64,000 nucleotides of DNA, taken from Thermoanaerobaculia bacterium (GTDB lineage: Bacteria > Acidobacteriota > Thermoanaerobaculia > Multivoradales > UBA5704). The DNA lies in NCBI GenBank assembly GCA_044866775.1, contig JBIOUG010000142.1, positions 1,847 through 65,846 of the forward strand, read 5' to 3'. A program made the position numbers and the translations under genes. The notes under the pieces were generated by a model. The model saw only the letters and a list, made by a program, of their open reading frames with translations. It ran no database searches and was not told the origin of the DNA. Shown here one piece after another: positions 1 through 64,000 of the stretch (position 1 is the first letter of the stretch; the number at the start of each line of letters is the position of its first letter).

Positions 1-16
1 CGGGGGAAAGGCCGAT

Positions 17-685
17 TTGAACGCCTATTGTCCCGATGCGCCCGAGTGGCCAAGTGACCTTACCAAGCCAAAGGTGGTCAAGTATGAAGCGCCGGCGCCG
101 GCTGACCGATACGGCGTCACCCGCGCCTGTTTCGCCGTCCAAATTGACGAAGCCGGCAATGTGACAGGAGTGCAGGCGGTCCGCGCAGACTCCGAAGATT
201 TCGCCGCGACCTCGGCAACTGCGGTGAGGCGGTGGCAGTTCGAGCCTGCAAGGAGGGGCTCAACGCCAGTCGCGGTAACGTATCTAATATCTGTCAAGAG
301 TGAGAAGAGCATAGGGGTGCCATCCAAAGAACTCTTGGAGCGGGCCGCAGGGTGGACTCGGCCTGCAGACAACGAGGATGAGGTTTTTGCGTTCAACGTC
401 TACAGAGCTGGAGCCGAGGCACTGCCGCGGGCGCTCGATGGCTGTGACTTCTTGGGCTCCGTCTCGGCAACGATTCCTGAAATTGGGTCACAGGGTAGCG
501 GGATCTATGATCCTACAGGGGTGCTACCCACAATCAAGGCTCGTGCCGCACGCAAATCAGCGAACACCGTCGTGGTATCTTTTATCCCGGGACCGTCGGA
601 GTACGGGCGTCGCACATTGCACGGCACTGCCTTTCGCTGCGGGAACCAGCCACTGCCGCCGGAACTGGGCGAGCCACTCAGATGA
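17..685 (+). CDS. hypothetical protein with TonB C-terminal-like domain (TTG start; may be 5'-partial at window edge)
   Basis: Segment KPKVVKYEAP...TRACFAVQIDEAGNVTGVQAVRADSEDFAATSATAVRRWQFEP resembles the TonB_C signature. It lies in the lower-GC left end and the start is uncertain. Confidence 0.4.
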   Translation: MNAYCPDAPEWPSDLTKPKVVKYEAPAPADRYGVTRACFAVQIDEAGNVTGVQAVRADSEDFAATSATAVRRWQFEPARRGSTPVAVTYLISVKSEKSIGVPSKELLERAAGWTRPADNEDEVFAFNVYRAGAEALPRALDGCDFLGSVSATIPEIGSQGSGIYDPTGVLPTIKARAARKSANTVVVSFIPGPSEYGRRTLHGTAFRCGNQPLPPELGEPLR

Positions 686-818
686 AAGCGGACCTGGCGG
701 CGCAAGTCCAGGTCGGAGCGGTTCGCCGGCCAACCCTCGCTTCGAGCGGACCGGCGGGCAACCGGCTCGCCACCAGTTACCGGCAAAGGCTACCGGCCGC
801 TCAAGCGGATCAGCGTTG

Positions 819-1328
819 ATGACAGACGCTCACTTGGATCCTCCAATGCTAGATAGCGCAACAAAGGCCACCGTGCTCTCCAATGAGCGTGGCTCGCTGC
901 GCTCCGAGATGATTGCCATTGGCATTGATCTACGAAGAACAGTCCTCGTATTTCTGACCGTGGGCCTCGCAGCAGCAGGTATCTACCTAGGCGATCCGCA
1001 GTTCCTGAGCGATTTACAGCGCTCCGCAGTGGTCTTTGCCCTATCTCAAATTGAGATCTTTCTGACTGCATACGGCATGTCCATGGCTGCTCATCAGAGG
1101 GTATTGGCTGGATATTGTGCCGCACTCGAAGATCAGATGAACTCACTTGCCGGGGAGGAGCTGTGTGTATGGGAATCGAAGGTTATTCCCCCTTCACCGA
1201 CCAATCGGCCCGTTTTTCCTAAGTTTCCTCATCTTCATGCTCTTTCTCACTGTGGCTTTTGCTGCCTTCATCTGGACTGCCTTTCAAGCGCTAAATCATT
1301 TCTTCGCTGGCGTACTTTCAACTCTTGA
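819..1328 (+). CDS. hypothetical membrane protein, possibly frameshifted
   Basis: ATG at 819 inside ORF 378..1328, with hydrophobic segments (VLVFLTVGLAAAGIYLG, AVVFALSQIEIFLTAYGMSMAA). A further strongly hydrophobic stretch continues in the overlapping frame 1147..1344 (GPFFLSFLIFMLFLTVAFAAFIWTAF), suggesting a frameshift. No family recognised. Confidence 0.3.
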   Translation: MTDAHLDPPMLDSATKATVLSNERGSLRSEMIAIGIDLRRTVLVFLTVGLAAAGIYLGDPQFLSDLQRSAVVFALSQIEIFLTAYGMSMAAHQRVLAGYCAALEDQMNSLAGEELCVWESKVIPPSPTNRPVFPKFPHLHALSHCGFCCLHLDCLSSAKSFLRWRTFNS

Positions 1329-1436
1329 GCTCGGGTCGATCTGAGGACTGCCTTGTTGAGCCGCCTCAGCGCAAGAGCGAGATTGTCGGGAATGGAGACG
1401 GCCGTTCGTCCATTGAGCAGAACAAGGGAGTGACCC

Positions 1437-2108
1437 ATGCGCAAGATAATCGTCGGCGCAATGGTTTCCATGGACGGCGTCATGCAGGCGCCCGGCGGGC
1501 CACTTGAGGATCCGAGCAAGGGCTTTAAGTTCGGCGGCTGGGAGATGCCCTATTTCGATCAAGAGTTTGGCGAAGAGCTCGATCGCGTCTTCAGGGAGAA
1601 GTTCGATCTCCTCCTCGGCCGCAAGACCTACGAGATTTTCGCCGCGTACTGGCCGTACTACGACGAAAACGCGCCCCACGGCAGCATCGCGAAATTGTTC
1701 AACGAGATCAAGAAGTACGCGGTTTCGCGCTCGGGCGAGGTCGATACGAGCTGGCAGGGCTCGGTGCTCCTCCGCGATATCGCCGACGTGAAGCATCTGA
1801 AGCAAGAGGACGGCCCTAACCTCGTCGCGCAGGGCAGTACCGAACTCGTGCATGCATTGCTCGCCAACGATCTGGTCGACGCGATGAGCATTTTTACGGT
1901 GCCGGTCGTTCTCGGCGGCGGCAAGAAGCTATTCGCGGACGGCTCGGCGCCGCATTCGTTCAAGCTGACCAGCTCGCGCGTTTCGTCCACCGGCGTCCTT
2001 ATCGGCCACTACGAGCGCGACGGTGAGATCAAGATCGTCGACGGCGCGCTCGATTCACCCAGCAAGCGTGAGATCGCCCGTCAGGAGCGGATGAAGCGCG
2101 AGGACTAA
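1437..2108 (+). CDS. dihydrofolate reductase family protein (RibD C-terminal domain type)
   Basis: MRKIIVGAMVSMDGVMQAPGGP...LLLGRKTYEIFAAYWP...VPVVLGGGKKLF is typical of the YwjB/RibD_C family. SD AAGGGAG lies upstream of the ATG. Confidence 0.85.
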   Translation: MRKIIVGAMVSMDGVMQAPGGPLEDPSKGFKFGGWEMPYFDQEFGEELDRVFREKFDLLLGRKTYEIFAAYWPYYDENAPHGSIAKLFNEIKKYAVSRSGEVDTSWQGSVLLRDIADVKHLKQEDGPNLVAQGSTELVHALLANDLVDAMSIFTVPVVLGGGKKLFADGSAPHSFKLTSSRVSSTGVLIGHYERDGEIKIVDGALDSPSKREIARQERMKRED

Positions 2109-2280
2109 AGGTTCGCCGACGCCGTCGGAGGCTATGTGAGGCGCCATCTAACACTTAGGTGGAACGGACGGGCCATGACCCGCCGGGCTTCATCAAAGCC
2201 CGCTATGGCCCGCCGTTCACCACGACGTTGAACGTCGGAAGCGCTACCCTCGGAGATTTCAGCCAACATCGGAGGTGCGA

Positions 2281-2667
2281 ATGCGAAGAGTCACAGGGAT
2301 TGGCGGCATCTTCATGAGCGCCAAGGATCCGAAGACGCTATGCGCTTGGTACAAGAAGCACCTCGGGATCGACGTTCAGGACTGGGGTGGAGCAGCCTTC
2401 ACCTGGACTGACTCCGAAGGCAACCCGACCAAGGGAACTACGGCCTGGTTGATCGGTCCAGCAGACGGCAAACACTTCGCTCCGAGCAAGTCGACCTTCA
2501 TGGTCAACTATCGAGTCGAAGATCTGGCAGCACTTCTTAAGGCACTGCGCGAGGAAGGTTGCGACGTGCTCGAGAAGACCGACGACTCGGAGTACGGGAA
2601 ATTCGGATGGGTCATGGATCCAGAGGGCAACAAAGTTGAACTCTGGGAACCGCCAGAAGGGCAATGA
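2281..2667 (+). CDS. VOC (glyoxalase/bleomycin resistance/dioxygenase) family protein
   Basis: GIGGIFMSAKDPKTLCAWYKKHLGI...GKFGWVMDPEGNKVELWEP is typical of the VOC fold. GGAGG lies 5 nt before the ATG at 2281 (the track starts at GTG 2275). Confidence 0.8.
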   Translation: MRRVTGIGGIFMSAKDPKTLCAWYKKHLGIDVQDWGGAAFTWTDSEGNPTKGTTAWLIGPADGKHFAPSKSTFMVNYRVEDLAALLKALREEGCDVLEKTDDSEYGKFGWVMDPEGNKVELWEPPEGQ

Positions 2668-2777
2668 AGTTCGGTTACTCGCGAGGAGGACCGTCGTCTA
2701 ACCCGGCATATCTGGACTCCTCCCGCAAGAACCTGAGCGACGAGCCGTGGCGGCGATCGTGAAGACTGCAGTCATAT

Positions 2778-3017
2778 CTACGGCCTCTGAGTGGAGCCAC
2801 TGGAGCTCCGGGCCATGATGGGTTGGAGCTGGCGCGCCCAGAAGTGGGCGGTGCCGCAGGCCTCGAGCAGGACGAGCGCCGGTTGGCGCTTGGCGAAAAA
2901 GGGCAGCAACTGGGTCCGGGAGAGTCGGCGAGACTCTGCCACCTTGCCGGGATGCCGCGACACCGCCACCTGAAACACGTTCTTTGCGAGATCTACTGCG
3001 ATGGTCGTAGACTGCAT
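2778..3017 (-). pseudogene. IS110-family transposase, N-terminal fragment only
   Basis: TIAVDLAKNVFQVAV...LVLLEACGTAHFWARQL matches the DEDD_Tnp_IS110 N-terminus. The reading frame ends after ~65 homologous residues. Confidence 0.6.
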
Positions 3018-3245
3018 AGCGGACTCCTCCTTTCGGTTGGCACCGGCGACTCTGGCACATCGATGCCGTCTGAGTCGCAGGAGGAGTCCATCCCATCATC
3101 ATAAGAAAGCCACGCTCTCGTGGCTCCGATGAAGCGATGAGGCGGCCCTCCCTCCCCGATCGTGACTTGGCGGCTTCCCCCGTTGGGGAGATGCTCGGGT
3201 TGATATCGAGACCTGGGCGTCGAGCCCCAGCGAGGGAGTACCGCA

Positions 3246-3962
3246 ATGCAACGATATCGCGGGTTGGACGTGCACTCCGAGAGCTGCACCGTGAGCGTGC
3301 TCGGCGAGGCGGGCAAGGAGGTGCGGCGGGACGTGGTGGAGACCAATGGGCAGGCGTTGGTCGGCTTGCTCGAGCAGATCCCTGGGACGCTCCACCTGTG
3401 CGTGGAAGAGGGCGAGTGGAGCCAGTGGCTCTACGAGATCCTCTCGCCGCATGTGGCGAAGATGGTCGTGGTCTGGGCGGAGAGCAAGCGCGGAGCGAAG
3501 AGCGATGCGATCGACGCTCGCGGGCTCGCCGAGCGACTGCGGACCGGGCGGCTGGGGCGAGTGGTCTACAAGGCCGCCAGGGAGTACGGCCGCCTGCGCG
3601 AGCTGGCGCGGGTGTATGGGCTGCTGACGCGCGCTGTGGCGCGCACGAAGAACCGGATCAAGAGCTTGTTCCGGCGGCGTGGGGTGCCGTGTTCAGGCGC
3701 CGCGATCTATCACGCCGAGGTGCGGGAGAAGCGGCTCGCGGCGCCGCCGCCGGCGATGCGGCAGGCGGTGGAGCTGTTGGGGTTCGAGCTCGAGTGCCTC
3801 GAGGAGCTGAAGGCCGAGGCGGAAGCAGCGATGCTCGAGGAGGCCGGCCGGTACCGCATTGCGCGGCTTCTCGAGACGGCTCCTGGAATGGGACCCATCC
3901 GGGTGGCGCAGATGCTGCCGATCGTCGTCACTCCACACCGCTTCCGGACCAAGCGCGTGTAG
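3246..3962 (+). mobile_element. IS110-family transposase gene, 3'-truncated (remnant)
   Basis: YRGLDVHSESCTV...KSDAIDARGLAERLRTG (N domain) and LLETAPGMGPIRVAQML...PHRFRTKR (start of the Transposase_20 domain), then a premature end. No inverted repeats or target duplication recognised. Confidence 0.75.
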
Positions 3963-4082
3963 GCTTGACATCGCTTTCTATGGACCTCGCTCAACCGGAC
4001 GCCCAACAGCCGGCTTCGCCGTTTGTCGGTCGCCGATTAGCTCGAACGTTGGCCGGCGGGACACGAGACGGAGGAGGAAGTC

Positions 4083-4274
4083 ATGAGTAAGAAGGGAAGT
4101 GACCCGGACAGAGTCAGTCGTCAGAGCGCCTCGATTTTCGGCCTTGGCATCGGCGAGGCACATAAAACGACGATTCACAAGGGTGGTGCCACCTACTCGG
4201 GGAAGGGCACCAGCCGCAGTGCTGCTGACAAGGAGGCGGGCGACAAGTACCGTAAGGGCTACAAGGATCGGTAG
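4083..4274 (+). CDS. small hydrophilic hypothetical protein (63 aa)
   Basis: Strong SD GGAGGAGGAAGTC directly before the ATG. No family recognised. Confidence 0.4.
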   Translation: MSKKGSDPDRVSRQSASIFGLGIGEAHKTTIHKGGATYSGKGTSRSAADKEAGDKYRKGYKDR

Positions 4275-4553
4275 CCAGGGTTCGACGTGCGGGAGGCGGC
4301 CAACCTCTCGTTGCACCGCACGCCGCGGAGCGAGCCGCCTCGCGGATCAGTTCCCGCGGGCCGAGTACTTCGAGGTGAGCACCGAGGGCGGGAGGATCGT
4401 GCTGCGGCCGGTCGAGGTCGAGCCACTCGGTCGCGTCCAGGAGAAGTTGGCCGAGATCGGGCTCGACGAGGATGACATCCGCGCCGCCGTCGAGTGGGCG
4501 CGGACTGGCCCGGTCAGTCGTAGCGAATCCGTTCAGGCCCCGTGGCGCGCGCC

Positions 4554-5084
4554 TCAGGCGCCTGACCGCCCGCCGCGCAGCACCTCCCGGTGCTGGCGCC
4601 AGGCGGCGCGGGCGGCGGCGAGGTCTTCGCGGGTCAGGCCGAGCTCGCTCGCCACCTGGCGGATGACGGTCTCCTCGACTCCCGAAACCGAGTCGTCGGC
4701 CGCCGAGACCTCGAACAGGCAGTCGAGCAGCTCCCGGCGCTGCTCGCGGGTCGCGAGCTGCCGGAACTCGCGGGTGACCAGGAAGTCCTCGGTGCCGCCG
4801 GCGGCTTCGGCCTGCGCCTTGGCGATCGCGACCGCCAGCGCCGCCTGCGGCTCCGGCAGGTGACCGCGCGCGACCAGGATGCGCTCCATCCGGCGGGTCT
4901 CCTGGTCGGAGATCGTGAGGTCGGCGTGGGCGACCCGCGAGAGGATGTAGGCGAAGGCCGCCAGGTAGCGGGCCTGCTCGGGTGGGAGCGTGTCGAGCCG
5001 GCGGACGATCTCGCGCACGGTGTCCGTCTCTCCGGCCCCGGCGGCGGCGGCTCCCCTGCGGCCCAGCAGCTCCCAGATCGACAT
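4554..5084 (-). CDS. TerB-family (tellurite resistance TerB-like) protein
   Basis: YLAAFAYILSRVAHADLTISDQETRRMERIL...RRELLDCLFEVSAADDSVSGVEETVIRQVASELGL is the two-repeat TerB-like pattern. Start taken at the internal ATG (MSIWELL). Confidence 0.7.
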   Translation of the reverse strand: MSIWELLGRRGAAAAGAGETDTVREIVRRLDTLPPEQARYLAAFAYILSRVAHADLTISDQETRRMERILVARGHLPEPQAALAVAIAKAQAEAAGGTEDFLVTREFRQLATREQRRELLDCLFEVSAADDSVSGVEETVIRQVASELGLTREDLAAARAAWRQHREVLRGGRSGA

Positions 5085-5170
5085 CGACGTCCGTCCGTCT
5101 CGCGCACCGGTTGTCCCACAGATGCCACCAGCCCGCACCTTACGGTCGGGCTTCTCTGCGGGACAACGAC

Positions 5171-5199
5171 TTGACAGAAGCTTGGCGCATCCTTACACT
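5171..5199 (+). promoter_or_regulatory. sigma70-like promoter upstream of the S8 protease gene
   Basis: TTGACA (5171..5176), 17-nt spacer, then TACACT (5194..5199). This would give a ~140-nt leader before the ATG at 5346. Confidence 0.45.
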
Positions 5200-5345
5200 G
5201 CGCCGGTTTCGCTCAGGGCAAGTGCAGAGCCTGGCTGCCGAGGCTCCCGAAGTCAATGGGGGCAGGTGCTCGCTGCTCGTCGACGACAGGTCCGGTTGTG
5301 GACCGTTTCAGATACGTCCTCTGTCCCTCTAAGGAGAACTCAAGG

Positions 5346-6704
5346 ATGAGCAAGAGAGCGGTTTCCCTCATGGCCGTCCTGCTGCTGCTCGCGGCGGGCG
5401 CGGCATCGGCCGAGCAGTACGTGCTGACGGCTCCCGGCAAGTGGAAGCAGAGCCACAGCGATGCGGTCGCCGCCGCCGGCGGCACCCTGGTGTGGTCGCA
5501 CGGCGGCAGCGGCTTCGGCGTCGCCACCTCGGACAACACCAACTTCCTCGCCAACCTGCAGGCGATCGGCGGCTTCCAGAGCGCGGCGGCCGACATGGTG
5601 GTCGACTGGGTGGGACCGATGGCGGTCGAGGAAGGGCTGACCGACCAGTCGGTGAACACGAGCAACGACCGCTTCTTCCCGATCCAGTGGAACATGCAGG
5701 CCATCCAGGCTCCGGCCGCCTGGGCCGCTGGCTGCACCGGCGACGGCGTGCGGGTTGCGGTCATCGACGGCGGCATCTTCTCCGCGCACCAGGACCTCGT
5801 CGCCAACCTCGACGTCGCCTGCTCGGCCTCGTTTGTCCCCGGCCAACCGTTCAACAACGACACCGGCACCTTCTGGCACGGCACGCACGTGGCGGGCATC
5901 ATCGCTGCGGCGGACAACACCGTCGGCACCGTCGGCGTCGCTCCCGACGCCACGATCATCGGCGTCAAGGCGCTGCACGGCGGCAGCGGCACGTTCGGCG
6001 CCGTCATCGGCGCCATCCTCTACTCCGCCGATCCGGCGGCCTTCGGCGCCACCAGTTGCGCGCGCGCCGACATCATCAACATGAGCCTCGGGGCCCAGTT
6101 CAACATGAACGAGCCCGGCGCCGGCCCCCTGGTTGCGGCGCTCAACCAGGCCGTGAACTTCGCCGGCAGCAAGGGCGTGCTGGTCGTCTCGGCGGCCGCC
6201 AACAGCGGCATCGACTACGGCCAGGCCGGCAACCTCACGGTGACGCCGTGCCAGGCCGGCAGCGGCATCTGCGTCTCGGCGACCGGCCCCATGGGCTTCG
6301 CCCTCGGCGCCACCAACTTCCGCCGTCCCGCCTCCTACAGCAACTTCGGCGAGGGGCTGGTCTCGGTCGCCGGCCCGGGCGGTGACTTCGTGCTGCCGGG
6401 CAGCGCGATCTGCACCATGGCGACCAACGGCGCGCCGACCACCAACTTCTGCTGGGTATTTGACCTGGTGCTCGCCCCCTGCCGCGGCACCACCACCAAC
6501 AACTACTGCTTCGCCGCCGGCACCAGCATGGCGACGCCGGCCACGGCCGGCGTGGCGGCGCTGATCCTGGGCAACAATCCCGGGATGTCGGTTGGCGCCC
6601 TCAAGACCGCCCTCTACCAGAGCGCCGACGACGAGGGCAAGGTCGGCAACGACGAGTTCTACGGTCACGGGTTCGTGAACGCCGCCAACGCCTGCGCGCA
6701 GTAG
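5346..6704 (+). CDS. secreted S8 (subtilisin-like) serine peptidase
   Basis: Signal peptide MSKRAVSLMAVLLLLAAGAASA. Catalytic motifs are VAVIDGGI (Asp), HGTHVAGIIAA (His) and GTSMATPATAG (Ser). Confidence 0.9.
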   Translation: MSKRAVSLMAVLLLLAAGAASAEQYVLTAPGKWKQSHSDAVAAAGGTLVWSHGGSGFGVATSDNTNFLANLQAIGGFQSAAADMVVDWVGPMAVEEGLTDQSVNTSNDRFFPIQWNMQAIQAPAAWAAGCTGDGVRVAVIDGGIFSAHQDLVANLDVACSASFVPGQPFNNDTGTFWHGTHVAGIIAAADNTVGTVGVAPDATIIGVKALHGGSGTFGAVIGAILYSADPAAFGATSCARADIINMSLGAQFNMNEPGAGPLVAALNQAVNFAGSKGVLVVSAAANSGIDYGQAGNLTVTPCQAGSGICVSATGPMGFALGATNFRRPASYSNFGEGLVSVAGPGGDFVLPGSAICTMATNGAPTTNFCWVFDLVLAPCRGTTTNNYCFAAGTSMATPATAGVAALILGNNPGMSVGALKTALYQSADDEGKVGNDEFYGHGFVNAANACAQ

Positions 6705-6730
6705 GCGACCCGCCTCGCAAGTGCTTGATT

Positions 6731-6775
6731 CGAGGGGGGCTCCGGCCCCCCTCGCCGTTTCTGCCACGGCAGAAA
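6731..6775 (+). terminator. tandem hairpins downstream of the S8 gene (likely intrinsic terminator)
   Basis: CGAGGGGGGC-tccg-GCCCCCCTCG (10-bp stem) followed by CCGTTTCTG. A second hairpin is TTTCTGC-cacg-GCAGAAA. Confidence 0.6.
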
Positions 6776-6895
6776 TACCCCCGCCCCCCGGCGTGTTACA
6801 CTTGCCGTACTTCAAGCGAAGTGAAGCCGTGCGCGGCGACCTGCGCCGCCAGGGCCCTCGACTGATCGCGCGTTGCTCCGGAGGCTAGAGGACCC

Positions 6896-9151
<2,256 letters not shown>

Positions 9152-9235
9152 GGCTCGATCCGCGCCGCCAGGCAGCGGTTTTGCAGTCGTTTTGCGCCAA
9201 CCCGGAAAGCCACGCGACCAGACCAAGGAGGAATC

Positions 9236-9577
9236 ATGAATCTGTACGTGGGGAACCTGTCCTACCGACTCACGGAGGACGAGCTGCGGCAGGCCTTCGA
9301 GGAGTACGGCCAGGTCTCGTCTTGCACCATCATCAAGGACCGCGCGACCGGCGAGTCCAAGGGGTTCGGCTTCCTCGAGATGCCGGAACGCTCCGAGGCC
9401 GAGAGGGCGATGCAGAACCTCAACGGCCAAGACCTCAAGGGACGCAAGCTGAACGTCAACGAAGCGCGGCCGCGCAGCGAGTCCGGCGGCGGTGGCGGCG
9501 GGCGCGGGGGCTACGGCGGCGGCGGTGGCGGCGGGCGCGGGGGCTTCCGCGAGAGCGGCGGACGGGACAGGTACTAG
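9236..9577 (+). CDS. RRM-type RNA-binding protein with Gly/Arg-rich tail
   Basis: MNLYVGNLSY (RNP2) and KGFGFLEM (RNP1), with a C-terminal GGGGGGRGGYGGGGGGGRGGF. SD AAGGAGG. Confidence 0.9.
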   Translation: MNLYVGNLSYRLTEDELRQAFEEYGQVSSCTIIKDRATGESKGFGFLEMPERSEAERAMQNLNGQDLKGRKLNVNEARPRSESGGGGGGRGGYGGGGGGGRGGFRESGGRDRY

Positions 9578-9707
9578 ACCAGGTCCGGTAAGAACTTCCC
9601 ACCTCGACCTTCGCAAGGCATCGCGACGGCACAGGACGCGGCGGCGGGCCGCGACGGCGGAGCTGTGCTCGCGCCTGATATCTTGACCTCGCCCCGGAGG
9701 AGCCCAC

Positions 9708-10892
9708 ATGCTGGCCGAACGCATCCCCGCTATCCAGCAGGCGCTCGCCGAGAGCGGCGCCGACGCCTGGCTCTTCGCCTGCTTCCAGTTGAACGACCCG
9801 GTGAGCCTGGACCTGCTGGGGCTCGGCGAGCGCCTGGTGACGCGGCGCTGCTACTACCTGGTGCCGCGGCAGGGCGAGCCGCGCAAGCTGGTCCATGCCC
9901 TCGAGCCGGCGATGCTCGAGCACCTGCCGGGAGCGACGGCCTCCTATCTCACCTGGCGCGAGCACCGCGAGGGCGTCGCGGCCCTGGTCGGGGGCTGCCG
10001 CCGGCTCGCCGCGCAGTACAGCCCGAAGAACGAGCTGCCTTCGGTGTCGCGGCTCGACGCCGGCACCGCCGAGCTGCTGCGCGAGGCCGGCGCCGAGCTG
10101 GTCTCCGCCGCCGACTTGGTGCAGCGCTTCGCCGCCACCTGGAGCGACGAGCAGCTCGCCGGCCACCGCCGCGCCTGCGCCGAGCTCCATCGCATCGTGC
10201 TCGCCGCCTTCGACCGCGCCCGCGCCGCCCTCGCCCGCCGCGAGGAGCTCGACGAGTACACCCTGCAGCGCTTCATCGTCGAGGCTTTCGACCAGGCCGG
10301 GCTGTGGGCCGAGGCCGACCCGATCGTGGCCGTCAACGCCCACAGCGCCGATCCGCACTACCAGCCCGGCGCCGAGGGGTCGTGGCCGATCCGCGCCGGC
10401 GACTTCCTGCTCATCGACCTGTGGGCGAAGGAGCTGCGGCCCGGCAGCGTCTACGCCGACATCACCTGGTGCGGCGTCTGCGCCGCGGCGCCGACCGCGC
10501 GGCAGCAGGAGGTCTTCTCGGTGGTGGCCGCCGCCCGCGACGCCGCCTGGGAGCTGGTGCGCGGCCGCTACCCGGCGCAGACGGTGCGCGGCTTCGAGGT
10601 GGACGACGCGGCGCGCGAGACGATCCGCCGCGCCGGCTACGGCGAGCGGTTCATCCACCGCACCGGGCACTCGATCGGCGTCGCCGACCACGGCCAGGGC
10701 GCCAATATGGACAATCTGGAGACCCACGACACCCGCCCGCTCCTCGCCATGACCGGCTTCTCGATCGAGCCCGGGATCTACCTGACCGGGGACTTCGGCG
10801 TCCGCAGCGAGATCAACGTGGCGCTGACCGCCGAGGCGGCCGAGATCACCGGCGGCGAGCCGCAGCGCGAGCTGCTGCGGCTGCTCGCGTAG
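9708..10892 (+). CDS. M24-family metallopeptidase (Xaa-Pro peptidase-like)
   Basis: Metal-ligand pattern is FLLIDLWAKE...YADITW, HRTGHSIG, FSIEPGIY, SEINV. Confidence 0.85.
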   Translation: MLAERIPAIQQALAESGADAWLFACFQLNDPVSLDLLGLGERLVTRRCYYLVPRQGEPRKLVHALEPAMLEHLPGATASYLTWREHREGVAALVGGCRRLAAQYSPKNELPSVSRLDAGTAELLREAGAELVSAADLVQRFAATWSDEQLAGHRRACAELHRIVLAAFDRARAALARREELDEYTLQRFIVEAFDQAGLWAEADPIVAVNAHSADPHYQPGAEGSWPIRAGDFLLIDLWAKELRPGSVYADITWCGVCAAAPTARQQEVFSVVAAARDAAWELVRGRYPAQTVRGFEVDDAARETIRRAGYGERFIHRTGHSIGVADHGQGANMDNLETHDTRPLLAMTGFSIEPGIYLTGDFGVRSEINVALTAEAAEITGGEPQRELLRLLA

Positions 10893-10921
10893 GGACGGAC
10901 CGCCCCCGCGGTGCCGGAGCA

Positions 10922-11887
10922 ATGAATCTTCTCGGCCGCGGTAAAGTCGGAGAGTCGCTTCCCGAGGTCCCGCGCGAACAGCACCCCGGCGCCGAGTGGC
11001 GCGCCGACTCGCTCGCCCGCAGCCGGCACGCCCGCCTCGACACCTCCGTCGAGCCGCCCGTCGCGACCGACCCCGAGCGCGCCGCCGCCCTCTGCGCCGA
11101 GATCTGCCGCGCCGCGCTCGGCGATTTCGCTCCGGCGCTGCTGCTCGTGGCGCCGGCCGAGCGGCCGCGCCTCCAGGCGTTGGTCGCCTACGCCCGGACG
11201 CTCTTCGACTTCGCGCGCGACCACGGCGTCGAAGGCGAGCGCTTGGCGCAGCTCAACCGCTGGCAGTTCGCGCTCGAGAGCGCTCTCGACGGCGAGCCGG
11301 CGGGGCAGCCGATCGACCTCGCCATGGCGCGCGAGCACGCCCGGCGTCCCTGGCCGCCGGCGGCCCTCGACCGGCTCTCGGCCTGCGCCCGCCTTCAGGT
11401 GATGCAGCCGATGCCGGGGACGGCGGAGGTGGTGGAGCGCCGGGCGGTGGAGCTGGCCGGTGCGGCGGCCGAGGCGCTGCTCGGCCGGCCGGGCGGCGAG
11501 GAGCTGGTGGCCTTCGCTGCGGCGCTGGTGCGCCTCCATTCCCTGCAGAACCTCGCGAGCGCGCGCGCCAGGAACCGCTGGCCGCTGCCGGCGAGCGAGC
11601 TGCCCGCGCGCGACCTCGAGCCGGCGGAGCTGCCGCCCGCCGCCGTCCGCGCGGCGGTGCGGCGCGAGTGCGAGCGGCTGCGGCCGCTCCTGCTGCGGGC
11701 GCCGCGCGCCCTCGCCGGGCTCGACCCCGCCTACCGCCGCGCCGCGCTCTTCGCCCTCCTCGCCGCGCTCTCCCTCCTGGCACGCATCGAACAGGCCGGC
11801 AGCACGCTTCTCAGCCGGCCGCCGCGCCTCGGCCTGGCGGCTCGGCTCGCGCTGCTCCTGCGAGCGCGCTGGGGAAAGCTCAGGTAG
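10922..11887 (+). CDS. divergent squalene/phytoene synthase-family protein
   Basis: Weak resemblance to the isoprenoid synthase fold ([38 protein letters not shown] vs QltNilRDv.eD..gR.YlP). Canonical Asp-rich motifs are not evident. Confidence 0.4.
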
Positions 11888-11911
11888 ACACGAGCAGCGG
11901 AGTCCGTGGTG

Positions 11912-12049
11912 ATGCTCTCCCTCGAGGACTACAATGCGCTCGAAGAGACGGCCTACCTGTTGCGCAGCCCGAAAAACGCGAAGCGTCTGCTCGAGGCAAT
12001 CGCCGATCTCGAACGGGGTCGGGGAACGGAACGAGCGCTCGCCGAGTGA
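11912..12049 (+). pseudogene. yefM: 5'-truncated YefM/Phd antitoxin (C-terminal toxin-binding half only)
   Basis: (VV)[36 protein letters not shown] equals the C-terminal half of YefM. The N-terminal ~40 aa are absent. It is in the same frame as, and directly behind, the TAG of the upstream gene. Its stop overlaps the yoeB GTG (GTGA). Confidence 0.65.
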
Positions 12050-12300
12050 AGCTGATCTTCTCCGAGCAGGCCTGGGAGGACGATCTGTATTGGCAGAAGA
12101 CCGACCGTAAGGTCCTGGCAAGGATCAACACGCTCATTCAGGACATCCAGCGTGAGCCGTCGAGCGGGATCGGCAAACCGGAGCCTCTCAAGCACGGCTT
12201 TGCAGGGTACTGGTCGCGCCGCATCAACGACGAGCACAGGATCGTCTACCGAATCAAAGACGACTCCGTTCTCATCGCTCAGCTCCGCTATCACTACTAG
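12046..12300 (+). CDS. yoeB: YoeB/Txe family type II toxin (mRNA interferase)
   Basis: [20 protein letters not shown]...[28 protein letters not shown]...LRYHY is near-colinear with E. coli YoeB, including the terminal RYHY. Confidence 0.9.
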
Positions 12301-12320
12301 CGGCCCGCCCCACAGCCGGA

Positions 12321-12347
12321 CGCCCGGCACATGGCCCGGGCGCTACG
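12321..12347 (+). repeat. REP-like element, degenerate copy A
   Basis: cgcccggcacatggcccgggcgctacg. Its CTA (12343..12345) is the TAG stop of the DtxR-family gene. Confidence 0.6.
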
Positions 12348-13011
12348 ACGCCGGCTCGACCAGGATCTTCGAGGCGGCGCGCAGGCCGAGCGAGAGGCGC
12401 TCGCCGCCGTCGAGCAGGTGCAGCTCGACGGCGTCGGCCGCCGGGTCGCGCGACTCGACCTGCAGCCGGCTCCCGGGCTTCAGCCCGCGCCGCTCGGCGA
12501 GCTGCAGGAAGTCGCGGCTCTGGTCCTCGATCCGCGCCACCCGCAGCGGCTGCCCGAGCGCGCAGTCGGCGAGGCTCGCCAGCACCGGCGCCTCGACGAC
12601 GCCGTGCGCGTCCGGGATCGGATCGCCGTGCGGGTCGGCGGAGGGGAACCCCAGCATCTCGTCCATGCGCTCGACCAGCCGGTCGGAGACCGCGTGCTCC
12701 ATGCGCTCGGCCTCGGCGTGGACCTCGCTCCAGTCCATCCCCATGACGTTGACCAGGAAGAGCTCGATCAGGCGGTGGCGGCGCAGGACGTGCGCGGCGA
12801 GCTGGCGGCCCGGCGGGGTGAGGAGGACGCCGCTGTAGGGCTCGTAGGCGAGGAGGCCGCTATCGGCCAGGGTCTTGACCATCGCCGTCACCGTGCCCGG
12901 CGAGACGCCGAGACCGGTCGCGATCTGTCCCATGGTCACCAGCGCGCCCGGCGCCCGCTGCTCCTCGAGCAGGATGCACTTCAGGTAGTCCTCGACGGTG
13001 CTGGTGGGCAT
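12343..13011 (-). CDS. DtxR/MntR-family metal-dependent transcriptional regulator (with C-terminal FeoA/SH3-like domain)
   Basis: STVEDYLKCILLEEQ...GTVTAMVKTLADSGLL...RRHRLIELFL...GMDWSEVHAEAERMEHAVS...DPHGDPIP. Confidence 0.9.
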   Translation of the reverse strand: MPTSTVEDYLKCILLEEQRAPGALVTMGQIATGLGVSPGTVTAMVKTLADSGLLAYEPYSGVLLTPPGRQLAAHVLRRHRLIELFLVNVMGMDWSEVHAEAERMEHAVSDRLVERMDEMLGFPSADPHGDPIPDAHGVVEAPVLASLADCALGQPLRVARIEDQSRDFLQLAERRGLKPGSRLQVESRDPAADAVELHLLDGGERLSLGLRAASKILVEPAS

Positions 13012-13093
13012 CCGGCCGCCAAGCGTAGCGCAGTCGCCGCGCGCGCGCCGGGAGCGAGAGCGCAGAGCCGGTGAGAGACCCGGGCGTGCGTCC

Positions 13094-13125
13094 GAAAACG
13101 CCCGGGACGTGGCCCGGGCGCTACG
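13094..13125 (+). repeat. REP-like element copy B (gaaaacgcccgggacgtggcccgggcgctacg)
   Basis: 8-bp stem CGCCCGGG/CCCGGGCG with loop ACGTGG. Its CTA (13121..13123) is the TAG stop of lanB. Confidence 0.85.
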
Positions 13126-16100
13126 GGGCGGTCACCGCCAGGCGCTCGGCGGGAGCTGCGGTCGTCTTCGCGGCGGCCCCGGCCTTGCGGGCGCGCGCCT
13201 GCTGCGAGCGGTAGAGCTGGACCAGGAAGTCGTAGAGCACCATCTCGTGCTCGGGTCCGGCCGAGCGGCTGAGCCGGTTGACGAACATGTGGACGTAGCT
13301 CGGCACGATCTCGGCGAGCTGCGGCCGCAGCCGGCCGCGGCGATCGCGGGCGTGGAGCTCGGCGACGACCGGCGCCAGCGCCGCCGAGCGCCGGGCCAGG
13401 GCGGCGAGCCCGGGCTGGGCCTCCTCCGGCATCCCCTCGCGGCCGGCGAGGAGGCGCTCGAGCGCCGCGCGCAGCGGCCGCAGCCGGTCGGCCACCGGCT
13501 CGCGCAACGCCTCGTGGCGCCAGCGCCCGGCGACGCCGGCGCGGCCCCGCTCCGCCAGCCGCTGCTTGGCTTCGAGGTCGTAGCCGAGGTCGTCGAGCAG
13601 GCGATCCATGCCGGCGAGGATCAGGCGCCAGCGCAGGTCGGCACCGGCGTCGCTGGTGAGCGACTCGAGCATGGCGACCACCGCCTCGCTGTCATGGAAG
13701 AAGAGCTCCTCCGCCAGCTCGATGCCGCCGTCGCCGCCGTAGCGCTCGACCTCGCGCTCGTAGGTGTCGAGCTGGCATTTCCAGGCCGAGCCGGCGTCGA
13801 GCAGCCGGGCGAAGGCGTCCTCGAGCAGCGGCTGCACCTCCGCGCGCAGCCGCTCGGGGGCGCCGCGGAAGCGCACCCGCAGGTGCCAGTGCGGATCGCT
13901 GAAGCGGATGAAGAACCAGCCGTCGGCGGCGCCGGCCGCGAGCGCCCGGCGGGCGAGCGGCCCGATCTCGTCGCGCAGCACCTGGTCGGCGGTCGCGGTG
14001 CCGGCGTAGAGCTTGGCGTAGAGCCAGGCGGAGCCGGGCGGGAAGGTCCGCGCCGGCGCCGCGCCGGGCTCGGCGCGTGCCGCGGGCGGCGGGACCTCGA
14101 CCAGCGAAAGCTCGGCTCGCGGCGCGGCGACTTCCGCGGCCGGCCGCCGCACGAACGGCACGACGATCTCGTGAAAGAACCGCCCCTCGGGCCCTTCGGC
14201 GCACAGCTCGTCGGGCGTCGGATAGAGCTCGGTGAGCACGACCTCCTCGCGGCTCTTGACCAGGTCGACCACGGCGTCGAGAGAGAGCGGGTTCGCGAAG
14301 TCGAGCAGCAGCTCGTTGTCGCCGTCGACGAGGGCGACGAAGCGCGGCATCCGCCGCTCGCGCCGCCACTGCTGCGCCAGCCGGTAGCGCGCGGCGCCGG
14401 TCGCCTTGGCCAGCGGCTCGAGGTCGCTCTTGAGCAGCAGCCAACGCGCACGCGAGAGCACCAGCCGTCCCGTCACCACGCGCGGCAGGAACGGCGCCGC
14501 CGCGAGAGCGCCCCAGCTCCAGGTCGCGCCCCCCATGCGCCCTTGGCCCTGGAGCGAGGCGAGGAAGCGATAGAGGCCGAGGCTCTCGCGGGCGGTGTTG
14601 TGGGCGTTGGTCAAGCGCGGGACGACCTCGCGCCCGAGGCGCCGCGAGCGCAGGCGGATGCGCTCGCCGAGCACGGTGACCAGCAGGTCGTCGGCCGGGA
14701 TCTGGCCCTCCGGCGGCACTCCGGAGCGGCCGAGGAAGGGGATCTCGTAGCGGCGCAGCAGCGGCCGGGCGAGGATGTTGCCGATGCGGCCCTCGGGCAG
14801 GTGCACGATCTCGGCGAAGACGGCGTCCGGCGCCAGCGCCTCCTCCGCCGCCAGGTGCGCCTCGACCCCGGCGCGCAGCTCCTCGTCGATGTGGCAGAAG
14901 CGGCCGAGGATGCGCGCCCCCGAGGGTCCGGCGGCGTGCTCGACGATGAGCCGGAAGTCCCCCCGCTCGAGCGCCTCGGGCGAGCCGGCGACGAGCGTCG
15001 CCATGGCGTGGAAGGCGTCGGGTAAGGGTGGCCGCTCGGGGATCTCCAGCCGCTCGAGGTCGCCGTCGCCGAGCGCCATCTCGGTCTTACCGCTGCCGAG
15101 CGTCTCGGCGAGGAGCCGCAGCAGGATCGCCTCGCGGCGGGCCCAGGCGGTCGTCGGGCGCTCGACGCGGGGCCGGAAGACGAGGCCCGAGAGCAGCGGC
15201 GAGGCCTCCGCCGCCGCCTGGTTTGAGCGCTCGTAGCCGATCCCGCTCTCCTCATCCAGGGCGGCGAGCAGCGGCACCTCCCGCCCCTCGCCGTAGCGGT
15301 CGCGGAAGGTATTGCGGAAGTCCTCGAGCGGGCCGCCTCCCCAGGCCGCGGCGACGCGGTGCAGGATCTCGACGCCGCGCAGGATCTCGGCGGCGACGGC
15401 CTGGTCGACGGCGACCTCGCGCGCCGGCTTGACCAGGTCGACCTGGAAGAGGCGCGACATCTCGACCGGCACGCCCAGCGGCTCGAGCGCGCGGGCGATC
15501 TCGCCGTAGCGCGCGGCGGGCGAGCCGAGGCCGCCGGCGTCGATCTCCGCCAGCGCGCGCTCGGCGCCCGCCAGGCGCTCCGCGGCCGCGGCGGCCGGGG
15601 GCAGCTCGGCGAGCTGGCGCAGGAGCCCCGGGGTGCTCTCCTCGCCGGTCACCGGCAGGGCGAGCTCGGGGAGCAGGATCTGATTGTCCACGAGGTCGTG
15701 GAGGAAGGCCTCGGCGTCGTCGAGGGTGATCTCGCCTTCGGGATCGTCGGCGACCAGCGCCGCGGCGAGGTCGCGCAGCCGGGCGCCGCCGGCGGCGCGC
15801 TCGAGGGTGCTCGCCAGGGCGTCGAAGGCGTCGACGGCGACCAGGTGGTAGGTGCGCAGGCGTCCGGCCAGGCGCGCCTCGGCGTAGCGCAGCCGCCCGG
15901 CGGCCGCGTGGAGACTCGAGTTCGGACGGAAGAGGATCTCGGTGCGCACCGCGGCGTCGCGCGTCAGGTGGTCGCAGAGCGCGAAGAGGTAGTCCATGTC
16001 GAGGCGGCTGTGCCGGCGATAGGCCCGGCGCTCGGCGACCGCGAGCCGCCGGCCGTCGCCGACCGTGCCGGCCGTGCAGCCGGAGAAGAGACCGAAGGGA

Positions 16101-16441
16101 GTCGGCCGCGAGGCCATGCGCAGGAAGTAGCGCACCAGGCCGTGCTCGGTCCGCGCGCCCTTCTTGCCCTCGGGCTCGCGGTGCCAGTGACCGAGGCTCT
16201 GCACGAGGTCCGGCGAGGCGAGGAAGATCGCCTCGGCGATCTCGGGCCGCTCGAGCAGCGCGCGCAGGCGCTCGCGGAGGAGAGCGCGGTCGCGGGCAAG
16301 CGCCGCGGCCAAGGCGGCCTCGTCGTCCCCGGCCTCGGGGGCCAGCAGGTCCGCGCTCCAGGCCTCGATCTCCTCGAAGGGGAGGAGCGGTGTGCGCAGC
16401 ACGAGGACGCCGGAGGCGGCGTAGTCCTGGTCGAGGCTCAT
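13121..16441 (-). CDS. lanB: class I lanthipeptide dehydratase LanB (full length, N-terminal glutamylation + C-terminal elimination domains)
   Basis: LVLRTPLLPFEE, FLASPDL, YFLRMASRPTPFGLFSG (Lant_dehydr_N) and WFFIRFSDPHWHLRVRF (SpaB_C/Lant_dehydr_C). 1106 aa. The ATG at 16441 overlaps the lanC stop (ATGA). Confidence 0.92.
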   Translation of the reverse strand: MSLDQDYAASGVLVLRTPLLPFEEIEAWSADLLAPEAGDDEAALAAALARDRALLRERLRALLERPEIAEAIFLASPDLVQSLGHWHREPEGKKGARTEHGLVRYFLRMASRPTPFGLFSGCTAGTVGDGRRLAVAERRAYRRHSRLDMDYLFALCDHLTRDAAVRTEILFRPNSSLHAAAGRLRYAEARLAGRLRTYHLVAVDAFDALASTLERAAGGARLRDLAAALVADDPEGEITLDDAEAFLHDLVDNQILLPELALPVTGEESTPGLLRQLAELPPAAAAAERLAGAERALAEIDAGGLGSPAARYGEIARALEPLGVPVEMSRLFQVDLVKPAREVAVDQAVAAEILRGVEILHRVAAAWGGGPLEDFRNTFRDRYGEGREVPLLAALDEESGIGYERSNQAAAEASPLLSGLVFRPRVERPTTAWARREAILLRLLAETLGSGKTEMALGDGDLERLEIPERPPLPDAFHAMATLVAGSPEALERGDFRLIVEHAAGPSGARILGRFCHIDEELRAGVEAHLAAEEALAPDAVFAEIVHLPEGRIGNILARPLLRRYEIPFLGRSGVPPEGQIPADDLLVTVLGERIRLRSRRLGREVVPRLTNAHNTARESLGLYRFLASLQGQGRMGGATWSWGALAAAPFLPRVVTGRLVLSRARWLLLKSDLEPLAKATGAARYRLAQQWRRERRMPRFVALVDGDNELLLDFANPLSLDAVVDLVKSREEVVLTELYPTPDELCAEGPEGRFFHEIVVPFVRRPAAEVAAPRAELSLVEVPPPAARAEPGAAPARTFPPGSAWLYAKLYAGTATADQVLRDEIGPLARRALAAGAADGWFFIRFSDPHWHLRVRFRGAPERLRAEVQPLLEDAFARLLDAGSAWKCQLDTYEREVERYGGDGGIELAEELFFHDSEAVVAMLESLTSDAGADLRWRLILAGMDRLLDDLGYDLEAKQRLAERGRAGVAGRWRHEALREPVADRLRPLRAALERLLAGREGMPEEAQPGLAALARRSAALAPVVAELHARDRRGRLRPQLAEIVPSYVHMFVNRLSRSAGPEHEMVLYDFLVQLYRSQQARARKAGAAAKTTAAPAERLAVTAP

Positions 16442-17697
16442 CGCGCGCCGTTCCCGCTCGACAGCAGCATCACCCGATCCCACGCCGGCTCGACGTCGCT
16501 CACCGCCGCGAGCAGCGCCAGCCCGACGCCGGCCGCGCCGTTCAAGAAGCTGGGGTCGGCCCGCCAGGCGTCGCCGTTGACCGCGTCGCTGATCCAGTTG
16601 AGGTACCCCGCGATGCCCTGCCCCGGGCGCCGGATCGCCAGCGTGTGCTCGAGCCACTCGAGAGCGGCCGCCTTGAGCAGCGGATCGCCGGTCGCGTGGT
16701 GGAGGCGCAGGAACATGTGACTGATGCCGGCGGTGCCGTGGCAGAGACAGGCGTCGACGACCCGTCCGGCCTGGGGCGTCCGCCCCGCCGCGAGATGGGC
16801 GAGGGCGATGGCCTCGCGCTCCCACTCCGGGCGGTCGAAGCTGCGCGCCGCCGCGAGCAGGACGGCGGCGATGCCGAGATCGCCGTAGCACCAGCCGGTG
16901 CGCGACGGCACGGGCTCGGCGTCGGGGATGAGGAAGGCGGGAAACACGGAGTCGCCGCCCGCGGGCAGCCGCTGGGCGAAGAGCCAGCGCACGGCGCCGT
17001 CGGCCAAGCGCGGGAGGCGCGGGTCGTTGACGCCGGCGCGCTGCGCGGCGGCGAGGAAGCCGAGGACGCCGGGGATGCCGTGGGCGACGCCGAGGTTGTA
17101 GCAGCCGTTCCGGAACTGCGGCCGGCGCAGCGAGATCCATTCCGGGATGGTCCACCAGGTACACCCGGCCGCGGTCTCCTGGACCGTCGCCTCGAGGTGG
17201 TCGACGACGCAGGTCAGCAGCTCGCGGGCGTCCGGATGCGGCAGCCGCTCGAGCAGGTAGATGCCGAAGCCCGCGACGCCGCGGACGATCTCGAACGGCA
17301 TGATCGCGCGCCGGTTGGCGAGGAAGGCGCGAAGCGCCGCGTCGATCTCGGTCATGTCGTCGTCGCCGCCGAAGAACTCGCGGGTCAGGTGCGTGCTGAC
17401 CCAGCCGACGCCGCAGAACCCGCTGTAGAGCGACGGCTCGAGCGGAGCGTCGGCCATGGCCTCGATGGCGTCGCCCAGGATGTCGAGCGCGCGCTCGGCG
17501 GCGCCCGCATCGGGCCGTGCCGCCTCGAGGTAGGCGAAGAACAGCGCCAGCCCCATCTTGCCGCCGGAGAGCATCGGGTCCGCCAGGTTGACGTCGGGCA
17601 CGACGGAGGCCACGTCGCCGGCGAGGGCGCGCTCGATCTCCTCGATCGAGGCCCAGGCGCGGCGGCTGGTGTCGGCGTCGGTGATCGGTTGCCACAT
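16438..17697 (-). CDS. lanC: lanthionine cyclase LanC
   Basis: GVAHGIPG, GWCYGDLG and CLCHGTAG are the LanC zinc-ligand and acid/base motifs. ATG at 17697 is preferred (GAGGTGA 6 nt upstream); the track starts at GTG 17706. Confidence 0.92.
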   Translation of the reverse strand: MWQPITDADTSRRAWASIEEIERALAGDVASVVPDVNLADPMLSGGKMGLALFFAYLEAARPDAGAAERALDILGDAIEAMADAPLEPSLYSGFCGVGWVSTHLTREFFGGDDDMTEIDAALRAFLANRRAIMPFEIVRGVAGFGIYLLERLPHPDARELLTCVVDHLEATVQETAAGCTWWTIPEWISLRRPQFRNGCYNLGVAHGIPGVLGFLAAAQRAGVNDPRLPRLADGAVRWLFAQRLPAGGDSVFPAFLIPDAEPVPSRTGWCYGDLGIAAVLLAAARSFDRPEWEREAIALAHLAAGRTPQAGRVVDACLCHGTAGISHMFLRLHHATGDPLLKAAALEWLEHTLAIRRPGQGIAGYLNWISDAVNGDAWRADPSFLNGAAGVGLALLAAVSDVEPAWDRVMLLSSGNGAR

Positions 17698-17723
17698 CGG
17701 TCTCACCTCGAAATTTACGGAGT

Positions 17724-17765
17724 GCCGGCCGGGGCCGCACGGAGCTCGCGGCGGTCCCGGCCGGC
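17724..17765 (-). promoter_or_regulatory. strong intercistronic stem-loop between lanA and lanC
   Basis: GCCGGCCGGG+GCCGC / GCGGC+(ggt bulge)+CCCGGCCGGC gives 15 bp of stem with a 9-nt loop. On the mRNA it is followed by ACUCCGUAAAUUU (weak U tract). Confidence 0.55.
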
Positions 17766-17817
17766 GGAACGCTTCAGGAGAGCTCGCCCGAGCTCAGGCG
17801 GGCTCCCCCGGATCGGC

Positions 17818-18018
17818 TCAGCAGCAGTTGGAACAGTCGGTCGTGTAGCCGGTGCAGCTGTCCGTCGCGCAGTGACACTCGCTGGCGTAGGTACAGCCGC
17901 TGGTGGTGCCGCAGCAGGTGGTGGTCGCGCCGCCGACCGCCGCCGCGAGCTCGCGCTCGGACAGGTTGCGGAGCGTCTCCTTGCTGAGGCTGAGCCTTCT
18001 GCCGATCTGCTTCTTCAT
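17818..18018 (-). CDS. lanA: lanthipeptide precursor LanA (30-aa GG leader + 36-aa Cys/Ser/Thr-rich core)
   Basis: MKKQIGRRLSLSKETLRNLSERELAAAVGG | ATTTCCGTTSGCTYASECHCATDSCTGYTTDCSNCC. SD AAGGAG lies 6 nt before the ATG, and the gene sits between lanT and lanC. Confidence 0.88.
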   Translation of the reverse strand: MKKQIGRRLSLSKETLRNLSERELAAAVGGATTTCCGTTSGCTYASECHCATDSCTGYTTDCSNCC

Positions 18019-18163
18019 CTACATCTCCTTTGGACTGCGGTTGGGCGGTGCCTGCCGCCGGCTCGGACCCGGCGCTCTCCCTGTCCCCGCGCGGACTGGA
18101 GCAGGAGATCGCTCGGCCGGAGCTGGAGCGGCGCATGCACCGCGGTTGACCGGAGGCGGGCGC

Positions 18164-21472
<3,309 letters not shown>

Positions 21473-21562
21473 GGAACTCCGTTGAGATCGACGAACAGGA
21501 TCGTTTCACGTTATCGACATATACGCACGTCACGAGCTTCGCGTCCAAGCCCGCCGGCTGCC

Positions 21563-21576
21563 TGCCGGCGCCGGCA
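21563..21576 (-). terminator. GC palindrome between the MBL hydrolase gene and lanT
   Basis: TGCCGGC|GCCGGCA is a perfect 14-bp palindrome ~110 nt after the upstream stop. No clear U tract. Confidence 0.3.
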
Positions 21577-21683
21577 AGCGGCTCCATTGCGAAGATGCGC
21601 GAAATGGGGGCTGAAATCTGTCAGGCGCCGGCAACTTGGGGTGGCGAGCCGAGAGTCGAAGGCGGGCGCGAGGCCCGGCGCGC

Positions 21684-22397
21684 TCAGTAGCTCTCGCCGG
21701 GCCGAAGCGCCACGACCTCGCAGCGCACGCCGAGGTCCTCGAGCGCCGTCTCGAGCTGCTGCGGGGTGCCGGTCAGGGCCGGGAAGGTGCCCCAGTGGAT
21801 GGGGATGACCTTGCGCACGCCGAGATAGCGGCAGGCGCGCGCCCCCTGGTGCGGGTCCATCGTGTAGAGGTCGCCGATCGGCAGGAAGGCCAGCTCGGGG
21901 CGGTAGAGCTCGCAGATGAGCTGCATGTCGGAGAAGAGCGCGGTGTCGCCGGAATGGTAGAAGGTGAAGCCGCCGGGGAGGCGCACGACGTACCCGGCCG
22001 CCTGGCCGCCGTAGAGGATCTGGTCGCCGTCCTGGATGCCGCAGGAGTGGTCGGCACGCACCATCGTCACCTGCAGGCCGAGCACCTCCTGCGTGCCGCC
22101 GAGGTTCATGCCGGAGCAGTTCTCGACGCCTTTGCTCTCGAGCCAGGCGCAGCACTCGAAGCAGGCGACCACGCGGCGCGGCCGGTGACGCTTGGCGAGC
22201 TCGACGGCGTCGCCGATGTGGTCGAAGTGGGCGTGCGTGACGAGGATCGCGTCGAGGCGGGGGAGCTGCCGCCAGCGCTCGGGGCAGGTCGGGCTCTGGA
22301 GCCAGGGGTCGATGAGCAGGATCTCGCCCCCCGGCAGCTCGCAGTGGACCGTGGCGTGGCCGAGCCAGGTGAACTTCGGTCGCGGATGCTGGTTCAT
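21684..22397 (-). CDS. metal-dependent hydrolase, MBL fold (UPF0173-like)
   Basis: KFTWLGHATV...DAILVTHAHFDHIGD...FYHSGDTALF...IPIHWGTFP. Confidence 0.8.
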   Translation of the reverse strand: MNQHPRPKFTWLGHATVHCELPGGEILLIDPWLQSPTCPERWRQLPRLDAILVTHAHFDHIGDAVELAKRHRPRRVVACFECCAWLESKGVENCSGMNLGGTQEVLGLQVTMVRADHSCGIQDGDQILYGGQAAGYVVRLPGGFTFYHSGDTALFSDMQLICELYRPELAFLPIGDLYTMDPHQGARACRYLGVRKVIPIHWGTFPALTGTPQQLETALEDLGVRCEVVALRPGESY

Positions 22398-22503
22398 CGC
22401 GGGTCCCCTGTTGCGCGCGTGGACCGCGATCATACTCGCCCCAAACGCGAGCGGCCGGGGTTGCCCCCGGCCGCGGCGGACTACGTCAGGGAACGGCTGG
22501 TTC

Positions 22504-22851
22504 TCAGATGTTGAACTGGCGCAAGAAGTTCTCGCGCAGCTTCTGGTTGAACTGATGGTCCGTCAGCCGGTAGTAGATGGTCTGCGCGTCACGCCGCGGC
22601 GCCACGAGGCCGTAGGCCTTGAGCTTCGCGAGGTGCTGGGAGACGGCGGAGACGGAGACTCCGAGCATCTCGGCCAGGTCGCAGACGCACAGCTCTTTCA
22701 TGTTCTCGAGCAGATAGAGGAGCTTGAGCCGGGTGGAGTTCCCGGCCAGGTTCATCAGCTCCGCCGCTTCCTCGATGTCCGGTGTGCCCTCGAGCTGGGC
22801 ACGCATGTGGGCCATCTCCTTCTGGGTCATGGTGGGCGCCTCGCCTTTCAT
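22504..22851 (-). CDS. ArsR/SmtB-family metalloregulator
   Basis: TRLKLLYLLENMKELCVCDLAEMLGVSVSAVSQHLAKLKAYGLV is a wHTH with the ELCVCDL metal(loid)-sensing motif. Confidence 0.85.
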   Translation of the reverse strand: MKGEAPTMTQKEMAHMRAQLEGTPDIEEAAELMNLAGNSTRLKLLYLLENMKELCVCDLAEMLGVSVSAVSQHLAKLKAYGLVAPRRDAQTIYYRLTDHQFNQKLRENFLRQFNI

Positions 22852-22929
22852 CGCATCTGCCTCCAGTAGTTGAGGTTAGAGCCTCGAATGCAGCCTCTCC
22901 GGGACCGACCCGGGAGGAATTGCAGCCTC

Positions 22930-22943
22930 ACTTCATATGAAGT
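22930..22943. promoter_or_regulatory. perfect 14-bp palindrome, candidate ArsR/SmtB operator
   Basis: ACTTCAT|ATGAAGT lies ~80 nt upstream of the arsR-like ATG in a locally AT-richer divergent intergenic region. Confidence 0.4.
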
Positions 22944-23086
22944 TGTCCCGCAAACCACGGTCGAAGGCACCTTATAACATACCTCCGGCGCAATTTCATC
23001 CTTCCAGCAAGCAGACTCGTGCTGGAGTTGGCGGTGACTTGGCCGCCCCCACCTATAATGCCAGGCGGCCGCAGCACGCGGCAGTC

Positions 23087-23158
23087 GTCCCCCTCTCCCA
23101 TGTGGGAGAGGGGCCAGGGGTGAGGAGATCGGATCAACGCAGTAAAGGTAGACGCAGC
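23087..23158 (+). repeat. ~70-bp hairpin repeat (family 2), copy 1
   Basis: gtccccctctcccatgtgggagaggggccaggggtgaggagatcggatcaacgcagtaaag contains the hairpin CCCCTCTCCCA/TGGGAGAGGGG. Confidence 0.8.
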
Positions 23159-23195
23159 TCCGACCCTCTCCCAAACCCCCTCCGAGGAGATGCCA

Positions 23196-23456
23196 ATGTC
23201 GAGCTCCATCTCTATCCACTACTGCGTAGTCTGAAACTACTACCCCCGCGCCGCCGGTCTGGCGGCCGAGATCGAGAAGCGGTTCGGCATCCGACCCAAC
23301 CTCGTCAAGGGCAAGGGCGGCGTCTTCGACGTCACCCTCGAGAACGAGCTGATCTTCTCAAAAAAGAAGGAGGGGCGCTTCCCGCTGCCCGGTGAAGTGG
23401 AGCAGAAGATCGAGGAGCGGGTGGGCGCCGCGACGGAAGGCCCCTTCACGGTGTGA
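23196..23456 (+). CDS. SelW/Rdx-family selenoprotein (CxxU; in-frame TGA at 23232..23234 read as Sec)
   Basis: MSSSISIHYCVV[U]NYYPRAAGLAAEIEKRFGIRPNLVKGKGGVFDVTLENELIFSKKKEGRFPLPGEVEQKIEERV. The N-terminal 12 codons with SD GAGGAGA and the 73-codon downstream part are in one frame, joined by TGA. A SECIS-like hairpin follows. Confidence 0.8.
23247..23268 (+). promoter_or_regulatory. bacterial SECIS-like stem-loop downstream of the UGA
   Basis: CG(c)GCCGCC-GGUCU-GGCGGCCG. The apical loop begins 21 nt after the UGA. Confidence 0.65.
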
Positions 23457-24589
23457 GCGGCGGGCCGGCCCTCATCGCCGCCGCGCTCCTGCTCGCGCTG
23501 GCGTTGCTCGTCGAAGAGCGGCGGCGGCGCGCCCCGCCTCTCCCGCCTCCGCCCGCCGCCCACGAAGCCGTCACCGTCCTCCTCCCGGTCCGCGACGAAG
23601 AGGACAACGTCCTCCCCTGCCTCGACACGCTCCTCGCCCAGACCGCCGCGCCGCGGGTGGTGGTCGTGGACGACGGCTCGACCGACGCGACCGCTGCGCT
23701 GGTCGCCGCGCGCGCCGCCGGCGAGCCGCGGCTGACGCTGCTCGCCGCCGGCCCGCTCCCCGCCGGCTGGCGCGGCAAGCTCCACGCCCTCGCCGCCGGC
23801 CGCCGCGCCGTCGCGACGCCCTGGGTGCTGTCGACCGACGCCGACACCCGCCACGCTCCCGACCTCCTCGCCCGCGCCCTGGCCGCCGCCGCCGAGCGGC
23901 GGCTCGACGCCGTCTCCGTCGCCGGCCGCCAGCGCGCCCGCGGCTGGGAGAACCTCCTGGTGCCGCCGGTCTTCGCTCTGCTCGACGCCGTGCTCGGCGA
24001 CTGGGAGGCGGCGGCGCGCGGCGACGGGCCGCCCGTCGCCAACGGCCAGTTCGTCCTCGTCCGCCGCGCCGCCTGGGATGCCTGCGGCGGCTTCGCCGCC
24101 ATCCGCCATGCCCCGATCGACGACGTCGCGCTCGCCGCGCGCCTGCGACAGGGGGGCTTCCGCAGCGGCTTCTTCCGCGACGACGGGCTCGAGATCCGGA
24201 TGTACCGCGGCCTGGGCGAGGCGCTGCGCGGCTGGCGGCGCAACCTCGGCGGCCTTTTCGGCGGCTCGCCGGCCCGCGCGGCGGCGCTCCTCGCCGCGCT
24301 GGTCCTGCCGCCGGTCGGGCTGGTGGCGGCCCTCGCCGCCGGCCGGCCGGTCGACGCGGTCCTCCTCTGGACCGCCGGCGCCGCCGCCTCCGCCCTCCTC
24401 CGCGGCGGCGCCGGCCAGGCGCCGTTCTGGGGGCTCCTCTGGCCGGCCGACGCGCTCCTCCTCGCGGCCACGCTGGCGCTCGGCGTCGTCGACCACCGGC
24501 GCGGACGGCTGGTCTCCTGGAAGGGGCGCGAGATGCGGCTCGGCTCAAGTCAGTGCCATCGACGTGGCGGTGGCGATCCTCGGGCTTGA
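23453..24589 (+). CDS. family 2 glycosyltransferase (membrane-associated)
   Basis: VTVLLPVRDEEDNVLPCLDTLLAQT...VVVVDDGSTDAT, with C-terminal TM segments. The GTG start overlaps the selW-like stop (GTGA). Confidence 0.8.
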   Translation: MSGGPALIAAALLLALALLVEERRRRAPPLPPPPAAHEAVTVLLPVRDEEDNVLPCLDTLLAQTAAPRVVVVDDGSTDATAALVAARAAGEPRLTLLAAGPLPAGWRGKLHALAAGRRAVATPWVLSTDADTRHAPDLLARALAAAAERRLDAVSVAGRQRARGWENLLVPPVFALLDAVLGDWEAAARGDGPPVANGQFVLVRRAAWDACGGFAAIRHAPIDDVALAARLRQGGFRSGFFRDDGLEIRMYRGLGEALRGWRRNLGGLFGGSPARAAALLAALVLPPVGLVAALAAGRPVDAVLLWTAGAAASALLRGGAGQAPFWGLLWPADALLLAATLALGVVDHRRGRLVSWKGREMRLGSSQCHRRGGGDPRA

Positions 24590-24611
24590 CCGGGTCTTCC
24601 GAGCTGCTTCC

Positions 24612-24678
24612 CTCTTTACGGCGTCGATCCGATCTCCCTCACCCCTGGCCCCTCTCCCACGTGGGAGAGGGGGACGTC
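24612..24678 (-). repeat. ~70-bp hairpin repeat (family 2), copy 2, inverted relative to copy 1
   Basis: ctttacggcgtcgatccgatctccctcacccctggcccctctcccacgtgggagagggggac is the reverse complement of copy 1 with a few substitutions and one indel. Confidence 0.8.
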
Positions 24679-24695
24679 TACTCGATCCCGGCCGG

Positions 24696-25193
24696 TCACC
24701 CCGCGAGCGGCGCCTCGTAGACGCAGCTCTGCCCGGCCGACTCCTCGACCGACACCGCCAGCGACTCGACGCGCGTGCCGGCGAGCTGCGGCGCGATCTC
24801 TTCCCACAGCATGCGGGCAAGCAGCTCCATCGACGTGTTGGCGAGCGGCAGGAGCAGGACGTCGGCGGCGGGGAAGCGGTAGAGCCGCTGGTCGAACCGC
24901 ACCTCGACGGCGTCCCCCTCCTCGGTCCAGGCGATGTCGCGGCTGGCGGCCGGGATCAGCGTGCGGTTGTCGAGCCGGGCGCAGGCGGCGCGGATCGCCC
25001 GCTTCGCGGCTTCGATGTTGGCGAGGAGCCCGGTGTCGTCGAGCCCGTCGCCCGAGAGCTCCATCGCGACGTGGTAGTTGTGGCCGTGGAAGAGCTCCGC
25101 CCGCCCGGCGCCGAAGATGGTGAAGTGAGCGGAGGAGAACTTGAAGTCCTCTTTGGCAAGGACGATGCGGTAGCGCGGCGCGCGGGCGGGCAT
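24696..25193 (-). CDS. 6-pyruvoyl-tetrahydropterin synthase / QueD-family protein
   Basis: FKFSSAHFTIF...ELFHGHNYHV is the PTPS His triad pattern. Confidence 0.85.
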   Translation of the reverse strand: MPARAPRYRIVLAKEDFKFSSAHFTIFGAGRAELFHGHNYHVAMELSGDGLDDTGLLANIEAAKRAIRAACARLDNRTLIPAASRDIAWTEEGDAVEVRFDQRLYRFPAADVLLLPLANTSMELLARMLWEEIAPQLAGTRVESLAVSVEESAGQSCVYEAPLAG

Positions 25194-25217
25194 GCGGCGA
25201 TTCTAGATGGGACCGCC

Positions 25218-27425
25218 TCAGTCCTCCTCCGGCCGCGGCGCGTCGTCGCCGCGCGGCGCCAGCGCCGCCGCCTTGCCGATCAGGCTCACCAGCTCGGAGA
25301 CGCGCTGGTCGCCGGGGAAGGCGTCGGCGACCCGCTGGGCGCGGCGGGCGAGCGCGTCGAGGTCGCCGTCCTTGGCCCAGTAGGAGTGGCGCAGGATCTC
25401 GGCGAACTCGCCGACGATCGCGGCCAGCCGCAGACCGCGCGGCGCGCTCTCCCAGGTGCGCGCCATGTCGGCGGCGCGCAGCACCTGCTCCTCCTCCGTG
25501 AACTGCTGCGTGCGCGCCGACTTCCAGCGCAGCCGCAGGACGGCTCCCGGCAGCCCGGCGGGCGCCTCCGGCTGGAGCTTGATCTCGTAGAGCGCGGTCA
25601 CGCCGTGCCCGGCGCCGATCTCGCCGGCGTCGACCGTGTCGTCGCGGAAGCGATGGTCGGCGATGTCGCGGTTCTCGTAGCCGAGCAGGCGGTAGCGCGC
25701 CACCACCGCCGGGTTGAACTCGACCTGCACCCGCGCCTCGGAGGCGACCGTCTGCAGCGTTCCGGTCAGGTCCTCGACGAACACCCGCCGCGCCTCGTCG
25801 AGCGTGTCGACGTAGGCGTAGCGGCCGTCGCCCTTGTCGGCGAGCTGCTCCATCAGCACGTCGTTGTAGTTGCCCATGCCGAAGCCGACGGTGGTCAGCT
25901 CGATGCCGCGGTCCGCGGCCTGGCCGATGCGCGCCAGGATCGACTGCGGGCCGGTGGCGCCGACGTTGGCGACGCCGTCCGAGCAGAGGATGACGCGGTT
26001 GAGGGCGCCGCGGCGGAAGGCGCGGTCGGCCAGCTCGTAGCCGAGCACCAGCCCCTCCTCGGCGTTGGTCGAGCCCTCGGCCACCAGGCGGTCGACGGCG
26101 CGGCCGATCGCCGCCTTGTCGCTCGTGTGCTCGAGGAGCACCCGCCCCTCGCTGCCGTAGACGACCAGCCCCACCCGGTCCTCGGCGCGCAGCTCGCCGA
26201 GCAGCAGGCCGAGCGCGCGCTTGACCAGCTCGAGGCGGTTCTCGTAGTCCATCGACCCCGAGACGTCGACGACGAAGGTCAGGATCGCCGGCTTGCGGTC
26301 GGCGGCGGAGACCTCGCGCGCCCGCAGGTTGAAGCGCAGCAGGCGGTAGCGCTCGCCGCCGGCGAAGGGCGACGGCGCGCCCTCGACGTGGATCGCGAAG
26401 TCGCCGGAGCGCGGCGGCGCGTCGCCGTAGGCGAAGAAGTTGACCATCTCCTCGACCCGCACCGCCTCGGGGGGCGGCAGGTGGCCGTCGGCGAGGTAGC
26501 GGCGCACCACCGTGTAGGAGGCGGTGTCGACGTCGAGGCCGAAGGTCGAGAGGCGGTCGTCCTCGGTGTCGATGAACGGGTTGACGCCGTAGGTGCGGAA
26601 GAAGACGTCGCCGTACGGCTCGTCGTTGGGCTCGGCCGTGCCGCCGGTCGAGGGCTCCATCTCCTTGCTCTCGCCGAGGCGGCCGAGGCGCAGCGGCGCG
26701 TCGGCGGCCATCGTCTTCGGCGACGAGGGCACGCCGGCGATCATCCCGCCGGGCGTGCCGCCGGGCACACCGCCGGCGACGCCGCCCACGACGCCGCCCA
26801 CGACGCCCTGCGGCTTCGGCGCGACCGCGGCACGCTGCTTGGCCGCCTCCCGCCGCCGCTCCTGGAGCTGGCTCTCGGCGGTGGTCGTCACCTCGTCCTC
26901 GGCGGCGAGCAGCTCAGGCACCTCCACGGGCTGCGCCGCCGCCATCGGCGGTGGCGGCGCGCCGGCCTCGTTGCGCGCTCCGAGATCGAAGCGCCGCCCA
27001 TCGCTCTCGACGCCAGCGGCCTCACGCGACGCCGCCGAGGGAGCCATCTCGGGCTCCGGCCGCCGCGAGGCGGCCGCCGGCGGCCGCGGCATGCGCTCCG
27101 CCACGCCGGCACCGGCCTCCGGCGCCGCCGCCGGGCGCTCCGAAAGCTCCAGCTCTCCGGGCGCCGCCGCCTGCCGCCGCACCTCGAGAGCCAGGAACCC
27201 GCCCAGCAGCGCCACCGCGATCGACGCCGCGAGCAGCCACAGCCGCCGGCCGCCGAAGGCGCGGGGGCGCACGTCCTCACGCGCCGCCGTCGCCACCAGG
27301 CGCAGCCGCGCGCCGGGGTCCTCGGGGATCTCGGCGCGCAGCCGCGCCAGCAGCTCCGCCGGGGGCTCCACGTCGTCTTGCGCCGCCAGCCGGCGGGCGA
27401 TCTCGCGCTCGTTGAGCCTGCTCAT
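25218..27425 (-). CDS. membrane-anchored anti-sigma-like protein with extracytoplasmic vWA domain (YfbK/BatA-like)
   Basis: ATGA overlap with the ECF sigma gene. One TM (LWLLAASIAVALLGGFLAL), a Gly/Val-rich linker, FVVDVSGSM...GSTN (MIDAS), and a C-terminal DUF3520-like region (YRLLGYENR). Confidence 0.8.
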   Translation of the reverse strand: MSRLNEREIARRLAAQDDVEPPAELLARLRAEIPEDPGARLRLVATAAREDVRPRAFGGRRLWLLAASIAVALLGGFLALEVRRQAAAPGELELSERPAAAPEAGAGVAERMPRPPAAASRRPEPEMAPSAASREAAGVESDGRRFDLGARNEAGAPPPPMAAAQPVEVPELLAAEDEVTTTAESQLQERRREAAKQRAAVAPKPQGVVGGVVGGVAGGVPGGTPGGMIAGVPSSPKTMAADAPLRLGRLGESKEMEPSTGGTAEPNDEPYGDVFFRTYGVNPFIDTEDDRLSTFGLDVDTASYTVVRRYLADGHLPPPEAVRVEEMVNFFAYGDAPPRSGDFAIHVEGAPSPFAGGERYRLLRFNLRAREVSAADRKPAILTFVVDVSGSMDYENRLELVKRALGLLLGELRAEDRVGLVVYGSEGRVLLEHTSDKAAIGRAVDRLVAEGSTNAEEGLVLGYELADRAFRRGALNRVILCSDGVANVGATGPQSILARIGQAADRGIELTTVGFGMGNYNDVLMEQLADKGDGRYAYVDTLDEARRVFVEDLTGTLQTVASEARVQVEFNPAVVARYRLLGYENRDIADHRFRDDTVDAGEIGAGHGVTALYEIKLQPEAPAGLPGAVLRLRWKSARTQQFTEEEQVLRAADMARTWESAPRGLRLAAIVGEFAEILRHSYWAKDGDLDALARRAQRVADAFPGDQRVSELVSLIGKAAALAPRGDDAPRPEED

Positions 27426-28036
27426 CGGACCTCCTCCTCGAGCGCAACGGCCAGTGCCTGCAACGCCCGCTTCAGTCGCTTGCGGATCGCCGGCCCGGTG
27501 ACCCCTTCGTGCCGCGCCACCTCCGCTACCGACCGTTCGCCCCAGAAGAGCGCCGTCACCGTGAAGCGCAGCTCCTCGGGCAGGGCGAGCACGGCCCGCC
27601 GCAGGCGCTCGCCGACCATCGCGTCCCCCACCCGCTCGTCGGCGCCGGGCCCGGGATCGGGCAGCGCCTCCCCCTGTTGCTCGTCGAGCGGCACCAGGCG
27701 GCGCGGCCGGCGCAGGTGGTTCAGGAAGGTGGTGTAGGCGATGCGGCAGAGCCAGGTCGAGAAGCGGGAGCGCCCGTTGAAGGTGTCGAGCGCCGCCCAG
27801 GCGCGGCGGTAGGTCTCCTGCGTCAGGTCGGCGGCCAGCTCGGGGTCGCCGGCCAGGCGGCGCAGGAAGTTGAAGACGCCGCGGTAGGTGCGCTCGACGA
27901 GCAGCTCCGCCGCCCGCCGGTCGCCGGCCGCGAGGTCCGCCAGCAGGCGGCGCTCGTCGGCGGCCTCGGCGCGGTGGTCGGCGCTCATCTCGGGTCGCGG
28001 GAAGACCGCTGTGCGTGTGGTGTCCATCCTGGCCAC
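27422..28036 (-). CDS. ECF-type RNA polymerase sigma factor
   Basis: Region 2 is YRGVFNFLRRLAGDPELAADLTQETYRRAW, and region 4 is LPEELRFTVTALFWGERSVAEVARHEGVTGPAIRKRL. The exact start is uncertain (GTG 28036, ATG 28027 or 27988). Confidence 0.85.
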   Translation of the reverse strand: MARMDTTRTAVFPRPEMSADHRAEAADERRLLADLAAGDRRAAELLVERTYRGVFNFLRRLAGDPELAADLTQETYRRAWAALDTFNGRSRFSTWLCRIAYTTFLNHLRRPRRLVPLDEQQGEALPDPGPGADERVGDAMVGERLRRAVLALPEELRFTVTALFWGERSVAEVARHEGVTGPAIRKRLKRALQALAVALEEEVR

Positions 28037-28081
28037 TTAGACACGACGGCCCCGCCGGTAGGAAACCGCAGCCCGGAGGGA

Positions 28082-28113
28082 CGTAGCGCCCGGGCCACGT
28101 CCCGGGCGTTTTC
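28082..28113 (-). repeat. REP-like element copy C (reverse orientation)
   Basis: cgtagcgcccgggccacgtcccgggcgttttc is the exact reverse complement of copies B and G. Confidence 0.85.
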
Positions 28114-28539
28114 GCGCCGCCGCCCCGATCCCTCCTCAGGCCAGCGCCGCTGCGGCCGGCGCTCCGGCGGCCCGCGAGTGCTGGCGGGCGCGCACGCCGC
28201 TGGCGACGATCGCCGTGTAGAGGCCGTGCTGCGGCGGGACGCCCGAGGCGGGAGTGTACCCCGCAGAGCGCTGCGTGTCCGACGCCACAGCGGCATCATG
28301 GGGTGTTGTGAGAAGCGGCTCTCCGTCCGTCTAAGCTGCCGATGAATCCGTGGTCGCCAAGGTCGAAATCAGGATGGGTGGCACCGCCGCCGGCGGGTCC
28401 GTTCTACCCAGCGCCTGCCGCGCCGCGGCTAGGTGCTATCCTTGATTGCGAACCAACGAGAACCCGGGTCGCCGCACGCGACGCGAATCACCGCCGCCGT
28501 GCGGAGGCGCCCTGTCCCTCGGCAGGGCACGAGGACGAA

Positions 28540-31500
28540 ATGCGCAGGCTGCACGATTTGGCTGCCTCGATCGTGGTCGCCGGTCTGTTCGCCTCTCTCG
28601 GTTGCGATCCTGCCGCTGTTGAGCATCACTCCGCGAGTGGCCTCACGGCGGAGCACCGCGACCTTCTGCGCGCCCTCGCCGGCTCCCGCCCGCTGCGACC
28701 GCGGCTCGTCGGGCTGAGCCGCTGGTCTGCCTGCGCCCCCTCCGGACCCGCCGAGACGGTGAGCGACAACAGCGGATGCGCCGGTGACCCCCTCTCTTCC
28801 CGGCGATCGAGGGCGCTCTCCGCTGGCCGCGGAATCGAGAACGCCGCCCGGCACCAGTCGACGGGTCCCACCCTCCATGCGCTCGGCGTGTGGGTGCTCC
28901 TCCGCTCCCGTCGCGCCGAGATGCTCGACGACGCCGTTGCGCACCTCGAGCTGGCGGCAGGGTACTCGCCCGCGAACGGAGAGATCTGGAGCGATCTCGC
29001 GGCGGCCTACTACGTCCGGGCGCGGCGACTCCGGCGCCCGGAGGACCTGGTGCGCTCCCTTGCCGCGGCCGATCGGGCGCTGCAGGCCGCGCCCGGATTG
29101 GCGCCCGCCCTCTTCAATCGCGCCCTGGCTCTGCAGGCGCTGTTCCTGCGCGACGAGGCGATCGCGGCCTGGGAGGCGTTTCTCGCCTCCGGCGACGCGC
29201 GCGCATGGCGCGAGGAGGCACGCGCCCATCGCGCCCGGGCGGCGCGCCGAGCGGTGCTGCCGCGACGTCTGTCGGCGGGCATCCTGCAAGCCGGCGCGGC
29301 CCTCTCGTCACGGGACGCGGCCGCGGCCGTTGCGGCAGATCCGTTCGACGCGCTGCAGTTCGCGGAGCTCCACCTGCTCGGAGATCTCGGCTCTGTCGTC
29401 TCCGCGCAAGGGATTCTCGCCAACGCGCGAATGGTGGCGGCGGCGCTCCTCCACGTCAGCGGCGATCGCCAGCTCGATGCGGAGCTGAAGACGTGGGAGC
29501 GAGCGCTCGACGCCCCCGGCAGCGCCGCCCAGCGCGAGCGACTCCGGGCCGGCTACGCGAGCTACCGCGAGGCGCGCGGACTGTACGATGAGCTCGAGAC
29601 CCGACGCGCCGCGCCCCTCTTCGCGCAGGCCGCGCGCGAGCTCCGTGCCGCCGATAGTCCCCTCCACCTCTGGGCTCTCTATTACGCCGCGGTGTGCAGC
29701 TACTGGGAGGGCGATCTCGGGACGGCGGCGGCGGCCCTCGAGCTCCTGCGCACCGCGGCGAACGACCGGCAGTACCGGATCCTCAAAGGCTACGCCTCCT
29801 GGATGGTCGGACTGATCGCGGCCAACGAGGGCGACTTCGATCGCGCCTTCGATCAATACCGCGATGCCCTCGCCACCTTCGAGAGCGCGGGTCTCGTGAA
29901 CGAGGAGGGTTCGATCCGCGTCCAACTTTCGCAGGTGCTCCGCTTCATCAACGATCCCCGCGCGAGCTGGCGGCATCTCTACCGCGCTCTGGCCGAGGTG
30001 GATGCATGGCGGAGCGACAAGTGGCGCAACGCCCTGTTCGACGAGATCGCCGCGTGCGTCAGCGCCCGCGGGAATCCGGAAACTGCCCTTTACTTCCAAC
30101 GGCGCGCGGTGGCGGCGGCGGTCGCCGGCGGGCAGCCCGTGGTGATCAGCCAGGCCTACGCCCAGCGCTCGTTGACGTTGCGGGCGATGGGCCGGACGGC
30201 GCTCGCGCGAGCCGACGCCACCAGGGCGCGGGAAGGGCTCGAACGCATCACCGATCCCGCCGCACGGCGCCAGGCCGAAGCCGTCGTCCTGGTGACGGAG
30301 GCGCGCCTCGACCTGGGCGGAGACCCGGAAGTCACCGTGGAACGCCTCTCCGCGGCCGTGCGTGACCGCCGGCGCCGGGGAGCGTCCACCCTGCTGCCCG
30401 AGCTGCAGCTCGAGCGCGCTCGGCTGCTGGCTTCGCTCGGCAGAGCCGACGCGGCGGAGGCGGCATTGCTGGAGGCGATCGAGGCGGTCGAGGCCGGCAG
30501 CAGGCACCTCGACACCGGGCAGCGGCGCAGCGCCTACATCACGGGGTCGCGGGCGGTCTTCGATGGCATGATTCGCTTCCAGCTCGACATCCGCCACGAT
30601 GACCGGGCCGCGCTCCTCTTCGCCGAGCGGGCGCGCGTCCACGAGTTCTTCCCCGAGTCGGCGCGCGGCGCGATCTCGCACGCCGGTCTGAACGCTCTCC
30701 AGACCCGACTCCCACCCGCCTCTGCGGTCCTCGTGTATCACGTTCTCGACGATCGCCTTCTCGTCTGGCTCATTCGGCGGCGAGCGGTCTCCTTTCACCT
30801 GCAAGAGGTCTCCTCCTCGCTGCTCGCGGTGCAGGTGGAGAACTTCGCCCGAAGCCTCCGTCATGCGACGACCGCCGCCGTGGTGAGGGAGTGGGCGACG
30901 CGCCTCTATGAGAGCCTCGTCGCGCCGATGGCGGCCTCCTTGGCCGGTGTCGAGCGACTCTGGGTGGTTCCCGACGGCGCGCTCTTCGATCTGCCCTTCG
31001 GCGCTCTCGTCGAGCCGGCCTCCAACCGTCCTCTCATCACGCGGCACCAGATCATCAAAGCCCTCACTGCGGGCATCGGGACGACCGCCGGGCCTCCACC
31101 GCCGGCCGTGCGGCAGGCCCCCGACCACGCGCTGGTGATCGGCGATCCGGCCTTCGATCGCCAGCGCTACCAGGAGCTGCCGGCGCTCCGCTGGGCGCGT
31201 CGAGAGGCCTCCGCAGTGGCTGCCGCCTACCCCGATGCGGAGGTCCTCGTCGGTGAGGCAGCAACCCGTAGCCGCCTCCTGGCGGAGCTGGCCCGGTGGG
31301 AGGTCGTGCATCTCGCGACCCACGCCGTGGCGAATCGCGACACTCCCGAGCTGTCGATGCTCGTCCTGGCTCCGGATGCGCAGGCGCATGGCGGAGCGAT
31401 CTATGCGCGCGACATCGAGCGGTTGTCCCTCCAGGGTGTGCGCCTGGTCGTCCTCGCGGCCTGCGGGACGGCGGCGGCCGCCGACGGTGGCGGCGGCTCG

Positions 31501-31755
31501 TTCTCGGCCCTGGCGCGCCCCTTCCTGGCGGCCGGCGTGCCGCTCGTCGTCGGTAGCCTGTGGGACATCGAGGATCACGCGACCTCGCGGTTCTTCGTCA
31601 CCCTGCACCGCTTCCTCCGGCGCCCTGGGACGTCGCCGGCCGGCGCGCTCCAGCGGACGCAGATCAGCGCCATGGGCCGCGGCCCGTCGTCCGGCGGCGC
31701 CTCGTTCTCCTGGGCGGCGTTCGAGGTGTATGCCGCTCGCCCCGAACTCGAGTGA
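28540..31755 (+). CDS. TPR-repeat CHAT-domain (caspase-like) protein with N-terminal signal/lipoprotein-like peptide
   Basis: MRRLHDLAASIVVAGLFASLGC, a long TPR-like region, and C-terminal CHAT motifs VVHLATHAV and LVVLAACGT (His/Cys dyad). Confidence 0.85.
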   Translation: MRRLHDLAASIVVAGLFASLGCDPAAVEHHSASGLTAEHRDLLRALAGSRPLRPRLVGLSRWSACAPSGPAETVSDNSGCAGDPLSSRRSRALSAGRGIENAARHQSTGPTLHALGVWVLLRSRRAEMLDDAVAHLELAAGYSPANGEIWSDLAAAYYVRARRLRRPEDLVRSLAAADRALQAAPGLAPALFNRALALQALFLRDEAIAAWEAFLASGDARAWREEARAHRARAARRAVLPRRLSAGILQAGAALSSRDAAAAVAADPFDALQFAELHLLGDLGSVVSAQGILANARMVAAALLHVSGDRQLDAELKTWERALDAPGSAAQRERLRAGYASYREARGLYDELETRRAAPLFAQAARELRAADSPLHLWALYYAAVCSYWEGDLGTAAAALELLRTAANDRQYRILKGYASWMVGLIAANEGDFDRAFDQYRDALATFESAGLVNEEGSIRVQLSQVLRFINDPRASWRHLYRALAEVDAWRSDKWRNALFDEIAACVSARGNPETALYFQRRAVAAAVAGGQPVVISQAYAQRSLTLRAMGRTALARADATRAREGLERITDPAARRQAEAVVLVTEARLDLGGDPEVTVERLSAAVRDRRRRGASTLLPELQLERARLLASLGRADAAEAALLEAIEAVEAGSRHLDTGQRRSAYITGSRAVFDGMIRFQLDIRHDDRAALLFAERARVHEFFPESARGAISHAGLNALQTRLPPASAVLVYHVLDDRLLVWLIRRRAVSFHLQEVSSSLLAVQVENFARSLRHATTAAVVREWATRLYESLVAPMAASLAGVERLWVVPDGALFDLPFGALVEPASNRPLITRHQIIKALTAGIGTTAGPPPPAVRQAPDHALVIGDPAFDRQRYQELPALRWARREASAVAAAYPDAEVLVGEAATRSRLLAELARWEVVHLATHAVANRDTPELSMLVLAPDAQAHGGAIYARDIERLSLQGVRLVVLAACGTAAAADGGGGSFSALARPFLAAGVPLVVGSLWDIEDHATSRFFVTLHRFLRRPGTSPAGALQRTQISAMGRGPSSGGASFSWAAFEVYAARPELE

Positions 31756-31780
31756 TCGACTCTGCATGAGAGGAGACGTC

Positions 31781-32668
31781 ATGACCGATCGGTTGACCTC
31801 CACGCGGCCGCCGACCCTGACCGTCCATTTCCAGGGACTCTGTTCCTTCCTGCGCGATCGCGAGGATCCCGCGCGCACGCGGGAGGTCACAGTCATCCTG
31901 GTTGCCGGTGAGCGCGCGCCCGTGCGACCCGGGCTCTGCGCCCACACACCGGTGCTGATCTTCCATGCCGACGAGTTCATTCGGTTCCGGGGCGGACCGT
32001 CGCTCGCGACCGCGCTCATTCCGGGCAGGAGCGCAGCCCCGAGCAACCCGCGGCCGGCGCTCGGCGTCTGGCGGCTGGCCGGCAGGGAGCTGCGCGTCGT
32101 AGGCGCCCGCCGGCGGCGCCTACGCCTCTTTCGTGGGTTCGAGACGGCGGCGGACCTCCACCTCCTGACCGGCAGAGGAGCGGTGAAGCGGTCGGTCCTC
32201 GGCGCACGGCCGCCTCGCCTGGTCGCCGGGCGGGTGTTGCTGACCTCGGGATCGCTCTCGACGTCGCACAACGTGGGGGACGACGGCGATCCCGACGATC
32301 GTTGGGTGTTCGACGTCGAGAGCGCATCACCGACGACCGGAACGCCGGTTCCGTTCGCGCAGGAGATCCACTACCGCTTCCGCGGCGACCCGCTCGCGAA
32401 CGAGGTCGTCCTGCGCGCGCGTCCCATCGGCGGTGGCGGCCGGACGGAGACGCTCGCCCTGATCGCCGGGGCGACGGTCGCGATCTGCAACCTCTGTCCC
32501 CAGGACCACGTGCCGGTCACCAAGGAGCGAGATTTCCTCGCCTACTATCCGCTCCTGAGAACGCGGCCCGCGCGGGCCGTGATCCCCCACCGCCTGCCGA
32601 ACCCGAACGGTGATCCACCGGCCAGAGTCGGATTGAGCGCTTGTCCGCCGAGCACAACCTTCGTCTGA
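31781..32668 (+). CDS. hypothetical protein (295 aa), no family recognised
   Basis: GAGAGGAGA SD lies 4 nt before the ATG. The gene is tightly packed between the CHAT and trypsin-like genes. Confidence 0.5.
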   Translation: MTDRLTSTRPPTLTVHFQGLCSFLRDREDPARTREVTVILVAGERAPVRPGLCAHTPVLIFHADEFIRFRGGPSLATALIPGRSAAPSNPRPALGVWRLAGRELRVVGARRRRLRLFRGFETAADLHLLTGRGAVKRSVLGARPPRLVAGRVLLTSGSLSTSHNVGDDGDPDDRWVFDVESASPTTGTPVPFAQEIHYRFRGDPLANEVVLRARPIGGGGRTETLALIAGATVAICNLCPQDHVPVTKERDFLAYYPLLRTRPARAVIPHRLPNPNGDPPARVGLSACPPSTTFV

Positions 32669-32678
32669 GAGGCCCGCC

Positions 32679-33515
32679 ATGCGCAACGCAACGAGATTGA
32701 GAGCGCTTCTCGAGCCCACGCGGGGCGGCACGGCCGCGTTGACCGGGCTGCTGCTGGCGACGTCGCTCCTCGCCTGCACGGACGGCCCTGAGCCGACCGA
32801 GGAGTCCGCCCGCGCGGCGCAGCCCACTGCGGCGCAGCCCTTGATGATCGGCGGCCGGCCGGCGCCGAAAGGAAGCTTTCCGAGCACGGTCCTGGTGACG
32901 CAGGACGGCACGACGAACAGATGTACCGGTCATCTGCTTGGGCCGGATGTCGTTCTCACCGCCGCGCACTGCTTTCCGCCAGGAGCGCGAGTCCGGGTGA
33001 ACGGCGTCACCGGCACGTGCGAGGAGCCGGCAGCCGTCAGCTCGTGCCCGGACGGCCCGGACGTCGCGCTGTGCGCCCTGGAGGGGTCGTTCAATGATAG
33101 GGATCCCTTCGAGAGACTCGCGAGCACTCCTGGATGGGCGACGGTCGGGACCGCGGTGACCCTCGTCGGCCTGGGGGCGAATGAAGCCGGCGCCGCCCCG
33201 GACGGGTCCGAGCCGCGCATCGGACGGGCGAGGGTGGCTGCCCCACCCGATGGGGAATCCGGGTGCCTGCCCCTTCGCGGCGGGGCCGTCGCCTGCCGGG
33301 GCGACAGCGGTGGCGGATCCTTCCTCGCCCCGAGCGGCGCCCCGTTGCCGCTCGTCGGCGTGATCTCGACAGGACCCTGCCAGAGTGGGGGCATCACGCA
33401 GATCACGGACGTGACCAACACGAATGTCCAGGAGTTCGTGGAGGAGTGGACAGACCGCCACCCCGGCATTCTGATCTGCGGATTCCATGACGACGCACGG
33501 AGGTGCAGGCCATGA
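32679..33515 (+). CDS. trypsin-like (S1) serine protease, probable lipoprotein
   Basis: LLLATSLLAC signal/lipobox. Catalytic motifs are VLTAAHC (His), DVALC (Asp) and CRGDSGGGSF (Ser). Confidence 0.8.
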   Translation: MRNATRLRALLEPTRGGTAALTGLLLATSLLACTDGPEPTEESARAAQPTAAQPLMIGGRPAPKGSFPSTVLVTQDGTTNRCTGHLLGPDVVLTAAHCFPPGARVRVNGVTGTCEEPAAVSSCPDGPDVALCALEGSFNDRDPFERLASTPGWATVGTAVTLVGLGANEAGAAPDGSEPRIGRARVAAPPDGESGCLPLRGGAVACRGDSGGGSFLAPSGAPLPLVGVISTGPCQSGGITQITDVTNTNVQEFVEEWTDRHPGILICGFHDDARRCRP

Positions 33516-33577
33516 CCGCGTCTCCGCCGCGAACCGGGCCGCGCGCCGCGTGGGATACTCTCGGGTAACGACGGGAG

Positions 33578-34069
33578 GTGGGTTCCGTGCAGAGAATCGC
33601 GCTGCGCTTCGTCAAGTGGGGGACGGGACTCCTGGCGCTGGGCGTCTGGACGGGCTACGGCCCGCTCCATCACTACCTGCACGGCGGCGTCGAGGTGGCC
33701 TGCCCGTGGGCGCCCGTCCATGGCCACGTCGTGCTCCTCGGCTGGGTCGGCTTCACCCTCTTCGGCCTGGTCTACCGCGCGCTGCCGGACTGGGGCACGC
33801 CCGGCCCGAACGCGGGCAAGCTCGCCGCCGCCCATTTCTGGCTGTCGCTCCTGTCCGTCCTCGGAGTCTGGGCGAACGGGATCTTCGGCTACCGCTACCT
33901 CGACTCCCTGTCGCCGAGCTTCTACTACCGCCCCGACACCGAGAAGCTGCAGCTCTGGCTGTCGATCGACGGCCTGTTCCTGACCCTCTTCGCGGTCGGC
34001 AGCATCCTCTTCCTGATCGTCGTCTTCGGCAGCATGGACTACCGGCGCGACGACGCGGCGGCGCCGTAG
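33578..34069 (+). CDS. hypothetical integral membrane protein (about 4 TM, His-rich loop)
   Basis: Hydrophobic segments are GLLALGVWTGYGPL, VVLLGWVGFTLFGLVY, FWLSLLSVLGVWANGIF and GLFLTLFAVGSILFLIVVF. GTG start. Confidence 0.5.
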   Translation: MGSVQRIALRFVKWGTGLLALGVWTGYGPLHHYLHGGVEVACPWAPVHGHVVLLGWVGFTLFGLVYRALPDWGTPGPNAGKLAAAHFWLSLLSVLGVWANGIFGYRYLDSLSPSFYYRPDTEKLQLWLSIDGLFLTLFAVGSILFLIVVFGSMDYRRDDAAAP

Positions 34070-34155
34070 CGGGCCGGAGCCCCGGTGAGGATCGTGCGGC
34101 CTGCCGTTGGGCTCATTCGCTGCTGGGGTTGACGGCCCTTCACGGGGGAACGAAC

Positions 34156-34818
34156 GTGGACCAAGACGAACGCGCGCAGCGCCGGCAGTCACGGACGATT
34201 GTCTTGGCAGCGTTGATTGGGGCGATAGGAGCCGTTCTTGCCGCGGTCGCTGGACACTGGCAGGGCCGGGAACAGGGGGCCGACCAGCAGGTGGACCTGC
34301 AGAATCAATTGGACGCAAGCTCCGCCGAAATAGCCGAGCTGCGGAAGGCGCTCGCGGAGCAGGCGCAGAATGTCGCCGCGCTCCAGGAGAGGCTCAAGCA
34401 AGCGAGGCGCGATCCCTCGATCGTGCCGGGTAATTCGAACCCCGGCCCTCAAGCGTCTGAGCAAGTCGAGAAGCTCGTCAGCAACTATCGCTTCGTGCTT
34501 CGAGGATGTAGCGCTGAAGGCTCCAATATCGTCTGCTCGTTCGTCGTTACGAATCTCGCGGGCGATCGGGACTTCGAGCTCTCCTATCAATCGGGCATGA
34601 TCGACGGTGCCGGCGAACCGCATCAGGCTGAGCGAATCTTTGCCGGTAGGGAGCTCCGCGCGTCCAACGCGGGCATCCACCTGGTCACCGGTGTCGCCAC
34701 GGCCTTCTCCTTCAGGTTCGAAGGCTTGGCAGCGAGCGTACGCGACATCGCGCTGCTGGAGGTCAAGTCGAGAGGGTTTTCCGTCCAATGGCGCGGTGTT
34801 CCGGTGACGAATGCCTGA
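34156..34818 (+). CDS. hypothetical membrane-anchored coiled-coil protein
   Basis: GTG start after GGGGGA. One TM (IVLAALIGAIGAVLAAVAG), then a coiled-coil (LDASSAEIAELRKALAEQAQNVAALQERLKQA). Noticeably lower GC than its neighbours. Confidence 0.5.
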   Translation: MDQDERAQRRQSRTIVLAALIGAIGAVLAAVAGHWQGREQGADQQVDLQNQLDASSAEIAELRKALAEQAQNVAALQERLKQARRDPSIVPGNSNPGPQASEQVEKLVSNYRFVLRGCSAEGSNIVCSFVVTNLAGDRDFELSYQSGMIDGAGEPHQAERIFAGRELRASNAGIHLVTGVATAFSFRFEGLAASVRDIALLEVKSRGFSVQWRGVPVTNA

Positions 34819-34950
34819 AAAGATGTTTTGGACACGGCGTCTAATCCTGGCCAGGGTCGGTCTGCACCCGCGCCGGCTCCTGAGTTTCAGAGCCCACTGC
34901 TCGCGCCTGCCACCGTCTGCAGCGAGGTGAGCGCCCTCCGCTCTGCCCGC

Positions 34951-35625
34951 TCAACGCAGAGCCCAGAACGCGCCGCCGAGGCCGAGCTGAGTGAAGAGCG
35001 CCTCGGTCTCCTCGAGGGTGCGCCGGCGCCACGCCGGATTGCGGCGGTCGGCGGCGTACCAGGCGCGCGCCAGCTCCCATGCCGTCTGCAGCGCGAGCAG
35101 GGCGCCGCGTTCCATGCTCCACTGCCGGCACCAGTGATCCACGTGCTCTTCCGACCGGAAGAGGAGCATCGTCCGTCAGGTGAAGACGATGTCCTCCCAC
35201 CAGCGCCGCGCCGGGACGGCGAAGTGGACGAGGCCCGCGGCTGGTTGCAGCGCGCCGTCCTCGACCGCGAGCGGCATCGCCGACCCGCAGCAGCCGCAGC
35301 TCGCGAGGATCCGCCCGTCGCTCCCGAGCATCGCCGGGACGCCGAGGGCGTCCCAGATGCAGTTGCCGAAGTACAGGCGCCCCGCCGCCTCGACCGCGAA
35401 CGGCGTCGGCACGGCCGAGAACGGATTGGCCATCAGCACCTCGCCGGCGCCGGGCTGGAGGACCAGCACCCGTCCGGCGGCCAGCCGCTCGAAGGCGGCA
35501 AGGACGTCGCTCGGCTCGATCCCGAGCCGCTCGGCGACCTCGGCGGCGAGCGGTGGCCGGCCGCTGTCGATCGTTGCGGCGTACACTTCGCGCCGGACTT
35601 CGCGGTCGAGCTCTTCGGGTGTCAT
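34951..35625 (-). CDS. MerB (alkylmercury lyase)-family protein with in-frame TGA (35176..35178) at the catalytic Cys159 position; candidate selenoprotein
   Basis: ORFs 35176..35625 and 34951..35169 share one frame and are separated by TGA plus 2 codons. GNCIWDALG corresponds to the MerB Cys96/Asp99 motif. WWEDIVFT[U]RTMLLFRSEEHVDHW aligns to MerB SFCCHVHFFAS...W. A SECIS-like hairpin follows. Confidence 0.7.
35146..35163 (-). promoter_or_regulatory. bacterial SECIS-like stem-loop downstream of the UGA in the merB-like gene
   Basis: mRNA CUCUUCC-GGUC-GGAAGAG (7-bp stem). The loop begins 20 nt after the UGA. Confidence 0.6.
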
Positions 35626-35696
35626 GCGCTGGCTCGCGGGGCCGTTCCGGCCGGCGCCGGGCCGGCCTCACGCTGTCGATTATCGCGCCGTAGCGG

Positions 35697-36911
35697 CTAC
35701 GCCGCCGTCATCTGCACCACCGTCTCCATATGCCCCGTCTGCGGGAAGAGGTCGAGGAAGGTGACGCTTTCGATCGCGTAGGCGCGGCGGAGGATGACGA
35801 GGTCGCGGGCGAGGGTGGCGGGGTCGCAGGAGACGTAGGTGAGGCGCGCCGGGCGGCGCTCGAGCAGCATGCGGCGGACGCGGGGGGAGAGGCCGGTGCG
35901 CGGCGGGTCGAGGACGACGCGGTCGGCACCCGTGGGGAGGTCGTCGATCCAGCCCTCGAGGGCGCTCGCCACGACCTCGACTCCGGCCAGACGGTGGCGG
36001 CGGGCGTTGTTCCTGGCGTGGCGGGCCGCCACGCGATCGCCCTCGACCGCGATGACGCGGCGGTAGCGGCGGGCGAGCGGCAGCGCGAAGAGGCCGACGC
36101 CGCAGTAGAGGTCGTAGGCCGCCTCGCCTTCCCAGGGGCCGACGGCGGTCTCGATCAGCCGCGGCAGCAGGCCGCGGTGGGCCTGGAAGAAGCAGCGGGC
36201 GTCGTAGGCGTAGGTGAAGTCGCCGGCCGCGACCGTCACCTCGCCGTGCGGCAGCCCGGGGACGAGCGGCGCCACGGTGATGGCGTCGCCGTCGCCGCTC
36301 GCGACGTCGAGCCGCCGCGGCGCCTGCTCGCCGAGAGCGCCCGCCAGGCCGACGACGAAGCCCTCGAGCTCCGGCACCAGGATCGGGCACTCGACGACCG
36401 GCACCAGGCGGTTGCTGCCGCGCGCGTGGTAGCCGACGAGCACGCCGCCGCCCATCGGCTCGGTGTGAAGCTGGGTGCGGAGGCGGTAGTGCCAGGCGTC
36501 GCCGGTGACGAGCGCCGGCTCGGCCGGCAGGCGCACCCCGCCGCCCAGCCGCTCCAGCGTCTCGCGCGCGGCCGCCGCCTTGTAGCGCGACTGCGCCGCG
36601 TCCTCGATGTGCATGAGGTCGCAGCCGCCCCACTCGGCGAGCGAGGGAACCGGATCGGGGCGGCGCGCCGGGCCGGGTGCCAGGACCTCCACGATCTCGG
36701 CGCGCCCGTAGTCGGGGCGCCGCTCGGTCAGGCGGATGCGGAGGCGGTCGCCCGGCGCGGCGCGGCGGACGAAGATCGGCACGCCCTCGTGGCGCGCCAG
36801 GCCCTCGCCACCGGCGACGAGCTTCTCGATCGAGACCTCCAGCTCCTCGACGCCGGCGAAGCGCGCGCCCGGCGGCGGAGGGGCACGAAAAGCTCGCGGT
36901 CTCATCCTCAC
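35697..36911 (-). CDS. TRAM-domain class I SAM-dependent RNA (uracil-5) methyltransferase (RlmD/RumA-like)
   Basis: N-terminal TRAM (LEVSIEKLVAGGEGLARHEGVPIFVRRAAPGDRLRIRL), SAM motif DLYCGVGLFALPLA, and catalytic YVSCDPATLARD. Start is GTG 36911 or ATG 36905. Confidence 0.85.
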   Translation of the reverse strand: MRMRPRAFRAPPPPGARFAGVEELEVSIEKLVAGGEGLARHEGVPIFVRRAAPGDRLRIRLTERRPDYGRAEIVEVLAPGPARRPDPVPSLAEWGGCDLMHIEDAAQSRYKAAAARETLERLGGGVRLPAEPALVTGDAWHYRLRTQLHTEPMGGGVLVGYHARGSNRLVPVVECPILVPELEGFVVGLAGALGEQAPRRLDVASGDGDAITVAPLVPGLPHGEVTVAAGDFTYAYDARCFFQAHRGLLPRLIETAVGPWEGEAAYDLYCGVGLFALPLARRYRRVIAVEGDRVAARHARNNARRHRLAGVEVVASALEGWIDDLPTGADRVVLDPPRTGLSPRVRRMLLERRPARLTYVSCDPATLARDLVILRRAYAIESVTFLDLFPQTGHMETVVQMTAA

Positions 36912-37735
36912 CCCTCCACCAGCAGGTGCACCCGCGGCGCGAGCTCGGGCAGGAGCCGCGCCACCGCCTCGCGCAGCTCGGCCACGCTGTGCCGGCGCGA
37001 GAGGTGGTGCAGCACCAGGGCCTGGTTCTGGAAGCGCCCGGCGCGCGCGGCGAGGTCCTCGATGTGGATGTGCTTGTAGCGGTCGCCGCGGCTGTGGTGC
37101 CCCTCACGCAGGAAGGTGCACTCGAGGAGCAGCACAGCGGTCGAGAAGAGGCGCGGCTCGAGCTCGAACACTCGCGGCCCGGTGTCGCCGGCGTAGGAGA
37201 AGGCGAGCTCCTCGACCACCTCCGACGGCTCCTCCCCCCGCGCCCGCATCGCCGCCAACTCGGGGCCGGGGATGCCGGCGAGGTGCGCCGCGAGCCGGCG
37301 CTTGAGACGGATCAGGTGGAGGCCAAGCGTCGGCACCACGTGGTCGGTGCGGAAGGGCTCGAGCAGGAAGTCACGCCCGACCTCGAGCCGCTCGCCGGGA
37401 GCGACCGGCACCAGCTCCCAGGCGTACTTCGCGCTCTCCAGCCGCTCGGCGGCGGCGACCAGGTCGGCGAGCGGCGCGGCGATCTCGCGCGGGCAGAGGA
37501 CGCGCGTCGAGAGGCCGCGGTGCAGCGAGCGCTGCGAGAGGACGAACGGCAGCCCCAGCGCGTGGTCGAGATGGCCGTGGCTGATGAAGATGTCGGCGGC
37601 GCCGGCGAGCTGCAGCGCGCCGCGGCCGACGTCGATCGCCAGCCCCGGCGGGTGGACGCGGAACCAGGTCTCGTCCCCGGCCCGCGACCAGCCCTCGAGC
37701 GAGAGGCCGGGAAGCTGGATCTCGACCGGCCGCAT
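36908..37735 (-). CDS. MBL-fold metallo-hydrolase (RNase Z/ElaC-like)
   Basis: FISHGHLDHALGLPF is the HxHxDH motif. Confidence 0.8.
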   Translation of the reverse strand: MRPVEIQLPGLSLEGWSRAGDETWFRVHPPGLAIDVGRGALQLAGAADIFISHGHLDHALGLPFVLSQRSLHRGLSTRVLCPREIAAPLADLVAAAERLESAKYAWELVPVAPGERLEVGRDFLLEPFRTDHVVPTLGLHLIRLKRRLAAHLAGIPGPELAAMRARGEEPSEVVEELAFSYAGDTGPRVFELEPRLFSTAVLLLECTFLREGHHSRGDRYKHIHIEDLAARAGRFQNQALVLHHLSRRHSVAELREAVARLLPELAPRVHLLVEG

Positions 37736-37777
37736 GCTAGTAGGTCAGAGCCGGTGAAGAGACTCGGTACGTCTTCC

Positions 37778-37809
37778 GAAAACGCCCGGGACGTAGCCCG
37801 GGCGCTACG
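37778..37809 (+). repeat. REP-like element copy D (loop variant ACGTAG)
   Basis: gaaaacgcccgggacgtagcccgggcgctacg. Confidence 0.85.
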
Positions 37810-37839
37810 CTCAGGATGACGGCTCTCCCGTGACCAACC

Positions 37840-38904
37840 TTAGATCTCCCGATACAGCCAGCGCCGTAGCGGGGCGAGCCGCTCGGCGACGCTGTCCCAC
37901 TCCGGATCGATGTGCCAGAGCGCCGCGGCGATCGAGGAGAGGAGGGAGTTGCCGTCCTGGGGCGTGAAGCAGAAGCCGTAGACCTCGCGGCCGTTGCGCA
38001 CCATGAGGGTCGGCATGACGACCACCGTCTGCGACAGGATGCGCCCGTAGTAGCCGTGGTCGCGGCCGAAGCTGAAGATCAGATTGGCGTAGCGCTTGTC
38101 GGTGATCGCCACCCGCGGGTTCTCGCGCAGCCGCTGCTTGATCTCGTCGAGCGTCATGTCGCGCTCGAGCTCGAGGTTGAACCAGATCGAGTGCATGTAC
38201 TGGGTGTTGAGCTTGGCCGCGCTCGAGAAGAGGTTGAGGTCCATGCCCATGGTCTCGAAGACGTGGTGGGCGTCGTGCGCGTGGTGGGTGCCGAACTCGG
38301 GGTCGTCGTGCTTGCCGACGTTGGGGGCCGGGACGAAGCTGTTGGTCTGGCTGATGTCGTTCGCCCGCCGCATGCAGACGAAGGTCGCCTTGCGCAGGTT
38401 GAAGGTGCCCGTGCCGTCGTCGCACACGGTCTTGATCAGCGTCGTGATGTTGTGCGTGTTGCAGGAGACGATCTGGATGAAGCGGTCCTCGCCCGCCACC
38501 AGCACCTCGTCGTTGACGCCGCGGGCGTAGGGCTTGCCGAACCCGAACTCGCTGCCCTGGGCGAGGTAGCCCTTGGGGCCGGAGAGGTGGGCGTAGTACT
38601 TCTCCTTGTTGTCGTTGCCGGCCGGCGTGCAGTCGATGACCACGGTCGCCCGCTCGAGCGCCTCGCGCGACGCGTAGCTCACCTCGTGGCCGAGCTTCTC
38701 GAAGGCCCCGCGCACCTCGTCGTCGACGGCCAGCTTGGCGCCGCGGCTCATCAGGTGGTTGAGCTTGGCGCGGTCGGACTCGAGCGGCGTCCGCTTGTGG
38801 AAGGTGACCTCGTCGATCCCCATCTTGTCGCGGAAGTCGGTGAAGAGGCCGATGAGCGGCTCGCCGATCGTGCCGGTGCCCACGATGTGGACGATCTTCT
38901 TCAT
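37840..38904 (-). CDS. type II (archaeal-type) glyceraldehyde-3-phosphate dehydrogenase-like NAD(P) oxidoreductase
   Basis: MKKIVHIVGTGTIGEP (Rossmann), IVSCNTHNI (catalytic Cys, cf. archaeal VVSCNTTGL), GTHHAHDA (cf. PSHHGPDV). Confidence 0.65.
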   Translation of the reverse strand: MKKIVHIVGTGTIGEPLIGLFTDFRDKMGIDEVTFHKRTPLESDRAKLNHLMSRGAKLAVDDEVRGAFEKLGHEVSYASREALERATVVIDCTPAGNDNKEKYYAHLSGPKGYLAQGSEFGFGKPYARGVNDEVLVAGEDRFIQIVSCNTHNITTLIKTVCDDGTGTFNLRKATFVCMRRANDISQTNSFVPAPNVGKHDDPEFGTHHAHDAHHVFETMGMDLNLFSSAAKLNTQYMHSIWFNLELERDMTLDEIKQRLRENPRVAITDKRYANLIFSFGRDHGYYGRILSQTVVVMPTLMVRNGREVYGFCFTPQDGNSLLSSIAAALWHIDPEWDSVAERLAPLRRWLYREI

Positions 38905-38996
38905 GTGCTCCTCGCTCGGGTGAACGGTTGGCGCGCGCTGCAGGGGCCCGCAGCGTACCACAGGCTGTGCCAGAACGGCACGAGCGGAGCCGGCAA

Positions 38997-39027
38997 GAAA
39001 CGCCCGGGACGTAGCCCGGGCGCTACG
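38997..39027 (+). repeat. REP-like element copy E (loop variant ACGTAG, one A shorter)
   Basis: gaaacgcccgggacgtagcccgggcgctacg. Its CTA (39023..39025) is the TAG stop of the small Cys4 gene. Confidence 0.85.
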
Positions 39028-39274
39028 ATTCCTCGGGCTCCGCGCCGGCGTGGATCCGCCCGCCGCGCCATTCCGGGTCCCGCCGCGCGAAGGCGTCGAG
39101 CTCGCTCGGCACCTCGACCAGGGTGCGCGTCACGCTCGGGTCGCAGAGGTCGTTCTCGCACTCGTAGGTGTAAACGTTCCACTCGCCCCGCCGCGCGAAG
39201 CCGGCGAGGGTCTGGTAGGTATTGCAGTTGCCGCACTTGATGGAGATGTCGCGGATGTTGATGGGGTCGGCCAT
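39023..39274 (-). CDS. small Cys4 (zinc-ribbon-like) hypothetical protein, 83 aa
   Basis: MADPINIRDISIKCGNCNTYQ...YTYECENDLCDP has a CxxC...CxxxxxC pattern. GGAGG lies 9 nt before the ATG at 39274. The longer track ORF (to 40201) is antisense to the vWA gene and is rejected. Confidence 0.55.
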   Translation of the reverse strand: MADPINIRDISIKCGNCNTYQTLAGFARRGEWNVYTYECENDLCDPSVTRTLVEVPSELDAFARRDPEWRGGRIHAGAEPEES

Positions 39275-39367
39275 TCGACGAAGCCTCCGCCGGCAGCTTA
39301 GCGCGGCGCGCGAGATGTAGCTGAACGCGCATAAGGTGGCCCGCGGTTTGCAGTCCTTCCCGGCGCA

Positions 39368-40345
39368 ATGCGCACCCCGACGGCGCGGCGAGCCCGCGCC
39401 CTCCTTCTCGCGGCCTTCCTGCTGCCGGCGTCGCCGGCGGCGGCGGACACCCCGCCGCCGGCCCAGGAGGAGCTGCCGAGCTTCGGCGAGACCTTCTCGG
39501 TGGGGTACGTCCTGGTGCCGGTCATCGTGCGCGCCGGCAGCGGCTATGCCCGCGGCCTCGACGCCGAGGACTTCCGCCTGCGCGTCGACGGGCGGGCGGT
39601 CTCGATCGAGAGCTTCGAGCCGCGCGCCGAGGCGCCGGCGAGCCTGGTCTTCCTGCAAGACCTCTCGGGCAGCATGGGCAACGGCAACAAGCTGGAGGCG
39701 AGCCAGCAGGCGGTGCGCTACTTCCTCGACCGGGCGCGTCCCGGCGACGAGTTCGCCGTCGCCAGCTTCGCCGGCGGCGAGCGCCGGGTCGAGGTGCCGT
39801 TCACCGGCGAGGTCTCGGCGCTGCGCGAAGCGGTGGGCGCGTGGGAGGCGTACGGCACGACGGCGCTCCACGACGCGGTCGCCTCCCTGCCCAAGATCTC
39901 GGGCGAGGGGCACAACGCCAAGCGCTTCATCCTGCTCATCACCGACGGCATCGACAACGCGAGCCGCATCTCGCCCGAGGAGGCGCGCCGCCTGGTGCGG
40001 CAGGCGCAGCTCCCGGTCTACGTGCTCGGTCTGCGCGCCGGCAACCCGTACGAGGTCGGGCCGGAAGGGGAGAAGATCTATCGCTATGCGGACGTGCTGA
40101 ACCTGCTGGCGCACATGACCGGCGGGCGCTACCTGCCGGTCGACGGCCCCGAGGACCTCGCCGAGGCCTTGGCGGCGATCGAAGACGACCTGCGCCATCA
40201 ATATGTCTTAGGTTTCTCGACGGGGGATGGGAGGGCTCGCTTCCGCCCCCTGGCCGTCGAGGTCAGGGGCAGCGGCCTGCGGGCGGTGGCCTTCCGGCGC
40301 GGCTATCACGGCCCGCCGCCGTCGAGCCCCGCGCGGGGAGGTTGA
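39368..40345 (+). CDS. secreted vWA-domain protein of the VWFA-related acidobacterial type
   Basis: Signal peptide, then FGETFSVGYVLVPVIV...EDFRLRVDGRAVSIESFE...VFLQDLSGSM...GTTALHDA. Confidence 0.8.
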   Translation: MRTPTARRARALLLAAFLLPASPAAADTPPPAQEELPSFGETFSVGYVLVPVIVRAGSGYARGLDAEDFRLRVDGRAVSIESFEPRAEAPASLVFLQDLSGSMGNGNKLEASQQAVRYFLDRARPGDEFAVASFAGGERRVEVPFTGEVSALREAVGAWEAYGTTALHDAVASLPKISGEGHNAKRFILLITDGIDNASRISPEEARRLVRQAQLPVYVLGLRAGNPYEVGPEGEKIYRYADVLNLLAHMTGGRYLPVDGPEDLAEALAAIEDDLRHQYVLGFSTGDGRARFRPLAVEVRGSGLRAVAFRRGYHGPPPSSPARGG

Positions 40346-40405
40346 GAGAGGGGGAACCTCCCACCACACTCAACTGCAGTCGATCACAGGCAATAGGAGG
40401 CCGAC

Positions 40406-41008
40406 ATGAAGACAACCGCAGTGATTCTCACGCTGGCTCTGGCGCTCGCCGGCAGCACCGGCTGCGCGACCAAGAAGTTCGTGCGCGGCGAAACCGGGGC
40501 CGTGAACACCCGCGTCGACGAGGTCGAGGGCCAGGTGGAAGAGGCCCAGACCCGGATCGGCAGGAACGAGCAGCAGATCGGCGAGGTCTCGCGCACCGCC
40601 CAGGAGGCGCTGCAGCGCGCTCAGGAGGCGGGCAAGCTCGCCGAGGGCAAGCTCCTCTACGAGACCGTGCTGACCGACGACAAGGTGAAGTTCGGCTTCG
40701 ACGTCGCGCAGCTCTCGCCCGAGGCGCAGGCGGCCCTCGACACCTTCGCCAACCAGCTCGTCCAGGAAGGGCGCGGGGTCTACATCGAGATCCAGGGGCA
40801 CACCGACGCCACCGGCGCCGAGGCCTACAACGAGGAGCTGGGGCTCGAGCGGGCCGAGGCCGTGCGGCGGTACCTGTCGCAGCAGCACAAGTTCCCGCTG
40901 CACCGGATCAACGTCATCTCCTACGGCGAGACGGCGTCGATCGCCGACAACAAGTCGCGCGAGGGGCGGGCGCAGAACCGGCGCGTGGCGCTGGTCGTGC
41001 TGCGGTAG
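40406..41008 (+). CDS. OmpA-family peptidoglycan-binding lipoprotein with coiled-coil N-region
   Basis: LALALAGSTGC lipobox-like sequence. GHTDATGAEAYNEELGLERAEAVRRYL...NRRVALVV. SD AGGAGG. Confidence 0.85.
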   Translation: MKTTAVILTLALALAGSTGCATKKFVRGETGAVNTRVDEVEGQVEEAQTRIGRNEQQIGEVSRTAQEALQRAQEAGKLAEGKLLYETVLTDDKVKFGFDVAQLSPEAQAALDTFANQLVQEGRGVYIEIQGHTDATGAEAYNEELGLERAEAVRRYLSQQHKFPLHRINVISYGETASIADNKSREGRAQNRRVALVVLR

Positions 41009-41028
41009 GTCGGCGGCGCAGGTCATCC

Positions 41029-41060
41029 CGTAGCGCCCGGGCTACGTCCCGGGCGTTTTC
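41029..41060 (-). repeat. REP-like element copy F (reverse orientation, ACGTAG variant)
   Basis: cgtagcgcccgggctacgtcccgggcgttttc is the exact reverse complement of copy D. Confidence 0.85.
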
Positions 41061-41121
41061 GGAGGGGAAGGCAGAGAAGACCAGGTAGGAGGGGTGGAGC
41101 TTGTCTCCGCCCCTGCCGTCT

Positions 41122-41964
41122 CTACCCCATGATGGCGAGCGCCCGCAGAGCGACCTCGCCCAGCGCGCGGTCGCCGTCGATCTTCACCCGCTCTTTCGCC
41201 GCGTTCCCCTTGAGGCCCTTGGTGAAGAGCCGCCAAGCCGCGTCGTCGCTCAGACTGACGACCGCGGCCGGTTCTGCGGCCGCGCCGGCATGCAGCTCCC
41301 ACGCGGTCTCGTCGCGTATCAATGACCAGGTGTCGCCGGCCTCGCCGGTGACGCGAAACGTCACCGCCGCGCCGTCGGGTGCCACCGTCTCCACGTACGT
41401 GCGCGGCAGCGCCCGCACGAACGTCGCGAGCACCGGGTGCAGCCAGCGGCGGGCGGTGAGCGGCGGCGCGCCGACGGCGTCGCGGATCTGCTGCTGGTGG
41501 TGCCACCACTCGGTGTACTCGCGCGCCACGTCCATCCAGTTGCGGGAGACCTCCTCGCCGGCCCAGGCGACGGAGAAGATGGCTTCAGCGTCGGGGTCGA
41601 GAGCGGCGAGGAGCACGCAACTCTGGGGTCCGACGACGTCGAGGAGGTCGATCAGCACGCGCGGGCTCAGGCGGCGGGCCGCGGTCACCCACTCCGCGTT
41701 CAGCCGGTCGAGGAAGGCGACGAGGCCGCCGTAGGTCGCGATCGGCGCCTCCGGCCGCAGGGCGTGGCCGTCGCGCTGCACCGAGAGGCGGCGGAGCTGG
41801 CTGTCGAGGAGGTGAGCGGCGACGTCCCGGACCGACCAGGCCGGGGCCGCGGTGGGCCGTGCCCAGTCGGCGGCGCCGAGCCCGCGCAGCAGGCGCACCA
41901 GCTCGGCGTGAAGCTGGGGGAAGAGGTCGACGACGTCGACGCGCGGCAGCGGCTGGAGGGTCAC
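41122..41964 (-). CDS. DinB-like / maleylpyruvate isomerase N-terminal domain family protein
   Basis: LFPQLHAELVRLLRGLGAADWARPTAAPAWSVRDVAAHLLD is the typical TIGR03083-like N-terminus. GTG start. Confidence 0.7.
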   Translation of the reverse strand: MTLQPLPRVDVVDLFPQLHAELVRLLRGLGAADWARPTAAPAWSVRDVAAHLLDSQLRRLSVQRDGHALRPEAPIATYGGLVAFLDRLNAEWVTAARRLSPRVLIDLLDVVGPQSCVLLAALDPDAEAIFSVAWAGEEVSRNWMDVAREYTEWWHHQQQIRDAVGAPPLTARRWLHPVLATFVRALPRTYVETVAPDGAAVTFRVTGEAGDTWSLIRDETAWELHAGAAAEPAAVVSLSDDAAWRLFTKGLKGNAAKERVKIDGDRALGEVALRALAIMG

Positions 41965-41980
41965 CGCGCCCTCGGCAGGG

Positions 41981-42538
41981 CTACGAGGTCGCCTTCTGCA
42001 GCACCTTGCGCACGGTCGGCCCGTCGACGATGCTGCTCTCGAGGAAGGCGATCCGCCCGTTGCGGTCGACGATCAGCAGCGTCGGCAGGGCGTAGACCTC
42101 GAGCCGCTCGGCGGCCGAGTCCTCGGGGTCGAGGAGCGCCGGGTAGGGGAGCGGGTTCCTGGCCAGGAACTTCTTGACCGTCTCCGGCGACTCGCCGAGG
42201 TCGACGGCGAAGAACTTGACCCCCTTGTCCTTGAAGTCGCGGTGGATCGGCTCGAGGATCTTCGACTGCACGTGGCAGGGCCCGCACCAGGTGGCCCAGA
42301 AGTCGATCAGCACCACCACCCCCTTGTGCTGCTCGAGCGAGAAGGGCTTGCCCTCGAGGGTGCGGAGCCCGAGCTTCGGCAACGATGCCCCGACCCGCCC
42401 GGCCGACCCGGCCGAGGCGCCGTGATTGCAGGCGAGAAGAAGCGTCGCGGTCAGGGCACAGGTGAGCAGCGAAGTCCTGCTGGGTAGGGAAAGACGGGGC
42501 ACCATCCGCATCCTCATGGCCGCGCAAGTGTAGGGCAT
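41981..42538 (-). CDS. TlpA-family thiol:disulfide oxidoreductase (thioredoxin fold), probable lipoprotein
   Basis: TATLLLAC lipobox. VVLIDFWATWCGPC active site. The start is uncertain (several in-frame Met). Confidence 0.85.
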   Translation of the reverse strand: MPYTCAAMRMRMVPRLSLPSRTSLLTCALTATLLLACNHGASAGSAGRVGASLPKLGLRTLEGKPFSLEQHKGVVVLIDFWATWCGPCHVQSKILEPIHRDFKDKGVKFFAVDLGESPETVKKFLARNPLPYPALLDPEDSAAERLEVYALPTLLIVDRNGRIAFLESSIVDGPTVRKVLQKATS

Positions 42539-42585
42539 CCGGGCGGCTGCGCCAAAAGGAACCCGGGATGGGCGCGCCTATATTC

Positions 42586-42846
42586 CTAGCCTAGCCGCCA
42601 GACCTCCTCGTCGCTCACGAGGTCACCACGGGCGATGTCGTCGAGGCCGCGCCGGACCGCAGCGGCCAGCTCGGGATCAACGAGGATGTCGAGCGTCTCC
42701 AGGAGTCCCTCATACTCATCGACCGAGAGCAGCACGCCGGCAGGACGGCCCGATCGGGTGATCACCACGCTCTCCCCGAGCTGTTCGACCTCCTTGAGCA
42801 GGCGGGCGAGTTGAGCCTTGGCTTCGGAGAGGGGGACGGTGGGCAT
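42586..42846 (-). CDS. Phd/YefM-family type II antitoxin (no cognate toxin gene adjacent)
   Basis: MPTVPLSEAKAQLARLLKEVEQLGESVVITRSGRPAGVLLSVDEYEGLLETLDIL. Confidence 0.8.
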   Translation of the reverse strand: MPTVPLSEAKAQLARLLKEVEQLGESVVITRSGRPAGVLLSVDEYEGLLETLDILVDPELAAAVRRGLDDIARGDLVSDEEVWRLG

Positions 42847-43194
42847 GCGGAGCTCCTCAGACCAGATCTTGGACTAGATTTGCGCCGAGGAGGGCCGATC
42901 TGCTCTACATCCTCGCGATCGTCGAGAAGTCCCAGGCCGCGGCCTGGCTCCAGGAGCTCGGAGAACCGGAATGAAGAAGGTCGCCCTGTCCGCCGAGTCC
43001 GATCCACGCTTCCTGGCACGCATCGACGCAGCGCGCCAGAGCATCCGTGCCAGCCGTGGCGTCCCTCTCAAGGAGGCTCCCGAGTAAAGGGAGGCTGAGG
43101 TCCAGCGCCCCGTCGCTACCCCTTCTTCCCGCGCTTCTTTTTCCCACCCTTCACAGTCTCGACGACGGTGGTGGTCGGATGCCTCGAAACCCAC

Positions 43195-46002
<2,808 letters not shown>

Positions 46003-46094
46003 GTCACCAGCCTCCTTGCACGCGATGTGGGGTTACCAATGGCTTGACCATCGGTAAGAGTAGCGCCGCCGGCGCGGCTTCGTCAAGGGGAAAA

Positions 46095-46110
46095 CCACAA
46101 GATGTAGTGG
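46095..46110. promoter_or_regulatory. NrdR-box-like palindrome upstream of nrdJ
   Basis: CCACAAGATGTAGTGG vs remembered consensus acaCwAtATaTwGtgt (12/14 of the core). A related half-site run, CCACATCTTCTGG, lies at 46164..46176. The region is locally AT-rich. Confidence 0.4.
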
Positions 46111-46247
46111 TCTGTACTTACGTAACCCCCACATAGGCGGGAGCGCGGGAACATTTTGCAGCTCCACATCTTCTGGACAGGTTTTCCACAGTAGCTTTTA
46201 CCACCCTCTCCCGGGCGGCCGGGGAGGGCGGGTTGCAAAGATGGACG

Positions 46248-47300
46248 TCAGGGGAGCGCGGCCGGCGCGACGGGGAGGGGGGAGTAGGCCATGCCGTCGG
46301 GCTCCTTGCCGGCGGTGAGGTGGCCGGTGACCTGCCAGGTCGCGAGGTCGAGGACGGCCACCTTGTCGGCGTTCGAGTTGGCGACCCAGGCGCGGCGGCC
46401 CTCGGGGTCGACGACGATGCCGATCGGCACCGGGCTCGTGCCGAAGGCGCCGAGGAGGCGGCCTTCGGTGGCGACGGCCTGAAGGCCCATGGGGATGCGG
46501 CGCTCGAGCGTGCGGTCGGTCGTCGAGAAGACGGCGACGTCGCCGGCGCGGGCGTTGCTGACCAGGACGTGGCGGCCGTCGGGTGTCACCTTGGCGCGGA
46601 TCGGGAAACCGGGGGAGTCGATCGTGCCCACGATCGCGAGCGTCTCGGCGTCGACGACCGAGATCGTGCCGGCCTCGCGGTTGGTCACCCACACCTGCCG
46701 CCCGTCGGGCGAGACGGCGATCCCCTCGGCGCCGGCGCCGGTCGGGACGTCCCCGAGCTTCTTGCCGGCGGCGAGATCGATCGCCGTCATCGACCCCGAG
46801 CCGATGTTGGCGACGAAGGCACGCCGGCCGTCCTTGGCCGCCGCCACCATGTGCGACACCTCCTGGCCGGTCGGGATCGCGCGCAGCACCGTGCCCGCCT
46901 CGACGTCCACCTCGAGGAGCTCCTTGCCCGCCTCGGCGGTCACCAGCGCGCGGCGGCCGTCGAGCCAGGTGAGGCCGTGGGGGCGGCGGTGCGCGCCCAG
47001 GTCGATCGTCTTCTCGACCCGCGCCGCCGGCACGTCGACGAGCGTCAGCGTCGAGCCCGGCCGCGGGCCGGTGCCGTAGTTGGCGACGAGCGCGTGGCGG
47101 CCGTCCGGCGACACCGCCACCTCGTGCGGGCCTTCGCCGGTGGGCAGCGTCGCGACCACCTTGCCGCTCGCGAGCTCGATCAGCGACACCGTCGCCTCGG
47201 CCTTGTTGCCGACGACCAGGGTCGCGGCGGCGGCGGCGGAGGCCGTGAGCAGGCAGACGGCGGCGGCGAGGGTCGCGGCGCGGCGGGCGGACCGGGGCAT
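46248..47300 (-). CDS. secreted YVTN-family beta-propeller repeat protein
   Basis: Signal peptide. Repeated ~40-aa units with the pattern G..P.G(I/L)A(V/Y)SPDGR...V(A/T)N. Confidence 0.8.
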
Positions 47301-47326
47301 CGTGCGGCGGACTCTATAATGCCGCC

Positions 47327-48964
47327 GTGACCATCGAGACCAAGCCGGAGGCGGCGGCGCGGCCGGCGCCCGAGGCCGCGCCGGTCGCGGCGGTCACCAC
47401 CAGCTCGGGCATCCCCGTCAGCACGACCTACCGCCCGGCCGACGTCGCCGGCATCGACTACGACACCCGGATCGGCGATCCCGGCCGTTTCCCCTACACC
47501 CGCGGTCTGCACCCGGAGATGTACCGCCGGCGCCCGTGGACGATGCGCCAGTACGCCGGCTACGCCGACGCCGGCGAGTCCAACCGCCGCTACCGGTACC
47601 TGCTGGCGCAGGGGACGACCGGCCTCTCGGTCGCCTTCGACCTGCCGACCCAGATCGGCTACGACTCCGATCACCCGCTGGCGCGCGGCGAGGTGGGGCG
47701 GGTGGGGGTGGCGATCGACTCGATCGAGGACATGCGGCGGCTCTTCGACGGCATCCCGCTCGACCGGGTGACGAGCTCGATGACGATCAACGCCACGGCG
47801 GCGATCCTCCTCGCGCTCTACCTCGCGGTGGCCGAGGAGCAGGGCGTGGCGTGGGAGAAGGTGGGGGGGACGGTCCAGAACGACATCTTGAAGGAGTACG
47901 CGGCGCGCGGCACCTATATCTACCCGCCCGGGCCGTCGCTCAAGCTGGTCACCGACCTGATCGCCTTCTGCACCGAGCGGGTGCCGCGCTGGAACACCAT
48001 CTCGATCTCCGGCTACCACATGCGCGAGGCGGGGTCGACCGCGGTGCAGGAGGTGGCCTTCACCCTGGCGCACGGTCTCGCCTACGTCGAGGCGGCGCTC
48101 GGGCGCGGTCTCGCGATCGACGACTTCGCGCCGCGCTTCTCGTTCTTCTTCAACGCCCACAACGACTTCCTCGAAGAGGTGGCGAAGTTCCGCGCCGCCC
48201 GGCGCCTCTGGGCCGAGCTGGTGCGCGAGCGCTTCGCGCCCAAGGACCCGCGCTCCGGCTGGCTCCGCTTCCACACCCAGACCGCGGGGTCGACCCTCAC
48301 CGCCCAGCAGCCGCAGAACAACGTCGTGCGGGTGGCGATCCAGGCGCTGGCGGCGGTCTGCGGCGGCACGCAGTCGCTGCACACCAACGCTCTGGACGAG
48401 GCGCTCGGGCTGCCGACCGAGTCGGCGGCCCGCCTGGCGCTGCGCACCCAGCAGGTGATCGCCCACGAGAGCGGCGTGACGCAGGTGGCCGACCCGCTGG
48501 GCGGGAGCTGGGTGATCGAGGCCTGGACCGACGAGATCGCGGCGCGGGCGCGCGAGTACATCCGCCGGATCGACGAGATGGGCGGCGCGCTCGCCGCGCT
48601 CGAGCGCGGCTTCACGCAGCAGGAGATCGCCGACGCCGCCTACGCCCACCAGCTCGCGGTCGAGGAGCGGCGCGCGACGGTCGTCGGCGTCAACGCCTAC
48701 GCCGACCAAGACGACGAGCCGGCCGAGGTGCTGGTGGTCGACCCGGCGTCGGAGCACGAGCAGGTGGCGCGCCTCGCCGCCTTGCGCGCCCGCCGCGACG
48801 CCGCGCGCGCCGCCGCCACGACCGCCGCCTTGGAGCGCGCCGCCGCCGAGAACCGCAACGTCCTCCCCGCCATCCTCGACTGCGTGCGCGCCGAGGTGAC
48901 GCTCGGCGAGATCGCCGACGCCCTGCGCCGGGTCTTCGGCGAGTACCGCGACACCGGGTTCTGA
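47327..48964 (+). CDS. methylmalonyl-CoA mutase-family large (catalytic) subunit, without fused B12-binding domain
   Basis: [28 protein letters not shown]...[17 protein letters not shown]...[11 protein letters not shown]. The 545-aa length fits the split-type large subunit. GTG start. Confidence 0.9.
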
Positions 48965-49326
48965 TGCGCGTCACGCCGGACGAGTTCGAGGAGCTGGTGG
49001 CCAAAGCCCTCGACGGATTGCCGGAGCAGTTCGCCGACCTGCTCGAGAACGTGGCGGTGGTGGTCGAGGAGGAGTGCGACCCGGAGGACCTCGAGGCGAT
49101 GGGCCTCGACCCCGACGAGGAGGAGATCTTCGGCCTCTACCAGGGGGTCTCGCTCGCCGAGCGCGACTCCTACTACGCCGCCCTCCCCGACCGCGTGGTC
49201 ATCTACCGCGGCCCCATCCTCCGCGCCTGCGGCTCGCGCCGCGAGGTGATCCGCGAGGTGCGCGACACCGTCGTCCACGAGCTCGGCCACCACTTCGGGC
49301 TCGACGACGACGAGATGCCGTATTGA
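48964..49326 (+). CDS. zincin-like metallopeptidase family protein (DUF1025-like)
   Basis: The ATGA overlap with the mutase stop suggests coupling. VVHELGHHFGLDD is the HExxH motif. Confidence 0.75.
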   Translation: MRVTPDEFEELVAKALDGLPEQFADLLENVAVVVEEECDPEDLEAMGLDPDEEEIFGLYQGVSLAERDSYYAALPDRVVIYRGPILRACGSRREVIREVRDTVVHELGHHFGLDDDEMPY

Positions 49327-49362
49327 GCACCAGACTTCCGCGCCGGGCCTCGCCGGTGGCGC

Positions 49363-49394
49363 GAAAACGCCCGGGACGTGGCCCGGGCGCTACG
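49363..49394 (+). repeat. REP-like element copy G
   Basis: gaaaacgcccgggacgtggcccgggcgctacg is identical to copy B and lies in a convergent intergenic region. Confidence 0.85.
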
Positions 49395-49399
49395 GTCTG

Positions 49400-52300
49400 C
49401 TAGGTCCCGCCCGCCGCCATCGGCCGCGCGTCCAGCATCGCGAAGGCCTCGGCCAGGCTCGTCTGCGCCGCCACGGGGTTGAGCATCGCGTCCATCGCGT
49501 GCGAGCCCAGGGCGCGATAGCTCTCGAACTGCGACTCGCTGTAGAACTGGTCGGCCGTCGACTCGTGCGGGAAGTCGGGATGGTTCTTGGCGTAGTTGAC
49601 GACGTCGAGCGGCTCGCTGCCGTTGAGCGAGGCCTTGACGTAGAGGATCCACCCGTCCTCGTCCGGCGAGGTGCCGTCGACGCACGAGTAGCGCACCCGT
49701 CCCAGGGCGTAGTACGGCGCCGGCGGGCCCGCGGCCGGGGCGTTGGCGTCGTAGGGCCGCATCGGCGGCGTCGCGCCGAACTCGATCGGGATGCCGAAGT
49801 CGGTGCGGATCTTGCTCACCGCGAGCCCCAGCCCCGCGAAGCGGTACTCGCCGTCCGCCTCGGCGTCGATCGCCACCAGATAGCGGCAGCGCCGGATCAC
49901 CATCTCGTAGAGGCCGAGGTTGTCGAAGTGACCGCCGTCGGAGAGGTAGACGTACGGGTGCCGGTCGTCGGTCAGGCCGAAGGTCTCGGCGATGAGCGGC
50001 CGCGGCGCGAAGCGCGGCCCCGGCTGGGCGTACGTCCTGGCGCCGAAGCGTCCCGGGTTGCCCAGCCACCAGCCGAGCCGGACGTTGAAGAAGGCGAGGA
50101 GGAAGGTGACGACCGGCGAGGAGTTGTAGCCCATGTTGGGGCTGGCGGCGGCGCCCGAGATCGCGAGCGCGGTGCCGAGCGAGATCGCGCGGTCGGTGCC
50201 CGGATGGAGCCCGTAGCGGGCGGCGTCGCGGTAGCCGAGCTGCCAGCTCCCGCAGTGGAGCGGCGAGACGGTGAACGACTCGGCCTTGCGGTCCTGCCAG
50301 GCGAGGTTGCCGCCGCCCACCAGGTTGAGGGTGGCGTTGACGACGTGCAGCGGCCGGTTGCCGCGCAGGGCGTGCATCTGCAGGTTGTCCTGCTCGTCGA
50401 AGCCGGTGAAGGGGTCGGGCTGGCGCGTCCCCGGCAGCCGCGAGGCCCCGAGGTAGGAGCGGATCAGGCGGTCGCGGTAGGCGCCGTGGAGCGAGAAGCG
50501 GTTGACGTCGATGCGCGCGCCCATGACCACGACCGGCACCACCAGGGCGAGCGTCGCCGCGGCGAGCGCCCACCAGGGCGAGTGCATGAGCGTGCCGATC
50601 AAGTCGAGGCGGTCGAAGCGGCTCGCCGGGTGGTCCGGCCAGCGGACGCCGACGGCGAGCGCCCGCACCAGGTAGGTCGTGCCGAGCGAGAGCGCGGCGA
50701 CCAGGAGGAGCGCGAAGACCGGCGCCGCCAGGGTCAGACCGACGTTGCCGAGCTTGGCCGCCGTCCCCTGCGGCGCCCGCTCGTCCTTCTCCCCCTTGGC
50801 CGCCGTCTTGCCGCTCTTGCCGAGGAGCGCCGTCGTCACTCCCGAGAGCCCGCCGAGGACGCCGAAGACCTCGGGCAGGGCGGCGACCGCGGGCGGCCCG
50901 AAGACGACCAGGGCGTTGATCCCGCCGCCGACGACGATCGCGATCAGCATCCAGGAGCCGCCGCGCGCCAGCCATTCGCGGTCCTCGTCGGTGGTGTGGC
51001 GGCTGGCGAGGCCGACGAAGAGGGTCGCCGACAGCAGGAAGAGCCAGAGGACGAGCGGGCCCGCGAAGGCGGCGTAGTAGGGCGAGAGGTGATCGCCGTC
51101 GTAGACCGCAAAGCCGGTGGCGACCGGCACGGTCAGGAGACCGCCGAGGGCGCCGCTCGCCACCACCGCGATCGCCTCGCCGAGATGGAGCCGGCGCACC
51201 CAGACGAAGGAGAGGAGGTAGCCGCCGAGGTGGAGGAGCGCGGCGAAGAGCGTGATCGCGAGCCAGGTGGGGACCGCCCGCCCGGCGACCGCGAACCGCA
51301 CGGTGGCGTTCTCGGGGCGCATCCAGGCCCAGAACACAGTCAGCGCCAGGACCATGAGGACGAGCGGCGCCAGGCAGAGGAGCAGGAACCAGGACTGGTT
51401 GCGCAGGCCGGCGGGGAAGCGGCTCTCGCCATGCCCGACGAGGCTCGGCCGGTTGGCGACGATGTAGGCGATGGCGAAGGCGCCGCAGGCGGCGGCGAGC
51501 CAGAAGGGCGCCCACTGCCACAGTTGGCCGGCGGGCCGGCTCTGCGTGATCCAGATGCGGAAGCGCGGCAGGCTCAAGCCGAGCGCCAGGAGCGGCAAGA
51601 GGACCAGCCAGTTGAGGAAGAGGTTGCGGAAGTAGATCCCGATGAGCGTCCAGGTGTCGGCCGAGAGGAATCCCAGCCGCGGGCTCAGGTAGCGGCTGAA
51701 GCTCCGCAGGTGGCGCACCGGCTCGGGCTCGGGGTAGAGGGCCTGCGCGCGCTGCGGCGTGGCGGCGAGCTCGGCCGCCACGGCGGTGACGGCCGCCGCC
51801 GCGTCGCCGGCAGACGGCGGGCCGTCGTCGGGCAGCCGGCGGTCGATCCAGGCGCTGAGCCAGCTCCCGAGGTAGCCGCCGCCCGAGACGGTCGAGAGGA
51901 AGTCGAAGGCGCCGAGCAGGCGGTGGCGCGCGAGGCCCTGCACGACGCCGAGGGCGAAGGTGGCGCTGCGGATGCCGCCGCCCGACAGGCACAGCGCGCT
52001 GCGCCCCCAGCCGGCCCGCTCCTGCTCGTGCAGCCAGGCGTAGAGCTCCCCGACCAGCTCCGAGTCGAGGCGCCGGCGGACGTCGTCGGCGCCGGGAGCG
52101 TCGCCGTAGAGCGCGGCGAGCTGCCGGCCGACCTCGGCGCGGCGCTCGCGGAAGCGCTCGCCGAGCCCGCTCTCCGGGCGCTGCTGCTCGATCTCCGCGG
52201 CGAGCGCGTCGAAGAGCAGGAGCGGCGGGTCCGCGTCCCGCGCGCGGCGCGGCGTCATCAGTCGGCTCGAGGACGTCGACGTTCCCGGTGGAGCGCTCAT
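49400..52300 (-). CDS. large polytopic patatin-like phospholipase family protein
   Basis: CLSGGGIRSATF (oxyanion GGGxR), STVSGGGY (nucleophile elbow), and far downstream SDGGHFDNLG (Asp of the dyad), with many hydrophobic helices between. ATG at 52300 is preferred (GGAGG 7 nt upstream); the track starts at 52393. Confidence 0.8.
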   Translation of the reverse strand: MSAPPGTSTSSSRLMTPRRARDADPPLLLFDALAAEIEQQRPESGLGERFRERRAEVGRQLAALYGDAPGADDVRRRLDSELVGELYAWLHEQERAGWGRSALCLSGGGIRSATFALGVVQGLARHRLLGAFDFLSTVSGGGYLGSWLSAWIDRRLPDDGPPSAGDAAAAVTAVAAELAATPQRAQALYPEPEPVRHLRSFSRYLSPRLGFLSADTWTLIGIYFRNLFLNWLVLLPLLALGLSLPRFRIWITQSRPAGQLWQWAPFWLAAACGAFAIAYIVANRPSLVGHGESRFPAGLRNQSWFLLLCLAPLVLMVLALTVFWAWMRPENATVRFAVAGRAVPTWLAITLFAALLHLGGYLLSFVWVRRLHLGEAIAVVASGALGGLLTVPVATGFAVYDGDHLSPYYAAFAGPLVLWLFLLSATLFVGLASRHTTDEDREWLARGGSWMLIAIVVGGGINALVVFGPPAVAALPEVFGVLGGLSGVTTALLGKSGKTAAKGEKDERAPQGTAAKLGNVGLTLAAPVFALLLVAALSLGTTYLVRALAVGVRWPDHPASRFDRLDLIGTLMHSPWWALAAATLALVVPVVVMGARIDVNRFSLHGAYRDRLIRSYLGASRLPGTRQPDPFTGFDEQDNLQMHALRGNRPLHVVNATLNLVGGGNLAWQDRKAESFTVSPLHCGSWQLGYRDAARYGLHPGTDRAISLGTALAISGAAASPNMGYNSSPVVTFLLAFFNVRLGWWLGNPGRFGARTYAQPGPRFAPRPLIAETFGLTDDRHPYVYLSDGGHFDNLGLYEMVIRRCRYLVAIDAEADGEYRFAGLGLAVSKIRTDFGIPIEFGATPPMRPYDANAPAAGPPAPYYALGRVRYSCVDGTSPDEDGWILYVKASLNGSEPLDVVNYAKNHPDFPHESTADQFYSESQFESYRALGSHAMDAMLNPVAAQTSLAEAFAMLDARPMAAGGT

Positions 52301-52367
52301 CGGCTGACCTCCGGCGTGCGGCGCGCTGCTGCTCGGTTGCCGCGGATTATCGATCAAGCGGGCCCGG

Positions 52368-52383
52368 CGCGAAAGCTTTCGCG
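52368..52383. promoter_or_regulatory. perfect 16-bp palindrome in the divergent patatin / K+ channel intergenic region
   Basis: CGCGAAAG|CTTTCGCG lies 22 nt upstream of the channel GTG. It is related to the 20-nt hairpin at 61273 and 62063. Confidence 0.35.
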
Positions 52384-52404
52384 TCTCGACCATAGAATGA
52401 CCGC

Positions 52405-54045
52405 GTGCACCGCGCCCGCCGACGCCTGCTGCTGCTCTTGGCGTCGCTGCCGCTCCTGGTGCTCGTAGCGGCGGTGCTCTACCAGCTCGGCATGGCGCGT
52501 CTCGAGGGGGCGCCGCGCGGCTTCTGGCACAGCCTCGAGTGGGCGGGGGAGACCCTCACCACCACCGGCTACGGCTCCGACTCCCGCTGGCGCCATCCGG
52601 CGATGGTGCTGTTCGTCGTCGCGCTCCAGTTCGTCGGCGTCTTCCTCGTCTACCTGCTCGTCCCGGTCTACCTGATCCCGGTCCTCGAGGAGCGCTTCGA
52701 GACCCGCCTGCCGGTGCGGCTCGCCGACGACCTCGCGGACCACGTCCTCCTCTTCCGCTACGGCCCGGCAGTCGAGACCCTGCTCGCCGAGGCCGCCGGC
52801 GCCGGCATCGCGACGCTGGTGCTGGAGCCCGACGAGGCCGAGGCGCGGCGGCTCTTCGAGCGCGGCCAGCCGGTGCTCCACCGCGGCCTCGACGCCGAGT
52901 CGCTGCGCGCGGCGCGCCTCGACCGCGCCCGCGCCGTCGTCGCCAACGGCAGCGACGACGAGGACGCGGCGCTCATCCTGACCGCCCGCCAGCTCGGCTA
53001 CGCCGGGCCGATCTACGCCCTGGTCGAGGAGCCGTTCCACCGCCAGCCGATGATGCTCGCCGGCGCCACCGCGGTCTTCACGCCGCGCCACATCCTGGGG
53101 GCCGCGCTGGCGGCGCGGGCGAGCGCGCGGCTCGGGCCGCGGGTCGAGGAGATCGGCCACCTCGGCCGCAGCCTCGAGGTGGCGGAGGTGCGCATCCACC
53201 CCGGCAGCCCGCTCGCCGGCCAGACCCTCGGCGCCGCCGGGATCGGCGCCAGGACCGGCGCCACGGTCATCGGCCAGTGGCTGCGCGGCAAGCTCCTGAC
53301 GCCGGCCACCGCCGACCTGCGGCTCGAGCCCGACGGGGTGCTGGTGGCGGTCGGCGGGCGCGACAGCATCGACCGCCTGACCGAGCTGGCGCACGGCGGC
53401 GCGGCGCGGCGCCGCGGCGAGGGGCCGTTCGTGGTCTGCGGCTACGGCGAGGTGGGCGGCAAGGTGGTCGAGCTGCTGCGCGAGGTCGGGGAGGAGGTGC
53501 GGGTGATCGACCGCCGCGCCAGGGAGGGCGTCGACGTGGCCGGCGAGGTGCTCGACCCGCGCGTCCTCGAGCGCGCCGAGGTGCGGGCGGCGCGCGTCGT
53601 CATCCTCGCCCTCGACAGCGACAGCGCCACCCTCTTCGCCACCGTCATCCTGAAGGACCTGGCGCCCGAGGTGCCGGTCATCGCCCGCGTCAACCAGGCC
53701 GAGAACGTCGAGCGCATCCACCGCGCCGGCGCCTACTTCGCGCTCTCGATCAGCCAGGTCTCGGGGATGATGCTGGCGCGGCGGCTGCTCGACGAGGAGG
53801 CGGTGTCGATCGATCCCCAGTTGAAGGTGCGGCGGGTGCCGGTCGCGGGCGTCCTCGTCGGCCGGCACCCGGCCGGGCTCGGCATCCGCGAGCGGACCGG
53901 CGCCTCGGTGGTGGCGGTCGAGCGCGGCGACGAGGTGCTGGTCGAGCTCGATCCGCGCTTCCGCTTCGCCGCCGGCGACGCCGCCTACGTCTGCGGCAGC
54001 GCCGAGGCGGTGCGGCGGTTCGTCGAGGAGTTCAAGAGCGCCTGA
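52405..54045 (+). CDS. potassium channel protein with two RCK (TrkA-N/TrkA-C) modules
   Basis: Selectivity filter TLTTTGYGSD. Rossmann-like FVVCGYGEVGGKV. C-terminal TrkA-C-like segments. GTG start. Confidence 0.85.
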   Translation: MHRARRRLLLLLASLPLLVLVAAVLYQLGMARLEGAPRGFWHSLEWAGETLTTTGYGSDSRWRHPAMVLFVVALQFVGVFLVYLLVPVYLIPVLEERFETRLPVRLADDLADHVLLFRYGPAVETLLAEAAGAGIATLVLEPDEAEARRLFERGQPVLHRGLDAESLRAARLDRARAVVANGSDDEDAALILTARQLGYAGPIYALVEEPFHRQPMMLAGATAVFTPRHILGAALAARASARLGPRVEEIGHLGRSLEVAEVRIHPGSPLAGQTLGAAGIGARTGATVIGQWLRGKLLTPATADLRLEPDGVLVAVGGRDSIDRLTELAHGGAARRRGEGPFVVCGYGEVGGKVVELLREVGEEVRVIDRRAREGVDVAGEVLDPRVLERAEVRAARVVILALDSDSATLFATVILKDLAPEVPVIARVNQAENVERIHRAGAYFALSISQVSGMMLARRLLDEEAVSIDPQLKVRRVPVAGVLVGRHPAGLGIRERTGASVVAVERGDEVLVELDPRFRFAAGDAAYVCGSAEAVRRFVEEFKSA

Positions 54046-54093
54046 GCGCCGCGCCGCCAGGCGCCTCTCGCCGGCACCGCTACAATCGGCTTC

Positions 54094-56091
54094 GTGGAAG
54101 AGCACTTTCTCCAGGAAGCGGTCGCCATCCTGGCGGCCGCCGTCGCGGTGGTCCTGCTCAGCCACCGCCTGCGCGTCCCCTCGGTCGTCGGCCTGCTGCT
54201 GACCGGCCTCTTGATCGGCCCTTCCGGGCTCGCCCTGGTCGCCGAGGTCGAGCGCGTCGAGCTGTTCGCCGAGATCGGCGTCGTCTTCCTCCTCTTCACG
54301 ATCGGCCTCGAGTTCTCGCTCGAGCGGCTGCGGCAGCTCCGCCGGCCCTTCTTCGCCGGCGGCTCGCTCCAGGCGCTGATGACGACGGCGGTGGTCGCGC
54401 TCCTCGCCGCGGCCGCCGGCGTGGCGCCGCCGCGCGCCATCTTCTTCGGCTTCGTCGTCACGCTGAGCAGCACGGCGATCGTGCTCAAGCTCTACGCCGA
54501 GCAGCGGCAGCTCGACGCCCCGCAGGGCAAGCTCCTGCTCGGCATCCTGCTGTTCCAGGACTTCCTGATCGTGCCGATGATCGTCCTCGTCCCAGTCCTG
54601 GCCGGCACCGCCGCCGCCTCGGCAGGGGCCGTGCTGCTGCGCTTCGTCCTCGCCCTGGGCATCGTCGGGCTGGTGTTCCTGATGGCGCGCTACCTCATGC
54701 CGCGCCTCCTCTACCTCCTGGTGCGCACCCGCATCCGCGAGGTCTTCGTGCTCGGCGCGCTGTTGGTCTGCCTGGGCATGGCGCTCTTGACCGCCGCGCT
54801 CGAGTTCTCGCTCGCCCTGGGCGCCTTCCTCGCCGGCATCGTCATCGCCGAGTCCGAGTACAGCCCACAGGTCGTTGCCGAGATCGCCCCCTTCCGCGAC
54901 GTCTTCACCAGCGTCTTCTTCATCTCGGTCGGGATGCTGCTCGACCTCGGCTTCGCCGCCGCGCACCTGCCGATGATCCTCGGGCTCGCCGCCGCGATGG
55001 TGCTCCTCAAGGGCGCCCTCGGCGCCGGCGCCGTGGCTCTCCTCGGCTTTCCCTCGCGCCTCGCCCTCGTGGTCGGCGCGAGCCTGGCCCAGGTGGGGGA
55101 GTTCTCGTTTCTGCTGCTCGAGATCGGCCGCGTCCAGGGGCTGCTCGACGGCGCCGCCTATCAGACCTTCCTGGCCGCCGCCGTGCTCACCATGCTCGCC
55201 ACACCGCTGCTCGTCGGGCTGGGGCCGCGCCTCTCGGGGTGGCGCCCGCAGGTCGCGGAGGAGGCGGGAGCCGGCGCGCTGCGCGGCCACGTGGTGGTCG
55301 TGGGGTTCGGCGTGGCGGGTCAGAACCTGGCGCGGGTGCTGCGCGCCGCCGGCATCCCGTACACCGTCGTCGAGCTCGACGGCAAGCTGGTGCGGACGGC
55401 GCGGGCGGCCGGCGAGCCGGTGCTCTTCGGCGACGCCACGCGGCGGGAGATCCTCGAGCACGCCGGCGTCGAGCGGGCGCGCATCGTGGTCTTCGTGATC
55501 TCGGACCTGGTGGCGGTGCGGCGCGGCGTCCGCCTGGCGCGCCAGCTCAACCCGGGGCTCCACATCATCGTCCGCACCCGCATGGTGGCCGAGATCGAGG
55601 ACCTGGCGCGGCAGGGGGCGGACGAGGTGATCGCCGAGGAGTTCGAAACCTCGATCGAGATCTTCACCCGCGTGCTCCAGCACTACCACGTGCCGGGCAA
55701 CGTGATCCGCGCCGAGACCCGTGTCCTGCGCGGCGAGAGCTACCGCATGCTGCGGACGCCGGGAGGCACGCCGCCGGCGGAGCTGCTGGCGATGCTCGCC
55801 GCCGGCACGACCGAGGTCTTCCGGCTCGAGGCGACGAGCCCCGCGGTCGGCAAGACGCTGCGCGAGCTCGACCTCCGCCGGCGCAGCGGCGCGACGGTGA
55901 TCGCCGTCGTGCGCGGCGAGCGCTCGCACACCAATCCGCCGCCCGAGCTGCGGCTCGAGGCCGGCGACGCGCTGGTGCTGGTCGGCAGCCACGTCGAGAT
56001 CGACCGCGCCTTCGAGCTGCTCGAGAAAGGGGTGCCGGTGGAGGAGCCCGCGGCGGTCGCGGGCGAGGCCGAACGGGTCACGATGCTCTGA
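54094..56091 (+). CDS. CPA2-family cation:proton antiporter (Kef-type) with C-terminal TrkA-N/TrkA-C domains
   Basis: About 12 TM Na_H_exchanger region (GLLLTGLLIGPSGL...). HVVVVGFGVAGQNLAR Rossmann. GTG start 8 nt after a TACAAT hexamer. Confidence 0.88.
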   Translation: MEEHFLQEAVAILAAAVAVVLLSHRLRVPSVVGLLLTGLLIGPSGLALVAEVERVELFAEIGVVFLLFTIGLEFSLERLRQLRRPFFAGGSLQALMTTAVVALLAAAAGVAPPRAIFFGFVVTLSSTAIVLKLYAEQRQLDAPQGKLLLGILLFQDFLIVPMIVLVPVLAGTAAASAGAVLLRFVLALGIVGLVFLMARYLMPRLLYLLVRTRIREVFVLGALLVCLGMALLTAALEFSLALGAFLAGIVIAESEYSPQVVAEIAPFRDVFTSVFFISVGMLLDLGFAAAHLPMILGLAAAMVLLKGALGAGAVALLGFPSRLALVVGASLAQVGEFSFLLLEIGRVQGLLDGAAYQTFLAAAVLTMLATPLLVGLGPRLSGWRPQVAEEAGAGALRGHVVVVGFGVAGQNLARVLRAAGIPYTVVELDGKLVRTARAAGEPVLFGDATRREILEHAGVERARIVVFVISDLVAVRRGVRLARQLNPGLHIIVRTRMVAEIEDLARQGADEVIAEEFETSIEIFTRVLQHYHVPGNVIRAETRVLRGESYRMLRTPGGTPPAELLAMLAAGTTEVFRLEATSPAVGKTLRELDLRRRSGATVIAVVRGERSHTNPPPELRLEAGDALVLVGSHVEIDRAFELLEKGVPVEEPAAVAGEAERVTML

Positions 56092-56386
56092 GCTTCTCGA
56101 GCTTGCGGTCGCGGTCGCCCTCGATGCGCCGCCGCTCGCGCACGTAGTCCTCCTCCTCTTCCTGCCGCTTGGCGGGCTCCCACACCGTCTGCAAGCGGTT
56201 CTGGTGCAGGATCTCGAGCTCGGCGAGCTTGGCCTCCGCCTGTCGCCGCACCTCGGCCATCTGCTCCCGCATCCCCTCCGGCAGCGCCCCCTCCTCCCGC
56301 GGCCGCTCGATCCCCTGCTTCTCCAGCCGCTCGAGCGCCAGCTCGTAGGCCGATTTCATGCCCGACGCCTTGTCCTTCTCCGCCAT
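56078..56386 (-). CDS. hypothetical charged coiled-coil protein (102 aa)
   Basis: Starts at the first ATG (MAEKDKASGMKSAYELALERLEKQ...). The longer track ORF runs into the tandem repeat and only has a GTG start. Confidence 0.45.
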   Translation of the reverse strand: MAEKDKASGMKSAYELALERLEKQGIERPREEGALPEGMREQMAEVRRQAEAKLAELEILHQNRLQTVWEPAKRQEEEEDYVRERRRIEGDRDRKLEKLRAS

Positions 56387-56408
56387 GGCGGGAGCATACA
56401 TGGGCGCG

Positions 56409-56534
56409 GACGGCTTGCCGAAGGCTTCGGATCGCGATCCGGAGTCTCCGGACGGCTTGCCGAACCGTTCGGCTGGCGAACCGGACGCCCCGGATCGCTT
56501 GCCGAACGGCTCGGCGCGTGATGCCGCGGGCCGA
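56409..56534. repeat. 42-bp tandem repeat, about 3 units, each with a 13-nt palindromic core
   Basis: Units start at 56409, 56451 and 56493 (gacggcttgccgaaGGCttcgg..., gacggcttgccgaaCCGttcgg..., gatcgcttgccgaaCGGctcgg...). Confidence 0.8.
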
Positions 56535-56682
56535 GGCCGAGTGTGCGTCGGGCGGTTCCCCCGGCGCTTTCGGGCGATCACCGGAAGCGCCGGGGAAGCT
56601 TCCCGGCCGGGGTCAGCTTCCCGCTGCGGTCGGCGCGTGGCCGGCCGGGCACAGTCGTCACTAGAAGAAAAGGAGGTGAATC

Positions 56683-57069
56683 ATGCCCACCAGAAGCCTT
56701 CCCGAGCAGATCGGGGACTGGAAGATCCTCAACGAGAACCTGAAGCCTCGGCTCTCGGAGATCCCGCTCCTGGCGCCGCTGCAGGCGGAGCTGGAAGCGC
56801 AGGTCGCCGAGGCCGAGCGCCTCGAGTCCGAGCAGGAGGTGCACAAGATGCGGCTGCGCATCACCAACGAGAAGCGCGCCGAGGTGGAGTCGCGCGGCCA
56901 CATCTTGAAGAGCCGCATCGAGTCGGTGCTCCGCGGCCATCTCGGCCACACGAGCAAGGAGCTCGTGCAGTTCGGCTTCAAGCCCCGCGTGACGACGCGG
57001 CGCCGCAAGCCCGTGGAGGAGCCCGAGCCCGAGCCTCAGCCCGAGGTGAAGGCCGTTGCCTCCACCTAG
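56683..57069 (+). CDS. hypothetical protein (128 aa), coiled-coil, Pro/Glu-rich tail
   Basis: Very strong SD AAAGGAGGTGA lies 5 nt before the ATG. No family recognised. Confidence 0.5.
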   Translation: MPTRSLPEQIGDWKILNENLKPRLSEIPLLAPLQAELEAQVAEAERLESEQEVHKMRLRITNEKRAEVESRGHILKSRIESVLRGHLGHTSKELVQFGFKPRVTTRRRKPVEEPEPEPQPEVKAVAST

Positions 57070-57148
57070 TCCCCTGACCCCGCGGCGGGAGGGACTTCCC
57101 TCCCGCCGCACCCTCTGTTCTCGAGTGATTTCTCCGCCCCGCGCGCGA

Positions 57149-57706
57149 CTACTCGAAGATCCTGGCCAACGGCATCTCGAGGCCCGGAAGCAGGGGAGTG
57201 GTGAGCACTTCGTCGGCCTCGGCGGACCGCTCCGCGACGAGCTCCAGGGCGTCGCCGGTGCGGCGGAAGATCCGGACGGTGTCGAAGAGCGGGTCGGCCA
57301 GCCAGTACTCGTGCACGCCCCTGCGCTCGTAGAGCTGGCGCTTGACGCCCTCGTCGACCTTGCGGGTTGAGGGGGAGAGGATCTCGATCACCAGGTCGGG
57401 CGCGCCCTGGAGGTTGAGCTCGGTAATGAGCCCCAGGCGATCCCGCGAGACGAACAGGAGGTCGGGCTCGACGACGTCCGTGGGCGAGAAGACGATGTCG
57501 TACGGAGCGACAAAGAGCCGACCGCAGCCGGTGCGCCTGGCGAATTCGCCCAGAACCACCGCCAGGTTCAGGACGACCGTCTGGTGTTTCGTATTCGGTG
57601 CCGCCGTCACGTAGAGCTCCCCGTCGATCAGCTCGTGGCGGAGGCCGTCGTCGGGGAGCGCCAGGAGGTCGTCGTAGGTGAGCTGGCGGTGAGCGCTGCG
57701 TGCCAT
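57149..57706 (-). CDS. Uma2-family (DUF820, PD-(D/E)XK-like) endonuclease
   Basis: YDDLLALPDDGLRHELIDGELYVTAAPNTKHQ...PDLLFV...APDLVIEILSPST...K..LYERRGVHEYWLADP. Confidence 0.85.
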   Translation of the reverse strand: MARSAHRQLTYDDLLALPDDGLRHELIDGELYVTAAPNTKHQTVVLNLAVVLGEFARRTGCGRLFVAPYDIVFSPTDVVEPDLLFVSRDRLGLITELNLQGAPDLVIEILSPSTRKVDEGVKRQLYERRGVHEYWLADPLFDTVRIFRRTGDALELVAERSAEADEVLTTPLLPGLEMPLARIFE

Positions 57707-58013
57707 CGATCGTGCCCTCGTGACCCCGATACTCTAGCAGCGCGCGCCCGCTCCGCCTGCGGCTCCTTCGGGCCGACACCGCCGCGCTGCCGTCTCGCCA
57801 CACTGGTAAGACGGAAAACGCCCGCCGAATCGTGCGCCGAGGCGCCACTTTGACGCCTGCGCCGCGTCGGAGTTGCTCCGCACCGAGCCGCTGGCGGCGC
57901 GCCTTCCCCGTCGCGCCCCGGGCCTTGCGACCGGCACGCGATTTGCCACCCCCGCGCGGCGGAGATAACCTCTGCCGCCCGCGGCGCGCCTCTCGCGGAA
58001 CCCGGAGGAAGCG

Positions 58014-59056
<1,043 letters not shown>

Positions 59057-59060
<4 letters not shown>

Positions 59061-59794
59061 GCGCGGTCGCCGCGACCTACGGGCGCGAGCTGCGCGCCTA
59101 CTTCGCCTCGCCGCTCGGCTGGCTGGTGCTCTTCTTCTTCCTGCTCGTCAACAGCATCGTCTTCGGCGCCCTGGTCTTCGTCTTGAACGACCCCAGGTCC
59201 GGCGGCGGGCCGCCGATGGAGGCGTTCTTCGGCGGCTTCCTGTTCTGGATCATGCTGATCGTCCTGCTGCCGGTCCTGACGATGCGGCTGATCGCCGAGG
59301 AGCTGCGCAGCGGCACGATCGAGGTGCTGATGACGGCGCCGATCAGCGAGGCCGAGGTGGTGGCCGGCAAGTACTTGGCGGCGCTGACCTTCTATCTCTT
59401 CCTCTGGCTGCCGACGCTGCTCTACGCGGCGCTCATCGCCTGGCACAGCGATGTCGACTGGGGGCCGATCGCGGCCGGCTACCTCGGGATCGTCGGGATC
59501 GGCGCGCTGTTCCTCGCGATCGGCCTCTTCGCCTCCGCCCTGAGCAAGAACCAGCTCGTCGCCGCGATGATGTCCTTCGCCATCATCCTGCCGCTCTTCC
59601 TGCTCGGCCTGCTCGAGTTCGTCTTCACCAGCGAGGCGATCAAGTCGACACTCGGCTACATCAACCTGGTCAACCACATGGACGAGTTCGCCCGCGGCAT
59701 CGTCGACACGCGCCACCTGGTCTATTACCTCTCGGCGACGCTCTTCTTCCTCTTCCTGACCACCCGCGCCCTCGAGGCGCGGAAGTGGAGGTAG
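59057..59794 (+). CDS. ABC-2 type permease (GldF-like)
   Basis: GTGA overlap with the ATPase stop. About 6 TM. MRLIAEELRSGTIEVLMTAPIS is typical of this family. Confidence 0.85.
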
Positions 59795-59799
59795 GCCCG

Positions 59800-61272
59800 A
59801 TGGCCGACCAGGCCCAGCGCCGCGCCCTCGTGCGCACCGGCACCCTGGGCGCCGGCGTGCTGCTCCTCGCCGCGCTCGTCGTCATCGTCAACTACTTCGG
59901 CGCCCGCTACTACAAGCGCTTCGACTGGACCGCGACACGCCTCTACTCGCTGTCGGAGAAGAGCAAGAACGTCCTCGCCGAGCTCGACGAGGACGTCACG
60001 ATCTACGTCTTCCTCGGGCCGCAGGACGAGCTGTACGAGCCGGTGCGCGAGCTGCTGCGGCGCTACCAGGCGGCCTCGCCGCACGTCCGCGTGCGCTTCG
60101 TCGATCCGGAGAAGAACCCGGTCGAGGCGCAGCAACTGGTCGAGAAGTACGAGATCACGAGCGCCGGCCTGGTGGTCGAGCGCGGCGAGGACCGGCGGGT
60201 GATCGACGGCTCCGAGCTCGCCGAGATGGACTTCTCGGCCATGCAGTTCGAGGGCGGGCAGCCGCGGATGGCCGGCTTCAAGGGCGAGCAGGCGGTCAGT
60301 AGCGCGCTGCTCCAGGTGACCGAAGGGCGGAAGCCCAAGGTCCTCGTCACCACCGGCCACGGCGAGGCGCGGCTCGACGACGTCGGCCCGCGCGGCCTCT
60401 CCGGGGCGCAGCAGGTCCTCGCCAACGACAACTTCGAGCTCGAGGAGTGGTCGCCGCTCGGGAAACCCGCGGTGCCGCCGGAGGCGAACGTGGTGGTGGT
60501 CGCCGGCCCCACCGGCACCTTCGTGCAGCCGGAGCTCGACGTCCTCGCCGCCTACCTCGGGCGCGGCGGCCGCCTCCTCGTCCTCCTCGATCCCACCCTC
60601 GCGGGCAGCGGCCTGGTCGACACCGGCCTCGGCCGCTGGCTCGCCGGGTTCGGCGTCAAGGCGGGCGAGGACATCGTCGTCGATCCGAGCAACCCGCTCC
60701 CCTTCTTCGGCCCCGAGACCATCTTCGCCAACCGCTACGGCGACCACGCGATCGTGCGGCCGCTGCAGCAGGGGAACCTGCCGGTGCTGCTGTCGCTGGC
60801 GCGCTCGGTCGGGCCGGGATCGACTCCCGGCTTCCCCGCGGCCCAGCTCGTCGAGACGACCGAGGCCGGCTGGGGCGAGACCAACCTGGCGGCGCTCGGG
60901 CAGGTGCACAAGGACCCGGCCGACGTCGGCGGCCCGGTGCCGCTGGCGGTGGCGGTCGAGGGCCAGGCGGCGGAGGCACCGACCGCTGCGGCCGCCCCGG
61001 TGCGAGCGCGTTTGGTCGTCGTCGGCGACTCCGACTTCGCCACCAACCAGCTCCTGCAGGCCAACCGCGCCAACGGCGTGCTCCTCGCCAACGCCGTCAA
61101 CTGGCTGGTCGAGCGCGAGGCGCTCCTCGCCATCCCGCCCAAGAAGACCGAGCAGGTGCGGCTCAACCTCACCCAGGGCCAGTTGCGCACGGTGGTCCTG
61201 CTCGCCGTCGTCGGCCTGCCGGTCCTGGCGCTCGGGGCCGGGATCTGGGTCTGGCGCCGCCGCCGGCGCTGA
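59800..61272 (+). CDS. GldG-family ABC transport auxiliary protein
   Basis: N-terminal TM, then NYFGARYYKRFDWTATRLYSLSEKSKNVL, and a C-terminal TM anchor. Confidence 0.8.
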   Translation: MADQAQRRALVRTGTLGAGVLLLAALVVIVNYFGARYYKRFDWTATRLYSLSEKSKNVLAELDEDVTIYVFLGPQDELYEPVRELLRRYQAASPHVRVRFVDPEKNPVEAQQLVEKYEITSAGLVVERGEDRRVIDGSELAEMDFSAMQFEGGQPRMAGFKGEQAVSSALLQVTEGRKPKVLVTTGHGEARLDDVGPRGLSGAQQVLANDNFELEEWSPLGKPAVPPEANVVVVAGPTGTFVQPELDVLAAYLGRGGRLLVLLDPTLAGSGLVDTGLGRWLAGFGVKAGEDIVVDPSNPLPFFGPETIFANRYGDHAIVRPLQQGNLPVLLSLARSVGPGSTPGFPAAQLVETTEAGWGETNLAALGQVHKDPADVGGPVPLAVAVEGQAAEAPTAAAAPVRARLVVVGDSDFATNQLLQANRANGVLLANAVNWLVEREALLAIPPKKTEQVRLNLTQGQLRTVVLLAVVGLPVLALGAGIWVWRRRRR

Positions 61273-61292
61273 GGCGCGAAGGCTTTCGCGCC
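61273..61292. repeat. 20-nt GC hairpin element, copy 1 (intergenic)
   Basis: GGCGCGAA-GGCT-TTCGCGCC, 21 nt before the DUF4340 gene ATG. Confidence 0.7.
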
Positions 61293-61312
61293 GAATCGAT
61301 AGGAGCGATCGC

Positions 61313-62755
61313 ATGAAGCCGCGCACGCTGCTCGTCCTGCTCGTCCTGGTCGCTGGCCTCGGCGCCTTCATCTGGTTCTACGAGCGCAAGCTCCCGTCGG
61401 GCGAGGAGCGCGCCGAGCAGGCGAAGAAGGTGCTGCAGCTCGAGCGCGACGAGATCGAGGCGATCGAGGTCGCGTGGCAGGGGCGAACGCTGCGGCTGGA
61501 GAAGGTGCGCGCTCCCGAGGCGACGTGGCGCATCGTCCGGCCGCTCTTCTCCGGCCAGCCGGCGCGCGCCGACGAGGCGACCGTGGCGCGCCTCCTCGAC
61601 TCGCTCCTCGGGCTCGAGAAGGCGCGCACGCTCGAGGACTTCGACCCCAAGCAGGTGGGCCTCGACCGGCCGCGCGGCACGGTGACCCTCGAGACGAAGG
61701 ACGGGAAGGAGGTGCTCTCGATCGGCGCCGCCGTCCCCACCGGCGCGAAGATGATCGTCGGGCGCCAGGGCGCCGACGCGGCGCGCGCGCGCGCCTTCGT
61801 GGTCGACGACGGGGTGCTGAGCGACCTCGAGCGCGCGCCCGGCGACTGGCGCGACCGCGAGATGTTCCCGGGCGAGCGCGCCGACATCCAGCGCATCACG
61901 CTGCGCGGCGGCGCGGGGGGGCCGGTGGTGCTGGCGCGGCAGGGCGAGGAGTTCCGCCTCGCGCGGCCGGCCGCCGACCGCGCCGACCGCGACCTCGTCG
62001 ACGCGCTGCTGACCGATCTCGCGGGGCTGCGGGCCGAGCAGTTCCTGGATGACCTCGATCGGGGCGCGAAGGCTTTCGCGCCGGGCTCCGATGGCGGCGC
62101 CCGCCCCGCCGCGCTCGGGCTGGCGCCGCCGCGGCGGGCGGTGGAGGTGGCGTTCACGGGCGGCACGCCGGCGGCGCGGATCGAGCTCGGGCGGACCGAC
62201 GCGACGACCGAGCTGACCGCGGTCCGGATCGGCCGGCAGCTCTTCGAGGCGCGCACCGGGCTCGGCGAGGCGACGGACCGCCCGCCGCGCGCCTGGCGCT
62301 CGCCCGCCTGGACCGGGCTCGAAGTGTTCGCGATCGACCGCGCGCGCTTCACCGACCCGGCGGGCACGGTCGAGGTCGTCCGCGCCGACACCGACTGGAA
62401 GCGCGGCAAGGACCTGATCTCCTTCACTGTCGTCTCGGACGTCCTCTTCGCCCTCAGCGGCGCCAAGGCCGACGCGCTGCTGACCGCCGCCGAGGCGCGC
62501 CAGCGCGGCATCGACCTCGCCAAGCCCACGCTCACGATCGCCCTCAACGGCGGCGGCCCGCCCAAGGGCGAGACGCTGACTCTCTACCCGCCGGCCGCGG
62601 GCGGCGTCCCCGCCCGCGCCGCCGCCCGCGACGTCGTCCTCCTCCTGCCGCCAGCGCAGGTCGCCGAGCTACAGGCCCGCCTCGCCGACCTGCGCCAGGC
62701 CGCACCGCTGCCGCCGGCGGAGCGGGAGAAGGACGGCGACACCGCCGAGGAGTAG
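61313..62755 (+). CDS. DUF4340-domain protein (partner of GldG-type ABC systems)
   Basis: MKPRTLLVLLVLVAGLGAFIWFYERK...IEAIEV is the typical DUF4340 N-terminus, in the usual position after gldG. Confidence 0.7.
   Translation: MKPRTLLVLLVLVAGLGAFIWFYERKLPSGEERAEQAKKVLQLERDEIEAIEVAWQGRTLRLEKVRAPEATWRIVRPLFSGQPARADEATVARLLDSLLGLEKARTLEDFDPKQVGLDRPRGTVTLETKDGKEVLSIGAAVPTGAKMIVGRQGADAARARAFVVDDGVLSDLERAPGDWRDREMFPGERADIQRITLRGGAGGPVVLARQGEEFRLARPAADRADRDLVDALLTDLAGLRAEQFLDDLDRGAKAFAPGSDGGARPAALGLAPPRRAVEVAFTGGTPAARIELGRTDATTELTAVRIGRQLFEARTGLGEATDRPPRAWRSPAWTGLEVFAIDRARFTDPAGTVEVVRADTDWKRGKDLISFTVVSDVLFALSGAKADALLTAAEARQRGIDLAKPTLTIALNGGGPPKGETLTLYPPAAGGVPARAAARDVVLLLPPAQVAELQARLADLRQAAPLPPAEREKDGDTAEE
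62063..62082. repeat. 20-nt GC hairpin element, copy 2 (inside the DUF4340 coding sequence)
   Basis: Identical 20-mer GGCGCGAAGGCTTTCGCGCC, encoding GAKAFAP. Confidence 0.7.
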
Positions 62756-62779
62756 CCGCCGGTAAGGCACGGAGGTCAC

Positions 62780-63769
62780 GTGAGAAGCAACGGGCCCGCG
62801 AGGTCGTTTCGCTGCTGTCTGGTTCTTCTCGCCTGGTGGTGCGCGGGTGGAGCGACCCGTGCCGCGGCGGACGACCGCTACGCTCCGCTCGTCGAGAGCA
62901 TCCTCGCCGCCTGGAACACGTTCGACGTCGTCTGTCTCGGCGAGGACCACGGGCGCAAGCACGACTCCGATCTGCGCCTCGCGCTGGTCCGGCACCCGGG
63001 CTTCCCGCGCGCCGTCGACGTCGTCGTCGTCGAGCTCGCCAACCCGGCGCATCAGGCCCTCCTCGATCGTTTCATCCTGGAGGGGGCGGCGATGTCGCGC
63101 GGCGAGCTCGCCCCGATCTGGCGCGACGCGAACGGCGCCGAGGTCTGGGAGAGCCCGATCTACGAGGCCTTCCTGCGCGCGGTCCGCGAGGTCAACCTCG
63201 GCTTGCCGCGCGAGGAGCGGGTGCGCGTGCTCGGCGGCGACACGGCGATCGACTGGCGGAGCATCACCCGCGCCGAGCAGCTCGTCCCACTCTTGAACCA
63301 GGGCCTCATGAACCGCGGCGGCAACATCCGCAAGCTCATCGCCGAGCAGGTCCTGGACAAGAAGCTCAAGGCGCTGGCGATCTACGGCTCGGGCCACTGC
63401 GTGAAGGTCGGCATGGGCTTCCCCGGCGAGCTGGCCGGCCGCTACCCCGGCCGCATGTGGTCCGTCTACACCTTCTTCGGCGAGGCAGGGATGCGGGAGG
63501 GCAAGCGGCTCTTCGGCCTCGGCGACAAACCCGCCTACATCCCCATCACCGGCACCCGCTGGGCGGCCCACCCGGCCGGCGACATGTTCCTGACCGGCCA
63601 GAGGGACCTGACGCTGGGCGACATGCTGGACGCCATCGTCTACTACGGCGACGTCTCAGACGTCGTAGTCCCAGCCGACCCGGCCGAGCTCCAGTCCAAG
63701 TACGGCCCCGAGCTCGAGCGCCGCCGCCGGCTCCTCGACGAGGCGTTGAAGCTGCAACGCCGGCCGTGA
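62780..63769 (+). CDS. secreted hypothetical protein (weak ChaN/TIKI-like resemblance)
   Basis: GTG start and a signal peptide. FDVVCLGEDHGRKHDSDLRLAL is reminiscent of the ChaN/erythromycin-esterase superfamily, which is weak evidence. Confidence 0.45.
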   Translation: MRSNGPARSFRCCLVLLAWWCAGGATRAAADDRYAPLVESILAAWNTFDVVCLGEDHGRKHDSDLRLALVRHPGFPRAVDVVVVELANPAHQALLDRFILEGAAMSRGELAPIWRDANGAEVWESPIYEAFLRAVREVNLGLPREERVRVLGGDTAIDWRSITRAEQLVPLLNQGLMNRGGNIRKLIAEQVLDKKLKALAIYGSGHCVKVGMGFPGELAGRYPGRMWSVYTFFGEAGMREGKRLFGLGDKPAYIPITGTRWAAHPAGDMFLTGQRDLTLGDMLDAIVYYGDVSDVVVPADPAELQSKYGPELERRRRLLDEALKLQRRP

Positions 63770-63790
63770 CGGCCTGCCTTGCCGTGATCG

Positions 63791-63991
63791 TTACGCGGGC
63801 CGATGCGGCGGTACGTCGGTGCGCTTCCTCGGTGAGCCGTAGAGGTAGTGGTCGTGCTGCTCTGCCCAGTCCTCCGGCGCATCGATCGTCCCGACGAGCG
63901 CATCCAGCTCGCTCCAAGCGTCACCGGACCTAGGCTCAGGAGGTAACTCCTCGATCGTCACTCGGTAAGGGCGGCCTGGCTCCAGCTCCAC
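63791..63991 (-). CDS. small hypothetical protein (66 aa)
   Basis: ORF only. The acidic C-terminal HDHYLYG motif is vaguely antitoxin-like. Close to the window edge. Confidence 0.3.
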   Translation of the reverse strand: MELEPGRPYRVTIEELPPEPRSGDAWSELDALVGTIDAPEDWAEQHDHYLYGSPRKRTDVPPHRPA

Positions 63992-64000
63992 CGGAGAGGC

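What the first reader, a model, noticed from the sequence alone, without database searches (positions are those of the whole stretch)
17818..18018. Precursor peptide with an exceptionally crosslink-dense core: 9 Cys + 14 Ser/Thr in 36 residues
I translated this directly from the DNA. The 30-aa leader is MKKQIGRRLSLSKETLRNLSERELAAAVGG and ends in a double glycine. The 36-aa core is ATTTCCGTTSGCTYASECHCATDSCTGYTTDCSNCC. In the core, 23 of 36 residues are potential (methyl)lanthionine partners. There are vicinal Cys pairs at core positions 5-6 and 35-36. There is no Lys or Arg, and the core is net acidic (E17, D23, D31). If all Cys are used, up to nine thioether rings are possible, which is far denser than nisin-type peptides. 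The C-terminal CC without a LanD enzyme and the CC doublets raise the possibility of labionin-like, disulfide or other non-canonical bridges. The leader lacks the FNLD-type box expected for LanB recognition. It carries LSLSKETLRNL instead, which (from memory) resembles GG-type leaders of Bacteroidota RiPP precursors.
Basis: seen in the sequence. Interest (0 to 1): 0.85.

Follow-up and report, generated by a model that had tools for sequence, protein, structure and literature searches.

The report
Cysteine-rich class I lanthipeptide precursor gene
This is a real, strongly conserved gene for the precursor of a ring-forming (lanthipeptide) natural product in an uncultured, probably acidobacterial, genome; it belongs to an already catalogued leader family, and its nine cysteines are at the high end of that family but not unique in it.

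Summary
The ORF exists exactly as described, but on the minus strand (17818..18018). It has a 30-aa leader ending in GG and a 36-aa core with 9 Cys and 14 Ser/Thr.

It lies in a four-gene operon: a GAF-C39-ABC exporter, lanA, lanC and a full-length lanB. The leader scores above the curated cut-off of NCBIfam NF038153 ("class I lanthipeptide"). It also carries the LxLxKx5L...GG motif published for Bacteroidetes class I precursors.

The gene is under strong purifying selection. A relative whose LanC is 82% identical shows 20 synonymous and 0 non-synonymous codon differences.

The leader family is large: 3,595 cluster representatives. Its LSKETLRNL branch is found mainly in Thermoanaerobaculia and other Acidobacteriota MAGs. 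Close relatives have a median of 7 Cys and a maximum of 10, and half end in CC. The density is therefore a trait of the clade, although it exceeds the seven bridges of any characterised lanthipeptide.

Nothing supports labionin or AviCys chemistry. Vicinal CC in ordinary thioether rings has precedent.

Verdict: a new member of a known kind, of moderate interest.

Two side observations may be worth more. The core and LanC are replaced together in otherwise equidistant syntenic loci. The exporter carries a fused GAF domain.

The parts
17818..18018 (-). lanA: 66-aa class I lanthipeptide precursor. The leader (aa 1-30) is at 17929..18018, the core (aa 31-66) at 17821..17928 and the stop codon at 17818..17820.
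   Evidence: Translation. NCBIfam NF038153 scores 34.1 bits against a cut-off of 22. There are 44 close homologues. 20 synonymous and 0 non-synonymous codon differences against L002.
18025..18030 (-). Shine-Dalgarno sequence AAGGAG, 6 nt upstream of the lanA ATG.
   Evidence: Read directly from the sequence. It is conserved in L002 (alignment).
17698..17817 (-). lanA-lanC spacer with two G+C-rich hairpins. It is a candidate attenuator or mRNA-stabilising structure.
   Evidence: RNA fold of -68.2 kcal/mol, z = -2.99. No U-tract terminator was found. The stems are conserved in L002, with one compensatory change. The function is inferred only.
16438..17697 (-). lanC cyclase, 419 aa from the ATG at 17697. 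The ORF lister gives a GTG start at 17706.
   Evidence: PF05147, E = 1.2e-36. Best PDB match is MadC, 8byk. His209, Trp272-Cys273-Tyr274 and Cys322-His323 are present. The identical contig L001 was called as 419 aa.
13121..16441 (-). lanB, a full-length dehydratase of 1106 aa. Its ATG overlaps the lanC stop codon (ATGA).
   Evidence: PF04738, E = 1.8e-171, and PF14028, E = 1.3e-61. Best PDB match is MibB, 5ehk, E = 8e-60. Start codon mapped.
18164..21472 (-). lanT: a peptidase-containing ABC exporter of 1102 aa from the ATG at 21472 (alternative GTG at 21394). The parts are a GAF-like N-terminal region (about aa 27-364), the C39 peptidase (aa 376-504, at 19961..20347), the transmembrane domain and the ATPase.
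   Evidence: Pfam C39, ABC_membrane and ABC_tran. Gln380, Cys386, His460 and Asp476 are present. 70% identical to the separate PCAT of L003 from residue 363 onward. Residues 27-364 match the N-terminal half of L003's HlyD-type adaptor. The 78%-identical orthologue P0193 hits Pfam GAF above the cut-off.

Best explanation
The ORF is the structural gene (lanA) of a class I lanthipeptide from the LxLxKx5L / double-glycine leader family. The host is an uncultured high-GC bacterium, probably Thermoanaerobaculia (Acidobacteriota).

Proposed mechanism:
1. The basic 30-aa leader, with its LSLSKETLRNL box, recruits the full-length LanB. LanB dehydrates Ser/Thr of the acidic 36-aa core through glutamyl-tRNA-dependent glutamylation and elimination.
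2. The zinc-dependent LanC adds Cys thiols to the resulting dehydro residues, forming (methyl)lanthionine rings.
3. The C39 domain of the ABC exporter cuts after Gly29-Gly30, and the transporter exports the polycyclic core.

The product is predicted to be a compact, acidic peptide with at least seven and up to nine thioether rings, which would exceed the seven bridges of any characterised lanthipeptide. It has a conserved N-terminal two-ring module (xTTxCxGTTSxCT) and a more variable C-terminal part. Any Cys left unbridged would be free or in a disulfide.

The most likely role is a secreted antagonistic or competition peptide.

What is shown: the gene is real and under selection, it belongs to this leader family, and intact LanB, LanC and C39-ABC genes with catalytic residues are present in conserved order.

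What is inferred: every chemical step, the number and pattern of rings, and the biological activity.
For: - The sequence and counts were verified.
- The leader hits NF038153 above the cut-off. Relatives carry Pfam PF28317, Lant_leader_dom.
- The leader fits the LxLxKx5L...GG motif, with an associated C39 protease, described for class I LanAs in PMC7268733. That paper's supplement contains a similar leader.
- The operon is T-A-C-B, with an ATGA overlap between lanC and lanB.
- The catalytic and zinc-ligand residues of LanC and the Gln/Cys/His/Asp of C39 are present.
- Exporter, lanA, lanC and lanB occur together in 16 related loci, most in the same T-A-C-B order.
- Selection is purifying: 20 synonymous and 0 non-synonymous differences over 66 codons against L002, of which 13 and 0 fall in the core, while the adjacent LanC is only 82% identical.
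- Three natural variants (L039, L037, P0002) keep every Cys of the shared scaffold.
- A published simple pairing rule can place all nine Cys in rings.
- Eight subclade members keep core T2, T3, C5, G7, T8, T9, S10, C12, T13, C25 and the last Cys invariant.
Against: - There are no expression or chemical data.
- No member of this acidobacterial clade has been characterised in the searched literature.
- Relatives P0006 and P0008 have more Cys (10) than Ser/Thr (8), so in this family not every Cys can be a thioether.
- The second Cys of the first doublet (C6) is replaced by Ser or Gly in subclade relatives.
- Thr29, a rule-predicted ring partner, is Gly in L037 and L039, so the exact ring pattern is uncertain.
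- No HlyD-type adaptor, immunity genes or dedicated regulator lie next to the operon.
- The net negative charge is atypical of pore-forming lantibiotics.
Confidence: 0.85

Rival explanations
1. It is the same precursor and enzymes, but the mature product is a mixed lanthionine and disulfide (or free-thiol) peptide. Only about five to seven Cys form thioether rings. The rest, for example C6 and one Cys of the terminal doublet, form a disulfide or stay reduced.
For: The core has nine Cys, an odd number. Relatives P0006 and P0008 have 10 Cys but 8 Ser/Thr, so at least two Cys there cannot be thioethers. C6 is Ser or Gly in related cores. The pairing rule used here mis-assigns complex peptides, according to its own authors.
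Against: The window's core has 14 Ser/Thr for 9 Cys, and every Cys can be paired at a normal spacing. All nine Cys are kept in the L037 and L039 variants. Vicinal Cys both form lanthionines in the lacticin 481 family.
Confidence: 0.45
2. It is a chance ORF, or a decaying remnant that is no longer the substrate. The true precursor would be encoded elsewhere.
For: Spurious ORFs are very common in 72% GC DNA: 144 ORFs of at least 40 aa occur in 24 kb. The copy of Pfam available here gives no hit for the peptide.
Against: A curated leader HMM is passed. Third-position GC is 0.93 and a Shine-Dalgarno sequence is present. There are 20 synonymous and 0 non-synonymous differences. Gene order is conserved across related loci. 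It is the only ORF in the window that carries the leader motif.
Confidence: 0.02
3. The modified peptide is not an antibiotic. It is instead a metal-binding or signalling peptide, as suggested by the Cys/His/Asp/Glu-rich acidic core flanked by ArsR- and DtxR/MntR-type metalloregulators.
For: An ArsR-family gene lies at 22504..22851 and a DtxR/MntR-family gene at 12343..13011, on either side of the operon. The core charge is about -3. Some members of this leader family show no reported antibacterial activity (PMC9680876).
Against: The two regulators are kept only in the syntenic close relative L035. They are absent next to the homologous clusters L003, L036, L038 and L039 (and the tblastn). They are therefore neighbours of the insertion site, not parts of the cluster. 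Cys converted to thioethers bind metals poorly (general chemistry).
Confidence: 0.1

Closest known systems
Class I lanthipeptides with an LxLxKx5L / double-glycine leader: pinensins, Ped15.1/15.2, thalassomonasins and viridisins (PMC7268733, PMC9680876), covered by NCBIfam NF038153 and Pfam PF28317
   Same: The leader motif and GG cleavage site are the same. LanB and LanC are separate proteins. A C39 peptidase is encoded in the cluster, and the producers are Gram-negative-type bacteria.
   Different: The host clade is Acidobacteriota/Thermoanaerobaculia rather than Bacteroidota or Gammaproteobacteria. LanB is full-length, not split as for pinensin. The core has 9 Cys in 36 residues, whereas VdsA1 carries four dehydrations and two unambiguously assigned rings. 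The exporter carries an N-terminal GAF-like region.
Nisin/subtilin/geobacillin I-type class I lantibiotics
   Same: Both use LanB dehydration and LanC cyclisation. Both have a conserved N-terminal ring module followed by a variable tail. Geobacillin I and elgicin hold the record of seven bridges among characterised peptides.
   Different: There is no FNLD/FxLD leader box. The lipid II motif SxxxCTP(G/S)C is absent. The leader is removed by a C39-ABC exporter, not a LanP subtilase. The core is acidic, not cationic.
Lacticin 481 / estercin A family (class II)
   Same: Both have a GG leader cut by a C39-ABC exporter. In that family an invariant C-terminal double Cys has both residues in ordinary (methyl)lanthionine rings (PMC11877530).
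   Different: That family is made by a single LanM enzyme, has three rings and comes from Firmicutes. There is no sequence similarity to this core.
Mersacidin-type lipid II-binding ring (motif TxTxEC, PMC7268733)
   Same: Core residues 13-18, TYASEC, match T...EC, with Glu directly before the ring-closing Cys. The mersacidin sequence CTLTSECIC is recalled from memory and was not verified here.
   Different: The middle Thr is Ala, so the exact motif is not met. The segment is not conserved in subclade relatives. There is no LanD and hence no AviMeCys. This is a weak lead only.
Peptidase-containing ABC transporters (PCAT1, ComA, NHLP-type TIGR03796)
   Same: The C39, transmembrane and ATPase architecture is the same and the catalytic residues are present. 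PDB matches are 4ry2 and 8hf7, and TIGR03796 is the best NCBIfam hit.
   Different: The score is below the TIGR03796 cut-off (654 against 853 bits). An extra N-terminal region of about 340 aa, GAF-like, is carried by a separate HlyD-type adaptor in relatives.

Membership tests
Class I lanthipeptide precursor, LxLxKx5L/GG leader family (NCBIfam NF038153 lant_leader_L1a) | The leader matches the curated HMM at or above its cut-off. | tested here: met
   34.1 bits against a cut-off of 22, E = 2.2e-8; residues 1-30 cover profile positions 1-32 of 32.
Class I lanthipeptide precursor, LxLxKx5L/GG leader family (NCBIfam NF038153 lant_leader_L1a) | The LxLxKx5L motif is followed by a Gly-Gly cleavage site. 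| tested here: met
   L9-S-L11-S-K13-ETLRN-L19 and G29-G30. The motif definition is in PMC7268733.
Class I lanthipeptide precursor, LxLxKx5L/GG leader family (NCBIfam NF038153 lant_leader_L1a) | Separate LanB (glutamylation and elimination domains) and LanC genes lie adjacent. | tested here: met
   PF04738 and PF14028 in one 1106-aa protein; PF05147 in a 419-aa protein with the zinc ligands present.
Class I lanthipeptide precursor, LxLxKx5L/GG leader family (NCBIfam NF038153 lant_leader_L1a) | A C39 double-glycine peptidase is encoded in the cluster. | tested here: met
   PF03412, E = 3e-24, with Gln380, Cys386, His460 and Asp476.
Class I lanthipeptide precursor, LxLxKx5L/GG leader family (NCBIfam NF038153 lant_leader_L1a) | The core contains Cys and at least as many Ser/Thr. 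| tested here: met
   9 Cys and 14 Ser/Thr.
Class I lanthipeptide precursor, LxLxKx5L/GG leader family (NCBIfam NF038153 lant_leader_L1a) | The core is actually dehydrated and cyclised into (methyl)lanthionine. | not testable with these tools
   This needs expression and mass spectrometry or NMR.
Nisin-type class I lantibiotic | An FNLD/FxLD box in the leader. | tested here: not met
   No such motif occurs in residues 1-30.
Nisin-type class I lantibiotic | [quoted passage not shown] | tested here: not met
   A regular-expression search of the core found nothing.
Nisin-type class I lantibiotic | A LanP subtilase removes the leader. | tested here: not met
   The only S8 peptidase is at 5256..6704 on the other strand, about 6 kb beyond lanB's 3' end and about 11 kb from lanA, separated by housekeeping genes. 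The leader ends in GG and a C39 domain is present.
AviCys-containing lanthipeptides (epidermin/mersacidin type) | A LanD flavoprotein decarboxylase acts on the C-terminal Cys. | tested here: not met
   No flavoprotein (PF02441-type) hit among about 46 ORFs of the window scanned against Pfam, and none in related loci.
Labionin-containing class III lanthipeptides | A LanKC synthetase and an SxxSx(2-5)C motif. | tested here: not met
   The only cyclase is a stand-alone LanC; the LanKC model gives just a partial match to the cyclase domain, far below its cut-off. The motif is absent from the core.
Mersacidin-like lipid II binder | The TxTxEC motif. | tested here: not met
   The exact motif is absent; only TYASEC (T...EC) is present, and it is not conserved in the subclade.

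The most novel reading that the evidence does not exclude
All nine Cys are converted to thioether rings by a single LanB/LanC pair. This would give nine rings in 36 residues, including two vicinal-Cys double bridges, and would be the most densely bridged lanthipeptide known. The conserved N-terminal xTTxCxGTTSxCT two-ring module would be a new target-binding pharmacophore. In addition, the cyclase would be specifically matched to the core: lanA core and lanC are exchanged together between otherwise equidistant genomes. That would go against the common view that ring pattern is dictated by the substrate alone.
Probability: 0.2. Interest if true: 0.65.

Novelty: new member of a known kind. Interest (0 to 1): 0.4.

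Why it matters
- The peptide is a well-supported candidate for heterologous expression from an uncultured, biosynthetically little-explored phylum.
- If it is fully cyclised, it would extend the known limit of thioether density from seven bridges to nine.
- The comparative data give a ready-made natural experiment. The same leader, LanB and exporter are paired with different core-plus-LanC cassettes. This bears on whether class I cyclases are tuned to particular ring topologies.
- The GAF domain attached to the export machinery hints at ligand-controlled secretion of a RiPP.

Tried and rejected
- Plus-strand reading of the coordinates: meaningless.
- Pfam scan of the peptide: no hit. The local copy predates PF28317, and the NCBIfam scan succeeded instead.
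- Sigma-70 promoter and intrinsic-terminator scan of 17500..22000: nothing found.
- Search for LanD, LanKC, methyltransferase, Dsb-type or immunity genes among about 46 ORFs of the window: none relevant.
- Metalloregulator link (ArsR, DtxR flanks): rejected, because these flanks are not conserved with the cluster outside the syntenic relative.
- Idea that the GAF-ABC fusion is an assembly or deletion artefact: rejected. At least 11 independent contigs encode the same architecture.
- Literature searches for characterised lanthipeptides with eight or more rings, for Acidobacteriota class I lanthipeptides and for GAF-PCAT fusions: nothing relevant found. The Thermoanaerobaculia paper found concerns class II and III systems.
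- Verification of the mersacidin sequence: not found in the texts opened, so that comparison is marked as from memory.
- Pfam scan of the window's own N-terminal 370 aa of the exporter: no hit. The GAF assignment rests on the orthologue P0193.
- Taxonomy was not tested with a housekeeping gene. 'Thermoanaerobaculia' is inferred from the best named exporter hit and from the distribution of the leader pattern.

Full report
**Observation.** The stated coordinates hold a 66-codon ORF on the minus strand. The plus-strand translation is meaningless.
- The core has 9 Cys, 10 Thr and 4 Ser in 36 residues, no Lys or Arg, and a charge of about -3. The leader is basic.
- In all six frames of the 64-kb window, no other 36-residue stretch has more than 6 Cys.
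- The ORF has the codon-position GC signature of real genes in this 72% GC sequence: GC3 is 0.93.
- An AAGGAG ribosome-binding site lies 6 nt upstream of the ATG.

**Context.** A GC3 frame plot and Pfam/NCBIfam scans define a minus-strand operon.
- 18164..21472 encodes a C39-peptidase ABC exporter.
- 17818..18018 is the precursor.
- 16438..17697 encodes LanC. His209, Trp272-Cys273-Tyr274 and Cys322-His323 correspond to the NisC/MadC catalytic and zinc-binding residues.
- 13121..16441 encodes a full-length LanB. Both Pfam domains are present, MibB is the best PDB match, and its ATG overlaps the lanC stop codon.
- The C39 domain keeps Gln380, Cys386, His460 and Asp476.
- About 46 ORFs across the window were scanned. 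None is a LanD flavoprotein, a LanKC, a methyltransferase or an immunity transporter associated with the operon.
- Two stable G+C-rich hairpins lie between lanA and lanC (z = -3). No canonical promoter or terminator was detected.

**Family.**
- The leader scores 34.1 bits on NCBIfam NF038153 'class I lanthipeptide' (lant_leader_L1a), against a cut-off of 22. Relatives carry Pfam PF28317, Lant_leader_dom.
- The leader fits the LxLxKx5L motif ending in Gly-Gly. Walker et al. described that motif for Bacteroidetes class I LanAs with cluster-encoded C39 proteases (PMC7268733). Their supplement lists, for example, a Spirosoma precursor with KLSLSKETLANMDQLLGG.
- Characterised members of this leader type are the pinensins, Ped15.1/15.2, the thalassomonasins and the viridisins (PMC9680876).
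- A profile of 44 close homologues finds 3,595 cluster representatives at E <= 0.001 among 1.84 billion proteins.
- The exact LSKETLRNL pattern occurs in 29 loci of the GTDB species set. Nearly all are Thermoanaerobaculia, Holophagales or other Acidobacteriota MAGs, plus a few Actinomycetota MAGs.
- The best named hit of the exporter is from a Thermoanaerobaculia MAG at 72% identity. I therefore infer that the window comes from that lineage. This was not tested with a housekeeping marker.

**Is the gene functional?**
- Contig L002, from a different sequencing run, encodes an identical peptide although its LanC is only 82% identical.
- At the DNA level the two lanA genes differ at 20 codons, and all 20 differences are synonymous: 7 in the leader and 13 in the core. 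If roughly a quarter to a third of random substitutions are synonymous, this outcome is vanishingly unlikely without purifying selection on the whole peptide, core included (my inference).
- Exporter, lanA, lanC and lanB occur together in 16 related loci, most in the same order.
- The window contains only one ORF bearing this leader.

**Is the density exceptional?**
- Against characterised lanthipeptides, yes. The literature gives seven bridges as the maximum (geobacillin I, elgicin), with one eight-bridge prediction in Tannerella (PMC11251773). My searches found no report of eight or more rings.
- Within its own clade, no. Among 54 close relatives the median is 7 Cys and the maximum is 10. 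Seven other cores have 9 or 10 Cys, and 26 of 54 end in CC.
- Among the more diverse top-150 representatives the median is 5 and the maximum is 9.
- Cys density is thus a trait of the acidobacterial branch, and the window's peptide sits in its upper tail.

**Ring pattern (inferred).**
- The published nearest-upstream-Ser/Thr rule pairs all nine Cys: T2-C5, T3-C6, T9-C12, T13-C18, S16-C20, T22-C25, T29-C32, T30-C35 and S33-C36.
- Natural variants refine this. L039 and L037 carry the same scaffold with 3-4 substitutions. They keep all nine Cys but replace Thr29 by Gly. C32 is therefore more likely bridged to Thr26.
- P0002 lacks the GYTTDC module and has eight Cys.
- In the eight-member subclade, core T2, T3, C5, G7, T8, T9, S10, C12, T13, C25 and the final Cys are invariant, whereas C6 is Cys, Ser or Gly. 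There is therefore a conserved N-terminal two-ring module and an optional extra Cys.
- Relatives P0006 and P0008 have 10 Cys but 8 Ser/Thr, so some Cys in this family must be free or in disulfides. Nine rings is a ceiling, not a prediction.

**Non-canonical chemistry.**
- There is no labionin motif and no LanKC.
- There is no LanD (Pfam scans above).
- Vicinal Cys need no special chemistry. In the lacticin 481 family an invariant double Cys forms two ordinary lanthionines, as in estercin A with Dha9-Cys25 and Dha16-Cys26 (PMC11877530).
- Residues 13-18 (TYASEC) resemble the mersacidin TxTxEC ring but fail the exact motif, and they are not conserved. I treat this as a weak lead. The mersacidin sequence itself is from memory.

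**Side findings.**
1. The exporter's first ~364 residues (conserved block about aa 27-364) are homologous to the N-terminal half of a separate HlyD-type adaptor in relatives such as L003, while residues 363 onward match their PCAT.
   - The fused form recurs in at least 11 independent contigs, so it is not an artefact.
   - The 78%-identical orthologue hits Pfam GAF above the cut-off, although the window's own segment does not.
   - No adaptor gene lies next to the fused exporter here.
   - I found no literature on GAF-PCAT fusions.
2. L035 is a syntenic orthologous locus: the PTPS, GT2, ArsR and MBL genes, then the cluster, then the DtxR, SQS, M24, RRM and SLT genes.
   - The flanking proteins are 92-93% identical, LanB 84% and the exporter 77%. 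LanC is only 61% identical, and the core is completely different, while the leader is kept.
   - L039 and L037 are equally distant in LanB (84%) and the exporter (77%). They carry the window's core type and have LanC at 80-81%.
   - A windowed comparison shows the extra divergence starts near the 3' end of the exporter gene, spans the core and all of lanC, and stops at the lanC/lanB junction.
   - The core and its cyclase are therefore exchanged, or co-evolve, as a unit.

**Verdict.** The identification as a GG-leader class I lanthipeptide precursor is well supported. The claim of exceptional density is true only relative to characterised compounds. The suggestion of unusual cross-link chemistry has no support, apart from a possible disulfide. 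This is a new, uncharacterised member of a known and already curated family. Interest is moderate, and rests mainly on its value as an expression target and on the core-cyclase co-replacement pattern.

Noticed in passing
window 18164..21472 (-); L003:5818-7611; L035:5130-8357; L036:10001-13306: The lanthipeptide exporter carries a GAF-like N-terminal region of about 340 aa fused in frame to the C39-ABC transporter. In relatives the same region is the N-terminus of a separate HlyD-type adaptor. The fused form occurs in at least 11 metagenomic contigs. No adaptor gene lies next to it in the window, and no literature on this was found.
   Followed up: partly
window 16438..18163 compared with L035:8357-10027 and L039:3572-5272: Three genomes are about equidistant in LanB (84%) and the exporter (77%). 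LanC is 80% identical where the core is the same type but 61% where the core is different. The divergent tract runs from the 3' end of the exporter gene to the lanC/lanB junction. Core and cyclase therefore change together.
   Followed up: partly
window 17698..17817 (-): Two G+C-rich hairpins lie in the lanA-lanC spacer (-68 kcal/mol, z = -3). They are conserved in L002 with one compensatory base-pair change and have no U-tract. They may be an attenuator or an mRNA-stability element.
   Followed up: partly
L036:13692-16373: A related cluster, also with a fused GAF-PCAT and with a 7-Cys core ending in RCC, encodes two LanC paralogues in tandem before LanB.
   Followed up: no
L018, L019, L021, L026, L028 (Actinomycetota MAGs): These loci have the same LSKETLRNL leader but a quite different core type. 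The cores are hydrophobic with periodic Val-Cys repeats (for example TGTILCVDTVVCHSGVCESVVCHDNSLVCL) and barely more Ser/Thr than Cys. Some loci have two precursor copies.
   Followed up: no
L037:3860-8815: In this contig the lanA start is shifted out of frame and lanC and lanB are called as one 1472-aa protein. These are probably indel errors of the assembly rather than biology. The core differs from the window's at four positions, with all Cys kept.
   Followed up: partly
window 5256..6704 (+): An S8 subtilase gene lies about 11 kb from lanA on the opposite strand, separated from it by the SLT, RRM, M24 and SQS_PSY genes. It is unlikely to be a LanP, but this was not excluded.
   Followed up: no
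window 25218..31755: An ECF-type sigma factor (27422..28036) and a vWA/YfbK protein (25218..27425), both on the minus strand, lie next to a 1137-aa CHAT-domain protein on the plus strand (28342..31755). Several large neighbouring ORFs (for example 49400..52393, 997 aa) have no Pfam match.
   Followed up: no

Follow-up and report, generated by a model that had tools for sequence, protein, structure and literature searches.

Introduction

Bacterial SelW-like selenoproteins, described by Zhang et al. 2005 (PMC1088965) and Zhang et al. 2006 (PMC1794560), are small CxxU proteins of about 80–90 residues, the genes of which carry an in-frame UGA and then a stem-loop with a small, G-containing apical loop. 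Their Sec form outnumbers the Cys forms, and their function is presumed to be redox. Several solved proteins labelled 'SelW-related' belong to the same fold family (Atu0228, 2FA8; SAV_2001, 3DEX; 2OKA, 2OJL, 2OBK and 2P0G); these carry CxxC, with Cys and not Sec, and have no known function or partner. The bSECIS of E. coli fdhF is a mini-hairpin that follows the UGA at a short, fixed distance; SelB recognises its apical loop, which is of the GGUC type. In eukaryotes, selenoproteins have been found together with glycosyltransferases, SELENOT with STT3A-OST and SELENOF/Sep15 with UGGT (PMC7563561).

The locus described here lies in a window of 64,000 nucleotides (the whole stretch of DNA that was analysed) from a Thermoanaerobaculia bacterium, the genome of which (G000) is a 92%-complete MAG of 5.8 Mb in 196 contigs. 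We conclude, with a probability of roughly 85%, that it is a genuine SelW-like (Rdx-family) selenoprotein gene, with a UGA at codon 13 built for reading as Sec, forming the first cistron of an operon with a GT2 glycosyltransferase gene. The locus is a real but ordinary SelW-like redox-protein gene of a known family. In size, motif, in-frame UGA with following stem-loop, prevalence of the Sec form and presumed function it resembles the described bacterial proteins; unlike them, it belongs to a clade of uncultured Acidobacteriota (Thermoanaerobaculia), with about 50–57% identity to two relatives in the protein collection, and it stands first in an operon with a membrane GT2. A literature search found no paper joining 'Rdx family', 'glycosyltransferase' and 'selenoprotein'.

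The eukaryotic pairs likewise combine a CxxU or thioredoxin-fold selenoprotein with a glycosyltransferase machine, and SELENOT is itself in the Rdx family. Their selenoproteins, however, sit in the ER membrane or the ER lumen and act on the folding of glycoproteins, whereas Rdx and GT2 are linked by gene adjacency and GT2 is unrelated to STT3 or UGGT. The conserved Rdx–GT2 operon, which parallels these pairs, offers a testable handle on the function of bacterial SelW-like proteins.

Results and discussion

A SelW-like reading frame with an in-frame TGA

The Rdx gene occupies positions 23196..23456 of the plus strand and encodes 86 residues plus stop. From the ATG at 23196 the frame reads MSSSISIHYCVV-TGA(23232–23234)-NYYPRAAGLAAEIEKRFGIRPNLVKGKGGVFDVTLENELIFSKKKEGRFPLPGEVEQKIEERVGAATEGPFTV and closes at the TGA at 23454–23456, with 73 sense codons between the internal and the terminal TGA. 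A Shine-Dalgarno sequence, GAGGAG (23184..23189, plus strand), precedes the ATG with a spacing of 6 nt, and AGGAGG-type sites are found 5' of nearly all Rdx homologues. A second in-frame ATG at 23190, two codons upstream, abuts the Shine-Dalgarno sequence and is the less likely start. The first-pass annotation had proposed this frame, from its start and ribosome-binding site through the internal TGA to the end at 23454..23456, and all of these elements are present in the sequence. It had also stated that no start codon follows the internal TGA and that the frame is absent from the ORF track; past the internal TGA, a frame scan found no ATG, GTG or TTG until codon ~67, and the six-frame ORF list holds no ORF in the Rdx frame.

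Membership of the Rdx/SelW family, suggested earlier from the residue pattern, was borne out by profile searches with the U-to-C translation. The product matched Pfam Rdx (PF10262) with 70.2 bits against a cutoff of 22.6 (E=1.8e-19) and TIGR02174 (CXXU_selWTH) with 53.6 bits against a cutoff of 34.2, so a chance match to the family is far excluded. The NCBIfam equivalog NF041051 (SelTWH_Campy) gave 85.9 bits, under its 88-bit cutoff; the product is related to this group yet should not be filed as a member.

The redox motif is C10-V-V-U13, with Cys10 at 23223–23225 and Sec13 encoded by the TGA at 23232–23234. The product aligns end to end with the six solved CxxC proteins, which are about 20 residues longer, and their CxxC corresponds to C10 and U13. 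The TGA had been placed at the CxxU position by the earlier reading, and in 2FA8 and 3DEX the residue opposite U13 is indeed the second Cys of the CxxC. The AF2 model (pLDDT 84, built on 18 homologues) has the order beta1-[CxxU]-alpha1-beta2-beta3-beta4-alpha2, with strands at residues 5–10, 35–39, 44–48 and 51–55 and helices at 16–30 and 67–77, which is the topology of the Rdx family. The CxxU thus lies at the beta1/alpha1 junction of a thioredoxin-like beta-alpha-beta-beta-beta-alpha fold. The Rdx product has no signal peptide, so that the protein is predicted to be cytoplasmic.

Among 5.8 billion protein clusters, screening brought up just two Rdx relatives (P0003 and P0004), both with W at the Sec position (CVQWNYY and CGEWNYY), which fits the earlier view of a gene missed by ORF finders. 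Given this W, the two gene calls exist only through a reading of TGA as Trp on contigs that almost certainly use the standard code. The Rdx gene is missed by gene finders because its UGA codes Sec. A gene that occurs in about a third of the sampled Acidobacteriota genomes is therefore nearly invisible in public protein collections, and annotation of the phylum under-counts the Acidobacteriota selenoproteome.

Conservation of the UGA codon and of the hairpin behind it

The in-frame TGA is widely retained. Of 41 relatives spread over the order, 39 have an Rdx homologue that carries it, and C-x-x-TGA is present in 29 of 29 extracted Rdx genes. In an even sample of the phylum (301 Acidobacteriota genomes), 103 genomes have an Rdx homologue and all but five of the matches listed carry the TGA, in agreement with the rarity of Cys homologues of SelW-like proteins in Sec-decoding organisms (PMC1794560). 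The UGA stands in frame where homologues have Cys, and the frame downstream of it is conserved.

A check for a bSECIS found a conserved bSECIS-like hairpin 3' of the UGA, GCCGCC-GGUCU-GGCGGC at 23250..23266 (plus strand), with a GC stem of 5–6 bp starting 15 nt past the UGA and a loop starting 21 nt past it. The consensus 5-bp stem is present in 33 of 33 sequences, with a single C>U change retained as G.U. At the nucleotide level, codons +6 to +10 (A-A-G-L-A) read GCC GCC GGT CTG GCG in 39–40 of 40 sequences, the Gly column being identical in 36 of 36, and the frozen Gly codon, GGT, is locally rare. In a synonymous-site test on 40 distinct, ungapped Rdx homologues, other conserved four-fold Gly, Ala and Pro columns vary freely (normalised entropy 0.58–0.91), and the zone means are 0.26 for the hairpin codons against 0.60 for the others (Mann-Whitney p=0.009). 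We regard this synonymous constraint, as read from the aligned genes, as the decisive evidence for the predicted hairpin. It was used instead of folding energy because the latter is no better than that of shuffled GC-rich controls (z=-0.29). No compensatory covariation is seen in the stem, owing to its invariance, and an Rfam scan of 22800–23600 at E<=10 gave noise only and no SECIS family.

The position of the hairpin, its GGUCU loop and the frozen synonymous sites fit the published bSECIS, in which the UGA is immediately followed by a stem-loop that has a G in its small apical loop (PMC1088965). As in the fdhF element, the loop is of the GGUC type and lies a short distance after the UGA; the Rdx stem differs in being shorter and all-GC with no obvious bulged U, and its loop is set back from the UGA by about one more codon.

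A reading of the TGA as a true stop or an error, with the Rdx similarity a mere relic of a pseudogene, would account for the failure of standard gene callers to report a gene. It meets the same TGA at the same codon in about 100 genomes of the phylum, a conserved downstream frame and a frozen hairpin, and is effectively refuted by these comparative data; we give it almost no credence.

The window holds a second Sec candidate, a MerB-like gene on the minus strand (~35130–35178, near 35.1 kb) with an in-frame UGA. There the UGA is followed, after 12 nt, by CUCUUCC-GGUC-GGAAGAG, in which the loop is of the same type as in Rdx and at about the same distance.

The downstream membrane GT2 glycosyltransferase

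The GT2 gene (23453..24589, plus strand) encodes a membrane GT2 glycosyltransferase of 378 residues. Its GTG at 23453–23455 is the first possible start and directly overlaps the Rdx stop (GTGA), as the first-pass annotation had noted; the stop/start overlap is kept within the genus as GTGA or TTGA. The protein matches Pfam PF00535 with 60.8 bits, as well as related families, and its D73/D74 and D129-A-D131 motifs are invariant, so that a GT-A domain profile and a DxD motif are both in place. The best NCBIfam matches fall far below their cutoffs, with 136 against 379 bits for HpnB (TIGR03469) and 131 against 600 bits for CruG (NF045692). The genome lacks a squalene-hopene cyclase, its CrtI-family matches are all below threshold, and on these grounds we rejected an HpnB or CruG identity.

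In the AF2 model of GT2 (pLDDT 89), a TM helix at the N terminus is followed by a GT-A domain and then by helices at the C terminus. The closest fold match is PcManGT (6YV7, a membrane mannosyltransferase), followed by BcsA and HAS (hyaluronan synthase). This layout, with the GT-A domain on the cytoplasmic side and carrying GWRR and the invariant motifs DD and DAD, is shared with PcManGT and cellulose-synthase-like membrane GT2s and, by sequence, with HpnB and CruG; PcManGT differs in sequence, with only 23% identity to GT2. Flags of '1 TAG / 1 TGA inside' on GT2 orthologues were considered as possible recoding and dismissed, since the alignment had run past the end of the orthologues and taken in their own terminal stops.

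Extent and origin of the Rdx–GT2 pairing

Adjacency of Rdx and GT2 was observed in 19 genomes of one family (f1) and in one genome (G032) of another, sister family. In the species-genome collection, Rdx lies upstream of 17 of the 17 GT2 orthologues (at least 55% identity) that have upstream sequence, and of none of the GT2 homologues at 40% identity or less. Among 25 distinct junctions, GT2 starts within 30 nt of the Rdx stop in 18 and after a gap of more than 30 nt in seven; an SD-like motif, and a weak one, precedes GT2 in three of them, as against the AGGAGG found nearly always before Rdx. The pair therefore has the sequence hallmarks of a translationally coupled operon, namely a common strand, a stop/start overlap and a downstream gene without its own Shine-Dalgarno sequence.

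The two genes also stay together in rearranged loci (L052 and L053). Three f1 genomes (G017, G019 and G024) have Rdx followed by the convergent PTPS gene with no GT2 between them, and in G017 the GT2 gene is on another contig with no Rdx gene preceding it. Upstream of this relocated GT2 (L086, G017:C140:29200-34500), the ORF translations look like those of a nucleotidyltransferase-type protein and a small DUF2442-like ORF, neighbours that would suggest a mobile setting or one of the toxin-antitoxin type. Rdx stands beside unrelated genes in other families of the order. Comparison of coordinates by eye, among the matches listed in the phylum sample, gave no independent Rdx–GT2 pairing outside f1 and G032. 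These distributions point to a single origin of the pairing, followed by its retention. The unusual pairing to which the first reading had drawn attention thus holds across a family-level clade, but it arose apparently once and is not obligatory.

We propose that the Rdx gene is ancient and largely self-standing in Acidobacteriota, and that a membrane GT2 gene was placed once directly behind it in one family-level Thermoanaerobaculia clade. The two genes would be co-transcribed. At UGA13, the GC hairpin with its GGUCU loop would recruit SelB with Sec-tRNA(Sec), giving an 86-residue cytoplasmic thioredoxin-fold protein in which Cys10-x-x-Sec13 may cycle between selenol/thiol and selenenylsulfide while reducing a target. 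GT2, having no ribosome-binding site of its own, probably owes its translation to ribosomes that have just completed the selenoprotein ORF.

Possible roles of the pair

What the pairing may mean was considered in terms of a direct partnership and of translational control. Rdx could serve the membrane GT2 as a redox subunit or as a regulator, acting at the cytoplasmic face of the membrane on the enzyme or on its acceptor, comparable to SELENOT with OST and SELENOF with UGGT. Such a partnership would fit a tight or overlapping operon kept over deep divergence (53–80% identity for Rdx, 55–78% for GT2) and through rearrangement, two proteins both predicted to face the cytoplasm, and the association of eukaryotic CxxU/thioredoxin-fold selenoproteins with glycosyltransferases (PMC7563561). 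It sits poorly with the presence of Rdx throughout the order and the phylum without this GT2, with the three f1 genomes that have no GT2 between Rdx and PTPS and the G017 GT2 that no Rdx precedes, and with the single origin of the pairing. Nor does GT2 offer an evident target, as it has no CxxC, a search for conserved Cys pairs in it found none, and its only well-conserved Cys sits in a motif that we take to be generic to GT2 enzymes. We consider a dedicated partnership unlikely. More broadly, since Rdx is widespread without GT2 and one genome has its GT2 elsewhere, a functional link between the two is plausible but unproven.

Synthesis of GT2 might instead depend on Sec insertion at UGA13, so that envelope glycosylation would be contingent on selenium status. 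The overlap or short gap (up to 30 nt) at 18 of 25 junctions and the SD-like motif at only three, against the strong Shine-Dalgarno sequence of Rdx, would suit such a gate, and translation-coupled selenium control downstream of a Sec codon has a precedent in fdhF(Sec) of Treponema primitia (PMC3892789). The seven junctions with longer gaps speak against it, as does the Rdx protein itself, which is under strong purifying selection and occurs without any downstream gene in most lineages, so that Rdx is not merely a leader. We judge the gate quite improbable. A double duty, in which Rdx would be both redox partner and selenium gate of GT2 and the selA deletion described below a natural knock-down of both, seems an equally long shot. 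The reading that we prefer remains that of a SelW-like selenoprotein gene heading an operon with GT2.

Sec-decoding genes and an internal deletion of selA

The first-pass annotation had made its reading depend on Sec-decoding genes in the genome. These are largely in place: selB (342 bits), tRNA-Sec (selC; 70.6 bits, with an anticodon TCA by ARAGORN) and a selD that has an in-frame TGA of its own (Sec-containing) and is split over two contig ends; selA, on the other hand, is internally deleted in the assembly. No match to TIGR00474 or PF03841 was found in the genome, and tblastn with a congener's SelA gave nothing in it beyond a selA remnant. By comparison, selA is present in 36 of 41 relatives, including all four congeners.

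Loss of selA in an assembly gap was ruled out by synteny mapping. In the congener G001, assembled as a single contig, the sequences flanking selA have collinear counterparts within one 80.5-kb contig (C192) of G000, where G001 2884712–2886034 aligns with C192 52001–53469 and G001 2887156–2888604 with C192 53458–54872. About 1.12 kb internal to selA is cleanly missing, with no Ns, and the breakpoints coincide with short, imperfect direct repeats rich in GC. The remnant (C192:53326–53550, outside the window), still in frame, is an ORF of 74 codons that joins about the first 47 and the last 27 codons of selA, with the junction at ~53458–53469.

Without SelA, no Sec-tRNA can be made. Because selA is internally deleted, Sec decoding may be off in this strain; UGA13 would then terminate translation after 12 residues, and Rdx, possibly with the coupled GT2, would be silent, the Sec trait having been lost recently and before decay of the selenoprotein genes. 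The clean 1.1-kb deletion between direct repeats on a collinear 80-kb contig, and the lack of any other selA-like sequence by HMM or tblastn, argue for such silencing. It has to be set against selB, tRNA-Sec, selD(Sec), Rdx and the MerB-like gene, all intact with the TGA codons and hairpins kept, and against a window Rdx with one private substitution at conserved sites (E8H), a number also found in four other sequences. At least three UGA-containing genes of the genome are still intact. Relaxed constraint on Rdx and GT2 was looked for in this genome and gave no signal. With the MAG at 92% completeness, an intact selA allele could also lie on a short contig left out of the bin or belong to a co-existing strain. 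We put silencing in this strain at somewhat below even odds. Either the deletion arose recently or the population is mixed and the deleted form is one of its alleles. The deletion does not change the identity of the Rdx gene as a selenoprotein gene and questions decoding in this strain only. If confirmed by reads, it would capture Sec-trait loss at its first step, while the selenoprotein genes are all still intact.

Flanking elements and neighbouring genes

The block consists of leftward genes for an MBL-hydrolase and an ArsR-type regulator, then rightward Rdx and GT2, then a leftward PTPS gene. A perfect TATAAT at 23055..23060 (plus strand) is a putative -10-like box of the Rdx–GT2 operon; no canonical -35 was found for it. 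In 18 of 27 distinct relatives a perfect TATAAT lies ~7 nt upstream of the Rdx Shine-Dalgarno sequence, and in the window the insertion of a repeat element between the two has moved it ~115 nt further upstream.

This element, a dispersed palindromic repeat of ~81 bp at 23083..23163 (core CCCCTCTCCC-ATGT-GGGAGAGGGG), would be in the 5' leader if the TATAAT is the promoter. It gave 91 blastn HSPs, with at least 45 copies of 60 nt or more genome-wide, and is absent from the leaders of the congeners. An inverted copy at 24598..24679, directly past the GT2 stop, is complementary to it over 43 nt at 95% and 40 nt at 83%, and the two copies could pair on one Rdx–GT2 transcript. A mobile cassette formed by inverted repeats around Rdx and GT2 was considered and rejected; with the element so dispersed in the genome, the bracket is probably incidental. 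One further copy lies upstream of selD.

The divergent gene upstream of Rdx encodes an ArsR/SmtB-family regulator (22504..22851, minus strand; Pfam HTH_5, with an ELCVCDL motif). It is the most conserved gene of the block, with 83–98% identity across f1, and by its position is a possible regulator of the Rdx–GT2 operon. A palindrome, TTCATATGAA, in the arsR/Rdx intergenic region (22852–23195) was discarded as a conserved site, being unique to this genome and absent from all 26 relatives. Other motifs of the intergenic region recur, TTGAACAATCTCGATTATACTCA in 9 of 27 relatives and TTGTCCCG in 21 of 27.

On the other side, the convergent PTPS/QueD-like gene (24696..25193, minus strand; Pfam PTPS) is the most widely conserved neighbour of Rdx, with or without GT2 between them, and accompanies it in other families of the order also (L043, L044 and L046).

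What the first reader, a model, noticed from the sequence alone, without database searches (positions are those of the whole stretch)
34951..35625. MerB-like organomercurial lyase homologue with UGA (selenocysteine?) at the catalytic Cys159 position
The two track ORFs 35176..35625 (149 aa) and 34951..35169 (72 aa) are in the same frame on the minus strand. They are separated only by TGA (35176..35178) and two sense codons. Joined, they give 224 aa, which is close to MerB length. The N-part has a wHTH-like region and GNCIWDALG, matching the MerB Cys96-x-x-Asp99 motif (WCALD in plasmid R831b MerB, from memory). Counting back from the conserved F-x-S, MerB reads SF-C159-C-H-V-H-F-F-A-S and this gene reads FT-[TGA]-R-T-M-L-L-F-R-S. 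The stop codon therefore falls exactly on the second catalytic, Hg-binding cysteine. A 7-bp hairpin with a GGUC loop starts 12 nt after the UGA. A selenolate at the Hg-ligating position of a C-Hg lyase would be chemically striking, because Hg-Se affinity is extremely high. I am not aware of this being a routinely annotated selenoprotein family. Pipelines would call this a split gene or pseudogene.
Basis: partly seen in the sequence, partly recalled or inferred. Interest (0 to 1): 0.9.

Follow-up and report, generated by a model that had tools for sequence, protein, structure and literature searches.

The report
Selenocysteine MerB-like lyase, unannotated clade
The two "split" ORFs are one gene for a relative of the mercury-carbon bond-cleaving enzyme MerB, in which a UGA codon almost certainly inserts selenocysteine at a metal-binding catalytic position; it belongs to a large soil-bacterial clade that public databases truncate at this codon.

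Summary
Minus-strand ORFs 35176..35625 and 34951..35169 are in one frame, separated by one TGA (35176..35178). Joined, the 224-aa product matches Pfam MerB across the TGA (107.7 bits).

The selenocysteine reading is strongly supported:
- All 80 related genomic loci fetched, from at least eight phyla, carry TGA in the same column.
- The frame stays open after it, and the downstream part is as conserved as the upstream part.
- A 7-bp hairpin with a GGUC loop follows at a fixed distance, shows compensatory changes, suppresses synonymous variation, and meets the published bacterial SECIS criteria.
- Cysteine-bearing homologues have Cys in that column and lack the hairpin.
- A family profile places the UGA on MerB Cys159, with Cys89 on Cys96 and Asp92 on Asp99.

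The idea is not new. SaoL, a MerB-like selenoprotein with Sec at the Cys159 position, was published in 2022-23. This gene is not SaoL: it scores 34 bits against a cutoff of 140, has T/N-U rather than C-U, and has no SAO locus. It is also not canonical MerB.

Public annotation, including RefSeq, truncates the clade to about 147-155 aa. Not shown: the Sec machinery in this genome, selenium incorporation, and the substrate.

The parts
34951..35625 (-). Complete selenoprotein gene: 224 codons including one Sec-UGA, plus the terminal TGA at 34951..34953. It encodes a MerB-family protein.
   Evidence: Translation. Pfam MerB spans aa 69-190 across the UGA. tblastn homology covers residues about 2-224 in 80 loci. 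The frame stays open for 70-77 codons after the UGA in 77 of 81 genes.
35176..35178 (-). In-frame UGA, codon 150, read as selenocysteine. Its column corresponds to MerB Cys159.
   Evidence: TGA is in this column in 81 of 81 genes. Cys occupies it in 43 full-length homologues. The profile alignment places it on MerB Cys159 and on the MerB2 Cys.
35146..35163 (-). SECIS-type hairpin. 5' arm CUCUUCC (35163..35157), loop GGUC (35156..35153), 3' arm GGAAGAG (35152..35146). It encodes L155-F-R-S-E-E160.
   Evidence: Alignment A2. Pair counts: 89.7% of cells paired; closing pair CG:60, UA:9, AU:5; 0 of 500 shuffles reach the observed value. Synonymous-site entropy is 0.38 bits here against 1.35 bits elsewhere. 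The hairpin is absent from Cys-form genes that encode the same peptide. All four bSECIS model criteria are met. The loop is the same GGUC as in E. coli fdhF.
35350..35361 (-). Codons for Cys89-Ile-Trp-Asp92 (NCIWD motif). These correspond to MerB Cys96 and Asp99.
   Evidence: Cys89 is present in 81 of 81 and Asp92 in 80 of 81 family members. Both align to MerB Cys96 and Asp99.
35287..35298 (-). Codons for Cys110-Gly-Cys-Cys113, a conserved CxxC knuckle (SCGCCG here, often SCxDCG). Cys110 aligns to MerB Cys117. Cys113 has no Cys counterpart in MerB. Its role is unknown.
   Evidence: Cys110 is present in 81 of 81 and Cys113 in 79 of 81 members. The two cysteines are lost together in the Cys-form subgroup that has Cys in place of Asp92.
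35446..35625 (-). N-terminal winged-helix-like domain, roughly residues 1-60.
   Evidence: Pfam gives only weak HTH_20 and Sigma70_r3 hits, below cutoff. The model of a Cys homologue has three helices there. After MerB, the Foldseek hits are wHTH regulators such as MntR, DtxR and LexA.
35056..35421 (-). MerB catalytic domain (Pfam PF03243 match, aa 69-190).
   Evidence: The top 11 Foldseek PDB hits of the homologue model are all MerB2 or MerB, with TM up to 0.74.

Best explanation
Coordinates 34951..35625 (minus strand) hold one gene for a 224-residue selenoprotein of the MerB (alkylmercury lyase) fold.

**Shown by sequence comparison.**
- The UGA at codon 150 is a conserved, site-specific recoding signal rather than a terminator.
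- It is followed at a fixed distance by a conserved hairpin of the bacterial SECIS type: 7 bp, a GGUC loop, and 19 nt between the UGA and the loop.
- The UGA column is occupied by Cys in homologues that lack the UGA.
- That column corresponds to the Hg-ligating catalytic Cys159 of MerB. The other two catalytic residues are kept (Cys89 = Cys96, Asp92 = Asp99).

**Inferred for translation.** SelB carrying Sec-tRNA(Sec) binds the hairpin while the ribosome is at the UGA and inserts selenocysteine. Without selenium, translation would stop after residue 149 and give an inactive fragment.

**Inferred for function.** The enzyme binds an organometal, most simply an organomercurial such as methylmercury, between the Cys89 thiolate and the Sec150 selenolate. 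Asp92 protonates the carbon, releasing the hydrocarbon and leaving the metal ion on the Cys/Sec pair. My confidence in this substrate class is about 0.4-0.5.
- A selenolate is fully ionised at neutral pH and is a softer, stronger ligand for Hg. It should speed capture and Hg-C activation but make product release harder.
- The family-specific CxxC knuckle (Cys110/Cys113) is a candidate hand-off or structural metal site.

**Context.** The gene is stand-alone. It is not in a mer operon and not in an SAO locus.
For: **Single gene**
- Pfam MerB matches across the UGA at 107.7 bits.
- The downstream part is as conserved as the upstream part: mean identity to the window is 57% against 53%.
- The frame stays open for 70-77 codons after the UGA in 77 of 81 genes.

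**Recoding**
- TGA, never TAA or TAG, is in the same column in 81 of 81 genes. They come from Acidobacteriota, Chloroflexota, Actinomycetota, Gemmatimonadota, Eremiobacterota, Dormibacterota, Myxococcota, Proteobacteria and others.
- The true terminators of the same genes are TGA 48, TAG 20 and TAA 12.
- UGA is an ordinary stop in this genome: 14 other confident genes in the window end in it.

**SECIS**
- The hairpin is conserved and shows compensatory changes. The closing pair is CG:60, UA:9, AU:5; pair 16-33 also occurs as GC, AU and UA. There are 22 double-change cells, reached by 0 of 500 shuffles. Sliding the partner columns drops pairing from 90% to 45-62%.
- The four lowest synonymous-site entropies in the whole gene are hairpin codons.
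- Cys-form P0113 encodes the same LFRSEE peptide with CTG TTT CGC TCC GAG GAG and forms no hairpin.
- All four bSECIS criteria from PMC13188914 are met.
- The loop GGUC is identical to that of the E. coli fdhF SECIS and lies 1 nt further from the UGA.

**Sec/Cys alternation**
- Of the best 150 cluster representatives, 90 end exactly before the column and 43 have Cys.
- The aligned Cys forms are shown.

**Active-site mapping and fold**
- The profile HMM puts the U column on MerB Cys159 and the MerB2 Cys, Cys89 on Cys96, and Asp92 on Asp99.
- The AF2 model of a Cys homologue has pLDDT 92. Its only significant PDB matches are MerB2 and MerB, with TM 0.57-0.74.

**Precedent and host capability**
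- SaoL has Sec aligned to MerB Cys159.
- Sec-decoding genes are documented in cultured Acidobacteria, Chloroflexi, Rubrobacter and Myxococcales.
Against: - No selA, selB, selC or selD was found in the 64-kb window or in the 1.24 Mb of related loci. Sec competence of this genome is assumed, not shown.
- There is no direct evidence of selenium in the protein.
- The hairpin in this sequence alone folds no better than shuffled sequence (z = -0.67).
- The substrate is not established. The protein scores far below the NCBIfam MerB equivalog cutoffs: 40 against 193, and 32 against 200.
- No merA, merR, merT or merP is nearby, and no neighbour is conserved across the 80 loci.
- An Hg-Se bond at the product stage could make turnover slow or stoichiometric.
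- Met153 is encoded by AUG in 78 of 81 genes, 6 nt after the UGA. This leaves a formal possibility of re-initiation.
Confidence: 0.85

Rival explanations
1. It is a Sec-containing MerB-fold protein, but organomercurials are not its physiological substrate. It would act on another organometal or organometalloid (tin, lead, arsenic, or an unknown natural compound). Alternatively it would serve as a high-affinity Hg/soft-metal trap or chaperone, or use the Cys/Sec pair with the CxxC knuckle for redox chemistry.
For: - It scores far below the MerB equivalog cutoffs.
- It is never next to mer genes, and no neighbour is conserved.
- It is very widespread in ordinary soil lineages, in at least 559 species genomes. 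That fits a housekeeping role better than a resistance role.
- It has an extra invariant CxxC and His134 that MerB lacks.
- Haft & Gwadz raise the same doubt about the substrate of SaoL.
Against: - The complete MerB catalytic triad is kept almost invariantly: Cys89 in 81 of 81, Asp92 in 80 of 81, Sec150 in 81 of 81.
- The Asp is the proton donor for C-Hg protonolysis in MerB (established knowledge). A pure metal trap would have no need for it.
- No alternative substrate is suggested by gene context.
Confidence: 0.35
2. The UGA is a real terminator. The enzyme would be made as two polypeptides (residues 1-149 and 153-224), the second by coupled re-initiation at the conserved AUG 6 nt downstream.
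For: - AUG153 is conserved in 78 of 81 genes, and nucleotides A10 and U11 are invariant.
- Gene callers everywhere predict two ORFs.
Against: - TGA is used exclusively, in 81 of 81 genes, although the same genes' real terminators use all three stop codons.
- Cys occupies the column in single-chain homologues.
- The hairpin covaries and is specifically lost in Cys forms.
- A two-chain product would lack the catalytic residue at position 150.
- No Shine-Dalgarno motif precedes AUG153.
Confidence: 0.03
3. It is a pseudogene or a sequencing error: a nonsense mutation in a former Cys codon (TGC/TGT to TGA).
For: A single nucleotide separates TGA from TGC or TGT. Seen in isolation, the locus looks like a split gene.
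Against: - The same TGA is present in 80 of 80 independent loci from different phyla and assemblies.
- The downstream sequence is under purifying selection: 57% mean identity, with an intact frame.
- A dedicated RNA hairpin follows.
Confidence: 0.01
4. The UGA is read through without selenocysteine, either by a near-cognate tRNA (Trp, Cys or Arg) or through a variant genetic code.
For: Rare relatives carry TGG (Trp, P0003) or GGA (Gly, P0021) at the column while keeping the hairpin.
Against: - UGA terminates 14 other confident genes in the window, and this gene itself.
- The hairpin matches the SelB-type SECIS model, including the fdhF loop sequence.
- Homologues have Cys, the Sec analogue, at the column in 43 cases against 2 with Trp.
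Confidence: 0.03

Closest known systems
SaoL, the MerB-like organometallic lyase selenoprotein (NCBIfam NF040728; Haft & Gwadz 2022/2023, bioRxiv 10.1101/2022.07.06.499078)
   Same: - It has the MerB fold.
- One UGA-encoded Sec aligns to MerB Cys159, and the Cys96 and Asp99 equivalents are kept.
[quoted passage not shown]
- Rare Cys variants exist.
   Different: - This protein scores 34.1 bits against the SaoL cutoff of 140.
- The residue before Sec is T, N, A or S, never C, so there is no CU motif.
- There is no nine-gene SAO neighbourhood, and no conserved neighbours at all.
- The hosts are mostly soil and groundwater lineages (Acidobacteriota, Chloroflexota, Gaiellaceae, Gemmatimonadota and others). 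SaoL is reported from 52 strictly anaerobic species.
- This clade is far larger: at least 559 species genomes and 360 50%-identity clusters at E<=1e-30.
- It carries an extra CxxC knuckle.
Canonical organomercurial lyase MerB (plasmid R831b; PDB 3F0P, 1S6L) and MerB2 of Bacillus megaterium (PDB 5C17)
   Same: - Pfam family PF03243.
- The fold matches: TM 0.57-0.74 for a Cys homologue's model.
- It has the N-terminal winged-helix-like domain.
- The catalytic Cys-x-x-Asp motif and the second metal ligand are in the same positions.
   Different: - Sec replaces Cys159.
- About 20% identity.
- It scores below the MerB equivalog cutoffs.
- It is not in a mer operon.
- It has no Cys160.
- It has an added Cys113, which forms a CxxC with the Cys117 equivalent (Cys110).
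- MerB2 has Ser where this family keeps Asp.
E. coli fdhF SECIS (the bacterial SECIS archetype)
   Same: A hairpin lies inside the coding sequence immediately 3' of the Sec-UGA. Its apical tetraloop, GGUC, is identical. The loop occupies nt 22-25 in fdhF and nt 23-26 here, counting the U of UGA as 1.
   Different: - The stem sequence differs.
- There is no bulged U in the upper stem.
- The loop is 1 nt further from the UGA.
- Binding by SelB has not been tested.
'Organic mercuric lyase MerB2' selenoprotein family listed by Peng et al. 2016 (ISME J, Table S3) and the 'alkylmercury lyase MerB-like protein' of the Zhang-lab reviews
   Same: It is a MerB-family selenoprotein found by Sec/Cys homology searches, in 17 organisms.
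   Different: The reviews equate that family with SaoL, giving the CU motif and WP_238493467.1 as the example. Which 17 organisms were meant could not be checked. Some overlap with this clade cannot be excluded.

Membership tests
Bacterial selenoprotein gene (Sec-UGA plus bSECIS) | An in-frame UGA conserved in orthologues, with conserved coding sequence on both sides | tested here: met
   TGA is in the same column in 81 of 81 genes. The frame stays open for 70-77 codons downstream. The C-terminal part has 57% mean identity to the window.
Bacterial selenoprotein gene (Sec-UGA plus bSECIS) | Homologues carry Cys in the UGA column | tested here: met
   43 of the best 150 cluster representatives have Cys there, and 90 end just before it.
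Bacterial selenoprotein gene (Sec-UGA plus bSECIS) | bSECIS model: loop of 3-9 nt, stem of 4-16 bp, G in the first two loop positions, 16-37 nt from UGA to loop, MFE <= -7.5 kcal/mol (PMC13188914) | tested here: met
   The loop is GGUC (4 nt), the stem is 7 bp, the spacing is 19 nt, and the hairpin energy is -9.1 kcal/mol. Covariation is shown.
Bacterial selenoprotein gene (Sec-UGA plus bSECIS) | selA, selB, selC and selD present in the same genome | not testable with these tools
   None is present in the 64-kb window or in the 80 loci. Whole genomes could not be fetched. The trait is documented in cultured members of the same phyla.
Bacterial selenoprotein gene (Sec-UGA plus bSECIS) | Selenium demonstrably incorporated at the UGA position | not testable with these tools
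   This requires 75Se labelling or mass spectrometry.
MerB superfamily (Pfam PF03243) | The profile match exceeds the gathering threshold | tested here: met
   107.7 bits against a cutoff of 27, covering aa 69-190.
MerB superfamily (Pfam PF03243) | The MerB three-dimensional fold | tested here: met
   The model of Cys homologue P0113 has pLDDT 92. Its top 11 PDB hits are all MerB2 or MerB, with TM 0.57-0.74.
MerB superfamily (Pfam PF03243) | The catalytic triad equivalent to Cys96, Asp99 and Cys159 | tested here: met
   Cys89, Asp92 and Sec150 align to these residues. They are conserved in 81, 80 and 81 of 81 members respectively.
Canonical MerB (NCBIfam NF009710 and NF033555; mer operon enzyme) | The equivalog HMM score reaches the curated cutoff | tested here: not met
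   40 bits against 193, and 32 bits against 200.
Canonical MerB (NCBIfam NF009710 and NF033555; mer operon enzyme) | Location in a mer operon with merA, merR, merT or merP | tested here: not met
   The neighbours are an RlmD-like methyltransferase and an MBL-fold protein, among others. No neighbour is conserved across the 80 loci.
Canonical MerB (NCBIfam NF009710 and NF033555; mer operon enzyme) | Organomercurial lyase activity (EC 4.99.1.2) | not testable with these tools
   This requires an enzyme assay.
SaoL (NCBIfam NF040728) | The HMM score reaches the cutoff | tested here: not met
   34.1 bits against 140. Only aa 7-126 match.
SaoL (NCBIfam NF040728) | A Cys-Sec (CU) dipeptide | tested here: not met
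   The residue before U is T in 50, N in 27, A in 2 and S in 2 genes, and never C.
SaoL (NCBIfam NF040728) | The nine-gene SAO neighbourhood (SaoB, P, X, E, C, T and others) | tested here: not met
   All-against-all clustering of ORFs within +/-10 kb in 81 loci found no shared neighbour family.
SaoL (NCBIfam NF040728) | Sec at the position aligned to MerB Cys159 | tested here: met
   This is the shared principle, as described for SaoL.

The most novel reading that the evidence does not exclude
This would be the founding example of a very large selenoprotein family that annotation has missed, and possibly one of the commonest selenoproteins of soil Acidobacteriota, Chloroflexota and Gaiellales. 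It would be a stand-alone, selenium-dependent organomercurial (methylmercury) lyase that works outside the mer operon. If so, selenium availability would directly gate microbial methylmercury demethylation in soils. It would also give an enzymatic basis for Se-Hg antagonism and might end in HgSe formation. Finally, it could account for genomes that have Sec machinery but few or no known selenoproteins.
Probability: 0.25. Interest if true: 0.85.

Novelty: new variant of a known kind. Interest (0 to 1): 0.62.

Why it matters
1. **Annotation.** Thousands of database entries, including RefSeq WP_411277553.1, are truncated to 147-155-aa 'organomercurial lyase', 'hypothetical protein' or even 'GntR regulator', each with an orphan fragment of about 72 aa. 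One family model with a Sec position would correct them.
2. **Selenoproteome.** The only MerB-like selenoprotein described so far, SaoL, is confined to about 50 anaerobes. This clade shows the same Cys159-to-Sec solution in at least 559 species genomes of mostly soil and groundwater lineages. That changes the picture of where and why Sec is used with soft metals.
3. **Mercury biogeochemistry.** If the enzyme demethylates methylmercury, then merB-based marker surveys miss a major, selenium-dependent demethylation capacity.
4. **Enzymology.** Natural Sec and Cys pairs at a metal-ligating catalytic residue allow a clean test of what selenium contributes to C-metal bond protonolysis and to product release.

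Tried and rejected
- **Rfam.** No family matched the window at gathering thresholds, and none matched around L044 at E<=1. Neither search returned a bacterial SECIS family.
- **tRNA-Sec.** ARAGORN found no tRNA in the window and no tRNA-Sec in 60 loci. A 96-nt 'tRNA-Phe' just upstream of the gene in L044 is a false positive inside a membrane-protein ORF.
- **sel genes.** Motif scans for SelD, SelA and SelB in 1.24 Mb found only EF-Tu.
- **Other selenoprotein candidates in the window.** A scan for coding signal on both sides of an in-frame TGA found only this gene.
- **Conserved neighbourhood.** None was found. The only 'conserved' extra clusters were antisense shadows of the gene itself.
- **Promoter and terminator scan around the gene.** Nothing was found.
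- **Single-sequence folding.** It was not significant (z = -0.67), so the hairpin cannot be argued from this sequence alone.
- **Modelling the window protein.** I modelled Cys homologue P0113 instead.
- **Earlier literature.** The GOS 2008 paper and its supplements do not mention MerB or mercury in the text held. Peng 2016 lists a 'MerB2' selenoprotein family but not its organisms. Haft & Tolstoy 2025 is not held.
- **Plasmid collection.** Only distant Cys-type relatives at about 31% identity were found, for example on Ralstonia megaplasmids.
- **Register.** The pairwise phmmer register (U on Cys160) was rejected in favour of the profile register (U on Cys159).
Full report
**1. The observation**

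On the minus strand, ORF 35176..35625 (149 aa) and ORF 34951..35169 (72 aa) share a frame. They are separated by TGA (35176..35178) and the codons CGG ACG. Read through, the product is 224 aa. Pfam MerB (PF03243) matches residues 69-190, straight across the TGA, at 107.7 bits against a gathering score of 27. The hairpin CUCUUCC-GGUC-GGAAGAG occupies 35163..35146 and starts 12 nt after the UGA. The description is therefore accurate.

**2. Is the stop codon real?**

The protein database answered this first. About 115 of the 120 best hits to the joined protein are 144-156 aa long and cover only the first two thirds of the query. They all end at ...WW-D-I-V-[FY]-x.

A scan of one genome per GTDB species found at least 559 loci encoding a relative. 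I kept the best 80. They come from Acidobacteriota (Thermoanaerobaculia, Blastocatellia, Vicinamibacterales, Bryobacterales), Chloroflexota, Actinomycetota, Gemmatimonadota, Armatimonadota, Eremiobacterota, Dormibacterota, Myxococcota and Proteobacteria.

- In all 80, as in the window, the codon in this column is TGA.
- The frame then stays open for 70-77 codons in 77 of 81 genes and ends at a conserved ...FW-L-R.
- The part after the UGA is as conserved as the part before it: 57% against 53% mean identity to the window protein.
- The genuine terminators of these same genes are TGA 48, TAG 20 and TAA 12. Exclusive use of TGA at the internal site is therefore not a compositional effect.
- UGA is a normal stop in this genome. 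Fourteen other confident genes in the window, and this gene itself, end in it.

A pseudogene, a sequencing error and a variant genetic code are thereby excluded.

**3. The RNA signal**

I aligned the 54 nt from the UGA in the 81 genes. The 7-bp stem (nt 16-22 with 27-33) and the loop GGUC (nt 23-26) are nearly invariant.

- *Compensatory changes.* Where the stem varies, it does so on both sides. The closing pair is C-G in 60 sequences, U-A in 9 and A-U in 5. Pair 16-33 also occurs as G-C, A-U and U-A. There are 22 double-change cells, a value reached by 0 of 500 shuffles. Pairing falls from 90% to 45-62% when the partner columns are slid.
- *Why the closing pair is informative.* One side is the first base of an Arg/Trp codon. 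The other is the synonymous third base of a Ser codon.
- *Synonymous sites.* Third-position entropy is 0.38 bits in codons 155-160, against 1.35 bits in 77 other conserved codons. The four lowest values in the gene are codons 155, 156, 157 and 160. Examples are CGG in 63 of 70 Arg codons and GAA then GAG for the two Glu codons. Leu154, just outside the stem, has 1.83 bits.
- *Control.* Cys-form homologue P0113 encodes the same peptide LFRSEE with CTG TTT CGC TCC GAG GAG and forms no hairpin. The hairpin is therefore tied to the UGA, not to the peptide.

The element meets all four criteria of the published bacterial SECIS model. The loop is 4 nt, the stem is 7 bp, and G occupies the first two loop positions. 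There are 19 nt between the UGA and the loop, and the hairpin energy is -9.1 kcal/mol.

Its loop is the same GGUC as in the E. coli fdhF SECIS. I confirmed that sequence in 5419 E. coli genomes. The loop there is at nt 22-25 and here at nt 23-26.

In this one sequence the fold is not better than shuffles (z = -0.67). The comparative data carry the argument. Rfam reported no match.

**4. Sec/Cys alternation and the active site**

A profile of the family was searched against 1.84 billion cluster representatives. It found 4034 relatives at E<=1e-3 and 360 at E<=1e-30. The best 150 divide as follows:

| State at the UGA column | Number |
|---|---|
| Sequence ends exactly before the column | 90 |
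| Cys | 43 |
| Trp | 2 |
| Ala | 2 |
| Tyr | 1 |
| Pro | 1 |
| His | 1 |
| Fragments | 10 |

Full-length Cys forms such as P0113, P0191, P0192 and P0043 align residue for residue.

A profile HMM of the 81 genes aligns the UGA column to Cys159 of MerB (R831b numbering, PDB 1S6L). Cys160 then falls on the following Lys/Arg. The same column aligns to the single equivalent Cys of MerB2 (PDB 5C17). Cys89 aligns to Cys96 and Asp92 to Asp99. A pairwise alignment had shifted the register by one. The profile and the gap-free MerB2 alignment resolve this in favour of Cys159.

Cys89, Asp92 and Sec150 are present in 81, 80 and 81 of 81 genes respectively.

An AlphaFold model of Cys homologue P0113 has pLDDT 92 and pTM 0.86. 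Its only significant PDB neighbours are MerB2 and MerB, with TM up to 0.74. After those come winged-helix regulators, matching the N-terminal domain. The window protein itself could not be submitted for modelling.

**5. What is already known**

MerB-like selenoproteins are already in the literature. Haft & Gwadz (bioRxiv 10.1101/2022.07.06.499078; J Bacteriol 2023) described SaoL. It is truncated in databases at a Cys-Sec dipeptide, and its Sec162 superposes on MerB Cys159. It marks a nine-gene 'SAO' locus in 52 strictly anaerobic species. Two reviews list it as the only MerB-like selenoprotein. Peng et al. 2016 counted an 'organic mercuric lyase MerB2' selenoprotein family in 17 organisms.

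The gene here shares the principle but fails each test of SaoL membership:

- It scores 34.1 bits against a cutoff of 140.
- The residue before Sec is T, N, A or S, never C.
- No neighbouring gene family is shared among the 81 loci.

It also fails the canonical MerB equivalogs, at 40 bits against 193 and 32 against 200. It has no mer genes nearby. In the window its neighbours are an RlmD-like methyltransferase and an MBL-fold protein.

No NCBIfam model claims it. The C-terminal part retrieves only orphan ORFs of about 72 aa, with no full-length Sec-annotated entry. NCBI records are truncated: RefSeq WP_411277553.1 'organomercurial lyase [Gaiella sp.]' at 147 aa, MFP5286839.1, MGH7336062.1, HWG55804.1, and MBW3566293.1, which is named 'GntR family transcriptional regulator'.

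I therefore class it as a new variant of a known kind: a distinct, much larger and unannotated clade of Sec-containing MerB-fold proteins. I could not check which organisms Peng et al. counted, so some earlier sighting of this clade cannot be excluded.

**6. Mechanism**

*Shown.* There is one gene, a conserved UGA followed by a SECIS-type hairpin, Cys in that column in homologues, and a MerB fold with the catalytic triad in place.

*Inferred from established knowledge of bacterial Sec decoding.* SelB with Sec-tRNA(Sec) binds the hairpin and decodes the UGA.

*Inferred from the MerB mechanism.* In MerB, Cys96 and Cys159 bind Hg and Asp99 protonates the leaving carbon. By analogy, Cys89 and Sec150 would clamp the metal of an organometal and Asp92 would deliver the proton. 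A selenolate is ionised at neutral pH and binds Hg more tightly than a thiolate does. This should favour capture and C-Hg activation but hinder release of Hg(II).

*Speculation.* The family-specific Cys110-x-x-Cys113 knuckle is invariant in the Sec clade. It is lost, together with Asp92, in one Cys subgroup. It could be a hand-off site or a structural metal site.

*Open.* The substrate is not established. The lack of any mer context and the wide distribution in ordinary soil lineages argue for caution. I put organomercurial lyase activity at roughly 0.4-0.5.

**7. Limits**

No sel gene or tRNA-Sec lies in the window or in the fetched loci. Whole genomes could not be retrieved. Sec competence is supported only by the documented presence of SelA, SelB and SelD in cultured members of the same phyla. 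Selenium incorporation and enzyme activity need experiments.

**Verdict**

The chemistry has a published precedent in SaoL, but this clade is distinct, very widespread and systematically mis-annotated. Interest is 0.62.

Noticed in passing
L085:998-1648 (P0003) and L086:68-775 (P0021): Two close relatives carry TGG (Trp) or GGA (Gly) in place of the Sec-UGA. Both keep the SECIS hairpin almost intact (7 of 7 and 6 of 7 pairs, GGUC loop). They are either very recent losses of Sec or assembly errors.
   Followed up: partly
Cluster representatives P0316, P0322, P0327, P0330, P0351 and others: One subgroup of full-length Cys forms has Cys in place of the catalytic Asp92, giving C-x-x-C. The same subgroup lacks Cys110 and Cys113. 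This suggests a different metal site and probably a different activity.
   Followed up: no
window 35167-35169 (AUG, Met153) and nt 10-14 after the UGA: The Met codon 6 nt after the UGA is conserved in 78 of 81 Sec-form genes, and A10 and U11 are invariant. In Cys forms the position varies (M, I or L). This could reflect a lower SECIS stem or a re-initiation site. It is unexplained.
   Followed up: partly
window 16438-17793 (-) and 18164-21505 (-): A LanC-like lanthionine cyclase (Pfam LANC_like, 126 bits) lies next to a 1114-aa ABC-transporter-like ORF. The ORF has a Cys-containing N-terminal region that resembles a C39 peptidase. Together they may form a lanthipeptide gene cluster.
   Followed up: partly
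window 37840-38904 (-): A well-formed ORF of 354-373 aa has GC3 of 0.95 and a Rossmann-like N-terminus (IVGTGTIGEPL). It has no Pfam hit at E<=0.001.
   Followed up: partly
window 33578-34066 (+): A 163-aa membrane protein matches only a short internal stretch of cytochrome oxidase subunit I (COX1, 36 bits). It is an unusually small COX1-like protein.
   Followed up: no
window 34300-34900: Directly 3' of the selenoprotein gene the G+C content drops to 58-65%, against 72% for the window. A plus-strand ORF ending at 34818 converges on the gene. It has a TM segment, a coiled coil and a beta-rich domain, and may have been acquired from elsewhere.
   Followed up: no
Peng et al. 2016, Table S2: Several genomes with complete Sec machinery are listed with 0 known selenoproteins, for example Terriglobus saanensis, Acidobacteriaceae KBS 89 and Dyadobacter spp. 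Unrecognised families such as this one might account for them.
   Followed up: no
window 22504-22830 (-) and 21684-22562 (-): An ArsR/SmtB-family regulator with a CVC metal-sensing motif lies directly upstream of an MBL-fold hydrolase gene. It is the only metal-related regulator seen in the window and is not linked to the MerB-like gene.
   Followed up: partly
L044:9869-9964: ARAGORN called a 96-nt 'tRNA-Phe' immediately upstream of the homologous gene. It lies inside a membrane-protein ORF and has no Rfam match, so it is a false positive.
   Followed up: yes
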